Part shown: one piece after another, positions 1 through 32,000 of the stretch
Numbering within the stretch: position 1 is the first letter of the stretch
How the letters are laid out: every line of letters begins with the position of its first letter
Assembly (NCBI GenBank): GCA_048886185.1
Contig: JBHLKY010000025.1
Span: 21,125 to 53,124, forward strand
Direction: 5' to 3'
DNA: 32,000 nt
Source of the DNA: Candidatus Hermodarchaeota archaeon
GTDB taxonomy: Archaea; Asgardarchaeota; Heimdallarchaeia; Hodarchaeales; Hodarchaeaceae
Program-made: the position numbers and the translations under genes
The notes under the pieces: generated by a model
Seen by the model: only the letters and a program-made list of their open reading frames with translations
Database searches by the model: none
Told to the model about the DNA's origin: nothing

Positions 1-2652
1 TATTCCCAATGGTATTTTAAAAAGCTGACTTAATTCCTTTGCACTAGAAGAATTCACAAGTGGTGTAGTTAATAATATTAAGTCAGCTGGATAACTCCGA
101 TTCTCTCCAGTAAACATGTTATGGAATGATATTGTGATTTCAGCATCATTGATATTTACGTTGGGTTTCTTATCCTCTTCATATCGAATGAAATATACTT
201 GTGGAAGTTTACGTACTTCTCGATAATAGTCTTCAGCAGATATTTCAACCAATCGAAGGTCTTGATGTAGAATGTAAATATGAGCGTTTGGATAGCTTTG
301 ACGTAATTTTTTTGCTGTTTTTAGAAGAGCTGCACATCCAACTCGACAACAATATGTTCGATTATCATTACCTTCTTTCTCTTTAGACCCAACGCAGCTT
401 ATTAGAAATATATTACTTATCTTTTTAGGTTGTTTATTTTTCTTAAGAGCCTGTTCAAATTCTAGTATAGTCATTATGTTTTCATGATGGGAATAGCCAT
501 AATATCCTACTGGTTTGAATTCTTCACCACCAGTTGCTATAATAACGGTTCCCACATCGATTGTTTTGTTGTTTTTGCCTGATAGAGTAATTTCAAATTT
601 CCCGAAGTATCCTCCAACATTTTCAATCTTCGTATTTAGGTAGATGTTAATTTTTGGATTATTAGATATAAGACTGATTTTTTCTTTAAGTAAATCTTCA
701 GCATATTGATCCGTAGGGAATAAAGTCGTTAGTTTATGTAAAAATCCCCCTAATTGTTTCTCTTTCTCCACTAAATGAACGATAAACCCCATATTTGCAA
801 GATTATTCGCAGCAGTTATTCCTGCGATTCCTCCACCAATAATTAGTGCTTCTGGAATCACTTTAATTTGCTTTTTTGCAGCTGGTTCAAGTAATCGTGC
901 TTTAGCAACTGCCATATTTACAAGAACTTTGGCTTTATCAGTAGCATTTTCCCAATCATGGGAATGCACCCAAGAGCATTGGTCCCGGATATTTGCCATC
1001 TCAAAAAGATATTCATTCAAACCTGCTTCCTTACAGGTTGTTCGAAATAATGACTCATGAGTTCTTGGAGAACATGAAGCAACAACAATCCTGTTAAGAT
1101 TATATTCTTGAATAGCATTCTTTATGAGAGTCTGATTTGCATCTGAACAAGTAAAAAGATTATTTGTAGCAAATTCAACATTAGGCAAACCTTTTGCATG
1201 TTCTGTTACTTTTTCAACATCAAGGTACCCCCCAATATTATGACCACAATGACATATAAAAACTCCAATTCGTGGTTCCTGATCAATTATATCTTGTGAT
1301 TTGATTGATATTTCTTCAGCTACTTCTTTAGAGACTCTAAAATCATTTCTATTTATTACAGCCAAAGCCTTTGAAGCAGCTCCACTTGCTTGGGAAACTG
1401 AATCTGGAATGTCTCTTGGACCCGCACTACAACCACAAAGATAGATACCATCAACTGTGGTTTCTAACGGTGCAGATACGGGATCTTTTTCCCTAAAGAA
1501 GCCATAATCATCAAGTTCCACTCCTAAAATTTCTGATAATCTCTTATTGCTTGCTGGGGCTTTAATGGCCGATGATAAAACCACTAAATCCACCTCTAAC
1601 TCTGCAGCCTTCCTTTTAATAATGTCTTCATAGAATATGATTAAATTATTATTACTTTTTTGATTAATCTCTGCTGGACGACTCCTTATGAAGTTGATAC
1701 CAATTTCATGTTTTGCTCGCTGATAGTATTCTTCAAAGCCTTTTCCATATGCTCGCAAATCCATAAAGAAGATGTAAGGTGTGATTTCAGCATGATGTTC
1801 CTTTGCAATCATTGCTTGTTTTGTTGCCCACATACAGCATACGCGAGAACAATAAGGTTGATTTATTGTAACATCGCGAGAACCTACACATTGAATCCAT
1901 GCAATGGTTCTAGGGATTTTTTTATCTGAAAGGCGACGAACTTGACCTTCTGTTGGTCCTGAGGCAGATAATAACCGTTCAAATTGCATTCCTGTTATAA
2001 CATTAGGATAAATACCATATCCTAGATTATATTTCACAGTTGGGTTAAATTCTTCAAAGCCTGTGGCTACTATAATCGCATCTACATTAATTTCCAGTAT
2101 TTCAGGCTTCTGGTCACGATCAATAGCTTTAGGAGCACAAACTTTCTCACATTTACCACAATTTTTGCAAAGATCTTTATCAATAGTTGCAACATTAGGT
2201 ACTGCTTGAGCAAAATATCTATAGATAGCTCTACGGGTACCTATATTGTGATCAAATTCATTAGGGATTTTTACTGGACAAACTTCAAAACAAGCTCCAC
2301 ATCCCGTACACTTCTCAGTATCAACATAACGAGGGTGTTTTTTTATAATGACTTCAAAATTTCCTTTAAATCCATTAACTTTTTCGACAGTAGCATATGT
2401 TATAAGTTCAATGTTTTGATTACGACCTACTTCGACCATTTTGGGAGCTTCAATGCATATTGAACAATCATTTGTAGGGAGGGTTTTATCAAGTTTTGCC
2501 ATCGCCCCCCCAATTGCAGGGGCAGAATCTACTAAATAAACATGGATCATTTGGTTAGCCATATCGAGTGCAGCTTGCATACCTGCTATCCCTCCACCAA
2601 TAACTAAAACTCCACCAGTAGTCTCCGTTTTTTCGAAGTTATTTTTTGTCAT
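1..2652 (-). CDS. hdrA: Large tandem HdrA-like flavo-iron-sulfur protein (two HdrA modules), truncated at window edge
   Basis: Hand-translated: at least 884 codons with no stop, from ATG 2652 (in-frame alternative ATG 2664) to base 1. Module 1: VLVIGGGIAG, DKTLPTNDCSIC, CTGCGACFEVCP, CKNCGKCEKVCAP, QCVGSRD, YCSRVCCM, GPRDIPDSV. Module 2: IGVFICHCG, ASCSPRTHE, NIRDQCSWVH, ALIIGGGIAG, SCVGS, YCCRVGC. Confidence 0.92.
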   Translation of the reverse strand, partial: MTKNNFEKTETTGGVLVIGGGIAGMQAALDMANQMIHVYLVDSAPAIGGAMAKLDKTLPTNDCSICIEAPKMVEVGRNQNIELITYATVEKVNGFKGNFEVIIKKHPRYVDTEKCTGCGACFEVCPVKIPNEFDHNIGTRRAIYRYFAQAVPNVATIDKDLCKNCGKCEKVCAPKAIDRDQKPEILEINVDAIIVATGFEEFNPTVKYNLGYGIYPNVITGMQFERLLSASGPTEGQVRRLSDKKIPRTIAWIQCVGSRDVTINQPYCSRVCCMWATKQAMIAKEHHAEITPYIFFMDLRAYGKGFEEYYQRAKHEIGINFIRSRPAEINQKSNNNLIIFYEDIIKRKAAELEVDLVVLSSAIKAPASNKRLSEILGVELDDYGFFREKDPVSAPLETTVDGIYLCGCSAGPRDIPDSVSQASGAASKALAVINRNDFRVSKEVAEEISIKSQDIIDQEPRIGVFICHCGHNIGGYLDVEKVTEHAKGLPNVEFATNNLFTCSDANQTLIKNAIQEYNLNRIVVASCSPRTHESLFRTTCKEAGLNEYLFEMANIRDQCSWVHSHDWENATDKAKVLVNMAVAKARLLEPAAKKQIKVIPEALIIGGGIAGITAANNLANMGFIVHLVEKEKQLGGFLHKLTTLFPTDQYAEDLLKEKISLISNNPKINIYLNTKIENVGGYFGKFEITLSGKNNKTIDVGTVIIATGGEEFKPVGYYGYSHHENIMTILEFEQALKKNKQPKKISNIFLISCVGSKEKEGNDNRTYCCRVGCAALLKTAKKLRQSYPNAHIYILHQDLRLVEISAEDYYREVRKLPQVYFIRYEEDKKPNVNINDAEITISFHNMFTGENRSYPADLILLTTPLVNSSSAKELSQLFKIPLGI

Positions 2653-2700
2653 TATCTTCGGCATTTTAGTTACATCTACTTGAAAAATGCTTTTTAATAC

Positions 2701-3129
2701 TCAAAACCAATTTTGATTGGCAATTCTACCTTCTTTTTCATCTTTTATGATTTCAATGACATCTTTTACTACATCTTGGGGATTAAACTTGTTTTTCACA
2801 ATCCTCACTCCCCTTTTGTGTCGAATTATTGGAAAAACGTTTGAATAATTTTCATAGATGGGAATAATTTCTAATCCTGAATTAAAAGCTAAATTGACTT
2901 CTTCACACATCTCTATGACATTTTGGGCTTCTTCTGAACAGAAAAAAATACAAACATCAATCAGATTATTAGAGAAATTAAGGCACCTACAAAGGCTGTC
3001 TTTATCCCTATCAGTTTCACACAAGATAATTCTATCAAAATCCGAATAAGTTTTGATTTCTTCAATGAAATCAAGAACTTTCCAACTTTGCTTGTCCTTT
3101 TCGCTATAACTAATAAATAAGTTTAACAT
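2701..3129 (-). CDS. Stand-alone TIR-domain protein
   Basis: LFISYSEKDK start, hydrophobic strand DVCIFFCS, EMCEEVNLA helix carrying the Glu typical of TIR NADases, IIPIY strand. ATG 3129 preferred over the track start 3153, which overlaps the upstream gene. Confidence 0.75.
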   Translation of the reverse strand: MLNLFISYSEKDKQSWKVLDFIEEIKTYSDFDRIILCETDRDKDSLCRCLNFSNNLIDVCIFFCSEEAQNVIEMCEEVNLAFNSGLEIIPIYENYSNVFPIIRHKRGVRIVKNKFNPQDVVKDVIEIIKDEKEGRIANQNWF

Positions 3130-3142
3130 TTTTTTTCTTCCT

Positions 3143-4375
3143 TTATGATTCATCCTCTAAAGCGGATAGGAGTCTTTGTTGAGCAATATCTTTAGCTATT
3201 ATCCGTGGGATGAGGCCAGAATCAATTATTTTTTCACTAATTAATTTAACATTCTTCTTGATTTTTGATTCAATTAATACAAAAGCTTCTGTAGCATCCA
3301 TTTTTCGATACTCAGCAAAAGAACCAATAATCCCTCCAGCATTGACGAGAATATCAGGGAGAATAATTATACCTTTTTCAAATAATTTTCTTTCAGCATC
3401 AGGAGTTGAACTATTATTAGCTCCTTCAACAATCAATTTTGTTTTAAGTTGAGAACTAGTATCCTCATTTACTGCACAATCATATGCACAGGGAATAAAT
3501 ACATCACATTCTATTTTATAAATCTCGTCTCTGGGTAAAATCATACCCTCTTTCGAACGTTTTAAGGAACGTTCTTTACTCATAGCATATGCAGATCCTC
3601 TAATCTTTGTTATATCGATACCTTCTGGATTATAGAGTGTTCCCCAGTTGTCATTAACAGCAACTATATGTGCCCCTTTACTATTCAAATATTTAGCAGT
3701 TCCATAACCTACCTTACCAAAACCTTGGATTACTACACGTGTTTCAGATAAACAATGAGGACATTTAATTGAATCATGTAGAACTTGAAGGCTTGTTTCA
3801 AGAGCGACTCCAATTCCGAATCCAGCCATATCATTTTTATAAGCAATTCCACCAAGGTCAGTTGGTTTTCCAGTGGCTCCTAGTAGATCACCAACAGTTT
3901 CAACAAAAGCTGCAATTTCCTTTTCACCAACATTTATGTCTGGACCAGCTATATATCTGTTAGGAACAAAAGGTGCTATTTTATCTGCAAAAGCTTTAAT
4001 ATACTTGATTGAGTCAATTTCATATGGATTTGCACGAATACCAGCTTGTGCTCCTCCAAATGGGATTTCTGCTAAAGCACACTTCCAAGTCATTAATCTA
4101 GCGAGTTTAAAAATACCTAAAGGAGTAATTGTAGGAGAAATTCTAATTCCTCCCTTCCCTGGGCCTAATGTAGTATTATCAATTATTAAGTACCCTTGCA
4201 TCGATATATCAGGATCATAGACTTGAACTACTTTTTCAGGCCCCCATTTATCTAGAAAAGCTGAAATATTAACATTATTTAATGCATCAAGAATATTTTC
4301 ACTGCTTAGTATTGTTTTCTCATCGTGAGAAGACATTTTTGACTTCTCCATCAGCTTTAATCCATCTAGATTCAA
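3143..4375 (-). CDS. Glu/Leu/Phe/Val dehydrogenase family protein with catalytic Lys replaced by Gln
   Basis: GPGKGGIR, MTWKCA, PFGGAQAG, GPDINV, TGKP, VIQGFGKVG, EGAN, PDILVNAGG. The real start is probably ATG 4336 (GGAG upstream) or 4351; the track start 4375 is TTG. Confidence 0.9.
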   Translation of the reverse strand: MNLDGLKLMEKSKMSSHDEKTILSSENILDALNNVNISAFLDKWGPEKVVQVYDPDISMQGYLIIDNTTLGPGKGGIRISPTITPLGIFKLARLMTWKCALAEIPFGGAQAGIRANPYEIDSIKYIKAFADKIAPFVPNRYIAGPDINVGEKEIAAFVETVGDLLGATGKPTDLGGIAYKNDMAGFGIGVALETSLQVLHDSIKCPHCLSETRVVIQGFGKVGYGTAKYLNSKGAHIVAVNDNWGTLYNPEGIDITKIRGSAYAMSKERSLKRSKEGMILPRDEIYKIECDVFIPCAYDCAVNEDTSSQLKTKLIVEGANNSSTPDAERKLFEKGIIILPDILVNAGGIIGSFAEYRKMDATEAFVLIESKIKKNVKLISEKIIDSGLIPRIIAKDIAQQRLLSALEDES

Positions 4376-4651
4376 TATTAATTAAAAAAAAAGAACATAA
4401 AACTATTATGTACAAAATTAATAAAAAAAATCTCATTACTGACAAAAAATGAAATTAATCTATATCAAAAATGATATTAAGAGTTCTATATTTTTATTTA
4501 ATGGTTCATAAAAAAGGATACATAGAGTATCTAGCACATTATTTTTCACAAATTTGATACAATTTAAAAAATTTATGTTCCAAAATGATTAAATCTATAT
4601 TTATCAATTTTATATTACTAGAATTAGACGAAAAAAAGATGAATTGTATGG

Positions 4652-5734
4652 ATGGATTTCTGTTTCATGAGAAAGATTCTTGAAGATCAAATGAACCTAA
4701 AAATTTTAGAATTAGTATGTGCGGGTGAAGGAGTTACTGCTAATACTACTGAGCTTTCAAAAATTCTAGGTAAACATAGAAATACAATAAAAAATAATAT
4801 TGATAAGCTTTTTGAACACAAAATTATAGAAAAACCTTTTTATCCTTTCTCTTATCTTTTCAAAGAATGGCCTCTTCTTGTCATTGAAAAAGCGACTTTT
4901 CAAAGAAATTTGAAAACAAACGTATTTATTGAAAAGGATCCAGTTATATGGGCAGCTTTTTTTGTCAAGGAAAATGAATATAATACATTATTAATTGAAT
5001 TTCATAAGGACCTACATTCTTATCAAAATTGGAAAGAAAGTATAATCACAGAGGCAAAAATTACTCTCAAGGAAGAAATTTATCCTTCAGAAGCATATTT
5101 TTTAACAATGAAAAATCTGATTAAATATGATCCAACTATCGCAGTTCAAATACTAGAAATTAATTATAAGAATCAACATCATACAGTATTAAATGGATTA
5201 AGAATTAATGACTTCAGACTTGAACTCATTAAACTTCTTTTAAATGGGAAAGGGATTAGAACTAATGAATATCACATAAGTGAAATACTTAATGTCCATC
5301 GACGTACTGTTAAACGTCGGATTGATAAATTGTTGGATCATAGAGTAATTGATAATCCAGTTTGTTGTTTCCCTCGAGTTTGGGTACCACCAGAATACTT
5401 TTTGGTCTTCTCTCTCTTTGAAATAAAAAATAAGAAGGAATTATTATTGAGAGCATTAAAAAATGATCCACATATACCAATTCTTTTCAGAGCCATAGTA
5501 GATAGATTTAATCTTGCTTTATTTGGCAATTTTTACAAAATGGAAGATTTTTTAGAGTGGGCTGAGGAATATGATCAAAGATTTCCAGGATGTATTGGAG
5601 CCGTGAAAAATACATTTCTCTCACCCTCCATGACATTCTCCATTGCCCATAACTATGTTACTCTCACTTTTCTTCAGAATATTGCTAATCGTTTACGAGG
5701 TAAGGCTTTTGTAGAAATGATGAAAGAAAAGTAA
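4652..5734 (+). CDS. Transcriptional regulator with two tandem wHTH + Lrp/AsnC-like ligand-binding units
   Basis: Internal duplication: ELSKILGKHRNTIKNNIDKLFEHKIIEKP vs HISEILNVHRRTVKRRIDKLLDHRVIDNP, each followed by an alpha/beta effector-like domain. Divergent from the dehydrogenase gene across an AT-rich spacer. Confidence 0.7.
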   Translation: MDFCFMRKILEDQMNLKILELVCAGEGVTANTTELSKILGKHRNTIKNNIDKLFEHKIIEKPFYPFSYLFKEWPLLVIEKATFQRNLKTNVFIEKDPVIWAAFFVKENEYNTLLIEFHKDLHSYQNWKESIITEAKITLKEEIYPSEAYFLTMKNLIKYDPTIAVQILEINYKNQHHTVLNGLRINDFRLELIKLLLNGKGIRTNEYHISEILNVHRRTVKRRIDKLLDHRVIDNPVCCFPRVWVPPEYFLVFSLFEIKNKKELLLRALKNDPHIPILFRAIVDRFNLALFGNFYKMEDFLEWAEEYDQRFPGCIGAVKNTFLSPSMTFSIAHNYVTLTFLQNIANRLRGKAFVEMMKEK

Positions 5735-6097
5735 TATTCTAAAGCGATTTGTTAGAACAAATATTTTAATCCCTTTATTTGGTTTTGTTATAATTGAAGT
5801 GTACCATTCACCTCATTAAAAATGATAGAAGATATATTAACAAAAGTTTAGACCATATTTATTAAATTAGAATATCTCCATTATCATTTCTGTGCTGCAT
5901 CAGGAGTTTCATGTCCTAGAGTACCACACTGACCTTCTTCAGAAATCTTAGGTTTTTGATTGAAACTCAATTATCTTAGGAAATAACAAATTAACAATAT
6001 TCTCTTTTTTCAATTCAGTCAAAATGATCTTAGTAAAAAACCTTAGAATATAGCAAGGGGTCAATTAAACAATTCTTTTATGTTTTATTAGCAATTC

Positions 6098-6556
6098 TTA
6101 TTTTTGCTTTAATATTTCTAATGCCTTTACAGCTCCAAGTATAATTGCTTCTGGTTTAGGTGGGCACCCTGGAACTTTGATATCAGTATTAACAAGATTA
6201 ACTACAGGAGCGCGAACAGAATACCCATCTTTAGCAAAAATACCTCCACTACACGCACATGTCCCAATTGCAACAACAACTTTCGGTTCTGGGACTTGAC
6301 TAACTACCCTCTTAAAGGATTCTACTAATTGTGCTGGAACAGTTCCAGTTACTAATAGAATATCACTATGGCGCGGATTATTCATTAATTTCATGCCAAA
6401 ACGTTCAATGTCATATCGGGGAGTAATACAAGCAGCAACTTCAATATCACAGCCATTACAACCACCACAAGGCATATGGTAAACCCAAGGAGACTTTTTC
6501 CGTGCCCACGAAATAATTTTATCAAGAGATCCGAAATTCTTCTTGTTTTTTATCAT
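6098..6556 (-). CDS. Group 4 [NiFe] hydrogenase small subunit (HycG/EchC/NuoB-like)
   Basis: SPW...CGGCNGCDIE, NPRHSDILLVTG, IGTCACSGG, VPGCPPKPE; GAGGT upstream. Confidence 0.93.
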   Translation of the reverse strand: MIKNKKNFGSLDKIISWARKKSPWVYHMPCGGCNGCDIEVAACITPRYDIERFGMKLMNNPRHSDILLVTGTVPAQLVESFKRVVSQVPEPKVVVAIGTCACSGGIFAKDGYSVRAPVVNLVNTDIKVPGCPPKPEAIILGAVKALEILKQK

Positions 6557-6567
6557 TAAATTCTACC

Positions 6568-7230
6568 TCAATGCCTTAAAGTGGCATAATCCATCACTAA
6601 AACGGATCCAGTTGCTTTATATTGCCCATTTATGACTGATACGAAAATTATAGCGATGAAAATCTGTAGTCCGTTTAGTATAATCGATATTGCTGGTGTC
6701 ACAAGACCAAGTGAATTGATTACAATATGTGCTCCATTTTGGATAGCCAATAAACCAACTCCTGTCTTAAAGAGATTATTCTCTGTAATCACTAGAGCAA
6801 AACCAAGAATCAAAATCATACTTCCCAAAGTAAGAACTGAAATTTCTATCTGAGAGGTTATTATAGTAGGAAAGACATTCATGATAACGAAATAGCAGGA
6901 TCCGAGAACAACGAGAAAGATTTCATAAACTACCATGGAAGAAAAGATCTTTCGGGTTGGTTCATTTGTAGTTTTATAAATACACACCCATAAGATACTA
7001 GCGGAAATGATGACTGAAAGAATTGTTACGATGTTGGATATCACATGAGGACTGATGATCAAGCTATTATCCTCCATCTCAAGGCTCAAATAAATATTGG
7101 AAAGTAATAAGGTAACTATCATCCAATAGAGGCTGTTAGTTGGTCGTTTAGCCTGGTAGGAGAAAATACCTGGTATATTAAGCATAAGGGCCATAAGTAG
7201 ATTTAATTGGAGAAATGCCATTATCAACAC
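6568..7230 (-). CDS. hyfE: HyfE-like (NuoJ/K-related) membrane subunit
   Basis: Several hydrophobic helices. C-terminal half NNLFKTGVGLLAIQNGAHIV...GSVLVMDYATLRH parallels HyfE (RNILRQIFGYCLMENGSHLV...GTLDVNNLTALKG, recalled from memory). Lies inside the hydrogenase operon. Confidence 0.7.
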   Translation of the reverse strand: MLIMAFLQLNLLMALMLNIPGIFSYQAKRPTNSLYWMIVTLLLSNIYLSLEMEDNSLIISPHVISNIVTILSVIISASILWVCIYKTTNEPTRKIFSSMVVYEIFLVVLGSCYFVIMNVFPTIITSQIEISVLTLGSMILILGFALVITENNLFKTGVGLLAIQNGAHIVINSLGLVTPAISIILNGLQIFIAIIFVSVINGQYKATGSVLVMDYATLRH

Positions 7231-7788
7231 CTAATACAGTTTTTTTATATGTAAACCTAATTCATTTGCTTTCATTTTACGACATTTTGGGCAGTAAAGA
7301 CGGGCTATTTCAAATTCATTACGAATGATTTTTCTCTTGTTCTCATCTATAATTGGTGTATCCTCGAGTTTCTTTTGTATCCAATCAAGATGTTTAATTG
7401 TTGCAAAAGATTCCTTACAGTTTTCACATAACTGCATATCAAGGATTATTATTAATTCAGAAGTATCCTGATCAGCTTGAACACTCATATCAAAAACCTG
7501 ACTCATTTCTAATGATTCTGTTGGACAGCTTTTTACACATGTTTCACAAAAAATACATGCTCCAGGATCATAATATAAATACCTTTTACTCTCATTATCA
7601 ACGAATTTATAAGCAAAGGAAGGACATACTTGTAAACAGGCACCACAGCCAATACATGTATCTTGGTCAAGCTGAACTTTACCCTTGAATCCTTTTGGTA
7701 AATGATCAGGCGGAGAAGCGGGAAATTTAGTTGTAGAAGGATTTAAGAATGATTTAAAGACCTCTACTACTGTTTTAATATTTGGCAT
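7231..7788 (-). CDS. 2x[4Fe-4S] hydrogenase subunit (HycF/NuoI-like) with C-terminal CxxC...CxxC metal site
   Basis: T-x-x-FP start motif (TTKFP), CIGCGACLQVCP, CIFCETCVKSCP, plus CENC and CPKC. Confidence 0.9.
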   Translation of the reverse strand: MPNIKTVVEVFKSFLNPSTTKFPASPPDHLPKGFKGKVQLDQDTCIGCGACLQVCPSFAYKFVDNESKRYLYYDPGACIFCETCVKSCPTESLEMSQVFDMSVQADQDTSELIIILDMQLCENCKESFATIKHLDWIQKKLEDTPIIDENKRKIIRNEFEIARLYCPKCRKMKANELGLHIKKLY

Positions 7789-7819
7789 ATGGGATTCTCC
7801 TTAAACTCTTGTTAAAATT

Positions 7820-8821
7820 TCAAATATTTGTAGTGATAACTAGTAAAAGTGGATCTACAAGTGCTAAAACAACAATGCTTGTGAGGACTATTTTAAATGC
7901 TTGATCTATTCTAAATCGTGGACTAATTGCATCAATGAAGCTTATTACAAAAACTAACCCAAAACATTTAATGAGAAAAACAATAATATTAAGAGGAACT
8001 TGAAGATTATTACCACCACCAAGGAAAATAAGTGTGAAAAGACCAGAAAAAGCAAACCACATAATATATTTTGTAACCACGATCAAACCTAGAAGAGCTC
8101 CACTGTATTCTGTGAGTGGGCCATCTATAATTTCCTGACGGGCCTCAACCATATCAAAAGGACGAATACCAAGCTTAACAATTAAACAAACCAGAACTGC
8201 GACGGCTGCGAATGGAAATTTAAAGATGAACCACATAGAATTGGTTTGTACCTCCTCAATTGCCGCAAAGTTGAAAGCACCGAGAATATTCTGTTGTAAC
8301 ATAAATAAGCTTGGTGTCAATAGAGCGAGGGCAAGTGGTAATTCAACCGCAATGATCATAGATCCCTCTCGACTTGCGCCAACTGTTGAAAATGGATTAC
8401 CTGAAGCTGTACCACCAATAATTAGTCCAATAGCTGGAAAGAGTAAGAATGTTATTACTAGGACTAGATCTCCGTACTCTAGCAATTCACCTAGTCCACT
8501 CAGAAATGATTCTCCAAGTAGTCTGATTGGAAAAAGAAGGCATACCATATATGCCCCTGTTAGAGCAATTAAGGGACCCAAATAAAAGTAAAAACGATTC
8601 GCTGTTACTGGTACTATCTGATCTTTAGAGAAAAGTTTGAGGAGATCACTCCAAGACTGGCTGAATGGGGGACCACGCCGAGATTGAAAACGAGCTATTA
8701 CCTTTCTGTTGAACCAGGACATTACTCCTCCAAAAAAGATGGCACCTATCAGGCCTGGGAAGATCAATATGTCAAATGTTAAATATATTAGATCAATCAG
8801 GATATTAATAATTTCACTCAA
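7820..8821 (-). CDS. Membrane subunit HycD/NuoH-like
   Basis: RKVIARFQSRRGP, DLLKLFSK, NPFSTVGASRE, PFDMVEARQEIIDGPLTEYSG, PRFRIDQ. Confidence 0.93.
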   Translation of the reverse strand: MSEIINILIDLIYLTFDILIFPGLIGAIFFGGVMSWFNRKVIARFQSRRGPPFSQSWSDLLKLFSKDQIVPVTANRFYFYLGPLIALTGAYMVCLLFPIRLLGESFLSGLGELLEYGDLVLVITFLLFPAIGLIIGGTASGNPFSTVGASREGSMIIAVELPLALALLTPSLFMLQQNILGAFNFAAIEEVQTNSMWFIFKFPFAAVAVLVCLIVKLGIRPFDMVEARQEIIDGPLTEYSGALLGLIVVTKYIMWFAFSGLFTLIFLGGGNNLQVPLNIIVFLIKCFGLVFVISFIDAISPRFRIDQAFKIVLTSIVVLALVDPLLLVITTNI

Positions 8822-10101
8822 GAATTCAACCTTCTAAAGTTTTTGATATTATTTTGAGCAAGTTCTCTTAACGAAAGTTGTTTTGTTTTATTTCCATTAA
8901 TATCTTTAATAAAAATCACTCGATCAGTACAGGAAAGACAAGGGTCGATGCTTCCAAAGATTATTGGTGCATCAGCAATAGTATATCCTTTTAACATTGA
9001 AGGAACGGCATAATTATTTATTAAAGATGGTGTCCTAATTCGTACTCTTTCAGGACAGGCTGTATCATTAGTAATAATATGATATGCTAATTCACCACGA
9101 GGAGGTTCGCTTTTGAATAAAGCTTCTATGCCACTTTCTATTGGTGGTAGACTCTCAAGTGCGATCTCATTACTTGAACTATCAGAGAGTTTATCCAAAC
9201 TTTGATCAATGATCGAAAGACTCTCAAAGAGCTCGTGAACACGGACGACTAATCGGGCGAGAACGTCACCATCCTTTTGAACACAGATTTTCCAATCAAG
9301 TTCATCATATGCCAAGATTGGACTGTCTTTTCTTGAATCAATGTTCAATCCAGAAGCCCTAGCTACTGGACCAACAACACCAAATCTCCGTGCATCATTA
9401 GAAGTAGTGACTCCTATACCTTTAAGGCGAGATTCTACTATTCGATCGGATAATGCTTGTGATGCGATATTACTAACTATTTTCTTAACTTCTCGTGTCA
9501 TTTTACGAATCTTAGGAATCAAATCATTCGGAATGTCCCGTCGGACGCCACCAATTGTCTGCATTCCATAATTGACCCTATTTCCAGAAATCAACTCCAA
9601 TAAATCCATCACAGCTTCACGATCACGCCAAGAGTGCATAAAAAGTGTCTCAAAACCTATTAAATCAGCTGCCACACCAAGCCATAGTAAATGGGAGTGC
9701 AATCGTTCTAATTCAAGAAAGATGGTTCTGATATATCGTGCTCGATCAGGAATTTCAGATTCTACTCCTAAAAGTCGTTCCACACAACCAGTATATGTAG
9801 TTGCATGATGATTGCTACAAATCCCGCAAACTCGTTCTGCTATGAATATATTGCGATTATAATTTCTTTTTTCCATAATATGTTGAATTCCTCTATGACT
9901 GAATCCAACTTTGATATTTGCCTCAATGATTGTTTCACCATCACAGTGGAGAGTTAAGAAAACTGGTTCAATCAATGCAGGATGGAATGGACCAATAGGA
10001 ACAGTTAAAACTCTTTTAATTTCTGAAGTGGGAATTTCTATTGGTTCTTGATTTTTCTTTGCGCTCATTCTCATCATCTCAGGATACTTTTGGCCATTCA
10101 T
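8818..10101 (-). CDS. Group 4 [NiFe] hydrogenase large subunit
   Basis: PIGPFHPALIEP, L1 ERVCGIC, EPPRGE, L2 DPCLSCTDR followed by a 33-aa extension. All four Ni-binding Cys are present. Start uncertain (10101 or the ATG ATG AGA ATG cluster just downstream). Confidence 0.95.
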   Translation of the reverse strand: MNGQKYPEMMRMSAKKNQEPIEIPTSEIKRVLTVPIGPFHPALIEPVFLTLHCDGETIIEANIKVGFSHRGIQHIMEKRNYNRNIFIAERVCGICSNHHATTYTGCVERLLGVESEIPDRARYIRTIFLELERLHSHLLWLGVAADLIGFETLFMHSWRDREAVMDLLELISGNRVNYGMQTIGGVRRDIPNDLIPKIRKMTREVKKIVSNIASQALSDRIVESRLKGIGVTTSNDARRFGVVGPVARASGLNIDSRKDSPILAYDELDWKICVQKDGDVLARLVVRVHELFESLSIIDQSLDKLSDSSSNEIALESLPPIESGIEALFKSEPPRGELAYHIITNDTACPERVRIRTPSLINNYAVPSMLKGYTIADAPIIFGSIDPCLSCTDRVIFIKDINGNKTKQLSLRELAQNNIKNFRRLNS

Positions 10102-10507
10102 ATGGAAGAATCAATCGGTAAGGAGTAGGATGACCTATGAACTCAACTCCTACCATTTCACAAATTTCTCTCTCAAAAAAATTTGCTGCAGGAATCAATG
10201 GAGTAATCGATTTAATTGAAGAATTATTTGCTGGAATCCAAGTCCGTAATATAACAATAAAATTTTTTAGAATCTTTTCTAGGGAAAAGATATACATTAA
10301 CTCAATTTTATTGAATTGAATACGTGAAGCATTGATTGTAACAAGTCTAGCTTTTTGTTGAGTAAATAAATATGAAGGAACATGAGCTATACCCGATGAT
10401 TTGATTTCCACTCCATATTGGTGGGGTTGTACCTCCCAGTATTTAATAAAATCAGGTCCGCATTCTGTTTTGATTGCTTCAAGTGTTTCTTTAACAATAC
10501 TATCCAT
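10079..10507 (-). CDS. NuoC/EchD/MbhK-like hydrogenase subunit
   Basis: SITPLIPAANFFEREICEMVGVEFIGHP...RLILPYEW. Start moved from the track's 10561 to ATG 10507, which has GAGGTGA upstream. Confidence 0.88.
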   Translation of the reverse strand: MDSIVKETLEAIKTECGPDFIKYWEVQPHQYGVEIKSSGIAHVPSYLFTQQKARLVTINASRIQFNKIELMYIFSLEKILKNFIVILRTWIPANNSSIKSITPLIPAANFFEREICEMVGVEFIGHPTPYRLILPYEWPKVS

Positions 10508-10515
10508 AAAATATC

Positions 10516-10522
10516 TCACCTC
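10516..10522 (-). promoter_or_regulatory. Shine-Dalgarno GAGGTGA overlapping the stop codon of the antiporter-like gene
   Basis: Plus-strand TCACCTC at 10516-10522, 8 nt upstream of ATG 10507. Confidence 0.6.
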
Positions 10523-12401
10523 AAGCAAGTAAAACAATAGTTGCGAGAAGTATAGTTGCACCAGCTGTTATATACCAAAGATAAGAAGTTAATCGCCCCG
10601 AATGGAAAAATTTGAAAAAATTGAGAATGGGTTTTGAAGCAAATTCAAATGGTGATGAGGGGACATATATCTGGCCTAACGACAGATAAGGAGGATCATA
10701 AAGGCCTCCTGTGAATGGAAGATTTGTTGAAGAAGATGTCCTTATAGTTTCATAACTAGGAGTTTCTCTAATTGTCGGTTTTCTGCCTGATACACGGTAC
10801 AAAAGTAAACCAAAAATTAATCCAATAAGAATCAAAATTGTCGCTGAAATTGGTGAATAAACTCCCGAAATTGTCTCTTGAACCAAGATATTAGGCCAAG
10901 CACTAATAACAAATTCTTCTCCAGGTAAAAATACTGCAATACCAGGACTAACAAAGTTATTTATTATAAAATCGGGAATTACTCCTACGACTAGACAGCT
11001 AACTGAAAGTATGATCATTGGAATCGTCATTGACTTAGGAGATTCATGAATTTCGTCAAATGGAGGAAGATCAAGGTTTGGATTAATGCCAAAGAAAACT
11101 GAACTTAATAATTTCAAGAATAACACAAGAGTTAACGCTGAAACTAGAATAGCGACAATTGCATATTCAGGATGATTTGCTTCAAAAAACGCCTCATAAA
11201 GGATTCGTTTACTAGTATAACCCCCAAAAGGTGGTATACCTGAAATACTAAGACTAGCAACAACCATGGAAATCGTTGTCAATGGCATTCTTGCAGCAAT
11301 TGAGCCTAGTTTATCAATATCACGTGCTCCAGTCGAATGTTCAACGCTCCCTGCGCCCAAAAAGAGTAAACCTTTAGAAGCGGAGTGAGTAAACATATGA
11401 TATAAAGCAGCCGCTAACCCAAAAGCGGTTCCTAACGAAAAACCAATTAAAATATAGCCGATTTGTGAAACATTACAGTAAGCAAGCATACGTTTCAGAT
11501 CATTCTGTGCAAGAGCCATGATGTTGCCAATAACCATTGTTAGTATTCCAACTCCCGAGAGAAGAAATCCAATGTTCAAGAAAGATGTAGATGAAAAAAC
11601 ACTCGACAATGAATTGATGATCTTATATAACACGATAAATACCGTATATTCGGCAACAATAATCTTTCCACCAGATAAAAGAACGCTAGTGGTCACAGGT
11701 GCCTCTGAATGAGCGTCTGGAAGCCAAAAATGAAATGGAAATGCTGCAGCTTTGGTTGAAAGACCAATAAAGACTAAAGCTATCGCTACCTTCATTTCAA
11801 ATAACGAACTGGTCTGATCCCAATTGATCTCACTTAGAATAAACGTTCCAGTGACATTTTCAATGATAAATATCCCCAGAATTGTAAACACGGATGTGAA
11901 AATTGTTATGATGAGATATTTCATTGTAGCCTCTTTTGCTTCGGGTCTCCTTCCCAAACTCACGAGAATAGCGGATGTAATGGTTGTAGATTCCATAAAG
12001 ATAAATATCCAAAGTAAATTTTCCGTAAGAACAAGAAGAACCATGGATGCGATAAATAGCATGCTAAAGAAGTAATGCCAGCGGATTTGGGTTATTTGAT
12101 AAGAATAAGAGAAAATCATTGTTAAAAAACCTAAGAAAATTGGAATAAATATCACAAAGAGAGCAATTGGATGGAAATTAAACACAAATGGGAGATCATA
12201 AAAAGGAAATTCTAATCGAAAAGGTTCAGTATTAAATATCATAAGATAACTAATGCATCCAACCATAATTAATGTGATAAGACTCGAAAAAACAGTAGTG
12301 AGTTTTCTAGATATTAGAGATATAGGTAAAACCAGTATTGCTGCAACAATTGGTAGAATTAAAACAATTTCTCCTACTAACTCCATTACTGGATCTATCA
12401 T
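10521..12401 (-). CDS. Antiporter-like membrane subunit (NuoL/HycC/MrpA-D family)
   Basis: IFMEST (TM5 Glu), TKAAAFPFHFWLPDAHSEAP, ALAQNDLKRMLAY, HSASKGLLFLGAG, SISGIPPFGGYTSK. Confidence 0.93.
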   Translation of the reverse strand: MIDPVMELVGEIVLILPIVAAILVLPISLISRKLTTVFSSLITLIMVGCISYLMIFNTEPFRLEFPFYDLPFVFNFHPIALFVIFIPIFLGFLTMIFSYSYQITQIRWHYFFSMLFIASMVLLVLTENLLWIFIFMESTTITSAILVSLGRRPEAKEATMKYLIITIFTSVFTILGIFIIENVTGTFILSEINWDQTSSLFEMKVAIALVFIGLSTKAAAFPFHFWLPDAHSEAPVTTSVLLSGGKIIVAEYTVFIVLYKIINSLSSVFSSTSFLNIGFLLSGVGILTMVIGNIMALAQNDLKRMLAYCNVSQIGYILIGFSLGTAFGLAAALYHMFTHSASKGLLFLGAGSVEHSTGARDIDKLGSIAARMPLTTISMVVASLSISGIPPFGGYTSKRILYEAFFEANHPEYAIVAILVSALTLVLFLKLLSSVFFGINPNLDLPPFDEIHESPKSMTIPMIILSVSCLVVGVIPDFIINNFVSPGIAVFLPGEEFVISAWPNILVQETISGVYSPISATILILIGLIFGLLLYRVSGRKPTIRETPSYETIRTSSSTNLPFTGGLYDPPYLSLGQIYVPSSPFEFASKPILNFFKFFHSGRLTSYLWYITAGATILLATIVLLA

Positions 12402-12408
12402 AGTGTCA

Positions 12409-13236
12409 TTACCTCTGAAGTTTTATACGATGTTCCTCTAATCCAATGTCTTTTTCATCAAATCCAAATGATAAAGCAACCAATTCAGTGAGATGCATGA
12501 TTGGAAGGTCATAAATTTCTTTATTCCGTTTTAATAACAATTGTGTGTTTTCAAATTGTCTGAAACACGCTGGACAAGAAACTGCAATGATATCAGCTCC
12601 AACTAATTTAACACTTATCAATTTATTCCTTGCTCGTTCCATTATTGCCCAATCTTCATCAGTGTAAAGAGCTGGAGTACCACAACACATTTTTTCCAAA
12701 CCATACTGAACAATTTGAGCACCTGTCACACGAACAACTTCATCAAAAAGCGAGGGGAGGTTTCTCTCTTGCAATCGACAACCATAATGGCAAGCAACCT
12801 TAATATCGCTAAGAGGATTGGTTATATAATTCTTAATACGATCAATGCCTATTCTTGTTGCCAGAAATTCAGCTATTGGAAATATCCTGACATTTCCTTC
12901 GTAATTCAGCTCTAATACTTTTAACTTTTCATTTACCTTTGTAAGTTGGTTCTCATCCTTTAAAACATGATTTGCATGGCTCAAACTATGATAACAACCA
13001 TTACAAAATGTTACCATATCATTAATACCATATTGCTCAGACAAGGCAAGGTTTACACTTGAAATCAGAAGGGCTGTTTCAGAATCTAATCTTCGTGTAA
13101 GATCATTCTCAGGACAGCATGTAGCTTCTTCTATTTCTCTTAGTAAAGTTCCTAATCTTTTAAATACTACCCGAGCCGATTTTTCGACGAAAGGTTGATT
13201 GGTAGGAATATTACACCCCCAGAAAGAATTAAACAT
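12409..13236 (-). CDS. hdrB: Heterodisulfide reductase subunit B-like protein (two CCG domains)
   Basis: FWGC...TCCP...CNGC and HYGC...MCCG...CPAC; C-terminal LPIMHLTELVALSFG...IGL..H. Confidence 0.9.
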   Translation of the reverse strand: MFNSFWGCNIPTNQPFVEKSARVVFKRLGTLLREIEEATCCPENDLTRRLDSETALLISSVNLALSEQYGINDMVTFCNGCYHSLSHANHVLKDENQLTKVNEKLKVLELNYEGNVRIFPIAEFLATRIGIDRIKNYITNPLSDIKVACHYGCRLQERNLPSLFDEVVRVTGAQIVQYGLEKMCCGTPALYTDEDWAIMERARNKLISVKLVGADIIAVSCPACFRQFENTQLLLKRNKEIYDLPIMHLTELVALSFGFDEKDIGLEEHRIKLQR

Positions 13237-13496
13237 TATTCCTCACCAACTAGTTTTTTAAGCCGTTCACCCTGTAACAATTTTTCAATGTACTTTGTTG
13301 ATTCCTTCCTCTCAGGAAGCCCTATTTTCTCCCTTTTCTTCTCAATCCTTTGATTTGAAATAACAAAATATCCATTTTGTACCAATGATTTGGCATTAGA
13401 AAACATAGTCTTTGGAATTTGATTTAATTTAGATTCCGAACGAAGAGGATAGAGTGGGATGGTTTCTACCTTTTCAGGACTAGATTTTTGGGTCAT
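13236..13496 (-). CDS. hdrC: Truncated HdrC-like protein: C-terminal helical half only, no Fe-S cysteines
   Basis: SLVQNGYFVISNQRIEKKREKIGLPE...IEKLL...KKLVG resembles the HdrC C-terminus (consensus from memory: FVIKTGHxVPIN...LRKxxGLxE...VQKII...DxLIG). Has its own AGGAGA RBS and a TAATG overlap with hdrB. Confidence 0.62.
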   Translation of the reverse strand: MTQKSSPEKVETIPLYPLRSESKLNQIPKTMFSNAKSLVQNGYFVISNQRIEKKREKIGLPERKESTKYIEKLLQGERLKKLVGEE

Positions 13497-13506
13497 CAGC
13501 TTATAT

Positions 13507-13512
13507 TCTCCT
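13507..13512 (-). promoter_or_regulatory. Shine-Dalgarno AGGAGA for the mini-HdrC ORF
   Basis: Plus-strand TCTCCT at 13507-13512, 10 nt upstream of ATG 13496. Confidence 0.55.
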
Positions 13513-13514
13513 AT

Positions 13515-14906
13515 CTAATTAACAGGGGGTGCCTTTGGAATGAACCCTTTGTCCATAAGTAAGAGTGTTTGTTCCCTTGCTCTTTTGATAAGGTTTTCAG
13601 CGCGTTCAAATGCTTCCTGAGGAGTTAATTTCAATCGTGCACCTCCTTCCTTGATTGCTTGTTGTCCTACTGCAACAGCTTCTCTGGGGAATACCTCCCA
13701 CTCATCCATAGACGGTACAATATAGTCAGGGGTCAGTTCTTTGTCTTCTGCTGTTTTAGCCAATTCTTTTGCTGCAGCAATGCACATACTATCTGTGATC
13801 GTGATTCCCATCACATCTAGTGTTCCACGGAAGATTCCAGGAAATCCTAAGCTGTTATTCACCTGATTTGGAAAATCAGATCGTCCTGTAGCTATTATAA
13901 TAGCTCCAGCTTCTTTTGCTTCCCAGGGCCATATTTCAGGCACAGGATTCGCGCAAGCAAATACAATAGGCTCATCCGCCATTGCTTGAATCCACTCTGG
14001 TTTTATTGTTCCAGGTCCAGGTTTGCTGGCCGCGATTACAATGTCAGTGTCTTTCATTCCCTCTAGTACATCCCCTTCTCTGCCCTCGCTATTAGAGTTA
14101 ATGCACATATCCCACTTCAAGTCATAGATATTCTTTTTTTGTTCAATATCATGTCTTTCAGGGTGTAAAATCCCTTTAGAATCCATCATAATGACATTCT
14201 TCTTAGGAATACCTGCAGCTTCCATAACTCTAACAACAGCCATATTAGCTGCCCCTGCTCCAACCATGGAAAAAAGTGTCTCATCTAATTTTTTATTTAC
14301 ATATTTTAAAGCGTTAAATACAGCGGCAATAATTATAGTTGCAGTACCTTGTTGATCATCATGCCATACTGGTATTCGAACATCTCTAGCATTACGCAAG
14401 CTATCAAGAATCTTGAAGCATTTGGGTTGAGAAATATCTTCTAGATTGATTCCACCAAAAGTAGGTTGAAGCCATTTTACTGCTGCAATAATTTCATCGG
14501 CATCATGACAATCTAAGCAAACAGGAAAGGCATCAACTCCTCCTAAATATTTAAACAGTAATGCTTTGCCCTCCATAACTGGCATCGCAGCTTCAGGGCC
14601 TATATTACCCAATCCTAGAACCCTACTTCCATCAGAAACAACTGCAACATTATTCCACTTATTTGTCAATTCGTATGCAGTGAATGGTCTGAACTTCTTT
14701 GTAACCTTTATTTCTTCTTCGATAATTCTGCAAGGCCTTGCTACTCCTGGGGTGTACCAAACAGCAAAATCATCAAAATTATCAATTTTAACTTTCGAGA
14801 CGACCTCAATTTTTCCTCGATAGAAAGGATGCCATGCTTCAGCTCGACGGTTTGGAAGGTCTGCTTTTTTAAGTAGTTCTTCAACATTAACTTTTTCTTT
14901 TGCCAT
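13515..14906 (-). CDS. NAD(P)-dependent malic enzyme (archaeal type)
   Basis: YTPGVA, VAVVSDGSRVLGLGNIGP, MEGKALLFK, INLEDISQPKCF, HDDQQGTA, GAGAA, ANPVPEI, ATGRSDFPNQVNNSLGFPGIFRG. Confidence 0.96.
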   Translation of the reverse strand: MAKEKVNVEELLKKADLPNRRAEAWHPFYRGKIEVVSKVKIDNFDDFAVWYTPGVARPCRIIEEEIKVTKKFRPFTAYELTNKWNNVAVVSDGSRVLGLGNIGPEAAMPVMEGKALLFKYLGGVDAFPVCLDCHDADEIIAAVKWLQPTFGGINLEDISQPKCFKILDSLRNARDVRIPVWHDDQQGTATIIIAAVFNALKYVNKKLDETLFSMVGAGAANMAVVRVMEAAGIPKKNVIMMDSKGILHPERHDIEQKKNIYDLKWDMCINSNSEGREGDVLEGMKDTDIVIAASKPGPGTIKPEWIQAMADEPIVFACANPVPEIWPWEAKEAGAIIIATGRSDFPNQVNNSLGFPGIFRGTLDVMGITITDSMCIAAAKELAKTAEDKELTPDYIVPSMDEWEVFPREAVAVGQQAIKEGGARLKLTPQEAFERAENLIKRAREQTLLLMDKGFIPKAPPVN

Positions 14907-14936
14907 AAGTTAAAACTCCTTGTCAAATCTTTCAAT

Positions 14937-15422
14937 TCATACTCTTATGTTTTCCATTATTCTTAATACTTCAGTACGAGGCAGAAAACGAATTGCCTCA
15001 ACCGAACACACATCGACACACTGGGGATCACCATCACATAAATCACATTTATAGCTTAGATGAGTTTCAGGGTGAAACCAAGCAATACTCAAAGAACAAG
15101 CAAAGGTACAACTACGACAACCTATACACATTAACTCATTTAGAAAAACACGTCCATTTGCTTCCTTCTGAATTGCTCCACTTGGACAAACAATTTGACA
15201 AGGAGCTGGATCACAATGGATGCAAAGGGCAGCAGAAAATACTAAATGAGTACTTTCTTCCCCTTGTTTGAAAACTATTTTTGAACTGATTGTAATATTA
15301 CTCAAATTAAAGCTTAGTTGACAATGATGGTGTAAAGAGCAAGCAGATTCACAGTATCTGCATCCTGTACACTTTTCATCATCAAAAAATAAAACTTTAT
15401 CCTCAGCTATAGGAGATTTCAT
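14937..15422 (-). CDS. 4x[4Fe-4S] electron-transfer protein (HycB/CooF/DmsB family)
   Basis: CTGCRYCESAC, CIHCDPAPCQIVCP, CIGCRSCTFAC, KCDLCDGDPQCVDVC. Confidence 0.92.
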   Translation of the reverse strand: MKSPIAEDKVLFFDDEKCTGCRYCESACSLHHHCQLSFNLSNITISSKIVFKQGEESTHLVFSAALCIHCDPAPCQIVCPSGAIQKEANGRVFLNELMCIGCRSCTFACSLSIAWFHPETHLSYKCDLCDGDPQCVDVCSVEAIRFLPRTEVLRIMENIRV

Positions 15423-15735
15423 AGAACTCTCTTCTTACTAACCGAATACTATACATTAAAATCCTTAGATTGATGTAATAATAGTTAATTAAATGTTTAA
15501 AATTTTAATTAAAAGGATTTGCATGTTAATTTTTGACTATTTTAAGATAATGATGTAAGTACTTTCTTGACACCGTAAAGAGATTCCAAATTGAGAGTCG
15601 TTGATTTTGTCTTCTTTTCAGAAATTTTGGTCTGCCTTTGCTAGGTAGTTAGGAATTGTAAATAAATGAAAAAAAGGAGTAGCAGCCCATTTATGATAAA
15701 AAATAAGAAATCTAACAAAAAACACATCAGTAAGA

Positions 15736-16236
15736 GTGATTGAGATTTTGACATTCTTAGAAGAATTATCCGAGTTTATACAGGAAGGTCGTCGTCATAA
15801 ATTATCAATCTTTTGCATTGGTAATGTCCTTAAAGGCGATGATGCCTTGGGCCCCATTATTGCAAAAAAACTACAAGGACAGATTTCATCAGACGTTTTA
15901 TTGTTTGATACGGGTTCACAACCTGAAAATTTTATTACTGAACTTAGAAGAAATAATATATCACATTGTTTAATGATTGATGCTCTGGAATTTAAAGGTA
16001 AACCTGGGAATATTGGTTTTTTTGACCCAACTGAGGTGAGTGATTTTTATGGAACATTCTCAACCCATTATCTTTCAATGAAATCTTTGATAGATTTTAT
16101 GATACAACAAACAGGTAGTAAATTCAGGATACTTGGTATTCAACCATTGACCTTAGAAATCGGTAAACAAGTCTCCACTCCTGTTCAAAACTCAATTGAA
16201 AGATTAATTAAACTATTGAAACAACTTCTTGAATAG
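15736..16236 (+). CDS. hycI: Hydrogenase maturation protease, HycI-like
   Basis: CIGNVLKGDDALG, GSQPENF, IDALEF, STHYLSM, ILGIQP. Confidence 0.88.
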   Translation: MIEILTFLEELSEFIQEGRRHKLSIFCIGNVLKGDDALGPIIAKKLQGQISSDVLLFDTGSQPENFITELRRNNISHCLMIDALEFKGKPGNIGFFDPTEVSDFYGTFSTHYLSMKSLIDFMIQQTGSKFRILGIQPLTLEIGKQVSTPVQNSIERLIKLLKQLLE

Positions 16237-16530
16237 AATAGTTTTAGGTCTAATTAGGAAATCAAAACTGTTGAAGTCTAACTGTCTTATATTCAATCTT
16301 AAATAGATAAAACAGTTCATTCGGTATTTCTTTGAATTTCTTATTCTACTGGTACTACAATAAGATAATCAAATAATTTGAGAAAATTATTTAAAGATTA
16401 ATCTTTATCATACTTGAATTGTCCTAAGAACGTATTCGACGATGTATTCTTCACAATATAACCATAAAATAACTCTAGTTTTAATTAACTATTATTATAT
16501 TGACGATTGTTAAGGAATGTCTTAAAAAAA

Positions 16531-16655
16531 GGTTTCAGGGGAAAGAGCAAAGAGTCTGCTGGTAAACACAAACCTTCATTTGTGCTTAAATCCCTGCACT
16601 AAAGAAACTGGCAATGAGTTATTCCTTGGGATGCCAAAACCAGCTAATCTCTGGT
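16531..16655 (+). ncRNA. Candidate structured cis-regulatory RNA or small RNA upstream of hdrD
   Basis: GC-richer patch inside an AT-rich spacer, with hand-found pairings CAGGG/CCCTG, AGCA/TGCT, TAA-CACAAA/TTTGTG-TTA, TGGCA/TGCCA and ACCAG/CTGGT. No known family recognised. Confidence 0.25.
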
Positions 16656-16728
16656 ATTCTTATCGAAAACAGGATATAAAATTTTTTAATTACAAATAGC
16701 ATAGTGAAAAACATCGAAGTGGATTATA

Positions 16729-17892
16729 ATGAGTGAATCTTCAAGGTATTTAATACCAAATTTAGAGTTTCGAAAAAGAATTGTCCAAATGTCTCAAGAG
16801 AACCTCAATTTCTGTTATCAGTGTTCTAATTGTACTGGAATCTGTCCTTTAAATATGGTATCCTCATTTAACCCTAGGGAACTCATTCATTTAGGGCAAA
16901 TTGGTTTAGAATTAGAACATTCAGAGGTTGAGAAACTCTGGCGTTGTACAACATGTGCAGCTTGTGAAAGCATGTGTCCTAAAGAAGTAAAGATTATCGA
17001 TATAATTACAGCACATCGATCTCAAGCGGTAGAAATTGGGGAAAAAATTCCTTATACCTATACACAGACTTTACAATCTTTTTATACATATGGAAATCCA
17101 TTTAATTTAAGATCTGCCGAACGTGCCGATTGGGCAAAGGGTCTAGATGTACCTGTTGCGAAAAAAGGAACTGATATTCTTTACTTTGTTGGATGTACTG
17201 CATCTTACGATCCTAGATCTCAAAAAATAGCTCGTGCCTTATCAGCGATTTTTAAACATGCAAAACTGAATTTTGGTATCGCAGGTAAGGATGAAAGAGA
17301 ATGTGGCAATTGTATTAATTTTATGGGTGAATCATTATTAAGTGATTTTGAAAGGGAAAGAAATGAGAAAATAATTCAAGAAGTTCAGCCCTCAATTATC
17401 GTTACTACCTCACCCCATTCGTTTAACTTCTTTAAAACGAGGTATAATCTTCCAGAACATTCTAACGTGTATCATTACACTCAATTTTTAGATGAACTCA
17501 TAAAAGATGGCAGACTTGAACTAGAAAAATCGTTACCAGACACAACTGTAACTTACCATGATGCCTGTTATCTAGGAAGGCATAATGATGTTTATGATGA
17601 ACCTCGAAGAGTCTTAAAGGCGATTCCTGGTTTAAAATTGGTGGAAATGAAAAATAATCGTCAATTAGGCATATGTTGTGGCGGTGGAGGTGGAAATGTC
17701 TGGGCTGAAACTAATGTTGAAGAACGGCTTTCCATACCAAGACTGAATGAAGCACTAGAAGTAAATGCAACAATCTTGGCTTCAGCATGTTATTTCTGCT
17801 TAACAATGTTTGAAGATGCAAGAAAAGTGACAAATCATGAACAAGATATAGAAACGAAGGATATAGCTGAAATAGTTGCCGATGTTCTGTGA
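16729..17892 (+). CDS. hdrD: HdrD-like Fe-S oxidoreductase (2x[4Fe-4S] plus CCG domains)
   Basis: CYQCSNCTGICP, CTTCAACESMCP, GNPF, YFVGC, YHDACYLGR, ICCGGGGG, ACYFC. Confidence 0.85.
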   Translation: MSESSRYLIPNLEFRKRIVQMSQENLNFCYQCSNCTGICPLNMVSSFNPRELIHLGQIGLELEHSEVEKLWRCTTCAACESMCPKEVKIIDIITAHRSQAVEIGEKIPYTYTQTLQSFYTYGNPFNLRSAERADWAKGLDVPVAKKGTDILYFVGCTASYDPRSQKIARALSAIFKHAKLNFGIAGKDERECGNCINFMGESLLSDFERERNEKIIQEVQPSIIVTTSPHSFNFFKTRYNLPEHSNVYHYTQFLDELIKDGRLELEKSLPDTTVTYHDACYLGRHNDVYDEPRRVLKAIPGLKLVEMKNNRQLGICCGGGGGNVWAETNVEERLSIPRLNEALEVNATILASACYFCLTMFEDARKVTNHEQDIETKDIAEIVADVL

Positions 17893-17908
17893 TTTAAACT
17901 AAGAAGAG

Positions 17909-19897
17909 ATGATAATAATGGAAACTGGACGAATAGGAGTCTTTATTTGTCATTGTGGTACAAATATAGCTGGAAAAATATCTATTGAGAAATTAAAGAA
18001 TTTTGCTAAAACTCTTCCACACGTGGTAACTGCTAGTGATACCACATATACATGCAGTGAGGTAGGCCAGGCTTCGATTCAAGATGCTATTAGTGAACAT
18101 AAACTTACGCATGTTGTTGTAGCTGCATGTTCCCCAAGTATGCACGAAAAAACATTTCGTAGTACTATTGAAAAAAGTGGCCTGAATCCTTACATGTTAG
18201 CGATTGCTAATATCCGCGAAATGAACACTTGGGTTACTGAGGATTCAGAAGAAAGTTTAGAAAAGGCTAAAAAGATAGTAGCTGCGGCTGTGAGGAGAGT
18301 TATTAATCATGAAGCATTAGTGGAAGACAAGCTTGCTGTTACCCCACGAATTGTCGTTGTCGGTGCAGGTATTGCTGGAATAGAGGCCTCGCTCCAACTG
18401 GCAAACGCTGATAAGGAGGTTATTTTAGTTGAACGAGAGCCATCAATAGGTGGCCAAATGGCTCGATTTGATAAAACTTTTCCAACATTAGATTGTGCCT
18501 CATGTATTCTTACTCCAAAGATGGTTGAGGTTGGACAACATCCAAACATTAACCTAATGACCTATAGTGAAGTGGAGGATTTTTCAGGTGTTCCAGGTCA
18601 ATATAATGTTAAAATTCGAAAGAAAGGTAGATCCATTGATGAAGAATTATGTACAGGGTGCGGAATTTGTGAAGAGAAATGTCCTATTAAAAGAATACCA
18701 AGCGAGTTTTATATGGGACTTAGAAATAGAAAAGCTGTTTATCGGCCTTTTCCGCAAGCTGTACCCCAGTACCCTGTTATCGATCGGGAAAATTGCACCT
18801 ATTATTTAAAAGGGAAATGTAGGATATGTGAAAAGGAGTGTCCAACTGGAGCTATTGCTTTTGATCAAGAGGATACAATAGTAGAGATCGAAGCAGGAGC
18901 CATCATCTTAGCCACTGGTTATGAACCATACAATCCTTCAAACATTACCCAATATCGTTATGGAGAGTACGATAATGTTTTTCGAGAAATAGAAGTTGAG
19001 ACAATGCTTAATGCTTCTGGTCCGACTGGTGGTGAGTTTCTACTTCGAAAGGATGGACAGTTTACTGAGGAGTCCCCAAAATCCGTCGGAATTATTCATT
19101 GTGTTGGTTCAAGAGATGCGAACTATAATCCTTATTGTTCGCGAGTCTGTTGCATGTATTCTTTAAAATTTGCCCATTTAATTAAAGAACGAACCGATGC
19201 AGCGATATTCCAATTCTATATCGATATTAGAGCATTTGGTAAGGGTTATGAAGAGTTCTATGATCGTCTACAAAAGGAAGGAGTGGTTTTCATCCGAGGT
19301 AAACCTGGGAAGATTTTAAAAGATAAAGATAAACTTATTGTACAAGTAGAAGACTCTCTGTCTCAAAAAGCATTACATGTCCCAGTTGATGCAGTAATTC
19401 TAAGTAGTGCGATAGTAGCACGTCCTGATGCACGTCAAGTGGCAAGCATGTTTGGTATAGGATGTGGAGCTGAAGACTTTTTCCGAGAACTTCATCCAAA
19501 ATTAGCTCCTGTAGATACCCAAGTTGATGCAATATTTTTAGCGGGAGCGTGTCAGGGGCCAAAAGATATTCCTGATGCTGTTGCACAAGGGGCAGCTGCC
19601 GCAGCAGGAGCTCTAAGACTGATATCCCGTGGTCATATTGCGATTGAACCAACTATTGCATCAATAGACGAAGACCTATGCTCCAATTGTAAGATGTGTA
19701 TATCAATTTGCCCCTATGATGCTATTGCTGAAGATACAGAGAAAAAAGTTGCTGTTTTAACTGCATCCAAATGTAAAGGGTGTGGTCTCTGTCCTTCCAT
19801 ATGTCCCTCTGGCGCTATTCATCATGCGTTCTATTCCGATGAAGCAATTTTGTCAGAAATTAAAGGGATTATTGAAACAGCTCAGTTGAAAGGGTGA
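17909..19897 (+). CDS. hdrA: Heterodisulfide reductase subunit A
   Basis: IGVFICHCG, VVGAGIAG, DKTFPTLDCASC, inserted ferredoxin, HCVGSRD, YCSRVCCM, GPKDIPDAV, C-terminal CSNCKMCISIC and CKGCGLCPSIC. Confidence 0.96.
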   Translation: MIIMETGRIGVFICHCGTNIAGKISIEKLKNFAKTLPHVVTASDTTYTCSEVGQASIQDAISEHKLTHVVVAACSPSMHEKTFRSTIEKSGLNPYMLAIANIREMNTWVTEDSEESLEKAKKIVAAAVRRVINHEALVEDKLAVTPRIVVVGAGIAGIEASLQLANADKEVILVEREPSIGGQMARFDKTFPTLDCASCILTPKMVEVGQHPNINLMTYSEVEDFSGVPGQYNVKIRKKGRSIDEELCTGCGICEEKCPIKRIPSEFYMGLRNRKAVYRPFPQAVPQYPVIDRENCTYYLKGKCRICEKECPTGAIAFDQEDTIVEIEAGAIILATGYEPYNPSNITQYRYGEYDNVFREIEVETMLNASGPTGGEFLLRKDGQFTEESPKSVGIIHCVGSRDANYNPYCSRVCCMYSLKFAHLIKERTDAAIFQFYIDIRAFGKGYEEFYDRLQKEGVVFIRGKPGKILKDKDKLIVQVEDSLSQKALHVPVDAVILSSAIVARPDARQVASMFGIGCGAEDFFRELHPKLAPVDTQVDAIFLAGACQGPKDIPDAVAQGAAAAAGALRLISRGHIAIEPTIASIDEDLCSNCKMCISICPYDAIAEDTEKKVAVLTASKCKGCGLCPSICPSGAIHHAFYSDEAILSEIKGIIETAQLKG

Positions 19898-19903
19898 TAC
19901 AAG

Positions 19904-20362
19904 ATGAGTTCAGAAGAAACTAATGGTTTTAATCCAACTATTATAGGTTTTTACTGCCGGTGGTGCACCCATGCAGCCGCAGATCTAGCTGGAACCTCTC
20001 GAATTCCAGTTTCAGCAAATATCATTGGAATTCGCGTCCCATGTTCTGGCCGTGTTGACCCTACCTTCATTTTTGATGCATTTACTAAGGGTGCGGATGG
20101 TGTTCTAATTGGTGGGTGCCACCTTGGTGATTGCCATTATGAAGAAGGGAATTTTAGTGCTTTTAAGAGGACTAAAATCCTGCAAAAAGTAATACAAGAA
20201 TTCGGTATAGAACCTGAACGTGTACGCATTGAATGGATTTCTGCGTCCGAAGCCAATAAGTACCAAAAAACTCTCAAAGAGTTCACTGAAACAATTAAAG
20301 AGCTGGGACCCCTAAATTGGGATAAACATTTACAAGAAAGGGATTATGAAATATCAGTGTGA
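19904..20362 (+). CDS. mvhD: Methyl-viologen-reducing hydrogenase delta subunit ([2Fe-2S])
   Basis: GFYCRWC..AADLAG, RVPCSGRVDP, GADGVLIGGCHLGDCHY, WISASE. Confidence 0.96.
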   Translation: MSSEETNGFNPTIIGFYCRWCTHAAADLAGTSRIPVSANIIGIRVPCSGRVDPTFIFDAFTKGADGVLIGGCHLGDCHYEEGNFSAFKRTKILQKVIQEFGIEPERVRIEWISASEANKYQKTLKEFTETIKELGPLNWDKHLQERDYEISV

Positions 20363-21339
20363 CGGTGATTATGATGAGTGAAGAGAAAGCAAAAGTAGCA
20401 TTTTACTGGGCAGCCTCATGTGGAGGTTGTGAAATTGCTGTTTTAGACTTGGATGAAGCTGTACTTGATGTAGCTGCAAAAGCAGACATTGTTTTCTGGC
20501 CTGTTGCTGTAGATACAAAATATCATGATGTTGAAGCAATGGCAGATAACTCAATTGATGTTACATTTTTCAATGGAGGTATAAGAAATTCTGAAGCAGT
20601 ACATGTAGCCAAACTTCTGCGGAAAAAATCAAAATTTCTTGTAGCTTTTGGAACCTGTGCGCACTGCGGTGGGGTTCCTGCTCTTGCCAACTTTAAAACT
20701 AAAGACGCCATTTTCGAACGCGTTTATAAAACAACACCCAGTACAAATAATCCTGAAGGAATTTATCCTCAAACTTCTCATAAAACAAGAGAAGGAGAAG
20801 TAACGATTCCTAAATTTCTTGATGCTGTTTATCCTCTTGATGCAGTAGTTCCAGTCGACTATTATGTTCCTGGATGCCCTCCCCCTAAGAAATGGATCTT
20901 AGCTGGAGTGACAGCTTTCCTAACAGGAGAGCTTCCTCCAAAAGGGTCAGTTATTGCAGAAGAATATGCTCTCTGTAAAGAATGTCCAAGAGAAAAACCA
21001 GAAAAACATTCTGTGAAAGAATTCAAGAGAGTTTGGGAAGTGATGGACATTGATTTTCAGAAGTGCTTATTAGATCAAGGGATTATTTGTTTAGGACCTG
21101 CCACTCGTGGGGGTTGTGAAGCACGTTGTATAACAACAAACTATCCCTGTCGCGGATGCTTTGGACCAGCTCCTAAAATCATTGATATGGGTGCTAAAAT
21201 GATCAGTGTTTTAGGTTCTATCATTGATGAGAAAGATGAAACAAAAATGGAACAGATTGTCGAAGACATCCCAGATCTTGCTGGGACATTATATGAATTT
21301 ACTGCAGGAAGATCAGTTTTCTTAAGGAGGAAAAAGTGA
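20359..21339 (+). CDS. mvhG: Group 3c [NiFe] hydrogenase small subunit
   Basis: ASCGGCE, GTCAHCGG, VPGCPP, LCKECP, ICLGPATRGGCEARC, PCRGCFG. Confidence 0.95.
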   Translation: MTVIMMSEEKAKVAFYWAASCGGCEIAVLDLDEAVLDVAAKADIVFWPVAVDTKYHDVEAMADNSIDVTFFNGGIRNSEAVHVAKLLRKKSKFLVAFGTCAHCGGVPALANFKTKDAIFERVYKTTPSTNNPEGIYPQTSHKTREGEVTIPKFLDAVYPLDAVVPVDYYVPGCPPPKKWILAGVTAFLTGELPPKGSVIAEEYALCKECPREKPEKHSVKEFKRVWEVMDIDFQKCLLDQGIICLGPATRGGCEARCITTNYPCRGCFGPAPKIIDMGAKMISVLGSIIDEKDETKMEQIVEDIPDLAGTLYEFTAGRSVFLRRKK

Positions 21340-21340
21340 A

Positions 21341-22825
21341 ATGACTAATAACTACAAAAGTATCGTAATTGATCCAATTACTCGATTAGAGGGTCACGGT
21401 AAAATCCATATATTTCTGGATGAAGCAGGTAACGTTGCTAATGCCTATTTCCAAGTACCTGAACTTAGAGGTTTTGAAACCTTTTGTGAAGGGAGGTTGG
21501 TTGAGGAGATGCCGCGAATAACAACACGTATTTGTGGCGTTTGTCCAGGAGCACATCACATGGCTTCATCTAAGGCCTTAGATAAAGTTTTTAATGTTGA
21601 TCCCCCCGAACCCGCGAAAAAACTAAGAGAACTATATTACTGTGCTCACATGATCCACTCGCATATTGCGCATTTCTATGCATTAGGTGGTCCAGATTTC
21701 GTTGTTGGACCTTCTGCTCCTCCAGGAGAAAGAAATATTCTAGGGGTGGTAGCTAAGGTTGGACTTGAAATAGGTGGTGAGGTAATTAAACATCGTTCAT
21801 ATGCGCAACAAATTCAGGCAATAATAGCCGCGAATGCAGTGCTTCCTTGTGCTGGTGTTCCAGGTGGAATGCTGAAACCATTATCCGAAGAAGAACGTAC
21901 TCAAATCGAAGAATGGGCAAAGTCTACGGTAGAATTTTCTAAGTTTACAATCAAGATATTTAATGATGTCGTCTTGGGGAATGAAAATAACAAGGCGTTA
22001 GTACTGGATCCAGGTTACTATATGAAAAGCTATTATATGGGACTTGTTGATTCCAATAATCATGTAAATTTCTATGATGGACAGATCAGAGTTGTCGATC
22101 CTAATGGTAATGAATTTGCAAAATTTGAACCAGCAAATTACCTAGATCATGTTGAAGAGCGTCCACTTCCCTATTCTTATCTTAAGGCGGTTTATCTTAA
22201 AAATGTAGGTTGGAAAGGTCTCGTAGAAGGTGAAGATTCAGGAATATATCGTGTTGCCCCACTAGCTAGACTGAACACTGCAGACGGTATGGCAACTCCC
22301 TTGGCTAATGAAGAGTACAAGAAGATGATGGAAGTATTAGGAAAACCAGCTCATCATACTCTAGCAAATCACTGGGCTAGAGTAATCGAACAATTATATG
22401 CCAGTGAACGTCTTCTTGAATTAGTACAAGATCCTCAAATTACATCAACCAATATTCGTGCGGAACCCAATGAACCTGATGAAGGTGTGGGTGTTGTTGA
22501 AGCTCCAAGAGGTACTCTAATTCACCACTACAAAACTGACAAAAAGGGCGTTCTTTTGAAAGATGGGATTAATCTTATGGTAGCAACGTGCCATAACAAT
22601 GCACCTATCTGTATATCAATTAAAAAAGCAGCCCAACAATTTGTTAAGGGTCCTGAGGTGCAAGAAGGCATGTTGAATATGGTAGAAATGGCTTTCAGAG
22701 CGTATGATCCATGTTTTGCATGTGCTACTCACTCATTACCAGGAAAGATGCCTCTAGAAGCATTTATTTATGATACGAACAAGAAAGTTATCTGGAGAAA
22801 AGCACAAAACATTGGTCAACTCTAA
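21341..22825 (+). CDS. mvhA: Group 3c [NiFe] hydrogenase large subunit
   Basis: DPITRLEGH, L1 RICGVC, EAPRGTL, L2 RAYDPCFACATH followed by a 30-aa extension. Confidence 0.96.
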   Translation: MTNNYKSIVIDPITRLEGHGKIHIFLDEAGNVANAYFQVPELRGFETFCEGRLVEEMPRITTRICGVCPGAHHMASSKALDKVFNVDPPEPAKKLRELYYCAHMIHSHIAHFYALGGPDFVVGPSAPPGERNILGVVAKVGLEIGGEVIKHRSYAQQIQAIIAANAVLPCAGVPGGMLKPLSEEERTQIEEWAKSTVEFSKFTIKIFNDVVLGNENNKALVLDPGYYMKSYYMGLVDSNNHVNFYDGQIRVVDPNGNEFAKFEPANYLDHVEERPLPYSYLKAVYLKNVGWKGLVEGEDSGIYRVAPLARLNTADGMATPLANEEYKKMMEVLGKPAHHTLANHWARVIEQLYASERLLELVQDPQITSTNIRAEPNEPDEGVGVVEAPRGTLIHHYKTDKKGVLLKDGINLMVATCHNNAPICISIKKAAQQFVKGPEVQEGMLNMVEMAFRAYDPCFACATHSLPGKMPLEAFIYDTNKKVIWRKAQNIGQL

Positions 22826-22832
22826 CTACCCC

Positions 22833-22851
22833 TTTTCTCTTTTCTTTTTTT
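22833..22851 (+). terminator. Oligo-T (archaeal-type) terminator after mvhA
   Basis: TTTTCTCTTTTCTTTTTTT 7 nt after the mvhA stop, between convergent genes. Confidence 0.5.
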
Positions 22852-22875
22852 CAACATATTTTTATTCAAACTAGC

Positions 22876-24801
22876 TTATAGGTGTAATTCATAGCTGAAT
22901 TCTCCTCCGCTAAGCATTCCCTCTTCTTGAAATAGTTTAGCTAAAAATATGACATCACCATAAGTCACTTGAGGATACTCTATCTTAAGCAATAGGAATA
23001 TGTCTTCGATGCAAGAATTACCATCAGCTAAATTAAATAGTTCTAATATAATTCCCCCTAAATATTCTTTTGATAAAGCAAGGAGCTTTAGTTGTTTGAA
23101 ATCTGATCGTCTGTGTCTTATCAGGCGTGTATATGGAGTTGGACCCTCGTAATTCCGTTTGATTATCATTTTACCAATTTCTTCCTGTTTTTCTCCTTTA
23201 GAATTTAATCTTAATTGTTTATGGAGTGGATGGAAATAATTGCTTATTAATTCTGAATATTGGCTTATTTTTTCTTTAAGAGAACTTTCTGGGTCAAGTG
23301 AGAAGATACTCTCAATTCGCTTCAAAATTATCTTTTCGAATAATTCAAGTTGCTTTAATTTTTGGATTTCCAATAATTCATTTTGATTGTTTAAACTATG
23401 TTCATATCGAATAGCATCATTCATCCCCTCTAAAAACACATGCGACAATACTTCTTTCAGAAATTGAATATCAATCATAGTTAAGCCATAAGCCACTGAT
23501 CCTGCTATTGTACAAACGCTTCGACATTCCAAGGGGTCAACTTTATCTATGTTATCTGCATTACTATGATGAAAAGGATCCTCGTGGCTAAGCATAATAC
23601 TAGGAATGGAAAAATAACGATCATTAAAAATAAGATGATCACTCCCTCCTTCAAATGGTACTATTCTGTAATTAAAGAAATAATCTCGTCCATTAATTCT
23701 GTCCTCTAGCTTTTGGTTTGAAACACACTCAGCAGCGTACTTAAGAATGGCTCGAAGAAAGGTAGGTGTAGTAATGCTAGGGCAGCTTATTTTTAAAGGA
23801 GTATCAGTTTCACCAACCATATCCAGATTTAGAATAGTAATAATTTTTCTTTTACTGTAATAATCTTCATGTTTTTTTAACCATTGAACAGTTCCAAAAA
23901 ACTCTGGTACCCATAAAAACCGTAATGTGCGTTTTGGAGTCGATAAAATACCCAATTCAATCATTCTATTTAGGACTGAAACTAATTCAACGAGTGTTGC
24001 ACTGCCAGAGGCATTATCGTTTGCACTTGGAGAAGGATGACATAGATGAGAGATTAGGATGATTTCTTCTAATGGACGTTCTGATCCTGTTATCTTGGTT
24101 TCAAGAACATATAATTTACCTTTAGAGAATTGAGCATCGATCTTAAAACGGACTAGGACTTCTTTATCTTTCTCAAGATGTTCTTTGAGTTCAAGAGCTT
24201 GTCTATGTGATATGGAAAATCCTGATATTACATCTGTTAAATTTTCAGCAGACGGCCAGAATCCATCATATTGTACGGTATTCTTACCAATTTTTGTTGC
24301 TTTTTCAGAATCAGGATAGAGAATCAAACCCTTTACTCCATATTTTGATGCTAAAGGGAATACTGTTCTTGGACTCGCTGTGATTAATGCTATCTTCCCA
24401 TTAGCTTTTCGATAATCAGCCACATTATCCCCCTTTCCAATATCAATCAAAGGTGCCTCGAAATCTATAGATTTCGAATGCGTAATTACACTCATCGGAA
24501 TATCTATAAAGCGACATATTCTCTTTTTGACTGGTTTGGTTATCCAACATTCCCCAGATGAAATATCCCAAGACATTGGTGCAATCCAATCCCAACTTTT
24601 CAATTTTCCATCTGCAGGAAATTCATGCAAAGAAGTTTCTATTCCATTTTCTTTCAGTATTGATTGAATATAGTGGGTTGCTTTAAAGTATCCATTTGAA
24701 CCTTGAACTCGATTAAACTGAGAGATGCCTGAAATTGTATTCATAATTGAGTGAGGGGAAACTTCATCTGTAAAAATAGTAATTAATTGCTTAATATTCA
24801 T
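22876..24801 (-). CDS. M28-family aminopeptidase-like protein (DUF4910, PA-like insert, C-terminal wHTH-like)
   Basis: FNRVQGSNGY, SHLCHPSPSANDNASG, LWVPEFFG, LNLDMVG, GGSDHLIF, HHSNADNIDKVD. Confidence 0.8.
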   Translation of the reverse strand: MNIKQLITIFTDEVSPHSIMNTISGISQFNRVQGSNGYFKATHYIQSILKENGIETSLHEFPADGKLKSWDWIAPMSWDISSGECWITKPVKKRICRFIDIPMSVITHSKSIDFEAPLIDIGKGDNVADYRKANGKIALITASPRTVFPLASKYGVKGLILYPDSEKATKIGKNTVQYDGFWPSAENLTDVISGFSISHRQALELKEHLEKDKEVLVRFKIDAQFSKGKLYVLETKITGSERPLEEIILISHLCHPSPSANDNASGSATLVELVSVLNRMIELGILSTPKRTLRFLWVPEFFGTVQWLKKHEDYYSKRKIITILNLDMVGETDTPLKISCPSITTPTFLRAILKYAAECVSNQKLEDRINGRDYFFNYRIVPFEGGSDHLIFNDRYFSIPSIMLSHEDPFHHSNADNIDKVDPLECRSVCTIAGSVAYGLTMIDIQFLKEVLSHVFLEGMNDAIRYEHSLNNQNELLEIQKLKQLELFEKIILKRIESIFSLDPESSLKEKISQYSELISNYFHPLHKQLRLNSKGEKQEEIGKMIIKRNYEGPTPYTRLIRHRRSDFKQLKLLALSKEYLGGIILELFNLADGNSCIEDIFLLLKIEYPQVTYGDVIFLAKLFQEEGMLSGGEFSYELHL

Positions 24802-24824
24802 CTTGAATCCCGTTATAATTCAAA

Positions 24825-25352
24825 CTACTTGAGAGGATGATTTTCTTTTTCGTTTTTGTCATTATTTTTTAAGAATTGATTAATTTCCTCAAGAATCATT
24901 TTTTTTAGGGTGGGAATTTTAGCCATAGTTTCTTCTGAGACTTGATCAGAGATGTTTTCTTGGACAGGGATTTCTATGCCAATTATTTTGATCATTTTTG
25001 GCATCAATTCAGGTAGAGATTTTCTACCGATTTCTAAGGCAGTTGGAAAATTAATATCATGAGGAGAAGCCAAAAAAGTTGCTTTATTAAGATCTTCTGA
25101 TGTCAGTCTTAGAATTCGCTTTTTTAGAGAATTAGTTTCAATACTGTCGACAATAAGCACTTTATCGTACCCTAACATAGTTTCAAGAACTTGTAGGCCA
25201 CCTGTTGAGAGCTGTTTATAGTCAACGTCCGCAGGGCCTATTTTGGCCACTTCTCGAACGGCTATTATGCCTATGATGTCATCTCCAGCCAATTCATTAC
25301 CAATGCCTAATACTAGGATCTTAATATTAGAAACCTCTTCTTTATTTATTAT
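24825..25352 (-). CDS. Hydrogenase maturation protease (HybD/HyaD/FrhD-like), start extended to a non-canonical ATA
   Basis: The frame stays open upstream of the track start (TTG 25292) and supplies KILVLGIGNELAGDD; also LIVDSI and ASPHDINF. In-frame TAA at 25356-25358; no ATG/GTG/TTG before the motif. Confidence 0.82.
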   Translation of the reverse strand: MINKEEVSNIKILVLGIGNELAGDDIIGIIAVREVAKIGPADVDYKQLSTGGLQVLETMLGYDKVLIVDSIETNSLKKRILRLTSEDLNKATFLASPHDINFPTALEIGRKSLPELMPKMIKIIGIEIPVQENISDQVSEETMAKIPTLKKMILEEINQFLKNNDKNEKENHPLK

Positions 25353-25398
25353 TAATTAGTGATTATTGTCCTGAAAGGCATTGAAGTCTTTGTTGATT

Positions 25399-26889
25399 TC
25401 AATCTTTCCAGTAATCTTTAAGAATTTTCAATGCACAAGTGTATCCGGCATGAATTGCACCAGAGAATCCTCCTACACCTGACCAAGCAGATGCAAAGAA
25501 TAAATTATTTATTGGTGGTTTTCGAATAGCCCGTATTCTTGGTCCTGCCTGTTCGATGGTTTGAGCAAAGCCATATACACTTCCAGGATTACTTGTATAT
25601 CGTTTGATTGTTTTAGGAGTGGCTACTTCAGTATAGATTATAATTTCTCGAATTCCAGGAAAAGTCTTTTCAAGCCTTTCAATGAGAACATTTTGGACTA
25701 AATTCTTTTTTACTTGATATTCATCCTCACAAAGATTCTCCCAGTGTTCAAGATAATCTGTTGTAGTGATTACGCCCACATAACCTTCTTTAGTAAGATT
25801 AGAGTCGATGATACTATAATCGACAAAAACAAATCCTTTTTTTGAATAGTCATTTGATCTTTGGATAGAAGATATGTCTTTCAAGGTCAGATTCTTATCA
25901 TAAATGAAGGTTGAATAGTTCTTATTTCCAATAGAAGAAGGAGGTTGACTGAATGCGAGAAATACACACAATAATGAACAAGCAATCTCGAGAGAATTTA
26001 CATTGTGTTGATATTCAGTATCTAGGAATGCTTTACCCAATAATTTGTTTACTACATTAGGAATGGCCGCATTGGCTATAGTTACTTTACCAATAACTTG
26101 ATGCTCGAGTGTTTCTCTCTGGTTCTTCTTAATATATTTGACCCCAATTGCTGTATTATCTTTAATGATAATTTTTGTGACAAGATGATTACGAAAAATT
26201 TTACCTCCATTATCTATTATCACTTTCCCTAGATAATCTGAAAGAGATTGGGAGCCACCTTTAATATAGTGCCCACCCCCTTTAAAAAAACTCCCTTGAG
26301 GAGCAGAGAAAAAGACTAAAGACAATGTATAAGGATCATCCCCATAGTATCCTAAATTCGCTGACAATACTAATTTCAAGTCTTCATTTGATGTCAAGTC
26401 TTCTAGGTACTCCCCAACAGATGTGCTACTAAATTCCATCATTCGATTAATATTACCGAAAATACTGCAAATATCGCTAAAAAATGTTTTTATAGCTATC
26501 TCTTCTTTAGGAAAAACTTTTAGAAGGGATTTAATAGCTTCAGATACATCAAAAGGGACTACAACATCAATTCGACCATTTATAAAACGATAAAATTCTG
26601 GTAATCTAATAAAATCAACATTCTCAAACACTCCCAGATCAAGAAAATATTCCCTTTTTGGATCAAGCTCATCATCAAGCCCATTCATTTCGTGTAAGCC
26701 TACTTCAAATGTGACTTGTTTTCCTTCGATTTTCCTCTGAAAAGTGGTGGCACACCCCCCGATCTTGCTATGTTGTTCAATTAAAAAAATTTTTTTCCCT
26801 TCTTTAGCTAACTTTGCCCCAGCAGTTAATCCAGCTAAACCTGCGCCTATGATAATTACATCATGTTCCTGCATTCTTATCATTTCCAT
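25399..26889 (-). CDS. Phytoene desaturase/CrtI-like FAD-dependent oxidoreductase
   Basis: VIIIGAGLAGLTAG, EQHSKIGGCATTF, FEVGLH, YIKGGSQ, ATPKTIKRYT, GSVYGF, LFFASAW..GGFSGAI. Confidence 0.8.
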   Translation of the reverse strand: MEMIRMQEHDVIIIGAGLAGLTAGAKLAKEGKKIFLIEQHSKIGGCATTFQRKIEGKQVTFEVGLHEMNGLDDELDPKREYFLDLGVFENVDFIRLPEFYRFINGRIDVVVPFDVSEAIKSLLKVFPKEEIAIKTFFSDICSIFGNINRMMEFSSTSVGEYLEDLTSNEDLKLVLSANLGYYGDDPYTLSLVFFSAPQGSFFKGGGHYIKGGSQSLSDYLGKVIIDNGGKIFRNHLVTKIIIKDNTAIGVKYIKKNQRETLEHQVIGKVTIANAAIPNVVNKLLGKAFLDTEYQHNVNSLEIACSLLCVFLAFSQPPSSIGNKNYSTFIYDKNLTLKDISSIQRSNDYSKKGFVFVDYSIIDSNLTKEGYVGVITTTDYLEHWENLCEDEYQVKKNLVQNVLIERLEKTFPGIREIIIYTEVATPKTIKRYTSNPGSVYGFAQTIEQAGPRIRAIRKPPINNLFFASAWSGVGGFSGAIHAGYTCALKILKDYWKD

Positions 26890-27121
26890 TTGTACACTTC
26901 TCTTTTCAGTAAATAAAAACTCAAGGTTTTCTGTATTAATATCTTATCTAGATTTTGTTTTAGATATAGCAGTATATTTCGATATCATGTCAGAAAGACT
27001 TCCTAATGCCAGTATTTTTTTGATTTTAATAAAAAAAGTACTTAATCAAGAAATCAATTCAGAGAGAAATAAAACTCATAAGGGAAAAAGATAAAAACTC
27101 TCCTCTCCTCTATTTGGATTA

Positions 27122-28687
27122 ATGAATGAAATTGAATACCAGATTATAGATGTTTATGATTGTAACAACCTCAAGGAAGGAGTTTTGCAAAATTTACCAG
27201 CTTACTTAAGAGTTTCTTTTAATATAGAGAGGGATACAAAATATACCTTCATTGTAGAGTCTCCTAGCGGTGATATTACTGGGAATATTTCAGGTGATGC
27301 ACGTCCAGGTTTCAATCATCATTGGCGGATACCAAATCTTGAACAAGCAGGAAATTGGAAAATAAAAATTATTTTACACTTTGATAGCCCAAGAGAAGCG
27401 ATTCAAAAGACTATTGCAATTCAAGTCCCTTCAGAGTTATTCGAAGATCGTTTTGAGGATGAGGATTCTGAGGAGGATGATTATTTAGCTGAATTAAGCA
27501 TGCCAACTCAGGATGAAATTCAATATGTCGATGTAACTTCCAGATTAGCTGAACTAGATGCTCATTGGTTGCAAATTGAACCCAAATTGAAAATCTGGCG
27601 ATATATTTATCAAGATGCGGAAAGTAAGCTAGAAAAAGAACGTTTTGTTCCATTTTTACTTGTCCACGGATTTCATTCTCATTATTCAACTTGGAATTGG
27701 ATGGTAAGATATCTTTGGGCTGATGGATTTCGGAATATTTTTGCTATGGCTTTATACGATGATTCTCTAGGAGTAGAAACGAATACGCATCATTTAGAAA
27801 AGGTCATCGACGAAATATTAGAGTTAACCAATAGTAAAGACATATATCTGATTGGACACTCATTAGGAGGTTTGATTGGTAGATTTTTTGTTAAAACATT
27901 TGATCCCAAGAAAATCAAACTACTCATTACGATTGGATCTCCTCATATATGCGGATTATCGCGCTTACCAAGGTTGGTTGCTTTTAATATAATTAATCGA
28001 AGAGCTCAAATAACTAAACGAGATCTTGAATTACATCCATCAAGCACAGTAAAACAAACTCAGCAAATATTTACTGAAGCAGATTTGTATGTTTCATCGA
28101 TGGTAAATATTTGTGGTACGAAGGTTCGTGGAGGAGATACAGGCTTCAAGTTTAAAGATAACCTTGTTCCCGATATGATAAACTTGGGAGTAAATTATAT
28201 TCACACCTCATTGCATAAGAATAAGGATACTTACAAAATCATTCGCAATTTAATTATTGGAAAATCGATAATCTATAAGATTCGATTGTTATACATTGCA
28301 CCTACAAGTGAGTCCCCTAAAAAAACAAAGCTCTGCCTCTATTTGAAACCAAAGGATAAAAAGGATTACCAGCGGTATCCAGTTAAAGGTTTCATTCAAT
28401 TAGAAAAAAATGAACCTTACATTCCCCAAATTCCAATGATCATATTTACTAATTTAAGAGATGAAAAAAAAGTAAAGAATGAGCATTTCGAGATCGAGAT
28501 ACGTGATCAAAGAAATAAATTAATGGTGAAAGATGAAATTATTTTTGCTCTTGGGGAAAAGGAAAAAGTTAGCGATCATTTCAGTATAGAAACTGGGAGA
28601 GGATATAGAATTCAGTTTGCAGTATATTCCTATAGACTCCATTATAGCCTAGAGGGAAATGTTCGTGACTTACTTTGTGAAGAATAA
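27122..28687 (+). CDS. Alpha/beta hydrolase (lipase/esterase-like) with extra N- and C-terminal domains
   Basis: LLVHGF oxyanion motif, GHSLGG nucleophile elbow, ITIGSPH, DNLVP (Asp), YIHTSLH (His). Confidence 0.8.
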   Translation: MNEIEYQIIDVYDCNNLKEGVLQNLPAYLRVSFNIERDTKYTFIVESPSGDITGNISGDARPGFNHHWRIPNLEQAGNWKIKIILHFDSPREAIQKTIAIQVPSELFEDRFEDEDSEEDDYLAELSMPTQDEIQYVDVTSRLAELDAHWLQIEPKLKIWRYIYQDAESKLEKERFVPFLLVHGFHSHYSTWNWMVRYLWADGFRNIFAMALYDDSLGVETNTHHLEKVIDEILELTNSKDIYLIGHSLGGLIGRFFVKTFDPKKIKLLITIGSPHICGLSRLPRLVAFNIINRRAQITKRDLELHPSSTVKQTQQIFTEADLYVSSMVNICGTKVRGGDTGFKFKDNLVPDMINLGVNYIHTSLHKNKDTYKIIRNLIIGKSIIYKIRLLYIAPTSESPKKTKLCLYLKPKDKKDYQRYPVKGFIQLEKNEPYIPQIPMIIFTNLRDEKKVKNEHFEIEIRDQRNKLMVKDEIIFALGEKEKVSDHFSIETGRGYRIQFAVYSYRLHYSLEGNVRDLLCEE

Positions 28688-28790
28688 AAGAATTTCTTCA
28701 TAGTTATTTTTTTGAGCAATATTCTTTCAGATAAAAAGTAGAAGATGATATTTAGTAAGAAACACAGGAAAAAAATTATTAGTATAAACA

Positions 28791-29687
28791 TTAGTTATTA
28801 GCTTTTGATTCAAGAAACTGTTGAATATGCTTAGGAGGAACCCGTGTAAGTTTTTGAAGAATTTTATTAAATTCCTTTTCATTTTTTAATGGTACCTTGA
28901 TTCTCTCGATCTTCTTGTTGAATTTAAGCTCGAGAAATTCGATGTAATATTTCTCTGTAATTAGGAAAAGACCCCGTATTGAGTGCATAATTTCATTAGT
29001 TATTTCTCTAGCTTTTAGAAAGAAATCAGGATCATCCTCGAACCAACCGTCTTGACGAGAATACTGATGAAAATATAAGGGTTCACCAAAAGAAATAGAG
29101 ATGAATGATCCAAATTTGGGTAGAATCGTCCCCGGTTTTAAAGCCTCAGATGTACCATGGATGTATACTGGTATGACAGGAATTTCACCGTTTGTAGTTA
29201 GTATAATTCTCCCTACTCCTGTTCGTCCTTCTTTAGCTAAACTAAAGTAGTCATGAAACGGAGTTCGATGGATCCTTCTACCTTGGGGAGTTATTAAAAC
29301 AGCGAATCCATCAAGAATAGATTTACTGACATAATCAAGGGTTGGTTTGGGATTGTTACTGAAGATAGGAATTCCTCCTAGTATTAGCATTAATCGGCCA
29401 AGAAATGTCTCTAGCAAAATCTTTCCAGATGCAATAAATCCAAGAAATCTTCTAGGTCCGAAAGGAGCAAGAATAGCACTAATAAGTATGATTCCGTCTA
29501 GATGAGATTGATGGTTAACACAAAAAATCACTCCTCTTCCTTCAGGAAATTCAAAAGTATTTTCGATATTTTTTACTTCAAGACGGAATAGTATCCGAGT
29601 GATGCGTGGTAGAACAGGTGTTAACGAGAGATAGAAAGCTTTCCTGAGAAAAGACCACTGTTTATAAGAATTAAACTTGATTGACAT
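28791..29687 (-). CDS. Lysophospholipid acyltransferase (PlsC/LPLAT family)
   Basis: NHQSHLD (HxxxxD), TPQGRR, GVGRI, IPVIPVYIHG. Start moved to ATG 29687 (AGGTG upstream) because the track start overlaps the ligase gene. Confidence 0.85.
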   Translation of the reverse strand: MSIKFNSYKQWSFLRKAFYLSLTPVLPRITRILFRLEVKNIENTFEFPEGRGVIFCVNHQSHLDGIILISAILAPFGPRRFLGFIASGKILLETFLGRLMLILGGIPIFSNNPKPTLDYVSKSILDGFAVLITPQGRRIHRTPFHDYFSLAKEGRTGVGRIILTTNGEIPVIPVYIHGTSEALKPGTILPKFGSFISISFGEPLYFHQYSRQDGWFEDDPDFFLKAREITNEIMHSIRGLFLITEKYYIEFLELKFNKKIERIKVPLKNEKEFNKILQKLTRVPPKHIQQFLESKANN

Positions 29688-29736
29688 TAAGAGAGAACAC
29701 CTTGTTCTTGAGAAAGGTAAATTTGGTATAATAAAG

Positions 29737-31449
29737 TTACTTAGACACCTCTTCTTCTCGTAAAGCTCTTTTAAGTACTTTTCCAACAATCGATAGAGGT
29801 AATTCCTCTTTAAATACCCATAATGTTGGTTTTTCATACTTAGATAAATTTTCAATCGCATAGTGTTTAATATCTTCTTCCACATCGTAAGTTGGTTTTA
29901 CTCCCTTTTTTAATTTAACATAAGCTTTTACAAGCTGGCTTCCAGGACGATTTGGATCATCTACACCAACAACTGCAGCCAATTCAATGTCAGGATGCTT
30001 CGTTAATATATCTTCAACATGAACACTGAACACTTTGTACCCACTGATTATCAACATATCTTTAATTCTATCAACAATCTGAATATACCCATCCTCGTCC
30101 ATGATACCAACGTCTCCCGTATGAATCCATCCATCTTTAATTACCCTCTCTGTAGCTTCTTGATCTTTAAAATATCCGCGAAATATAGAAGGTCCTTTAA
30201 TTAAAATCTCTCCAGGTTCCCCAGTACCTAAATCTTCCTCAGATTCGATATCAACTATTCTAACAGACGTATCAGGAAGAGGTAATCCGATCTTACCAAC
30301 CTTCTTCTTTCCATAAAACGGATTAGAAATATTTGTCGTAGTTTCTGTCATCCCATATAGTTCCATGACCTTATTCTCCGCTTTCATATGCTTTTCAAAG
30401 TCACGAATCATTTCAGCAGGAAAGGGAGCAGCTGCAGAAACGTAGGTTGTAACATTATCTAATACTTCCTGGGGTATATCTTTGGATTTAGGGTTGTTCA
30501 TTACCATTCCATAAAGCGTGGGAACATTCCCCAATATAGTGGGTTTTTTCTCGATCAGTTGCTTGATAAAATGATCTGTGTCTCGGGGATTTGGAATAAG
30601 AATCTGACTACTAGCTATCCAGACAGCTTGAGTTGCGACTATTAATCCTCCAATATGGAATGTAGGGAAAGCTGACAGGGCTATTTCTTCCCCATCCTTA
30701 AAATCACACCAATGAGTAAATTGAACATGCATAGCAATGAAGTTACTATGAGTTAGTTCAGCGCCTTTTGGAGATCCAGTGGTGCCACCTGTATATTGTA
30801 ACAGAGCTAGATCCTTGTTTACATCAATAGTGACATTTTTCAAATCAATTGATGTGTTTTTCATAATTTTTGAGAATTTAACGACCTTCATCCCTGGCCA
30901 ATCATCCACCTTCCCTTTTGGAATTTTTCCTATTAATTTTCCAATGAAAATGGCAATTTTATTGAGGCCCATAAATTCAGAGATATTTGTGGCAATAATT
31001 AACTTGAGAGAAGGGAGAACCTCCAACATTTTCTTCAATCGCTTGTCATAGATGACATCCATAGTAACGATAACTTTACTCCGACTATTTCGTAATTGAT
31101 AGGCACATTCGTTTTCACTTAGAAGAGGATTCAAGCCCGAGGCAATTGCACCAATAAGAAGAGTTCCAAAGTGAGCAATGAGAGATTGTGGACAATTTGG
31201 TAAACAAATAGTGACAACATCCCCTTTATTAACTCCATTTTGCTGTAAAAAAGAAGCAAACTTTCTCACTTGTACCAAAAGCTCGCCATAAGTGATCTCA
31301 CGATTCATCATCCAGCAGGCAGGTTTATTAGGAAATTTTGCCATAGCTCGGGTGTAAAGAACACCGAGACTTTCAGTAGGGTACTCCAAAGTACTCTTTA
31401 CATGTGGATCCCATGATTTCATCCACAAATCTGGAGTAATTTCAGTCAT
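29737..31449 (-). CDS. Long-chain fatty acid-CoA ligase (AMP-forming)
   Basis: LQYTGGTTGSPKG, LYGMTE, GEILIKGP, HTGD, DRIKD, VGKVLK. Confidence 0.92.
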   Translation of the reverse strand: MTEITPDLWMKSWDPHVKSTLEYPTESLGVLYTRAMAKFPNKPACWMMNREITYGELLVQVRKFASFLQQNGVNKGDVVTICLPNCPQSLIAHFGTLLIGAIASGLNPLLSENECAYQLRNSRSKVIVTMDVIYDKRLKKMLEVLPSLKLIIATNISEFMGLNKIAIFIGKLIGKIPKGKVDDWPGMKVVKFSKIMKNTSIDLKNVTIDVNKDLALLQYTGGTTGSPKGAELTHSNFIAMHVQFTHWCDFKDGEEIALSAFPTFHIGGLIVATQAVWIASSQILIPNPRDTDHFIKQLIEKKPTILGNVPTLYGMVMNNPKSKDIPQEVLDNVTTYVSAAAPFPAEMIRDFEKHMKAENKVMELYGMTETTTNISNPFYGKKKVGKIGLPLPDTSVRIVDIESEEDLGTGEPGEILIKGPSIFRGYFKDQEATERVIKDGWIHTGDVGIMDEDGYIQIVDRIKDMLIISGYKVFSVHVEDILTKHPDIELAAVVGVDDPNRPGSQLVKAYVKLKKGVKPTYDVEEDIKHYAIENLSKYEKPTLWVFKEELPLSIVGKVLKRALREEEVSK

Positions 31450-31759
31450 ATCGCAAGCCCCAAATCATCTTATTCAGGTAAAGGTGAATAATGCAGCTAA
31501 TAACTTGATTTAAAATAACATGTCACAATTTTGATGACAATAATATATTTTTCGCCATATTTTGATGATACTGGTGCTATCCTATGCTTAACATACTAAA
31601 CCTCATTTTATCTCCAAATTGGTGTTGAAATGTCTGGAGAAGTTGAATTGGATTGAAATACATACCTGAAGGAGCGTAATTAGAGGATCATAACAAGGAG
31701 CTTAAGCTTACACTTAATTAAAGAATATCATTCAATAAAGCTTAACCACTCTCTCTCAT

Positions 31760-31893
31760 TAAGTGATTATTAAATCAAAATGACATCAATAAATAGTAAT
31801 CAACTACACTTTTGTCTGGAAAGCAGTTTCTAAATATAGGACTCCAAAATTATTTCTCAGATTTGAGGAACTTATAAGTGATTAAATCAAAAT
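31760..31893. repeat. Imperfect direct repeat TAAGTGATT(ATT)AAATCAAAAT with palindromic TGATT...AATCA core
   Basis: Copies at 31760-31781 and 31875-31893; partial inverted copy TTGATTTAA at 31505-31513. Confidence 0.4.
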
Positions 31894-32000
31894 ACCTACA
31901 TAAATCATTCTATTCTTCTAATGTTTCTGTGAGATTCTCCTTCTCATAAATTGTGTCATTACCACTATAACAGGACATGCTAGGATTAGGATGAAAATAA

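Follow-up and report, generated by a model that had tools for sequence, protein, structure and literature searches.

The Hodarchaeales have been reported as the archaeal order closest to eukaryotes. In a stretch of 32,000 nucleotides from one of their members, Candidatus Hermodarchaeota archaeon (assembly GCA_048886185.1, contig JBHLKY010000025.1, positions 21,125 to 53,124 of the forward strand; the whole stretch is called here the window), lies a gene whose product resembles glutamate dehydrogenase (GDH) and carries a glutamine at the position of the catalytic lysine. The question that this locus raises is whether such a protein is still an enzyme and, if it is not, what role the gene is kept for. 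A sequence-only reading of the window had proposed a pseudo-enzyme, acting as an amino-acid or NAD(P) sensor or as a regulatory subunit. Here the proposal is followed through the residues, fold, relatives, selection and neighbourhood of the gene.

Results

The longest open reading frame of the gene runs on the minus strand from a TTG at 4375 to 3143 (410 codons). This is the span first given to the gene, and the frame is indeed open; however, the likely start is an ATG at 4336 (Met codon 4336-4334). As this codon has a GGAG 9 nt upstream, and as the orthologues are 397 aa long and begin at the same Met, it was taken as the start. Residue numbers are those of the 410-aa frame, from which 13 is to be subtracted for the 397-aa protein, so that Gln110 is Gln97 of the latter.

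The gene product is a full-length Glu/Leu/Phe/Val dehydrogenase homologue. Both the N-terminal dimerisation/substrate domain and the C-terminal NAD(P) domain of the ELFV superfamily were found in Pfam searches (PF02812, 79.1 bits against a cut-off of 25.3, E 3e-22; PF00208, 138.7 bits against a cut-off of 23.4, E 3.5e-40), and the scores stayed far below all the NCBIfam cut-offs for GDH equivalogs (GdhA_Arch, 165.9 against 750; GdhB_Halo, 178.4 against 620; PRK09414, 114.9 against 536). The AlphaFold2 model, for which 80 relatives served as input, had a pLDDT of 93.8, and Foldseek matched it to hexameric GDHs with the same two-domain fold (E 1e-31, TM 0.80-0.83); the protein is probably oligomeric. 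Among its best matches, both by fold and by sequence, was 3aoe (Thermus GdhA/GdhB), and 7mfm (the GudB-GltAB complex) was among the fold matches of the model. Like canonical GDHs of about 415-420 aa, such as those of Thermotoga (2tmg) and Pyrobaculum (1v9l), to which it has about 30% identity and a TM of about 0.8, the protein has K74, K98, D146, S352 and GxGxxG; unlike them, it has replacements of the catalytic Lys, of the Arg and Thr of GRxEATG and of the Asn of GFGNVG, and its N-terminus is about 40 residues shorter.

A residue-by-residue alignment to the solved GDHs 8owm, 8kao and 8s38 placed PFGGAQAG against GGAKGG or GGGKGG, and GGIAYKNDMAGFG where the three structures carry GGSLGREAATGRG. 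The alignment and a reading of the codon both confirmed that Gln110 occupies the lysine position of GGxKGG. That position is K in all 39 canonical GDHs and all 107 Lys-keeping relatives that were aligned (146 of 146), and Q in each of the nine clusters of the query's own clade (the Gln clade). The general-base Lys that a functional GDH has in GG(G/A)K(G/A)G is missing from the protein. The two carboxylate-binding lysines (K74 and K98), the catalytic Asp146 and the pocket Ser (S352, in NAGGIIGS) are all present, as are GxGxxG and D242 at the end of beta-2; the retention of the lysines, the Asp and the Rossmann motif had been claimed from the sequence and holds in the alignment.

On the nicotinamide side, the Thr of (R)xEATG has become A184 (A or T within the Gln clade) and the Asn of GxGNVG has become K221, a position that is N in at least 90% of the relatives and K, R, S or T in the Gln clade. 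We take the Thr to contact the nicotinamide carboxamide, as in the literature on C. symbiosum GDH, and the Asn is presumably a nicotinamide-side residue in canonical GDH. The replacement of RxEATGxG by YKNDMAGFG, which had been noted in the sequence-only reading, is real but not special, since relatives that keep the Lys already carry HELGTTGFG there; the loss of RxEATG is a trait of the subfamily rather than a defect peculiar to the query.

We have screened the alignment for positions where the 107 relatives with the Lys show at least 90% conservation and every member of the Gln clade differs. Only 12 positions qualified, and 9 of the 12 fall in active-site motifs (110, 144, 147, 180-183, 221 and 353). 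The changes are K110Q, A144G, M147I and Y353F; E180 to K, N, Q, R or S; L181 to N, G or V; G182 to D; T183 to M; and, at the dinucleotide motif, N221 to K, R, S or T. No new invariant Lys was found in the clade alignment, and a compensating Lys at position 180 was rejected, the residue there varying among K, N, Q, R and S. D182 and M183, by comparison with the variable 180, are invariant throughout the clade along with Q110, suggesting that the catalytic centre was first remodelled and has since been fixed, while the residues that bind carboxylates and the half of the Rossmann fold that binds ADP stayed as they were.

Table 1. Features of the GDH-like locus, with positions counted from the first nucleotide of the window.
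Feature	Position	Strand	Remarks
HdrA-like gene, 5' part	1..2664	-	Next in operon; whole protein 1174 aa
Small TIR-fold protein	2701..3129	-	142 aa from conserved MLNLF start; ORF extendable to 3153
GDH-like gene	3143..4336	-	397 aa plus stop, counted from likely ATG
Dinucleotide motif GFGKVG, residues 218-223	3707..3724	-	Glycines kept; Asn of GFGNVG replaced by Lys221
Loop YKNDMAG, residues 179-185	3821..3841	-	Replaces HELGTTG (Lys-keeping subfamily) or GRxEATG (canonical)
D146 (GPD)	3938..3940	-	Catalytic Asp, kept; flanking A144G and M147I clade-specific
Gln110 codon CAA (Gln97 from ATG)	4046..4048	-	Catalytic Lys position; C. symbiosum K125, LeuDH K80
K98 (MTWK)	4082..4084	-	Alpha-carboxylate lysine, kept (alignment)
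K74 (GPGKGG)	4154..4156	-	Side-chain-carboxylate lysine, kept (alignment)
Lrp/AsnC-like regulator	4652..5734	+	360 aa; two fused modules (wHTH + RAM-like domain, twice); divergent from GDH-like gene

The exchange of Lys for Gln, whose conservation in orthologues was checked, was found in 9 of 9 90%-identity metagenome clusters at 73% identity or more to the query and, at 80-90% identity, in five more genomes from the genus. Pairwise dN/dS of the GDH-like gene was 0.12-0.18, beside 0.08-0.13 for the regulator, 0.13-0.16 for HdrA and 0.12-0.20 for the small downstream gene, and omega on the source genome's own branch was about 0.14. The gene is under purifying selection and the exchange is conserved.

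In a maximum-likelihood tree the GDH-like proteins split from the canonical GDHs with an SH-aLRT of 100. Hallmarks of this subfamily are the loop GGIPHELGTTGFG and an N-terminus that is short and resembles that of LeuDH (FLDKWGPE..VYDP), and the query belongs to it both by its place in the clade and by the divergent tandem Lrp/AsnC-like regulator next to it. The subfamily is patchily distributed, occurring in 28 of 379 Asgard genomes and, within the source genus, in 8 of 21 further genomes, and no description of it or of its gene module was found in a literature search; it is a distinct, uncharacterised Asgard clade of the ELFV superfamily. The Lys is kept in 104 of the 120 subfamily clusters with a readable motif, mainly in members annotated as Thorarchaeota. 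Within the subfamily (54 tree rows) at least nine exchanges of the Lys took place, with A, C, F, M, Q, R, T or Y as the new residue. Every copy found in the query's own genus is without it: six genomes have Q, G052 has F, G050 has M and G058 has A twice. Several of the Lys-less lineages have also lost K74, K98, D146 or GxGxxG, the Gln clade being the least degenerate, and since these further residues have gone, selection on the subfamily does not require catalysis.

Of 30 subfamily loci from the Asgard lineages sampled, 26 have the regulator directly beside the GDH-like gene; in the other four a contig end cuts the flank or the regulator lies a few genes away. The pairing is common to Lys-keeping and Lys-less forms. 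The model of the regulator (pLDDT 91.9) matched best a fused NirDL protein, followed by the amino-acid-binding FFRPs PH1519, ST1022 and NMB0573, and the simplest reading is an amino-acid-responsive control of GDH-type operons. The region between the two divergent genes is AT-rich, and the repeats in it are uninformative.

In the source genome the GDH-like gene is the first of an operon. The TIR-fold gene begins 13 nt after its stop; the matches to Pfam TIR_2 are weak (E 0.16 for the window protein and 0.03 for the copy in G050), and in the ESM Atlas both the features (0.95) and the structure (TM 0.82) of the small protein group it with TIR clusters. Within the genus this gene was seen only beside Lys-less copies, six with Q and one with M. 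Past the window the operon goes on with genes for an FrhB-like protein, a GltB GXGXG domain, a GltB FMN domain (with an N-terminal ferredoxin in the Gln clade), an HdrC-like and an HdrB-like protein and a conserved 255-aa orphan, after which 293 bp separate it from the next gene, on the opposite strand. No amidotransferase gene was found in this Hdr/GltB operon, and for the orphan (255-270 aa) neither Pfam, NCBIfam and the Atlas nor a profile search of the PDB gave a match.

Loci that keep the Lys have the order regulator, GDH-like gene and conserved 266-aa orphan, followed in five of them by a canonical GDH of 430-445 aa. A canonical GDH shares the subfamily operon at seven loci (L034-37, L043, L050 and L052), and these partner GDHs form one clade in the tree, tracking the subfamily members. 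In the query's genus the F- and M-type Lys-less copies also share an operon with a 420-aa GDH, which the F-type abuts. In the Gln clade the module is split by an insertion of the HdrA-like, FrhB-like, GltB GXGXG and GltB FMN genes between the TIR-fold gene and the orphan, to which the source genome adds the HdrC- and HdrB-like genes. The 420-aa GDH closes the operon, after the orphan, in the sister genomes G065 and G067; G059 has an orphan-GDH pair on a separate contig and G068 a partial copy, so that the gene is retained in three, or with the partial copy four, of the six Gln-type genomes. The GltB FMN gene occurs within the genus in the six Gln-type genomes and in G056, where a scaffold gap just upstream of the GltB genes makes the genome uninformative on co-occurrence with the GDH-like gene. 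The case for a link between Hdr/GltB and the GDH-like gene draws on a single evolutionary event, within a single clade.

The 420-aa GDH was not found anywhere in the source genome, which is 96% complete, nor in G066. A second, intact GDH, for which a search had been proposed, does exist: a class-I enzyme of 447 aa, encoded on contig 2 and complete in all its catalytic motifs. It is the only credible GDH of the source genome, which therefore holds one and not two. The query matched class-I PDB chains (1bgv and 5ijz) with about 80-86 bits, against 160-177 bits for GDHs of 415-420 aa.

Discussion

The GDH-like protein is, on balance, probably a non-catalytic, ligand-binding accessory subunit with a regulatory or scaffolding role, and the pseudo-enzyme proposal stands in part. 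It is favoured by the conserved Gln and by what happens to related enzymes when the lysine is changed. In LeuDH, mutation of the equivalent Lys (K80) leaves about 1.5% activity, according to the summary of Sekimoto 1993 given in PMC12018205, and the K80A mutant of B. subtilis Bcd is inactive and still a hexamer (PMC12181280). Like these mutants, which are engineered and single, the Asgard protein has a substitution at this very position; unlike them, it carries a natural change, fixed in its clade and accompanied by eight further active-site changes. A supporting argument of the proposal, that the lysine of GGxK forms a Schiff base, has to be given up, as the Lys is treated as a general base in PMC12018205, citing Sekimoto 1993.

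From the residue changes we infer that the chemistry of oxidative deamination is lost or nearly so, the general-base Lys having become Gln, the Thr Ala and the Asn Lys. With K74, K98, D146 and S352 the protein keeps a pocket suited to dicarboxylic amino or oxo acids, and with GxGxxG and D242 the part of the Rossmann fold that binds ADP. The protein may then bind glutamate or 2-oxoglutarate, NAD(P)(H), or both, with no turnover, and ligand occupancy is probably reported to a partner in the co-encoded machinery of glutamate metabolism. In relatives this partner could be the operon-terminal 420-aa GDH or the Hdr-linked GltB-type enzyme. As the 420-aa GDH was not found in the source genome, the candidates there would be the GltB/Hdr proteins, the TIR-fold protein and the 255-aa orphan. 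The Hdr-linked GltB enzyme and the TIR-fold protein suit the source genome, but the case for both draws on a single evolutionary event. Repeated loss of the Lys, together with maintained selection and the tie to glutamate genes, implies a conserved, non-catalytic job.

It might also be that the protein is still an enzyme, its remodelled site (Q110, D182, M183 and K221) running an NAD(P)-dependent reaction that is new or akin to the original, or else performing the usual one slowly, with free ammonia as the base. The active-site changes are coordinated and clade-invariant rather than scattered, the substrate-binding residues, D146 and GxGxxG are kept and purifying selection is strong, and the invariant Q110, D182 and M183 look like a remodelled, not a decayed, site that could support another reaction. 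The residues that we take to position the nicotinamide have nevertheless been replaced as well. In the account of Sekimoto 1993 found in PMC12018205, ammonia lifts the activity of LeuDH Lys80 mutants from 1.5% to 20%, K80Q less than K80A, and because of this partial rescue some residual GDH-like activity may be possible in an ammonia-rich cell. We nonetheless regard continued catalysis as unlikely, given that a compensating Lys is absent, with position 180 variable in the clade, and that sister lineages tolerate A, F, M, T or Y together with further losses in the pocket, a tolerance that speaks against catalysis as the function under selection.

The sequence-only reading had also likened the protein to the regulatory subunit of Thermus, where GdhA is the inactive, regulatory partner in a GdhA/GdhB heterohexamer (PMC9570180). 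Here the GDH-like protein would likewise assemble with a catalytic GDH and pass an allosteric signal on to it. The comparison suits those relatives in which a 420-aa GDH is co-operonic: canonical GDH genes of this size stand in one operon with subfamily members at many loci and form one tracking clade, the F- and M-type Lys-less copies of the genus are among these, and some of the Gln-type genomes keep such a gene. Like T. thermophilus GdhA (3aoe), the protein is a GDH paralogue, and GdhA is encoded together with a catalytic GDH, as are relatives of the Asgard protein. The comparison does not suit the source genome, where a co-encoded catalytic GDH of the same type was not found and a heterohexamer of this kind is unlikely. 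There, as in G066, the 420-aa GDH is missing, and still purifying selection acts on the Gln gene along the source branch; relaxed selection following loss of that GDH was rejected on the branch omega given above. The sole GDH of the source genome is of class I and lies on another contig, and its PDB counterparts match the query far more weakly. Unlike GdhA, moreover, the Asgard proteins have the short LeuDH-like N-terminus and form their own clade (SH-aLRT 100), apart from the canonical GDHs, among them a 424-aa type whose best matches are the structures of Thermotoga and Thermus GdhB; since the clade is separate, the protein is not orthologous to GdhA and common descent with it fails. We consider a Thermus-type subunit quite improbable.

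Another proposal makes the protein a 'trigger' pseudoenzyme, which would bind the neighbouring Lrp-like factor and serve as its co-regulator, in the way that RocG and GudB act on GltC. The regulator stands beside the GDH-like gene in essentially every locus with an available flank, whether the Lys is kept or not, and the control of GltC by these GDHs in B. subtilis provides a precedent (PMC6794564). The pairing is, however, accounted for if the divergent regulator does no more than control the gene beside it. The regulator possesses two RAM-like ligand domains and requires no co-sensor, and its paralogues (41-48% identity) occur in genomes that have no GDH-like gene; a trigger role is therefore highly unlikely in our view. 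The Bacillus setting offers a second parallel, as GudB also binds and controls glutamate synthase in the GudB-GltAB counter-enzyme complex (PDB 7mfm) and the Asgard gene lies in an operon with GltB-domain genes, beside a regulator; unlike it, the Bacillus proteins are active, and the Asgard GltB consists of archaeal split domains tied to HdrA, FrhB and HdrBC. A sequencing artefact or decaying gene, for which the missing Lys alone could speak, was rejected and is hardly credible, with the same Gln in independent assemblies, an intact frame, a dN/dS of about 0.13 and a confidently predicted fold.

To return to the non-catalytic accessory subunit, the context that matters most is the subfamily-wide pairing with the Lrp-like regulator and the operon with the TIR protein and the Hdr-linked glutamate-synthase genes. 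The protein would work in the manner of Thermus GdhA or of Thermus ADLP, and belongs to neither lineage. ADLP is an AlaDH homologue whose catalytic Lys is replaced and which senses NAD+ for a CoA transferase (bioRxiv 10.1101/2025.10.31.685773). Like ADLP, which binds NAD(H) and regulates another enzyme, the Asgard protein derives from the amino-acid dehydrogenases and has another residue in place of the catalytic Lys; unlike it, it is no member of the AlaDH/PNT superfamily, and ADLP has a CoA transferase as its partner, so that the likeness is one of mechanism by analogy only. A more speculative and rather doubtful extension is that the Lys-less GDH-like protein and the TIR-fold protein form a pair sensing NAD(H) and 2-oxoglutarate or glutamate, which would gate an Hdr-coupled, amidotransferase-less GltB-type glutamate synthase. 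If true, a TIR domain would here serve metabolism and not defence, and nitrogen assimilation would be controlled in a new way.

Experimental proof of regulatory pseudo-dehydrogenases was found in the literature only for Thermus. In the Asgard archaea a whole uncharacterised subfamily has shed the catalytic Lys at least nine times and is still selected and still tied to glutamate genes. As its members receive the automatic label 'Glu/Leu/Phe/Val dehydrogenase', metabolic reconstructions of Asgard archaea may overcount the capacity to oxidise glutamate. The interest of the pseudo-dehydrogenase would grow if its link to TIR, Hdr and GltB is functional, and the operon that joins it to the TIR-fold protein, Hdr, the split GltB and the orphan offers a testable way into the control of the 2-oxoglutarate/glutamate node.

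Genes adjoining the GDH-like gene

The gene for the TIR-fold protein lies within a metabolic operon, 13 nt past the stop of the GDH-like gene, and in this genus it has been found next to no GDH-like copies but Lys-less ones, those of the six genomes with Gln at the catalytic position and that of genome G050. The motif MCEEVNLA suggests that the TIR catalytic Glu may have been retained; in the G050 copy the position of this putative residue is taken by Asp. The top fold match of the 360-aa regulator was NirDL, with FFRPs next. The regulator adjoins genes of the GDH-like subfamily, an arrangement that is conserved across the sampled Asgard lineages, and paralogues of it are also held by genomes that have no GDH-like gene. 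The membrane hydrogenase gene set found beyond the regulator gene (NuoB, NuoD/NiFe, NuoC, NuoH and antiporter-like members) has no relation to the GDH-like finding.

Location of the features ("window" is the stretch under study; L067, G000 and C25 are its locus, genome and contig)
Feature	Location	Strand	Remark
Stand-alone TIR-fold protein	window 2701-3153	-	Atlas 0.95, TM 0.82; Pfam matches weak
360-aa regulator, two fused Lrp/AsnC-like modules	window 4652-5734	+	fold matches
Complex-I/Mbh-like membrane hydrogenase gene set	window 6098-12401	-	
Conserved 255-270-aa orphan	L067 5298-6062 = G000:C25:14300-15061		outside window
Operon end compared	L067 5005-5298 (G000) vs L066 5497-6756 and L068 4235-5494		
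HdrA(1174 aa)-FrhB-like-GltB(GXGXG)-GltB(FMN+Fer4)-HdrC-HdrB	L067 6110-14789 (G000:C25)		partly window 1-2664
Two degenerate subfamily copies	L011 and L014, G058:C1 about 391 kb and 402 kb		
Canonical GDH and subfamily copy in tandem	L010, G052:C147:13484-15868		

Other Lys-less copies

Judged by their residues, the two G058 copies are far more degenerate than the GDH-like gene of the window, as Ala replaces the catalytic Lys and Asn the catalytic Asp, both substrate lysines are missing and GxGxxG is broken; an Lrp-like regulator still adjoins each of them. In the G052 tandem, a gene layout like that of Thermus, the canonical GDH comes first and is followed 3 nt later by the subfamily copy, in which Phe occupies the catalytic position and the side-chain-binding Lys is replaced by Glu. 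Gln replaces the Lys as well in P0244, a 416-aa representative of canonical-type GDH with the motif PFGGAQGG, where the change is independent and outside the Asgard GDH-like subfamily.

Operon end and Hdr/GltB genes

The operon ends in a 420-aa canonical GDH in G065 and G067, and in G059 this GDH is placed after the orphan on a separate contig; it was not found in G000 or in G066. Every genome with the 420-aa GDH has the orphan directly upstream of it, and G000 retains the orphan although it lacks that GDH. Two Cys are invariant in the orphan, as are several Trp, Arg and Glu, and it had no match in Pfam, NCBIfam, PDB-profile or Atlas searches. Within the genus the Hdr/GltB string is confined to the Gln-type genomes (the GltB FMN gene is also present in G056, with a scaffold gap upstream). 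No glutamine amidotransferase gene lies in the string, which may encode an Hdr-coupled, ammonia-dependent glutamate-synthase-like enzyme.

Follow-up and report, generated by a model that had tools for sequence, protein, structure and literature searches.

The window, as we call the whole 32,000-nucleotide stretch that was analyzed, comes from a Hodarchaeales (Asgard) archaeon and carries 11 tightly packed genes, all on the minus strand, at positions 6098 to 15422. We confirmed the coordinates and strand of these genes, which the preliminary description had reported as co-oriented with short gaps, and Pfam and NCBIfam confirmed the subunit set, backing every gene assignment except those of an 86-aa ORF and a 220-aa membrane protein. 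The first gene, fdx4 (14937..15422), encodes a 161-aa HycB/HydN-type ferredoxin with four [4Fe-4S] motifs (Pfam Fer4_11 and others). It is followed by genes for a malic enzyme (13515..14906; 463 aa; Pfam malic and Malic_M), the 86-aa ORF, which resembles the C-terminal tail of HdrC (13236..13496), and an HdrB-type subunit (12409..13236; 275 aa; two Pfam CCG domains). Next come a single antiporter-like membrane subunit of the NuoL/M/N, MbhH, HycC type (10521..12401; 626 aa; Pfam Proton_antipo_M, 9e-57; NCBIfam matches, NuoM, Mrp D, and HyfB), a NuoC-like subunit (10079..10561; 160 aa from a GTG start; Pfam Complex1_30kDa, 1.3e-18), and the [NiFe] large subunit (8818..10101; Pfam Complex1_49kDa and NiFeSe_Hases). 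The operon ends with a NuoH/HycD/MbhM-like membrane subunit (7820..8821; 333 aa; Pfam NADHdh, 3.3e-65), a HycF/NuoI-like subunit with two [4Fe-4S] motifs (7231..7788; 185 aa; Pfam Fer4_7 and others; NCBIfam formate hydrogenlyase Fe-S subunit, 6.6e-28), the 220-aa polytopic membrane protein (6568..7230), and a NuoB/HycG-like small subunit (6098..6556; 152 aa; Pfam Oxidored_q6, 1.8e-31). In this order, the intergenic gaps are 30, 18, -1, 7, -41, -23, -4, 31, 0, and 11 nt.

Both nickel-binding motifs of the large subunit, L1 (RVCGICSNHH) and L2 (DPCLSCTDR), are intact as first described, and L2 is followed by a cleavable 33-aa C-terminal extension. The divergent HycI-like protease is also borne out: a HycI-type maturation endopeptidase (15736..16236, plus strand; Pfam HycI, 8e-16) adjoins the operon here and has the same position in G021, G006, and GCA_976602785.1. 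HypD is encoded in this genome. The 220-aa membrane protein had been called HyfE-like. We found no Pfam match and no solved relative for this copy, but one of six orthologues (L116) matches NuoK (PF00420; 2.8e-6), and the position of this gene is constant across all related operons. These comparisons suggest that the protein is probably NuoK/HyfE-like.

The 86-aa ORF, whose gene overlaps hdrB at TAATG, has no Pfam match and only a weak match to TIGR03290 (C-terminal part of HdrC; E, 5e-4). A profile of this tail matches the C-terminal half of genuine 165- to 175-aa HdrC proteins (E down to 1e-8) and of the solved HdrC chains 7bkb_C, 8rvu_c, 9sfi_E, and 5odc_C. The tail, earlier named mini-HdrC, has zero cysteines and no Fe-S cluster, and the five orthologues that we read also lack cysteines. 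We propose that the tail is a clamp for HdrB and not an electron carrier. Long NuoC proteins have a C-terminal extension with which the tail shares homology (hhalign probability, 95.7; E, 9.6e-9); among NuoC proteins, only the long forms match.

Both CCG motifs of HdrB, which would bind two non-cubane [4Fe-4S] clusters, are complete, and the cluster cysteines are invariant throughout the family in the relatives that we aligned. We propose that HdrB would be the disulfide-reducing site of the complex. In fdx4, 16 invariant cysteines make up the four cluster motifs, and its closest relatives among solved structures are four-cluster subunits of the HycB type, among them FHL HycB (7z0s_B) and HDCR HycB3/4. 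This protein is our proposed electron wire between HdrB and the HycF-like subunit. Multimer prediction had been suggested at the outset. When we modeled fdx4 against HdrB plus the tail, we obtained a score of 0.78 (best of three controls, 0.00; of 80 solved complexes, 58 reach the docking mark, as do 2 of 110 mismatched pairs), which may partly reflect likeness to solved HdrB-HdrC, since fdx4 has an N-terminal ferredoxin fold similar to the ferredoxin domain of HdrC. The docking runs shared at least 56% of contacts, with a partner pLDDT of at least 84. In the model, the first cluster motif of fdx4 (residues 17 to 30) lies against HdrB residues 177 to 193, around Cys184 and Cys185. The model supports docking of fdx4 on HdrB.

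We found that the hdrB-tail-hydrogenase gene set, whose conservation in relatives had been left as a question, is not absent from them but recurs at more than 15 other loci in at least six archaeal lineages. This recurrence argues that the arrangement is not due to chance. The series of fdx4, Cys-free tail, HdrB, and core hydrogenase set is present in Hodarchaeota (L034, L035, and L117), at L116 and L118, and in other Asgard families (L141 and L142). The set with an unfused tail also occurs in Methanomethylicia (L119, the published Ehd) and in Hermodarchaeota (L120 and L131-L139), and the version with the tail fused to NuoC occurs in two lineages, Nezhaarchaeales (L121) and Bathyarchaeia (L039, L040, and L043). 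In a FastTree tree, the HdrB-adjacent large subunits all fell on one side of a single branch (support, 96; 19 linked versus 77 unlinked), with those of Hodarchaeota in a long-branched subclade of their own. IQ-TREE gave the HdrB-linked large subunits an SH-aLRT of 95 and placed Escherichia coli HycE outside, which excludes Hyc/Hyf (group 4a) membership. The resemblance to the Hyc/Hyf core proposed earlier therefore holds for architecture, and among solved proteins HycE is the closest to the large subunit (E, 7.6e-80), but the large subunit is not group 4a by phylogeny.

The preliminary description did not know this arrangement as a characterized enzyme, but an HdrB-linked membrane hydrogenase design is already predicted in print, from genomes, for other archaea (Ehd/Ehe/Ehg and Drh [PMC9723716] and Asgard 4l/4q [bioRxiv 10.1101/2024.07.04.601786]). 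Ehd of Methanomethylicia and "Ehd-like" clusters were named by Borrel et al. 2019, according to Kohtz et al. 2022 (PMC9723716). The latter describe Ehd, Ehe (Culexarchaeia), Ehg (Nezhaarchaeia), and Drh (Methanocellales) as "HdrB-interacting group 4 hydrogenases" and put forward for Ehd-type complexes the same function as we propose here. Expression of an Ehg complex has been reported for a Methanonezhaarchaeon in culture (PMC12700198). Checked on L119, the present operon shares with Ehd the HycB-like ferredoxin, an 85- to 94-aa Cys-free HdrC tail, HdrB, NuoC, the large subunit (in the same clade), one antiporter-like subunit, NuoH, the HycF-like subunit, the small membrane protein, and the small subunit. 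In contrast to Ehd, the antiporter gene precedes nuoC here rather than following the large subunit gene, a malic enzyme gene is inserted, and the large subunit is only ~49% identical to its Ehd counterpart. The host also differs, being a non-methanogenic archaeon; we found no Mcr in this genome, which is 96% complete. CoM-S-S-CoB thus cannot be taken for granted as the substrate, which probably is another disulfide.

Like E. coli formate hydrogenlyase (Hyc, group 4a; PDB 7Z0S), the operon has a HycB-type ferredoxin to link a soluble catalytic partner to HycF, HycG, and HycE, a membrane part with one antiporter-like and one NuoH-like subunit, and HycI-type maturation. Unlike that enzyme, its partner is HdrB instead of the molybdoenzyme FdhF, NuoC is separate, and there is an extra small membrane subunit. 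HdrB is ~38% identical to that of MvhADG-HdrABC (PDB 5ODC and 8RVU) and keeps all cysteines of both non-cubane clusters, and in that system HdrB is embraced by the part of HdrC to which the tail is homologous. In contrast to that soluble system, this operon lacks HdrA, flavin, and the HdrC ferredoxin domain, and the hydrogenase that serves as electron partner belongs to group 4 and is membrane bound, whereas that of the soluble system is group 3c.

We consider it fairly probable that the operon encodes an Ehd-type complex, an ion-translocating membrane group 4 [NiFe] hydrogenase with an HdrB module on its peripheral arm. Synteny across lineages, the single side of the tree, the NuoC-tail fusions, and the fdx4-HdrB docking model all point to this flavin-free H2:disulfide reading and agree with the original idea that HdrB replaces the usual redox partner. 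Electrons would pass from the [NiFe] site of the large subunit to the [4Fe-4S] cluster of the small subunit, to the two clusters of the HycF-like subunit, to the four clusters of fdx4, and finally to the two non-cubane clusters of HdrB. HdrB would stand where FdhF does in what is otherwise the architecture of formate hydrogenlyase. HdrC would be split, its ferredoxin domain functionally replaced by the HycB-like protein and its C-terminal arm kept as the clamp tying HdrB to the arm, probably near NuoC. The thermodynamically favorable direction would be from H2 to disulfide, with ion export coupled through the NuoH-like subunit, the single antiporter-like subunit, and the small membrane protein.

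CCG-domain proteins also serve quinone-like carriers and organic acids (SdhE, GlcF, LutA, and GlpC), and HdrB could act on such a nonthiol substrate, perhaps with a link to the malate/pyruvate node via the malic enzyme, which would be co-transcribed. Its score against TIGR03288 is 216 bits, under the NCBIfam equivalog cutoff of 345 bits, the runner-up among its NCBIfam families is the fumarate-reductase anchor SdhE, and its substrate-site loops are unlike those of methanogen HdrB, with different residues following the HYGC motif and the second CC motif. Pointing the same way are the missing Mcr and the presence within the operon of the sole malic enzyme gene of the genome (single tblastn match). 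However, the full-length alignment to solved HdrB (E, 7e-51) outscores SdhE-type models (1e-30), and both non-cubane cluster motifs are complete. Furthermore, the malic enzyme listed in the preliminary description is inside the operon only in this genome and is not a conserved member. In the three other readable Hodarchaeota loci (G021, G006, and GCA_976602785.1), the HdrC-tail gene comes directly after fdx4, and the gene for malic enzyme lies outside the operon, within ~5 kb; it is absent from the flanks read in other lineages. Recurrent neighbors elsewhere are thiol related (a CoA-disulfide-reductase/Nox-family flavoprotein and, at one locus, GcvH plus lipoate ligase). We regard a nonthiol substrate as unlikely.

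The classical partner of HdrB is HdrA, reached through HdrC, and an HdrD-like, HdrA, MvhD, MvhG, MvhA operon (16729..22825, plus strand; Pfam) begins 1.3 kb away on the opposite strand. Its predicted products are a soluble group 3c hydrogenase and a bifurcating Hdr, and HdrA/MvhD-type genes adjoin the cluster in all four Hodarchaeota loci. HdrB and the tail might therefore be merely co-located with an ordinary ferredoxin-oxidizing, H2-evolving Mbh/Ech-like enzyme and serve soluble MvhADG-HdrA. In contrast, the Mvh/HdrA operon encodes an HdrD-like protein of its own, in which ferredoxin and CCG domains are fused, and the tail cannot wire HdrB to HdrA because it has no cysteines. The module is also kept in Hermodarchaeota and Methanomethylicia operons with no hdrA in the flanks read, and Methanomethylicia reportedly lack HdrA (PMC12054007). 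Together with the tail-NuoC fusions and the linkage of HdrB that follows large-subunit phylogeny, this makes co-location quite improbable. For the Ehd-type complex, the neighboring operon is a probable partner in the same thiol/disulfide economy. The original phrase "without flavin bifurcation" thus suits the operon itself, but because the HdrA-containing operon adjoins, the system probably does not work in isolation from the cell's bifurcating Hdr chemistry.

In principle, group 4 hydrogenases can work in both directions (Ech and Eha/Ehb), and the complex could run mainly in reverse, an ion gradient driving electrons from the thiol pool, ultimately reduced by malic-enzyme NAD(P)H or Hdr systems, to H2 as a redox valve in a fermenting, H2-releasing Asgard cell. 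We doubt this strongly: although malic enzyme would be co-transcribed here, electron flow from thiol to H2 is steeply uphill in energy with every common thiol couple (about -140 to -300 mV, versus -414 mV for H+/H2), and no sequence feature signals direction. Asgard metabolism is, on the side of such reversal, widely modeled as H2 producing, with "reverse flow" (bioRxiv 10.1101/2024.07.04.601786); a revised CoM-S-S-CoB potential is cited in PMC12054007.

In Asgard groups 4l/4q, Mbh-like membrane hydrogenases bear a "peripheral heterodisulfide reductase domain" (Appler et al., bioRxiv 10.1101/2024.07.04.601786), and the Hermodarchaeota-type operons (L120 and L131-L139) share their gene set with the operon described here. 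That study assigned Hdr-bearing complexes to the deep-branching classes Asgardarchaeia, Baldrarchaeia, Hermodarchaeia, and Odinarchaeia and Complex-I-like hydrogenases instead to Heimdallarchaeia, including Hodarchaeales. Within the genus, we found the cluster to be patchy, in 3 of the 22 genomes sampled, this one included, and it is therefore not core metabolism. The Hdr-bearing complex would thus be present also in some Hodarchaeota.

The eleven open reading frames (ORFs) between positions 6098 and 15422 are co-oriented on the minus strand, with intergenic gaps of -41 to +31 nt in the ORF listing. Using Pfam and NCBIfam, we found that the first gene, fdx4, encodes a 161-aa multi-cluster ferredoxin and that it is followed by a malic enzyme gene (13515 to 14906, minus strand; 463 aa, malic and Malic_M domains), a gene for an 86-aa protein that has no Pfam match and weakly matches the C-terminal third of HdrC (the HdrC tail), and hdrB (275 aa, two CCG domains). 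The remaining genes encode an antiporter-like subunit (626 aa, Proton_antipo_M), a NuoC-like subunit (160 aa, Complex1_30kDa), the large subunit (427 aa, Complex1_49kDa and NiFeSe_Hases), a NuoH-like subunit (333 aa, NADHdh), a HycF/NuoI-like protein with two [4Fe-4S] motifs (185 aa), a small membrane protein of 220 aa for which we found neither a Pfam match nor a solved relative, and a NuoB-type small subunit (152 aa, Oxidored_q6). A hycI gene (15736 to 16236) is divergent from the operon. Thus, the order, strand, tight spacing, and subunit set of the preliminary description are confirmed, and a complete group 4 core (small, NuoC-, NuoH-, and NuoI/HycF-like subunits and at least one antiporter-like subunit) lies in one cluster.

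The large subunit has both [NiFe]-binding CxxC motifs, L1 (RVCGICSNHH) and L2 (DPCLSCTDR), whose four Cys are conserved without exception in alignment A1, and a 33-residue tail after L2 of the type cleaved by HycI; HypD is also present in the genome. The hdrB gene sits inside the hydrogenase cluster; it shares 1 nt with the tail gene and stops 7 nt ahead of the antiporter gene. Its product has two complete CCG motifs (C8, CC40/41, CxxC78/81, C153, CC184/185, and CxxC221/224), and fdx4 has four motifs with 16 invariant Cys. The sequencing runs that carry this sequence are all DNA, from sediment or estuary metagenomes, with no RNA run among them. A promoter and terminator scan returned counts at chance level and, being of the bacterial type, is uninformative for an archaeal host.

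The preliminary description had suggested comparing gene order in relatives. Using HdrB as the query, we found an orthologue in only 2 of 21 same-genus genomes (G021 and G006; 77% and 68% identity); the remaining HdrB genes in those 21 genomes are paralogues, about 35% identical, that adjoin full-length HdrC genes. In both orthologue genomes and in a further Hodarchaeota assembly, GCA_976602785.1, the order fdx4, tail, hdrB, antiporter, nuoC, large subunit, nuoH, hycF, membrane protein, small subunit is kept, with hycI divergent. Outside Hodarchaeota, too, we found this gene set with a Cys-free ORF of 85 to 94 aa ahead of hdrB: on a Logan contig (L116; large subunit 60% identical), on a hydrothermal-vent contig (L118), in Methanomethylicia (L119), and in Hermodarchaeota (L120). 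Eleven additional Asgard loci have this set. A profile of the tail matched in 14 of 400 Asgard genomes (3 of 22 of this genus, 9 of 19 of one other family, and two singletons), and a library of 1.84 billion cluster representatives gave only about 40 matches at an E value of ≤1e-3, several of them repeat-rich giants. The proteins closest to those of the window are labeled Candidatus Hodarchaeota or Hodarchaeum.

The malic enzyme, which had been counted as part of the operon, is not a conserved member of it. By tblastn it is the sole malic enzyme gene in the 4.84-Mb genome. In G021, G006, and GCA_976602785.1, fdx4 is followed directly by the tail gene, with no malic enzyme between them. In G021 and GCA_976602785.1, the two with long enough flanks, malic enzyme genes are found no more than about 5 kb away but outside the operon, namely, two on the far side of hycI in G021 and a single one on the opposite strand, next after the small-subunit gene, in GCA_976602785.1. 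Because the gene is missing between fdx4 and the tail in these relatives and, where the flanks are long enough, lies outside their operons, we regard it as a genome-specific insertion. Its proximity in the relatives may reflect co-regulation or merely the shared ancestry of close relatives.

We placed the large subunit among group 4 hydrogenases, as had been proposed, and found that it groups with HdrB-linked enzymes. In a FastTree phylogeny of 215 large subunits (19 with an adjacent hdrB, 77 without, and the others of unknown context), every HdrB-linked sequence fell on one side of a single branch with a support of 96. An IQ-TREE analysis of 69 sequences under LG+C20+F+G4, to which Escherichia coli HycE was added, recovered the same split with an SH-aLRT of 95; both trees are unrooted, and kin are over-represented in them. 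The HdrB-free comparison set came from a contig scan with the large-subunit alignment, in which the matches listed were mostly bacterial group 4 enzymes of 40 to 50% identity. The Hodarchaeota sequences make up a subclade with a long branch, adjacent to one that contains Methanomethylicia, Bathyarchaeia, and Hermod- and Odin-type sequences. We concluded that the operon is a slightly rearranged member of the Ehd type, one of the published HdrB-interacting group 4 hydrogenases, in an order in which such a complex has not been highlighted.

The tail is not the Fe-S protein or electron carrier that the name "mini-HdrC" had implied, as its 86 residues include no Cys. It matches only positions 79 to 135 of the 144-position HdrC model. 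A profile built from six tails matches residues ~95 to 155 of genuine Hodarchaeota HdrC proteins of 165 to 175 aa, with E values down to 1e-8, and the last ~60 residues of the solved HdrC chains 7bkb_C, 8rvu_c, 9sfi_E, and 5odc_C, with E values of 0.013 to 0.4. Judged from these matches to the C terminus of both genuine and solved HdrC, the tail corresponds to the HdrC C-terminal arm minus the ferredoxin domain. In Bathyarchaeia (L039, 1505 to 2170; L040; L043) and Nezhaarchaeales (L121, 7462 to 8118), there is no free tail gene, and NuoC has an extension of about 80 residues that is homologous to the free tail (hhalign probability, 95.7; E value, 9.6e-9). Short NuoC proteins gave no hhalign match to the tail profile. 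The tail and nuoC are thus fused genes in these lineages, which links the HdrB clamp to the hydrogenase and provides independent genomic evidence that this clamp is part of the hydrogenase peripheral arm.

Of the multimer prediction suggested in the preliminary description, we modeled HdrB with the tail and the ferredoxin, scoring on the ferredoxin and including three controls. The ferredoxin docked on HdrB with a score of 0.78, and the best of the controls scored 0.00. Of 80 solved complexes, 58 reach the pass mark, as do 2 of 110 mismatched pairs; likeness to the HdrB-HdrC interface of solved structures may account for part of the pass here. Runs agreed in at least 56% of contacts, with a partner pLDDT of at least 84. 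In the model, the first cluster motif of the ferredoxin (residues 17 to 30) lies against HdrB residues 177 to 193, around Cys184/185. These data support binding of the ferredoxin to HdrB as modeled. The NuoC-tail fusion in relatives and the docking model are indirect evidence that HdrB may be physically attached to the hydrogenase.

Among solved structures, fdx4 is best matched by four-cluster subunits of the HycB type, formate hydrogenlyase HycB among them, and the large subunit by HycE (7z0s_E) and MbhL (6cfw_L). The proposed layout would be that of formate hydrogenlyase with HdrB replacing FdhF: the HycB-type polyferredoxin would take over the wiring, here as in the whole family, and HdrC would contribute only a clamp. 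We rejected a CoB-CoM heterodisulfide reductase of the HdrABC or HdrBC kind: HdrB scored below the equivalog cutoff (TIGR03288, 215.9 bits against 345.15; NF041780, 87.5 bits against 450), the Cys-free tail is no two-cluster HdrC, and McrA (PF02249) was not found in the 96%-complete genome, in which positive controls were recovered. Since that search did not find McrA, we concluded that the organism is not a methanogen. We also rejected a formate hydrogenlyase or Hyf (group 4a) identity, as HycE is placed with bacterial enzymes that lack an HdrB link, apart from the clade of the window's enzyme; a molybdopterin formate dehydrogenase was likewise not found in the Pfam scan, whose ORFs ran from 2701 to 31449 and took in the whole operon.

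HdrA is encoded next door. A complete operon for HdrD-like, HdrA, MvhD, MvhG, and MvhA proteins (16729 to 22825, plus strand) begins 1.3 kb from the Ehd-type operon, after hycI. About 2 kb past mvhA, across an M28 peptidase gene, is a second, weaker HycI/FrxA-like protease gene (24825 to 25292, minus strand). Two hdrB paralogues lie upstream on the same contig within 30 kb (contig positions 5652 to 6473, 27% identity, and 15118 to 15963, 34%), and Hdr-type redox modules appear to form an island on this contig. Downstream of the Ehd-type operon, beyond an HTH regulator gene (4652 to 5734), are a glutamate dehydrogenase family gene (3143 to 4375, minus strand) and a 150-aa ORF with no Pfam match (2701 to 3153, minus strand).

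Elsewhere, a four-gene soluble hydrogenase cluster (Fer4_22, NAD_binding_1/DHODB_Fe-S_bind, and small and large subunits) adjoins the Ehd-type operon of three lineages other than Hodarchaeota (L116, 1150 to 5170; L119, 2912 to 6850; L120, 2819 to 6850) and looks like a group 3b sulfhydrogenase. In Hodarchaeota, in contrast, the neighbor is a group 3c Mvh hydrogenase. A 456-aa flavoprotein of the CoA-disulfide reductase/NADH oxidase family adjoins the cluster in Hermodarchaeota-type (L120, 14678 to 16048; L131 to L135 and L138, ~1440 to 2970), Nezhaarchaeales (L121, 2902 to 4275), and one vent (L118, 7777 to 9147) operon. Copies are 41 to 45% identical between lineages and carry the single-Cys motif EYSRCGLPY, which places them in that family and not with lipoamide dehydrogenase; the CxxxxC motif of Lpd was present only in the L116 neighbor. 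In L121, the flavoprotein is accompanied by GcvH, lipoate-protein ligase, and radical-SAM genes. For those lineages, these neighbors hint at what the thiol/disulfide substrate may be. The window's operon has no such gene beside it. GcvH, Lpd-like, CoADR-like, and LplA genes do occur in its genome, none of them near the operon.

Electron flow from H2, at -414 mV, to any common disulfide is exergonic, and the predicted complex is therefore most economically read as an ion-pumping H2:disulfide oxidoreductase. The potential of CoM-S-S-CoB has been revised to -281 mV (as cited in PMC12054007). The HdrB loops near the active site are unlike those of methanogen HdrB. It is also conceivable, and we think rather unlikely, that in Hodarchaeales the Ehd-type complex and the divergent MvhADG-HdrA-HdrD system form one thiol/disulfide loop around a non-methanogenic disulfide carrier. 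The soluble complex would confurcate electrons from reduced ferredoxin and thiols to H2, the membrane complex would re-oxidize part of this H2 with the disulfide while pumping ions, and the malic enzyme would feed the redox pool. Hodarchaeales are the closest sampled archaeal relatives of eukaryotes, and if true, such a loop would be a new, split form of energy conservation from fermentation in a lineage that serves as a model for the archaeal host of eukaryogenesis.

The interpretation in the preliminary description is thus partly supported: its H2:disulfide oxidoreductase mechanism was right in outline, but its claim of a new arrangement does not hold. Kohtz et al. (2022; PMC9723716) described HdrB-interacting group 4 hydrogenases from genomes (Ehd, Ehe, Drh, Ehg, and Ehd-like clusters of Bathyarchaeia) and proposed this function for them. 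Expression of an Ehg complex has been reported for a Methanonezhaarchaeon in culture (PMC12700198). In deep-branching Asgard classes, Appler et al. (bioRxiv 10.1101/2024.07.04.601786) reported groups 4l and 4q, which carry a peripheral heterodisulfide reductase domain, and they described the hydrogenases of Heimdallarchaeia, including Hodarchaeales, as Complex-I-like. Our details refine this published idea and do not define a new system. They extend the Ehd-type family to Hodarchaeota and sharpen the structural hypothesis, in that across the family the so-called HdrC would be only a Cys-free clamp, fused to NuoC in some lineages. We know of no HdrB-linked membrane hydrogenase that has been purified or assayed, and thus any intact example, this one included, could be the first on which a flavin-free, ion-pumping H2:disulfide oxidoreductase is tested biochemically.

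Follow-up and report, generated by a model that had tools for sequence, protein, structure and literature searches.

A cysteine-free protein that probably tethers HdrB to a membrane-bound [NiFe] hydrogenase in a Hodarchaeal archaeon

Membrane hydrogenases linked to HdrB are proposed to conserve energy from H2 and a disulfide in archaea that are not methanogens, among them the Asgard archaea related to eukaryotes. No such hydrogenase has been purified, and the attachment and wiring of HdrB have been left vague. At the locus described here, a very short ORF directly precedes hdrB in a hydrogenase operon.

The window is a stretch of 32,000 nucleotides from Candidatus Hermodarchaeota archaeon (contig JBHLKY010000025.1, positions 21,125 to 53,124). 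The operon is on its minus strand. The short ORF is called the adaptor below.

14937..15422, minus strand: HycB-like polyferredoxin P0076, 161 aa, with four Cys motifs (4x[4Fe-4S]); candidate wire for electrons to HdrB
13515..14906, minus strand: malic-enzyme-like protein P0003, 463 aa, an insertion after the HycB-like gene and before the adaptor
13236..13496, minus strand: adaptor ORF P0001, 86 aa, Cys-free; LYPLRS at about residues 15-20 corresponds to the NuoC C-terminal motif, residues ~23-83 to the C-terminal tail of HdrC
12409..13236, minus strand: HdrB P0002, 275 aa, two CCG domains, 10 invariant cluster Cys
10521..12401, minus strand: antiporter-like membrane subunit (NuoL/M/Mrp type), the only one, 626 aa
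10079..10561, minus strand: NuoC-like subunit P0080, ending ...LPYEWPKVS, just short of [YH]PLR[KT]
8818..10101, minus strand: [NiFe] hydrogenase large subunit P0011, with RVCGICSNHH and DPCLSCTDR
7820..8821, minus strand: NuoH-like membrane subunit
7231..7788, minus strand: HycF/NuoI-like subunit P0077, 2x[4Fe-4S]
6568..7230, minus strand: membrane protein, 220 aa, no family match; its orthologue in locus L020 is weakly NuoK-like
6098..6556, minus strand: hydrogenase small subunit (NuoB-like)

The large subunit has intact [NiFe] L1 and L2 cysteine motifs. Its closest solved structures are HycE of formate hydrogenlyase (FHL) and MbhL of MBH, with E. coli FHL (7Z0S) at E 7.6e-80. HdrB is recognised by its two CCG domains (Pfam E 2.6e-22) and by TIGR03288 (E 6.9e-64), and all ten of its cluster cysteines are invariant. 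With both CCG motifs present, it is encoded within the hydrogenase operon, and this gene order is kept in relatives. On the opposite strand, at 16729-22825, lie an HdrD-like gene, HdrA and MvhDGA. The genome also has two further copies of HdrB.

The gene in front of hdrB

The adaptor starts with an ATG at 13494-13496 (minus strand), 10 nt downstream of AGGAGA, a ribosome-binding site at 13507-13512 (minus strand). Its TAA stop (13236-13238) overlaps the ATG of hdrB (13234-13236), giving TAATG. A sequence-only reading of this DNA had described the cysteine-free 86-aa ORF with this binding site and overlap, and all of it was found again. The 18 nt between the malic-enzyme-like stop (13515-13517) and the adaptor were also confirmed. 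This close spacing is due to an insertion specific to the subclade: only there does a malic-enzyme gene separate the HycB-like gene from the adaptor, and in other relatives these two abut.

Nine orthologues are 86-90 aa long, are 47-77% identical and each directly precede hdrB. At this level of identity, 24 columns are invariant across them, and the ribosome-binding site and the stop/start coupling are kept. Cysteines number zero in P0001, in the nine orthologues and in every stand-alone form from other lineages. The most invariant block is P17-L18-R19-S20...P28; P17, R19 and P28 are found in 13 of 13 diverse sequences.

The dN/dS of the adaptor is 0.10-0.23, next to 0.10-0.20 for hdrB. The adaptor gene is under purifying selection. 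It is a real gene; a chance ORF is excluded because nine orthologues keep both length and place before hdrB at this dN/dS.

The ORF could also be what is left of an hdrC that has lost its function and is decaying. All cluster ligands are indeed missing, and the match to the HdrC family model, described below, scores far under its cut-off. The conserved length, the dN/dS close to that of hdrB, the invariant columns, the retained translation signals and the stand-alone or fused homologues in several archaeal phyla all speak strongly against decay, which is barely credible. By the proposed check of dN/dS and length among orthologues, the gene is conserved and selected, and so no pseudogene.

An HdrC tail behind a NuoC motif

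Sequence comparison shows that residues ~23-83 of the adaptor descend from the C-terminal half of HdrC, the part following both [4Fe-4S] motifs. The sole NCBIfam match of P0001 is TIGR03290, with residues 25-83 on model positions 79-135 of 144 (E 5e-4). The score is 20 bits, where the curated family cut-off is 160 bits. The same model, and nothing else, is matched by 7 of 8 adaptor orthologues, at best with E 1.8e-6. BLASTP against a full-length HdrC of the same genus (167 aa) aligns residues 23-75 with its residues 96-149 (37% identity, E 5e-10). In 400 Asgard genomes, the family profile matches the C-terminal halves of hundreds of HdrC ORFs of 165-206 aa.

An hhalign comparison of the adaptor family with Hodarchaeal HdrC alone gave a modest probability of 71%, and is superseded by the BLASTP, Asgard-wide and fusion alignments. 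Neither P0001 nor its family profile matched any HdrC chain in the PDB in a sequence search to E 10; the homology is visible only through the NCBIfam model, profile-profile comparison and closer full-length HdrCs. The ESM Atlas gave no usable feature match for the adaptor. It models the free protein poorly (pLDDT 0.41), which makes the structure neighbours derived from that model meaningless.

Motifs shared with HdrC (TIGR03290; PDB 5ODC_C, 7BKB_C, 8RVU_c) are G-[YH]-x-V, R-[EK]-x-[IL]-G-L-P-E, [IV]-x-K-L-[LI] and a C-terminal L-[VI]-G. Both proteins also have a gene immediately 5' of hdrB and, for the adaptor by prediction, contact with HdrB. The adaptor differs in being roughly half as long, in having an N-terminus that comes from NuoC, and in lacking the N-terminal ferredoxin domain of HdrC with its two CxxCxxCxxxCP [4Fe-4S] motifs. 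Without ferredoxin domain, cysteines or cluster, it is unable to conduct electrons or to dock to HdrA. The sequence-only reading had recognised the C-terminal half of HdrC and noted the absent ferredoxin domain. The profile search it proposed places the match at the HdrC C-terminus, and BLASTP and the Asgard-wide profile agree.

The missing half was not found elsewhere in the genome. A whole-genome TIGR03290 scan found no orphan N-terminal half of HdrC; matches of N-terminal type occur solely within HdrC, HdrC-like and HdrD-like ORFs of at least 167 aa, and a split HdrC was rejected. An exhaustive search of representatives with the Hodarchaeal adaptor profile yielded three clusters only. The third (P0013) is an ordinary HdrC cut off at a contig edge, and so no second mini form; a 73-aa match in another genome (G378) is likewise a contig-edge fragment.

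The start of the adaptor has a different origin. Residues ~15-20 are shown, again by alignment, to be the conserved NuoC C-terminal motif [YH]PLR[KT], which was previously unnoted. LYPLRS of P0001 aligns with HPLRK or YPLRK of natural fusion proteins and with YPLRT of MbhK. Like NuoC and MbhK of Pyrococcus MBH (PF00329; 6CFW_K), the adaptor has [YH]-P-L-R-[KTS]: MbhK reads ...FPEGIYPLRTDEKGV and the adaptor ...TIPLYPLRSESKLNQIP. The NuoC-derived block is short, at only ~6-12 residues. A reading of residues 14-25 as the final helix of the ferredoxin domain in HdrC (IRNLA...) was rejected, since the motif and fusion comparisons point to a NuoC origin.

Unlike NuoC and MbhK, the adaptor has the short motif alone. 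It has no Pfam match, and the NuoC alpha/beta body (PF00329) is encoded apart, in P0080, whose true start is probably an internal Met that makes it ~142 aa long like its relatives. The NuoC-like and NuoCD subunits found beside stand-alone adaptors all lack [YH]P[LW]R[KS] and end just before it. The motif is kept in the fusions, in solved NuoC homologues (MbhK 6cfw_K, 7q5y_B, 8qby_C) and in the other NuoC paralogue of this genome.

The fusions join NuoC to an HdrC tail (Complex1_30kDa plus a TIGR03290 tail) directly upstream of HdrB, in Bathyarchaeia, Hadarchaeia, Nitrososphaerota, Ca. Baldrarchaeum and Ca. Asgardarchaeum (loci L075-L085). An hhalign comparison of the stand-alone profile with nine of them places residues 15-86 on fusion residues 137-216, colinearly (95%, E 3.5e-8). 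The adaptor corresponds to their last ~85 residues, at the same site directly 5' of hdrB, usually with a HycB-like gene upstream. The difference is that here the tail piece is separate, and the NuoC body has been relocated downstream of hdrB and the antiporter-like gene.

Gene fission is the likely origin of the adaptor, because it matches the last ~85 residues of same-position fusions. The sequence-only reading had taken the ORF for the retained HdrB-binding part of HdrC. The HdrC tail and the fusions bear out an adaptor of this kind, but it is also NuoC-derived, and its most conserved block is the N-terminal one.

A probable hold on HdrB and a proposed path for electrons

The complex of adaptor and HdrB that had been suggested for prediction was modelled. 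It has a median ipSAE of 0.64 over three runs (0.57-0.70), with 0.00 for the best control; a mark of 0.64 is attained by 58 of 80 solved complexes and by 2 of 110 mismatched pairs, and the fold model possibly recalls the solved HdrBC structures (5ODC, 7BKB, 8RVU). At least 47% of the contacts are common to the runs, and pLDDT in the adaptor is low (47-58). The model puts the HdrC-like part (adaptor 31-79) on HdrB residues 8-22, 36-47, 54-61, 104-110 and 263-268. Most likely this tail wraps HdrB as in HdrABC.

The best reading is that the ORF probably is an adaptor, with a NuoC end and an HdrC tail, that tethers HdrB to the group-4 [NiFe] hydrogenase. Most likely, the LYPLRS block would act in trans, completing the NuoC/large-subunit module or docking onto it, and so anchor HdrB at the peripheral arm. 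The HdrC-tail part would hold HdrB, for which the fold model gives support.

It could be instead that the ORF serves HdrB alone, in its folding or its substrate pocket, that YPLR is left over from fission and docks nowhere, and that the HycB-like protein holds HdrB. The confident modelled contacts are limited to those of adaptor 31-79 with HdrB. HdrB and HdrC together form the substrate pocket (PMC13261682), and in relatives, translation of the ORF is coupled to that of the HycB-like gene. A leftover would be an odd place to find the most invariant block of the protein, and exactly this motif is always missing from the cognate NuoC. We consider this account unlikely.

The tether itself could not carry electrons. 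No HdrC Fe-S clusters are left, so electrons would pass between the [NiFe] site and the two non-cubane clusters of HdrB via the small subunit, the HycF/NuoI-like subunit and the HycB-like protein, much as in FHL. The conserved 4x[4Fe-4S] HycB-like protein, which resembles HycB of FHL, probably replaces the lost ferredoxin domain as electron wire. Almost every cluster has a gene for a HycB-like protein of 16-17 Cys 5' of the adaptor, and its stop codon often overlaps the next start. Overall, the complex may reduce a disulfide with H2 and couple this to ion translocation, or run the other way. To call this direct evidence of modular rewiring, as the sequence-only reading did, goes too far: the binding and the electron path are both inferred.

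E. coli formate hydrogenlyase (7Z0S) offers a parallel, in that a HycB-type 4x[4Fe-4S] protein joins a peripheral enzyme to the HycF/HycG/HycE chain. The peripheral enzyme there is formate dehydrogenase H, where here it would be HdrB, and FHL has no such adaptor.

The gene order might also reflect mere co-regulation, with the ORF and HdrB serving the divergent HdrA-MvhADG/HdrD genes or another soluble Hdr system. Those genes are close by, and there are other HdrB copies in the genome. From Hodarchaeales to Odinarchaeia, however, the genes keep the order HycB-like, adaptor, HdrB, hydrogenase subunits, overlapping or a few nt apart. The NuoC-fused order also occurs in Bathyarchaeia and Hadarchaeia, with or without HdrA/Mvh nearby. 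Docking to HdrA, moreover, requires the HdrC ferredoxin domain, which is missing. This makes service to a soluble system very improbable.

A point against the tether reading is that the active site of this HdrB differs from that of methanogen HdrB. In methanogens, HdrC T79, Y81, Y84, E94 and K98 are reported to lie at the contact with HdrB and in the proton path (PMC13518236); these positions fall within the ferredoxin domain that the adaptor lacks. HdrB itself has an Arg at the position of methanogen His154, and it is in these missing residues and this Arg that the difference lies. Traits specific to the HdrB of this clade are HYGCR replacing HxGCH and a 10-aa deletion.

Related hydrogenases

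HdrB-linked hydrogenases are not new. From genomes, Kohtz et al. (PMC9723716) predicted group-4 [NiFe] hydrogenases that interact with HdrB, namely Ehd, Ehe, Drh and Ehg; for the Asgard groups 4l and 4q, Appler et al. (bioRxiv 10.1101/2024.07.04.601786) speak of a 'peripheral heterodisulfide reductase domain'. In the accessible text of the latter, Hodarchaeales complexes are called Complex-I-like, with no Hdr module noted; in that of the former, no member had its H2:disulfide activity assayed. Clusters of the Ehd, Ehe, Drh and Ehg types belong to Methanomethylicia, Culexarchaeia, Methanocellales and Methanonezhaarchaeia, and Ehg is expressed in a cultivated strain, YNP3N (PMC12700198).

The operon described here was set beside these by gene content and cysteine motifs. 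All have a membrane-bound [NiFe] operon with HdrB and one antiporter-like subunit, and for all H2:disulfide coupling to ion translocation is proposed. The accessible text of both papers speaks of 'HdrBC' or an 'Hdr domain' and leaves a cluster-free HdrC and a NuoC-derived tether unmentioned (PMC9723716; 10.1101/2024.07.04.601786). As far as that text goes, the adaptor looks undescribed in work on HdrB-linked group-4 hydrogenases, which are themselves known from genomes.

The adaptor offers a concrete and testable answer on how HdrB could be attached, namely by a tether made of a NuoC C-terminus and an HdrC tail. With it, two tasks of HdrC come apart, the holding of HdrB and the conduction of electrons. 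It is a clear example of a respiratory complex re-plumbed by the splitting or joining of domains. It is conceivable, if somewhat short of probable, that the NuoC-end/HdrC-tail piece is a general, portable docking module by which many archaeal lineages attach HdrB to hydrogenase arms of complex-I type, fused to NuoC or as a free protein of ~90 aa, and that the free form complements a truncated NuoC by a strand. If so, the cluster-free tail of HdrC, and not its ferredoxin domain, would be the part indispensable to HdrB.

Annotation and structure modelling of such complexes should take in the ~90-aa ORF. ORFs of this type are usually annotated as hypothetical, or wrongly as HdrC.

The adaptor gene and its operon

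The adaptor gene lies in a hydrogenase operon on the minus strand, in an organism whose named relatives put it in the Hodarchaeales of the Asgard archaea. The features are:

Operon order, minus: HycB-like, malic-enzyme-like, adaptor, HdrB, one antiporter-like gene, NuoC-like, [NiFe] large subunit, NuoH-like, HycF/NuoI-like, 220-aa membrane protein, small subunit
13236-13496, minus: adaptor ORF (P0001), 86 codons, zero cysteine
12409-13236, minus: HdrB (P0002), two CCG domains (Pfam E 2.6e-22), TIGR03288 E 6.9e-64
Minus: HycB-like protein (P0076), four Cys motifs for 4x[4Fe-4S]
Minus: [NiFe] large subunit (P0011), RVCGICSNHH and DPCLSCTDR motifs both intact
15736-22825, plus: divergent operon with HycI-type maturation protease, HdrD-like, HdrA, MvhD, MvhG and MvhA

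The gene signals described in the sequence-only reading all hold on re-reading. A ribosome-binding AGGAGA (13507-13512, minus) stands 10 nt ahead of the adaptor ATG (13496-13494), and the gap to the malic-enzyme-like stop (13517-13515) is 18 nt. The gene ends in TAATG, where the final A of its TAA doubles as the first base of the hdrB ATG. The 18-nt spacing is confined to one subclade, consisting of the window and the contigs of proteins P0004 and P0005. Elsewhere among the relatives, the HycB-like gene adjoins the adaptor or overlaps it, with malic enzyme genes close by instead.

The malic-enzyme-like gene sits between HycB-like and adaptor in the window subclade only (window 13515-14906, minus; L023:2717-4108; the P0004 contig). 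One or two malic enzyme genes adjoin the cluster in other relatives (L016:17719-19116, L018:2733-5637, L019:5048-7952).

The adaptor family has nine database members: eight are precisely 86 aa long (57-77% identical) and the ninth is 90 aa (47%). Across the family, 24 columns are invariant. In every context recovered, the gene is directly 5' of hdrB within the same hydrogenase operon. These comparisons show it to be conserved, and always placed between the putative electron-wire (HycB-like) gene and hdrB. Relaxed selection, which would make this copy a pseudogene, is ruled out because dN/dS is similar to that of the adjoining hdrB (pairwise Nei-Gojobori, 0.10-0.23 versus 0.10-0.20). For the least saturated pair (dS 0.38) the adaptor value is 0.20.

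An HdrC tail behind a NuoC motif

Pfam has no match for the adaptor. Its sole NCBIfam match is HdrC TIGR03290 (adaptor 25-83 against model positions 79-135 of 144, E 5e-4), which seven of the eight orthologues also match (best 1.8e-6), with no rival family of note. BLASTP aligns adaptor 23-75 with residues 96-149 of a same-genus full-length HdrC (37% over 54, E 5e-10). The resemblance to the C-terminal half of HdrC, first put forward in the sequence-only reading, is borne out by profile and pairwise search. Run on 400 Asgard genomes, the adaptor profile picks out hundreds of HdrC ORFs of 165-206 aa by their C-terminal halves. By eye, G-Y-F-V pairs with G-H-A-V of solved HdrC chains, REKIGLPE with RKSIGLSE, and IEKLL...LVG with LIKELGFDELIG.

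The retained HdrC part starts directly past the last cluster cysteine. HdrC's two clusters normally ferry electrons from HdrA to HdrB (PMC5861303, PMC13518236). Judging by its sequence, the adaptor is devoid of this electron-carrying function. A whole-genome scan with TIGR03290 found no gene for a ferredoxin-only HdrC partner in the window's genome. The contig has hdrB twice more, once paired with a canonical hdrC (167 aa) and once with an hdrC-like gene.

The HdrB clade profile also picked up HdrB genes of a second tier, which belong to other Asgard families. The gene order there is HycB-like, then a Cys-free 88-96-aa ORF, then HdrB, then hydrogenase genes, and several of the small ORFs match TIGR03290 only (E 1.8e-6 to 2.6e-5). 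In Ca. Baldrarchaeum (L077/L069) and Ca. Asgardarchaeum (L078/L063), a 221-223-aa NuoC-like protein directly 5' of HdrB ends in the tail, and matches both Complex1_30kDa (E 1.5e-26) and TIGR03290 positions 78-143 (E 6.6e-5, 4.5e-6). Across prokaryotes, scanned with one genome for each species, fusions of 218-230 aa directly ahead of HdrB and a [NiFe] large subunit also appeared in Bathyarchaeia, Hadarchaeia/Hadarchaeales and one Nitrososphaerota MAG (L075-L085); Odinarchaeia have free adaptor forms. The fusions carry at most 2 Cys and usually follow a 16-17-Cys HycB-like gene.

The adaptor-family profile is colinear with the fusions (15-86 against 137-216, probability 95%, E 3.5e-8). The alignment begins at LYPLRS in the adaptor and [YH]PLRK in the fusions. 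This motif is the conserved C-terminal signature of the NuoC family, found in Pyrococcus MbhK (...FPEGIYPLRTDEKGV), Aquifex NuoCD (...HYPLRKDFP) and complex I 30-kDa subunits (...GHPLRKDF). NuoC proteins and free adaptors complement each other in this motif. The fusions retain it. In all nine free-ORF clusters checked, the NuoC-like or NuoC-NuoD protein is without it, and ends or diverges just before it. The window's NuoC-like protein terminates ...LPYEWPKVS, with its Pfam match reaching position 110 of 124; the genome's other NuoC paralogue retains the motif as HPMRRDY (match to 122 of 124). The densest invariant run of the adaptor family, P17, L18, R19, S20, S22, K23, N25 and P28, is found in the adaptor's own motif block.

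Taken together, these alignments show the adaptor to be a chimera of a NuoC C-terminal motif and a cluster-free HdrC tail, equivalent to the end of the natural NuoC fusions. This supports the earlier adaptor reading and extends it. The adaptor shares the C-terminal tail of HdrC but lacks the clusters and scores below the HdrC family cut-off; it shares the C-terminal motif of NuoC but not its body. It therefore belongs to neither family, and is a derived adaptor inside a known complex type.

The HPMRRDY paralogue belongs to a second NuoB-NuoC-NuoD cluster (L087:362-2660, contig C11), which is complex-I-like as judged by a NuoD without [NiFe] cysteines (...DLCMGEIDR). Several Asgard clusters (L067/L070, L062, L064; genomes G089 and G088 for the first two) encode NuoC and the large subunit as one 555-584-aa protein; the linker is without PLRK there too, and the free adaptor carries it. 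Read from its listed GTG start, the window's NuoC-like gene (10079-10561, minus) encodes 160 aa and shares 41 nt with the antiporter-like gene, while orthologues have 141-143 aa. The true start is probably an internal Met (MDSIVKE...).

HdrB and its predicted contact

The best solved relatives of P0002 are HdrB chains 8RVU_b (E 7e-51) and 5ODC_B (E 6e-49). An alignment of 21 homologues shows no variation at the ten cysteines that ligate its two non-cubane clusters. HdrB paired with full HdrC has H[PY]GCH, CCPDPTG and CCGSAV, whereas the clade paired with the adaptor has HYGCR for HxGCH, CCPENDL and CCGTPALY, and misses some 10 residues after the HxGC motif (residues 150-165). On this alignment, the clade HdrB has co-varied with loss of the HdrC ferredoxin domain. 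In methanogens, the final His of HxGCH belongs, with residues of the HdrC ferredoxin domain, to a proton path where HdrB and HdrC meet (PMC13518236); the His154 position was assigned by alignment to 8RVU_b. Given that role, HYGCR and the deletion mean that the active-site surroundings differ in the adaptor clade, as probably does the substrate. The changes at 150-165 suggest an altered proton path or substrate.

HdrB (21 rows) and adaptor (9 rows) were put through a controlled complex prediction in three runs, for which ipSAE was 0.57-0.70 with a median of 0.64; the best of three controls stood at 0.00. Among solved complexes 58 of 80 attain the ipSAE mark; among mismatched pairs, 2 of 110. 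Runs share at least 47% of contacts, at a partner pLDDT of 47-58. The predicted confident interface puts adaptor 31-79 against HdrB 8-22, 36-47, 54-61, 104-110 and 263-268; the invariant NuoC-motif block lies outside it. Since HdrBC structures are already solved, this result shows likeness and may derive from those structures, so the model supports binding but is not proof. The free adaptor has no predicted fold of its own (ESM Atlas pLDDT 0.41), as expected of an arm that folds on its partner.

A possible mechanism and related complexes

The HdrC-tail part would clamp HdrB, and the YPLR block would seat on the NuoC/large-subunit module, at the usual site of the NuoC C-terminus. This would tether HdrB to the peripheral arm. 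In place of the lost ferredoxin domain, the electron path to HdrB would be the HycB-like 4x[4Fe-4S] protein, which is similar to formate hydrogenlyase (FHL) HycB. Such an enzyme would couple H2 and a disulfide/dithiol pair to ion translocation. The sequence-only reading called the cysteine-free adaptor direct evidence of modular rewiring, which is an overstatement: binding and electron path are what we infer. Among solved large subunits, E. coli FHL HycE (E 7.6e-80) and Pyrococcus MbhL come nearest to P0011.

Genome data have already led others to propose HdrB-interacting group-4 hydrogenases. These include Ehd, Ehe, Drh and Ehg (PMC9723716; bioRxiv 10.1101/2022.04.06.487207, section 28), of which Ehg is expressed in a cultured Methanonezhaarchaeon (PMC12700198), and Asgard groups 4l/4q, described 'with a peripheral heterodisulfide reductase domain' (bioRxiv 10.1101/2024.07.04.601786, section 7). 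Their wording is 'HdrBC' or 'Hdr domain', and neither a cluster-free HdrC nor a NuoC-derived tether was found in the parts covered. Within an incomplete coverage of the literature, where a prior description is possible, no paper linked HdrB, HdrC, NuoC and 'fused', nor was a description of the widespread NuoC::HdrC-tail fusion architecture found. The proposal is readily testable, and of moderate interest to those who specialise in anaerobic bioenergetics or Asgard metabolism.

The genome has a soluble Mvh/HdrA/HdrD system back to back with the membrane hydrogenase-HdrB system. The HdrD-like protein of the divergent operon (387 aa) has a ferredoxin domain and CCG domains. To its two [4Fe-4S] motifs, the HycF/NuoI-like protein (7231-7788, minus) adds a CxxC...CxxC pair at the C-terminus (CENC...CPKC), which may be an additional metal site.
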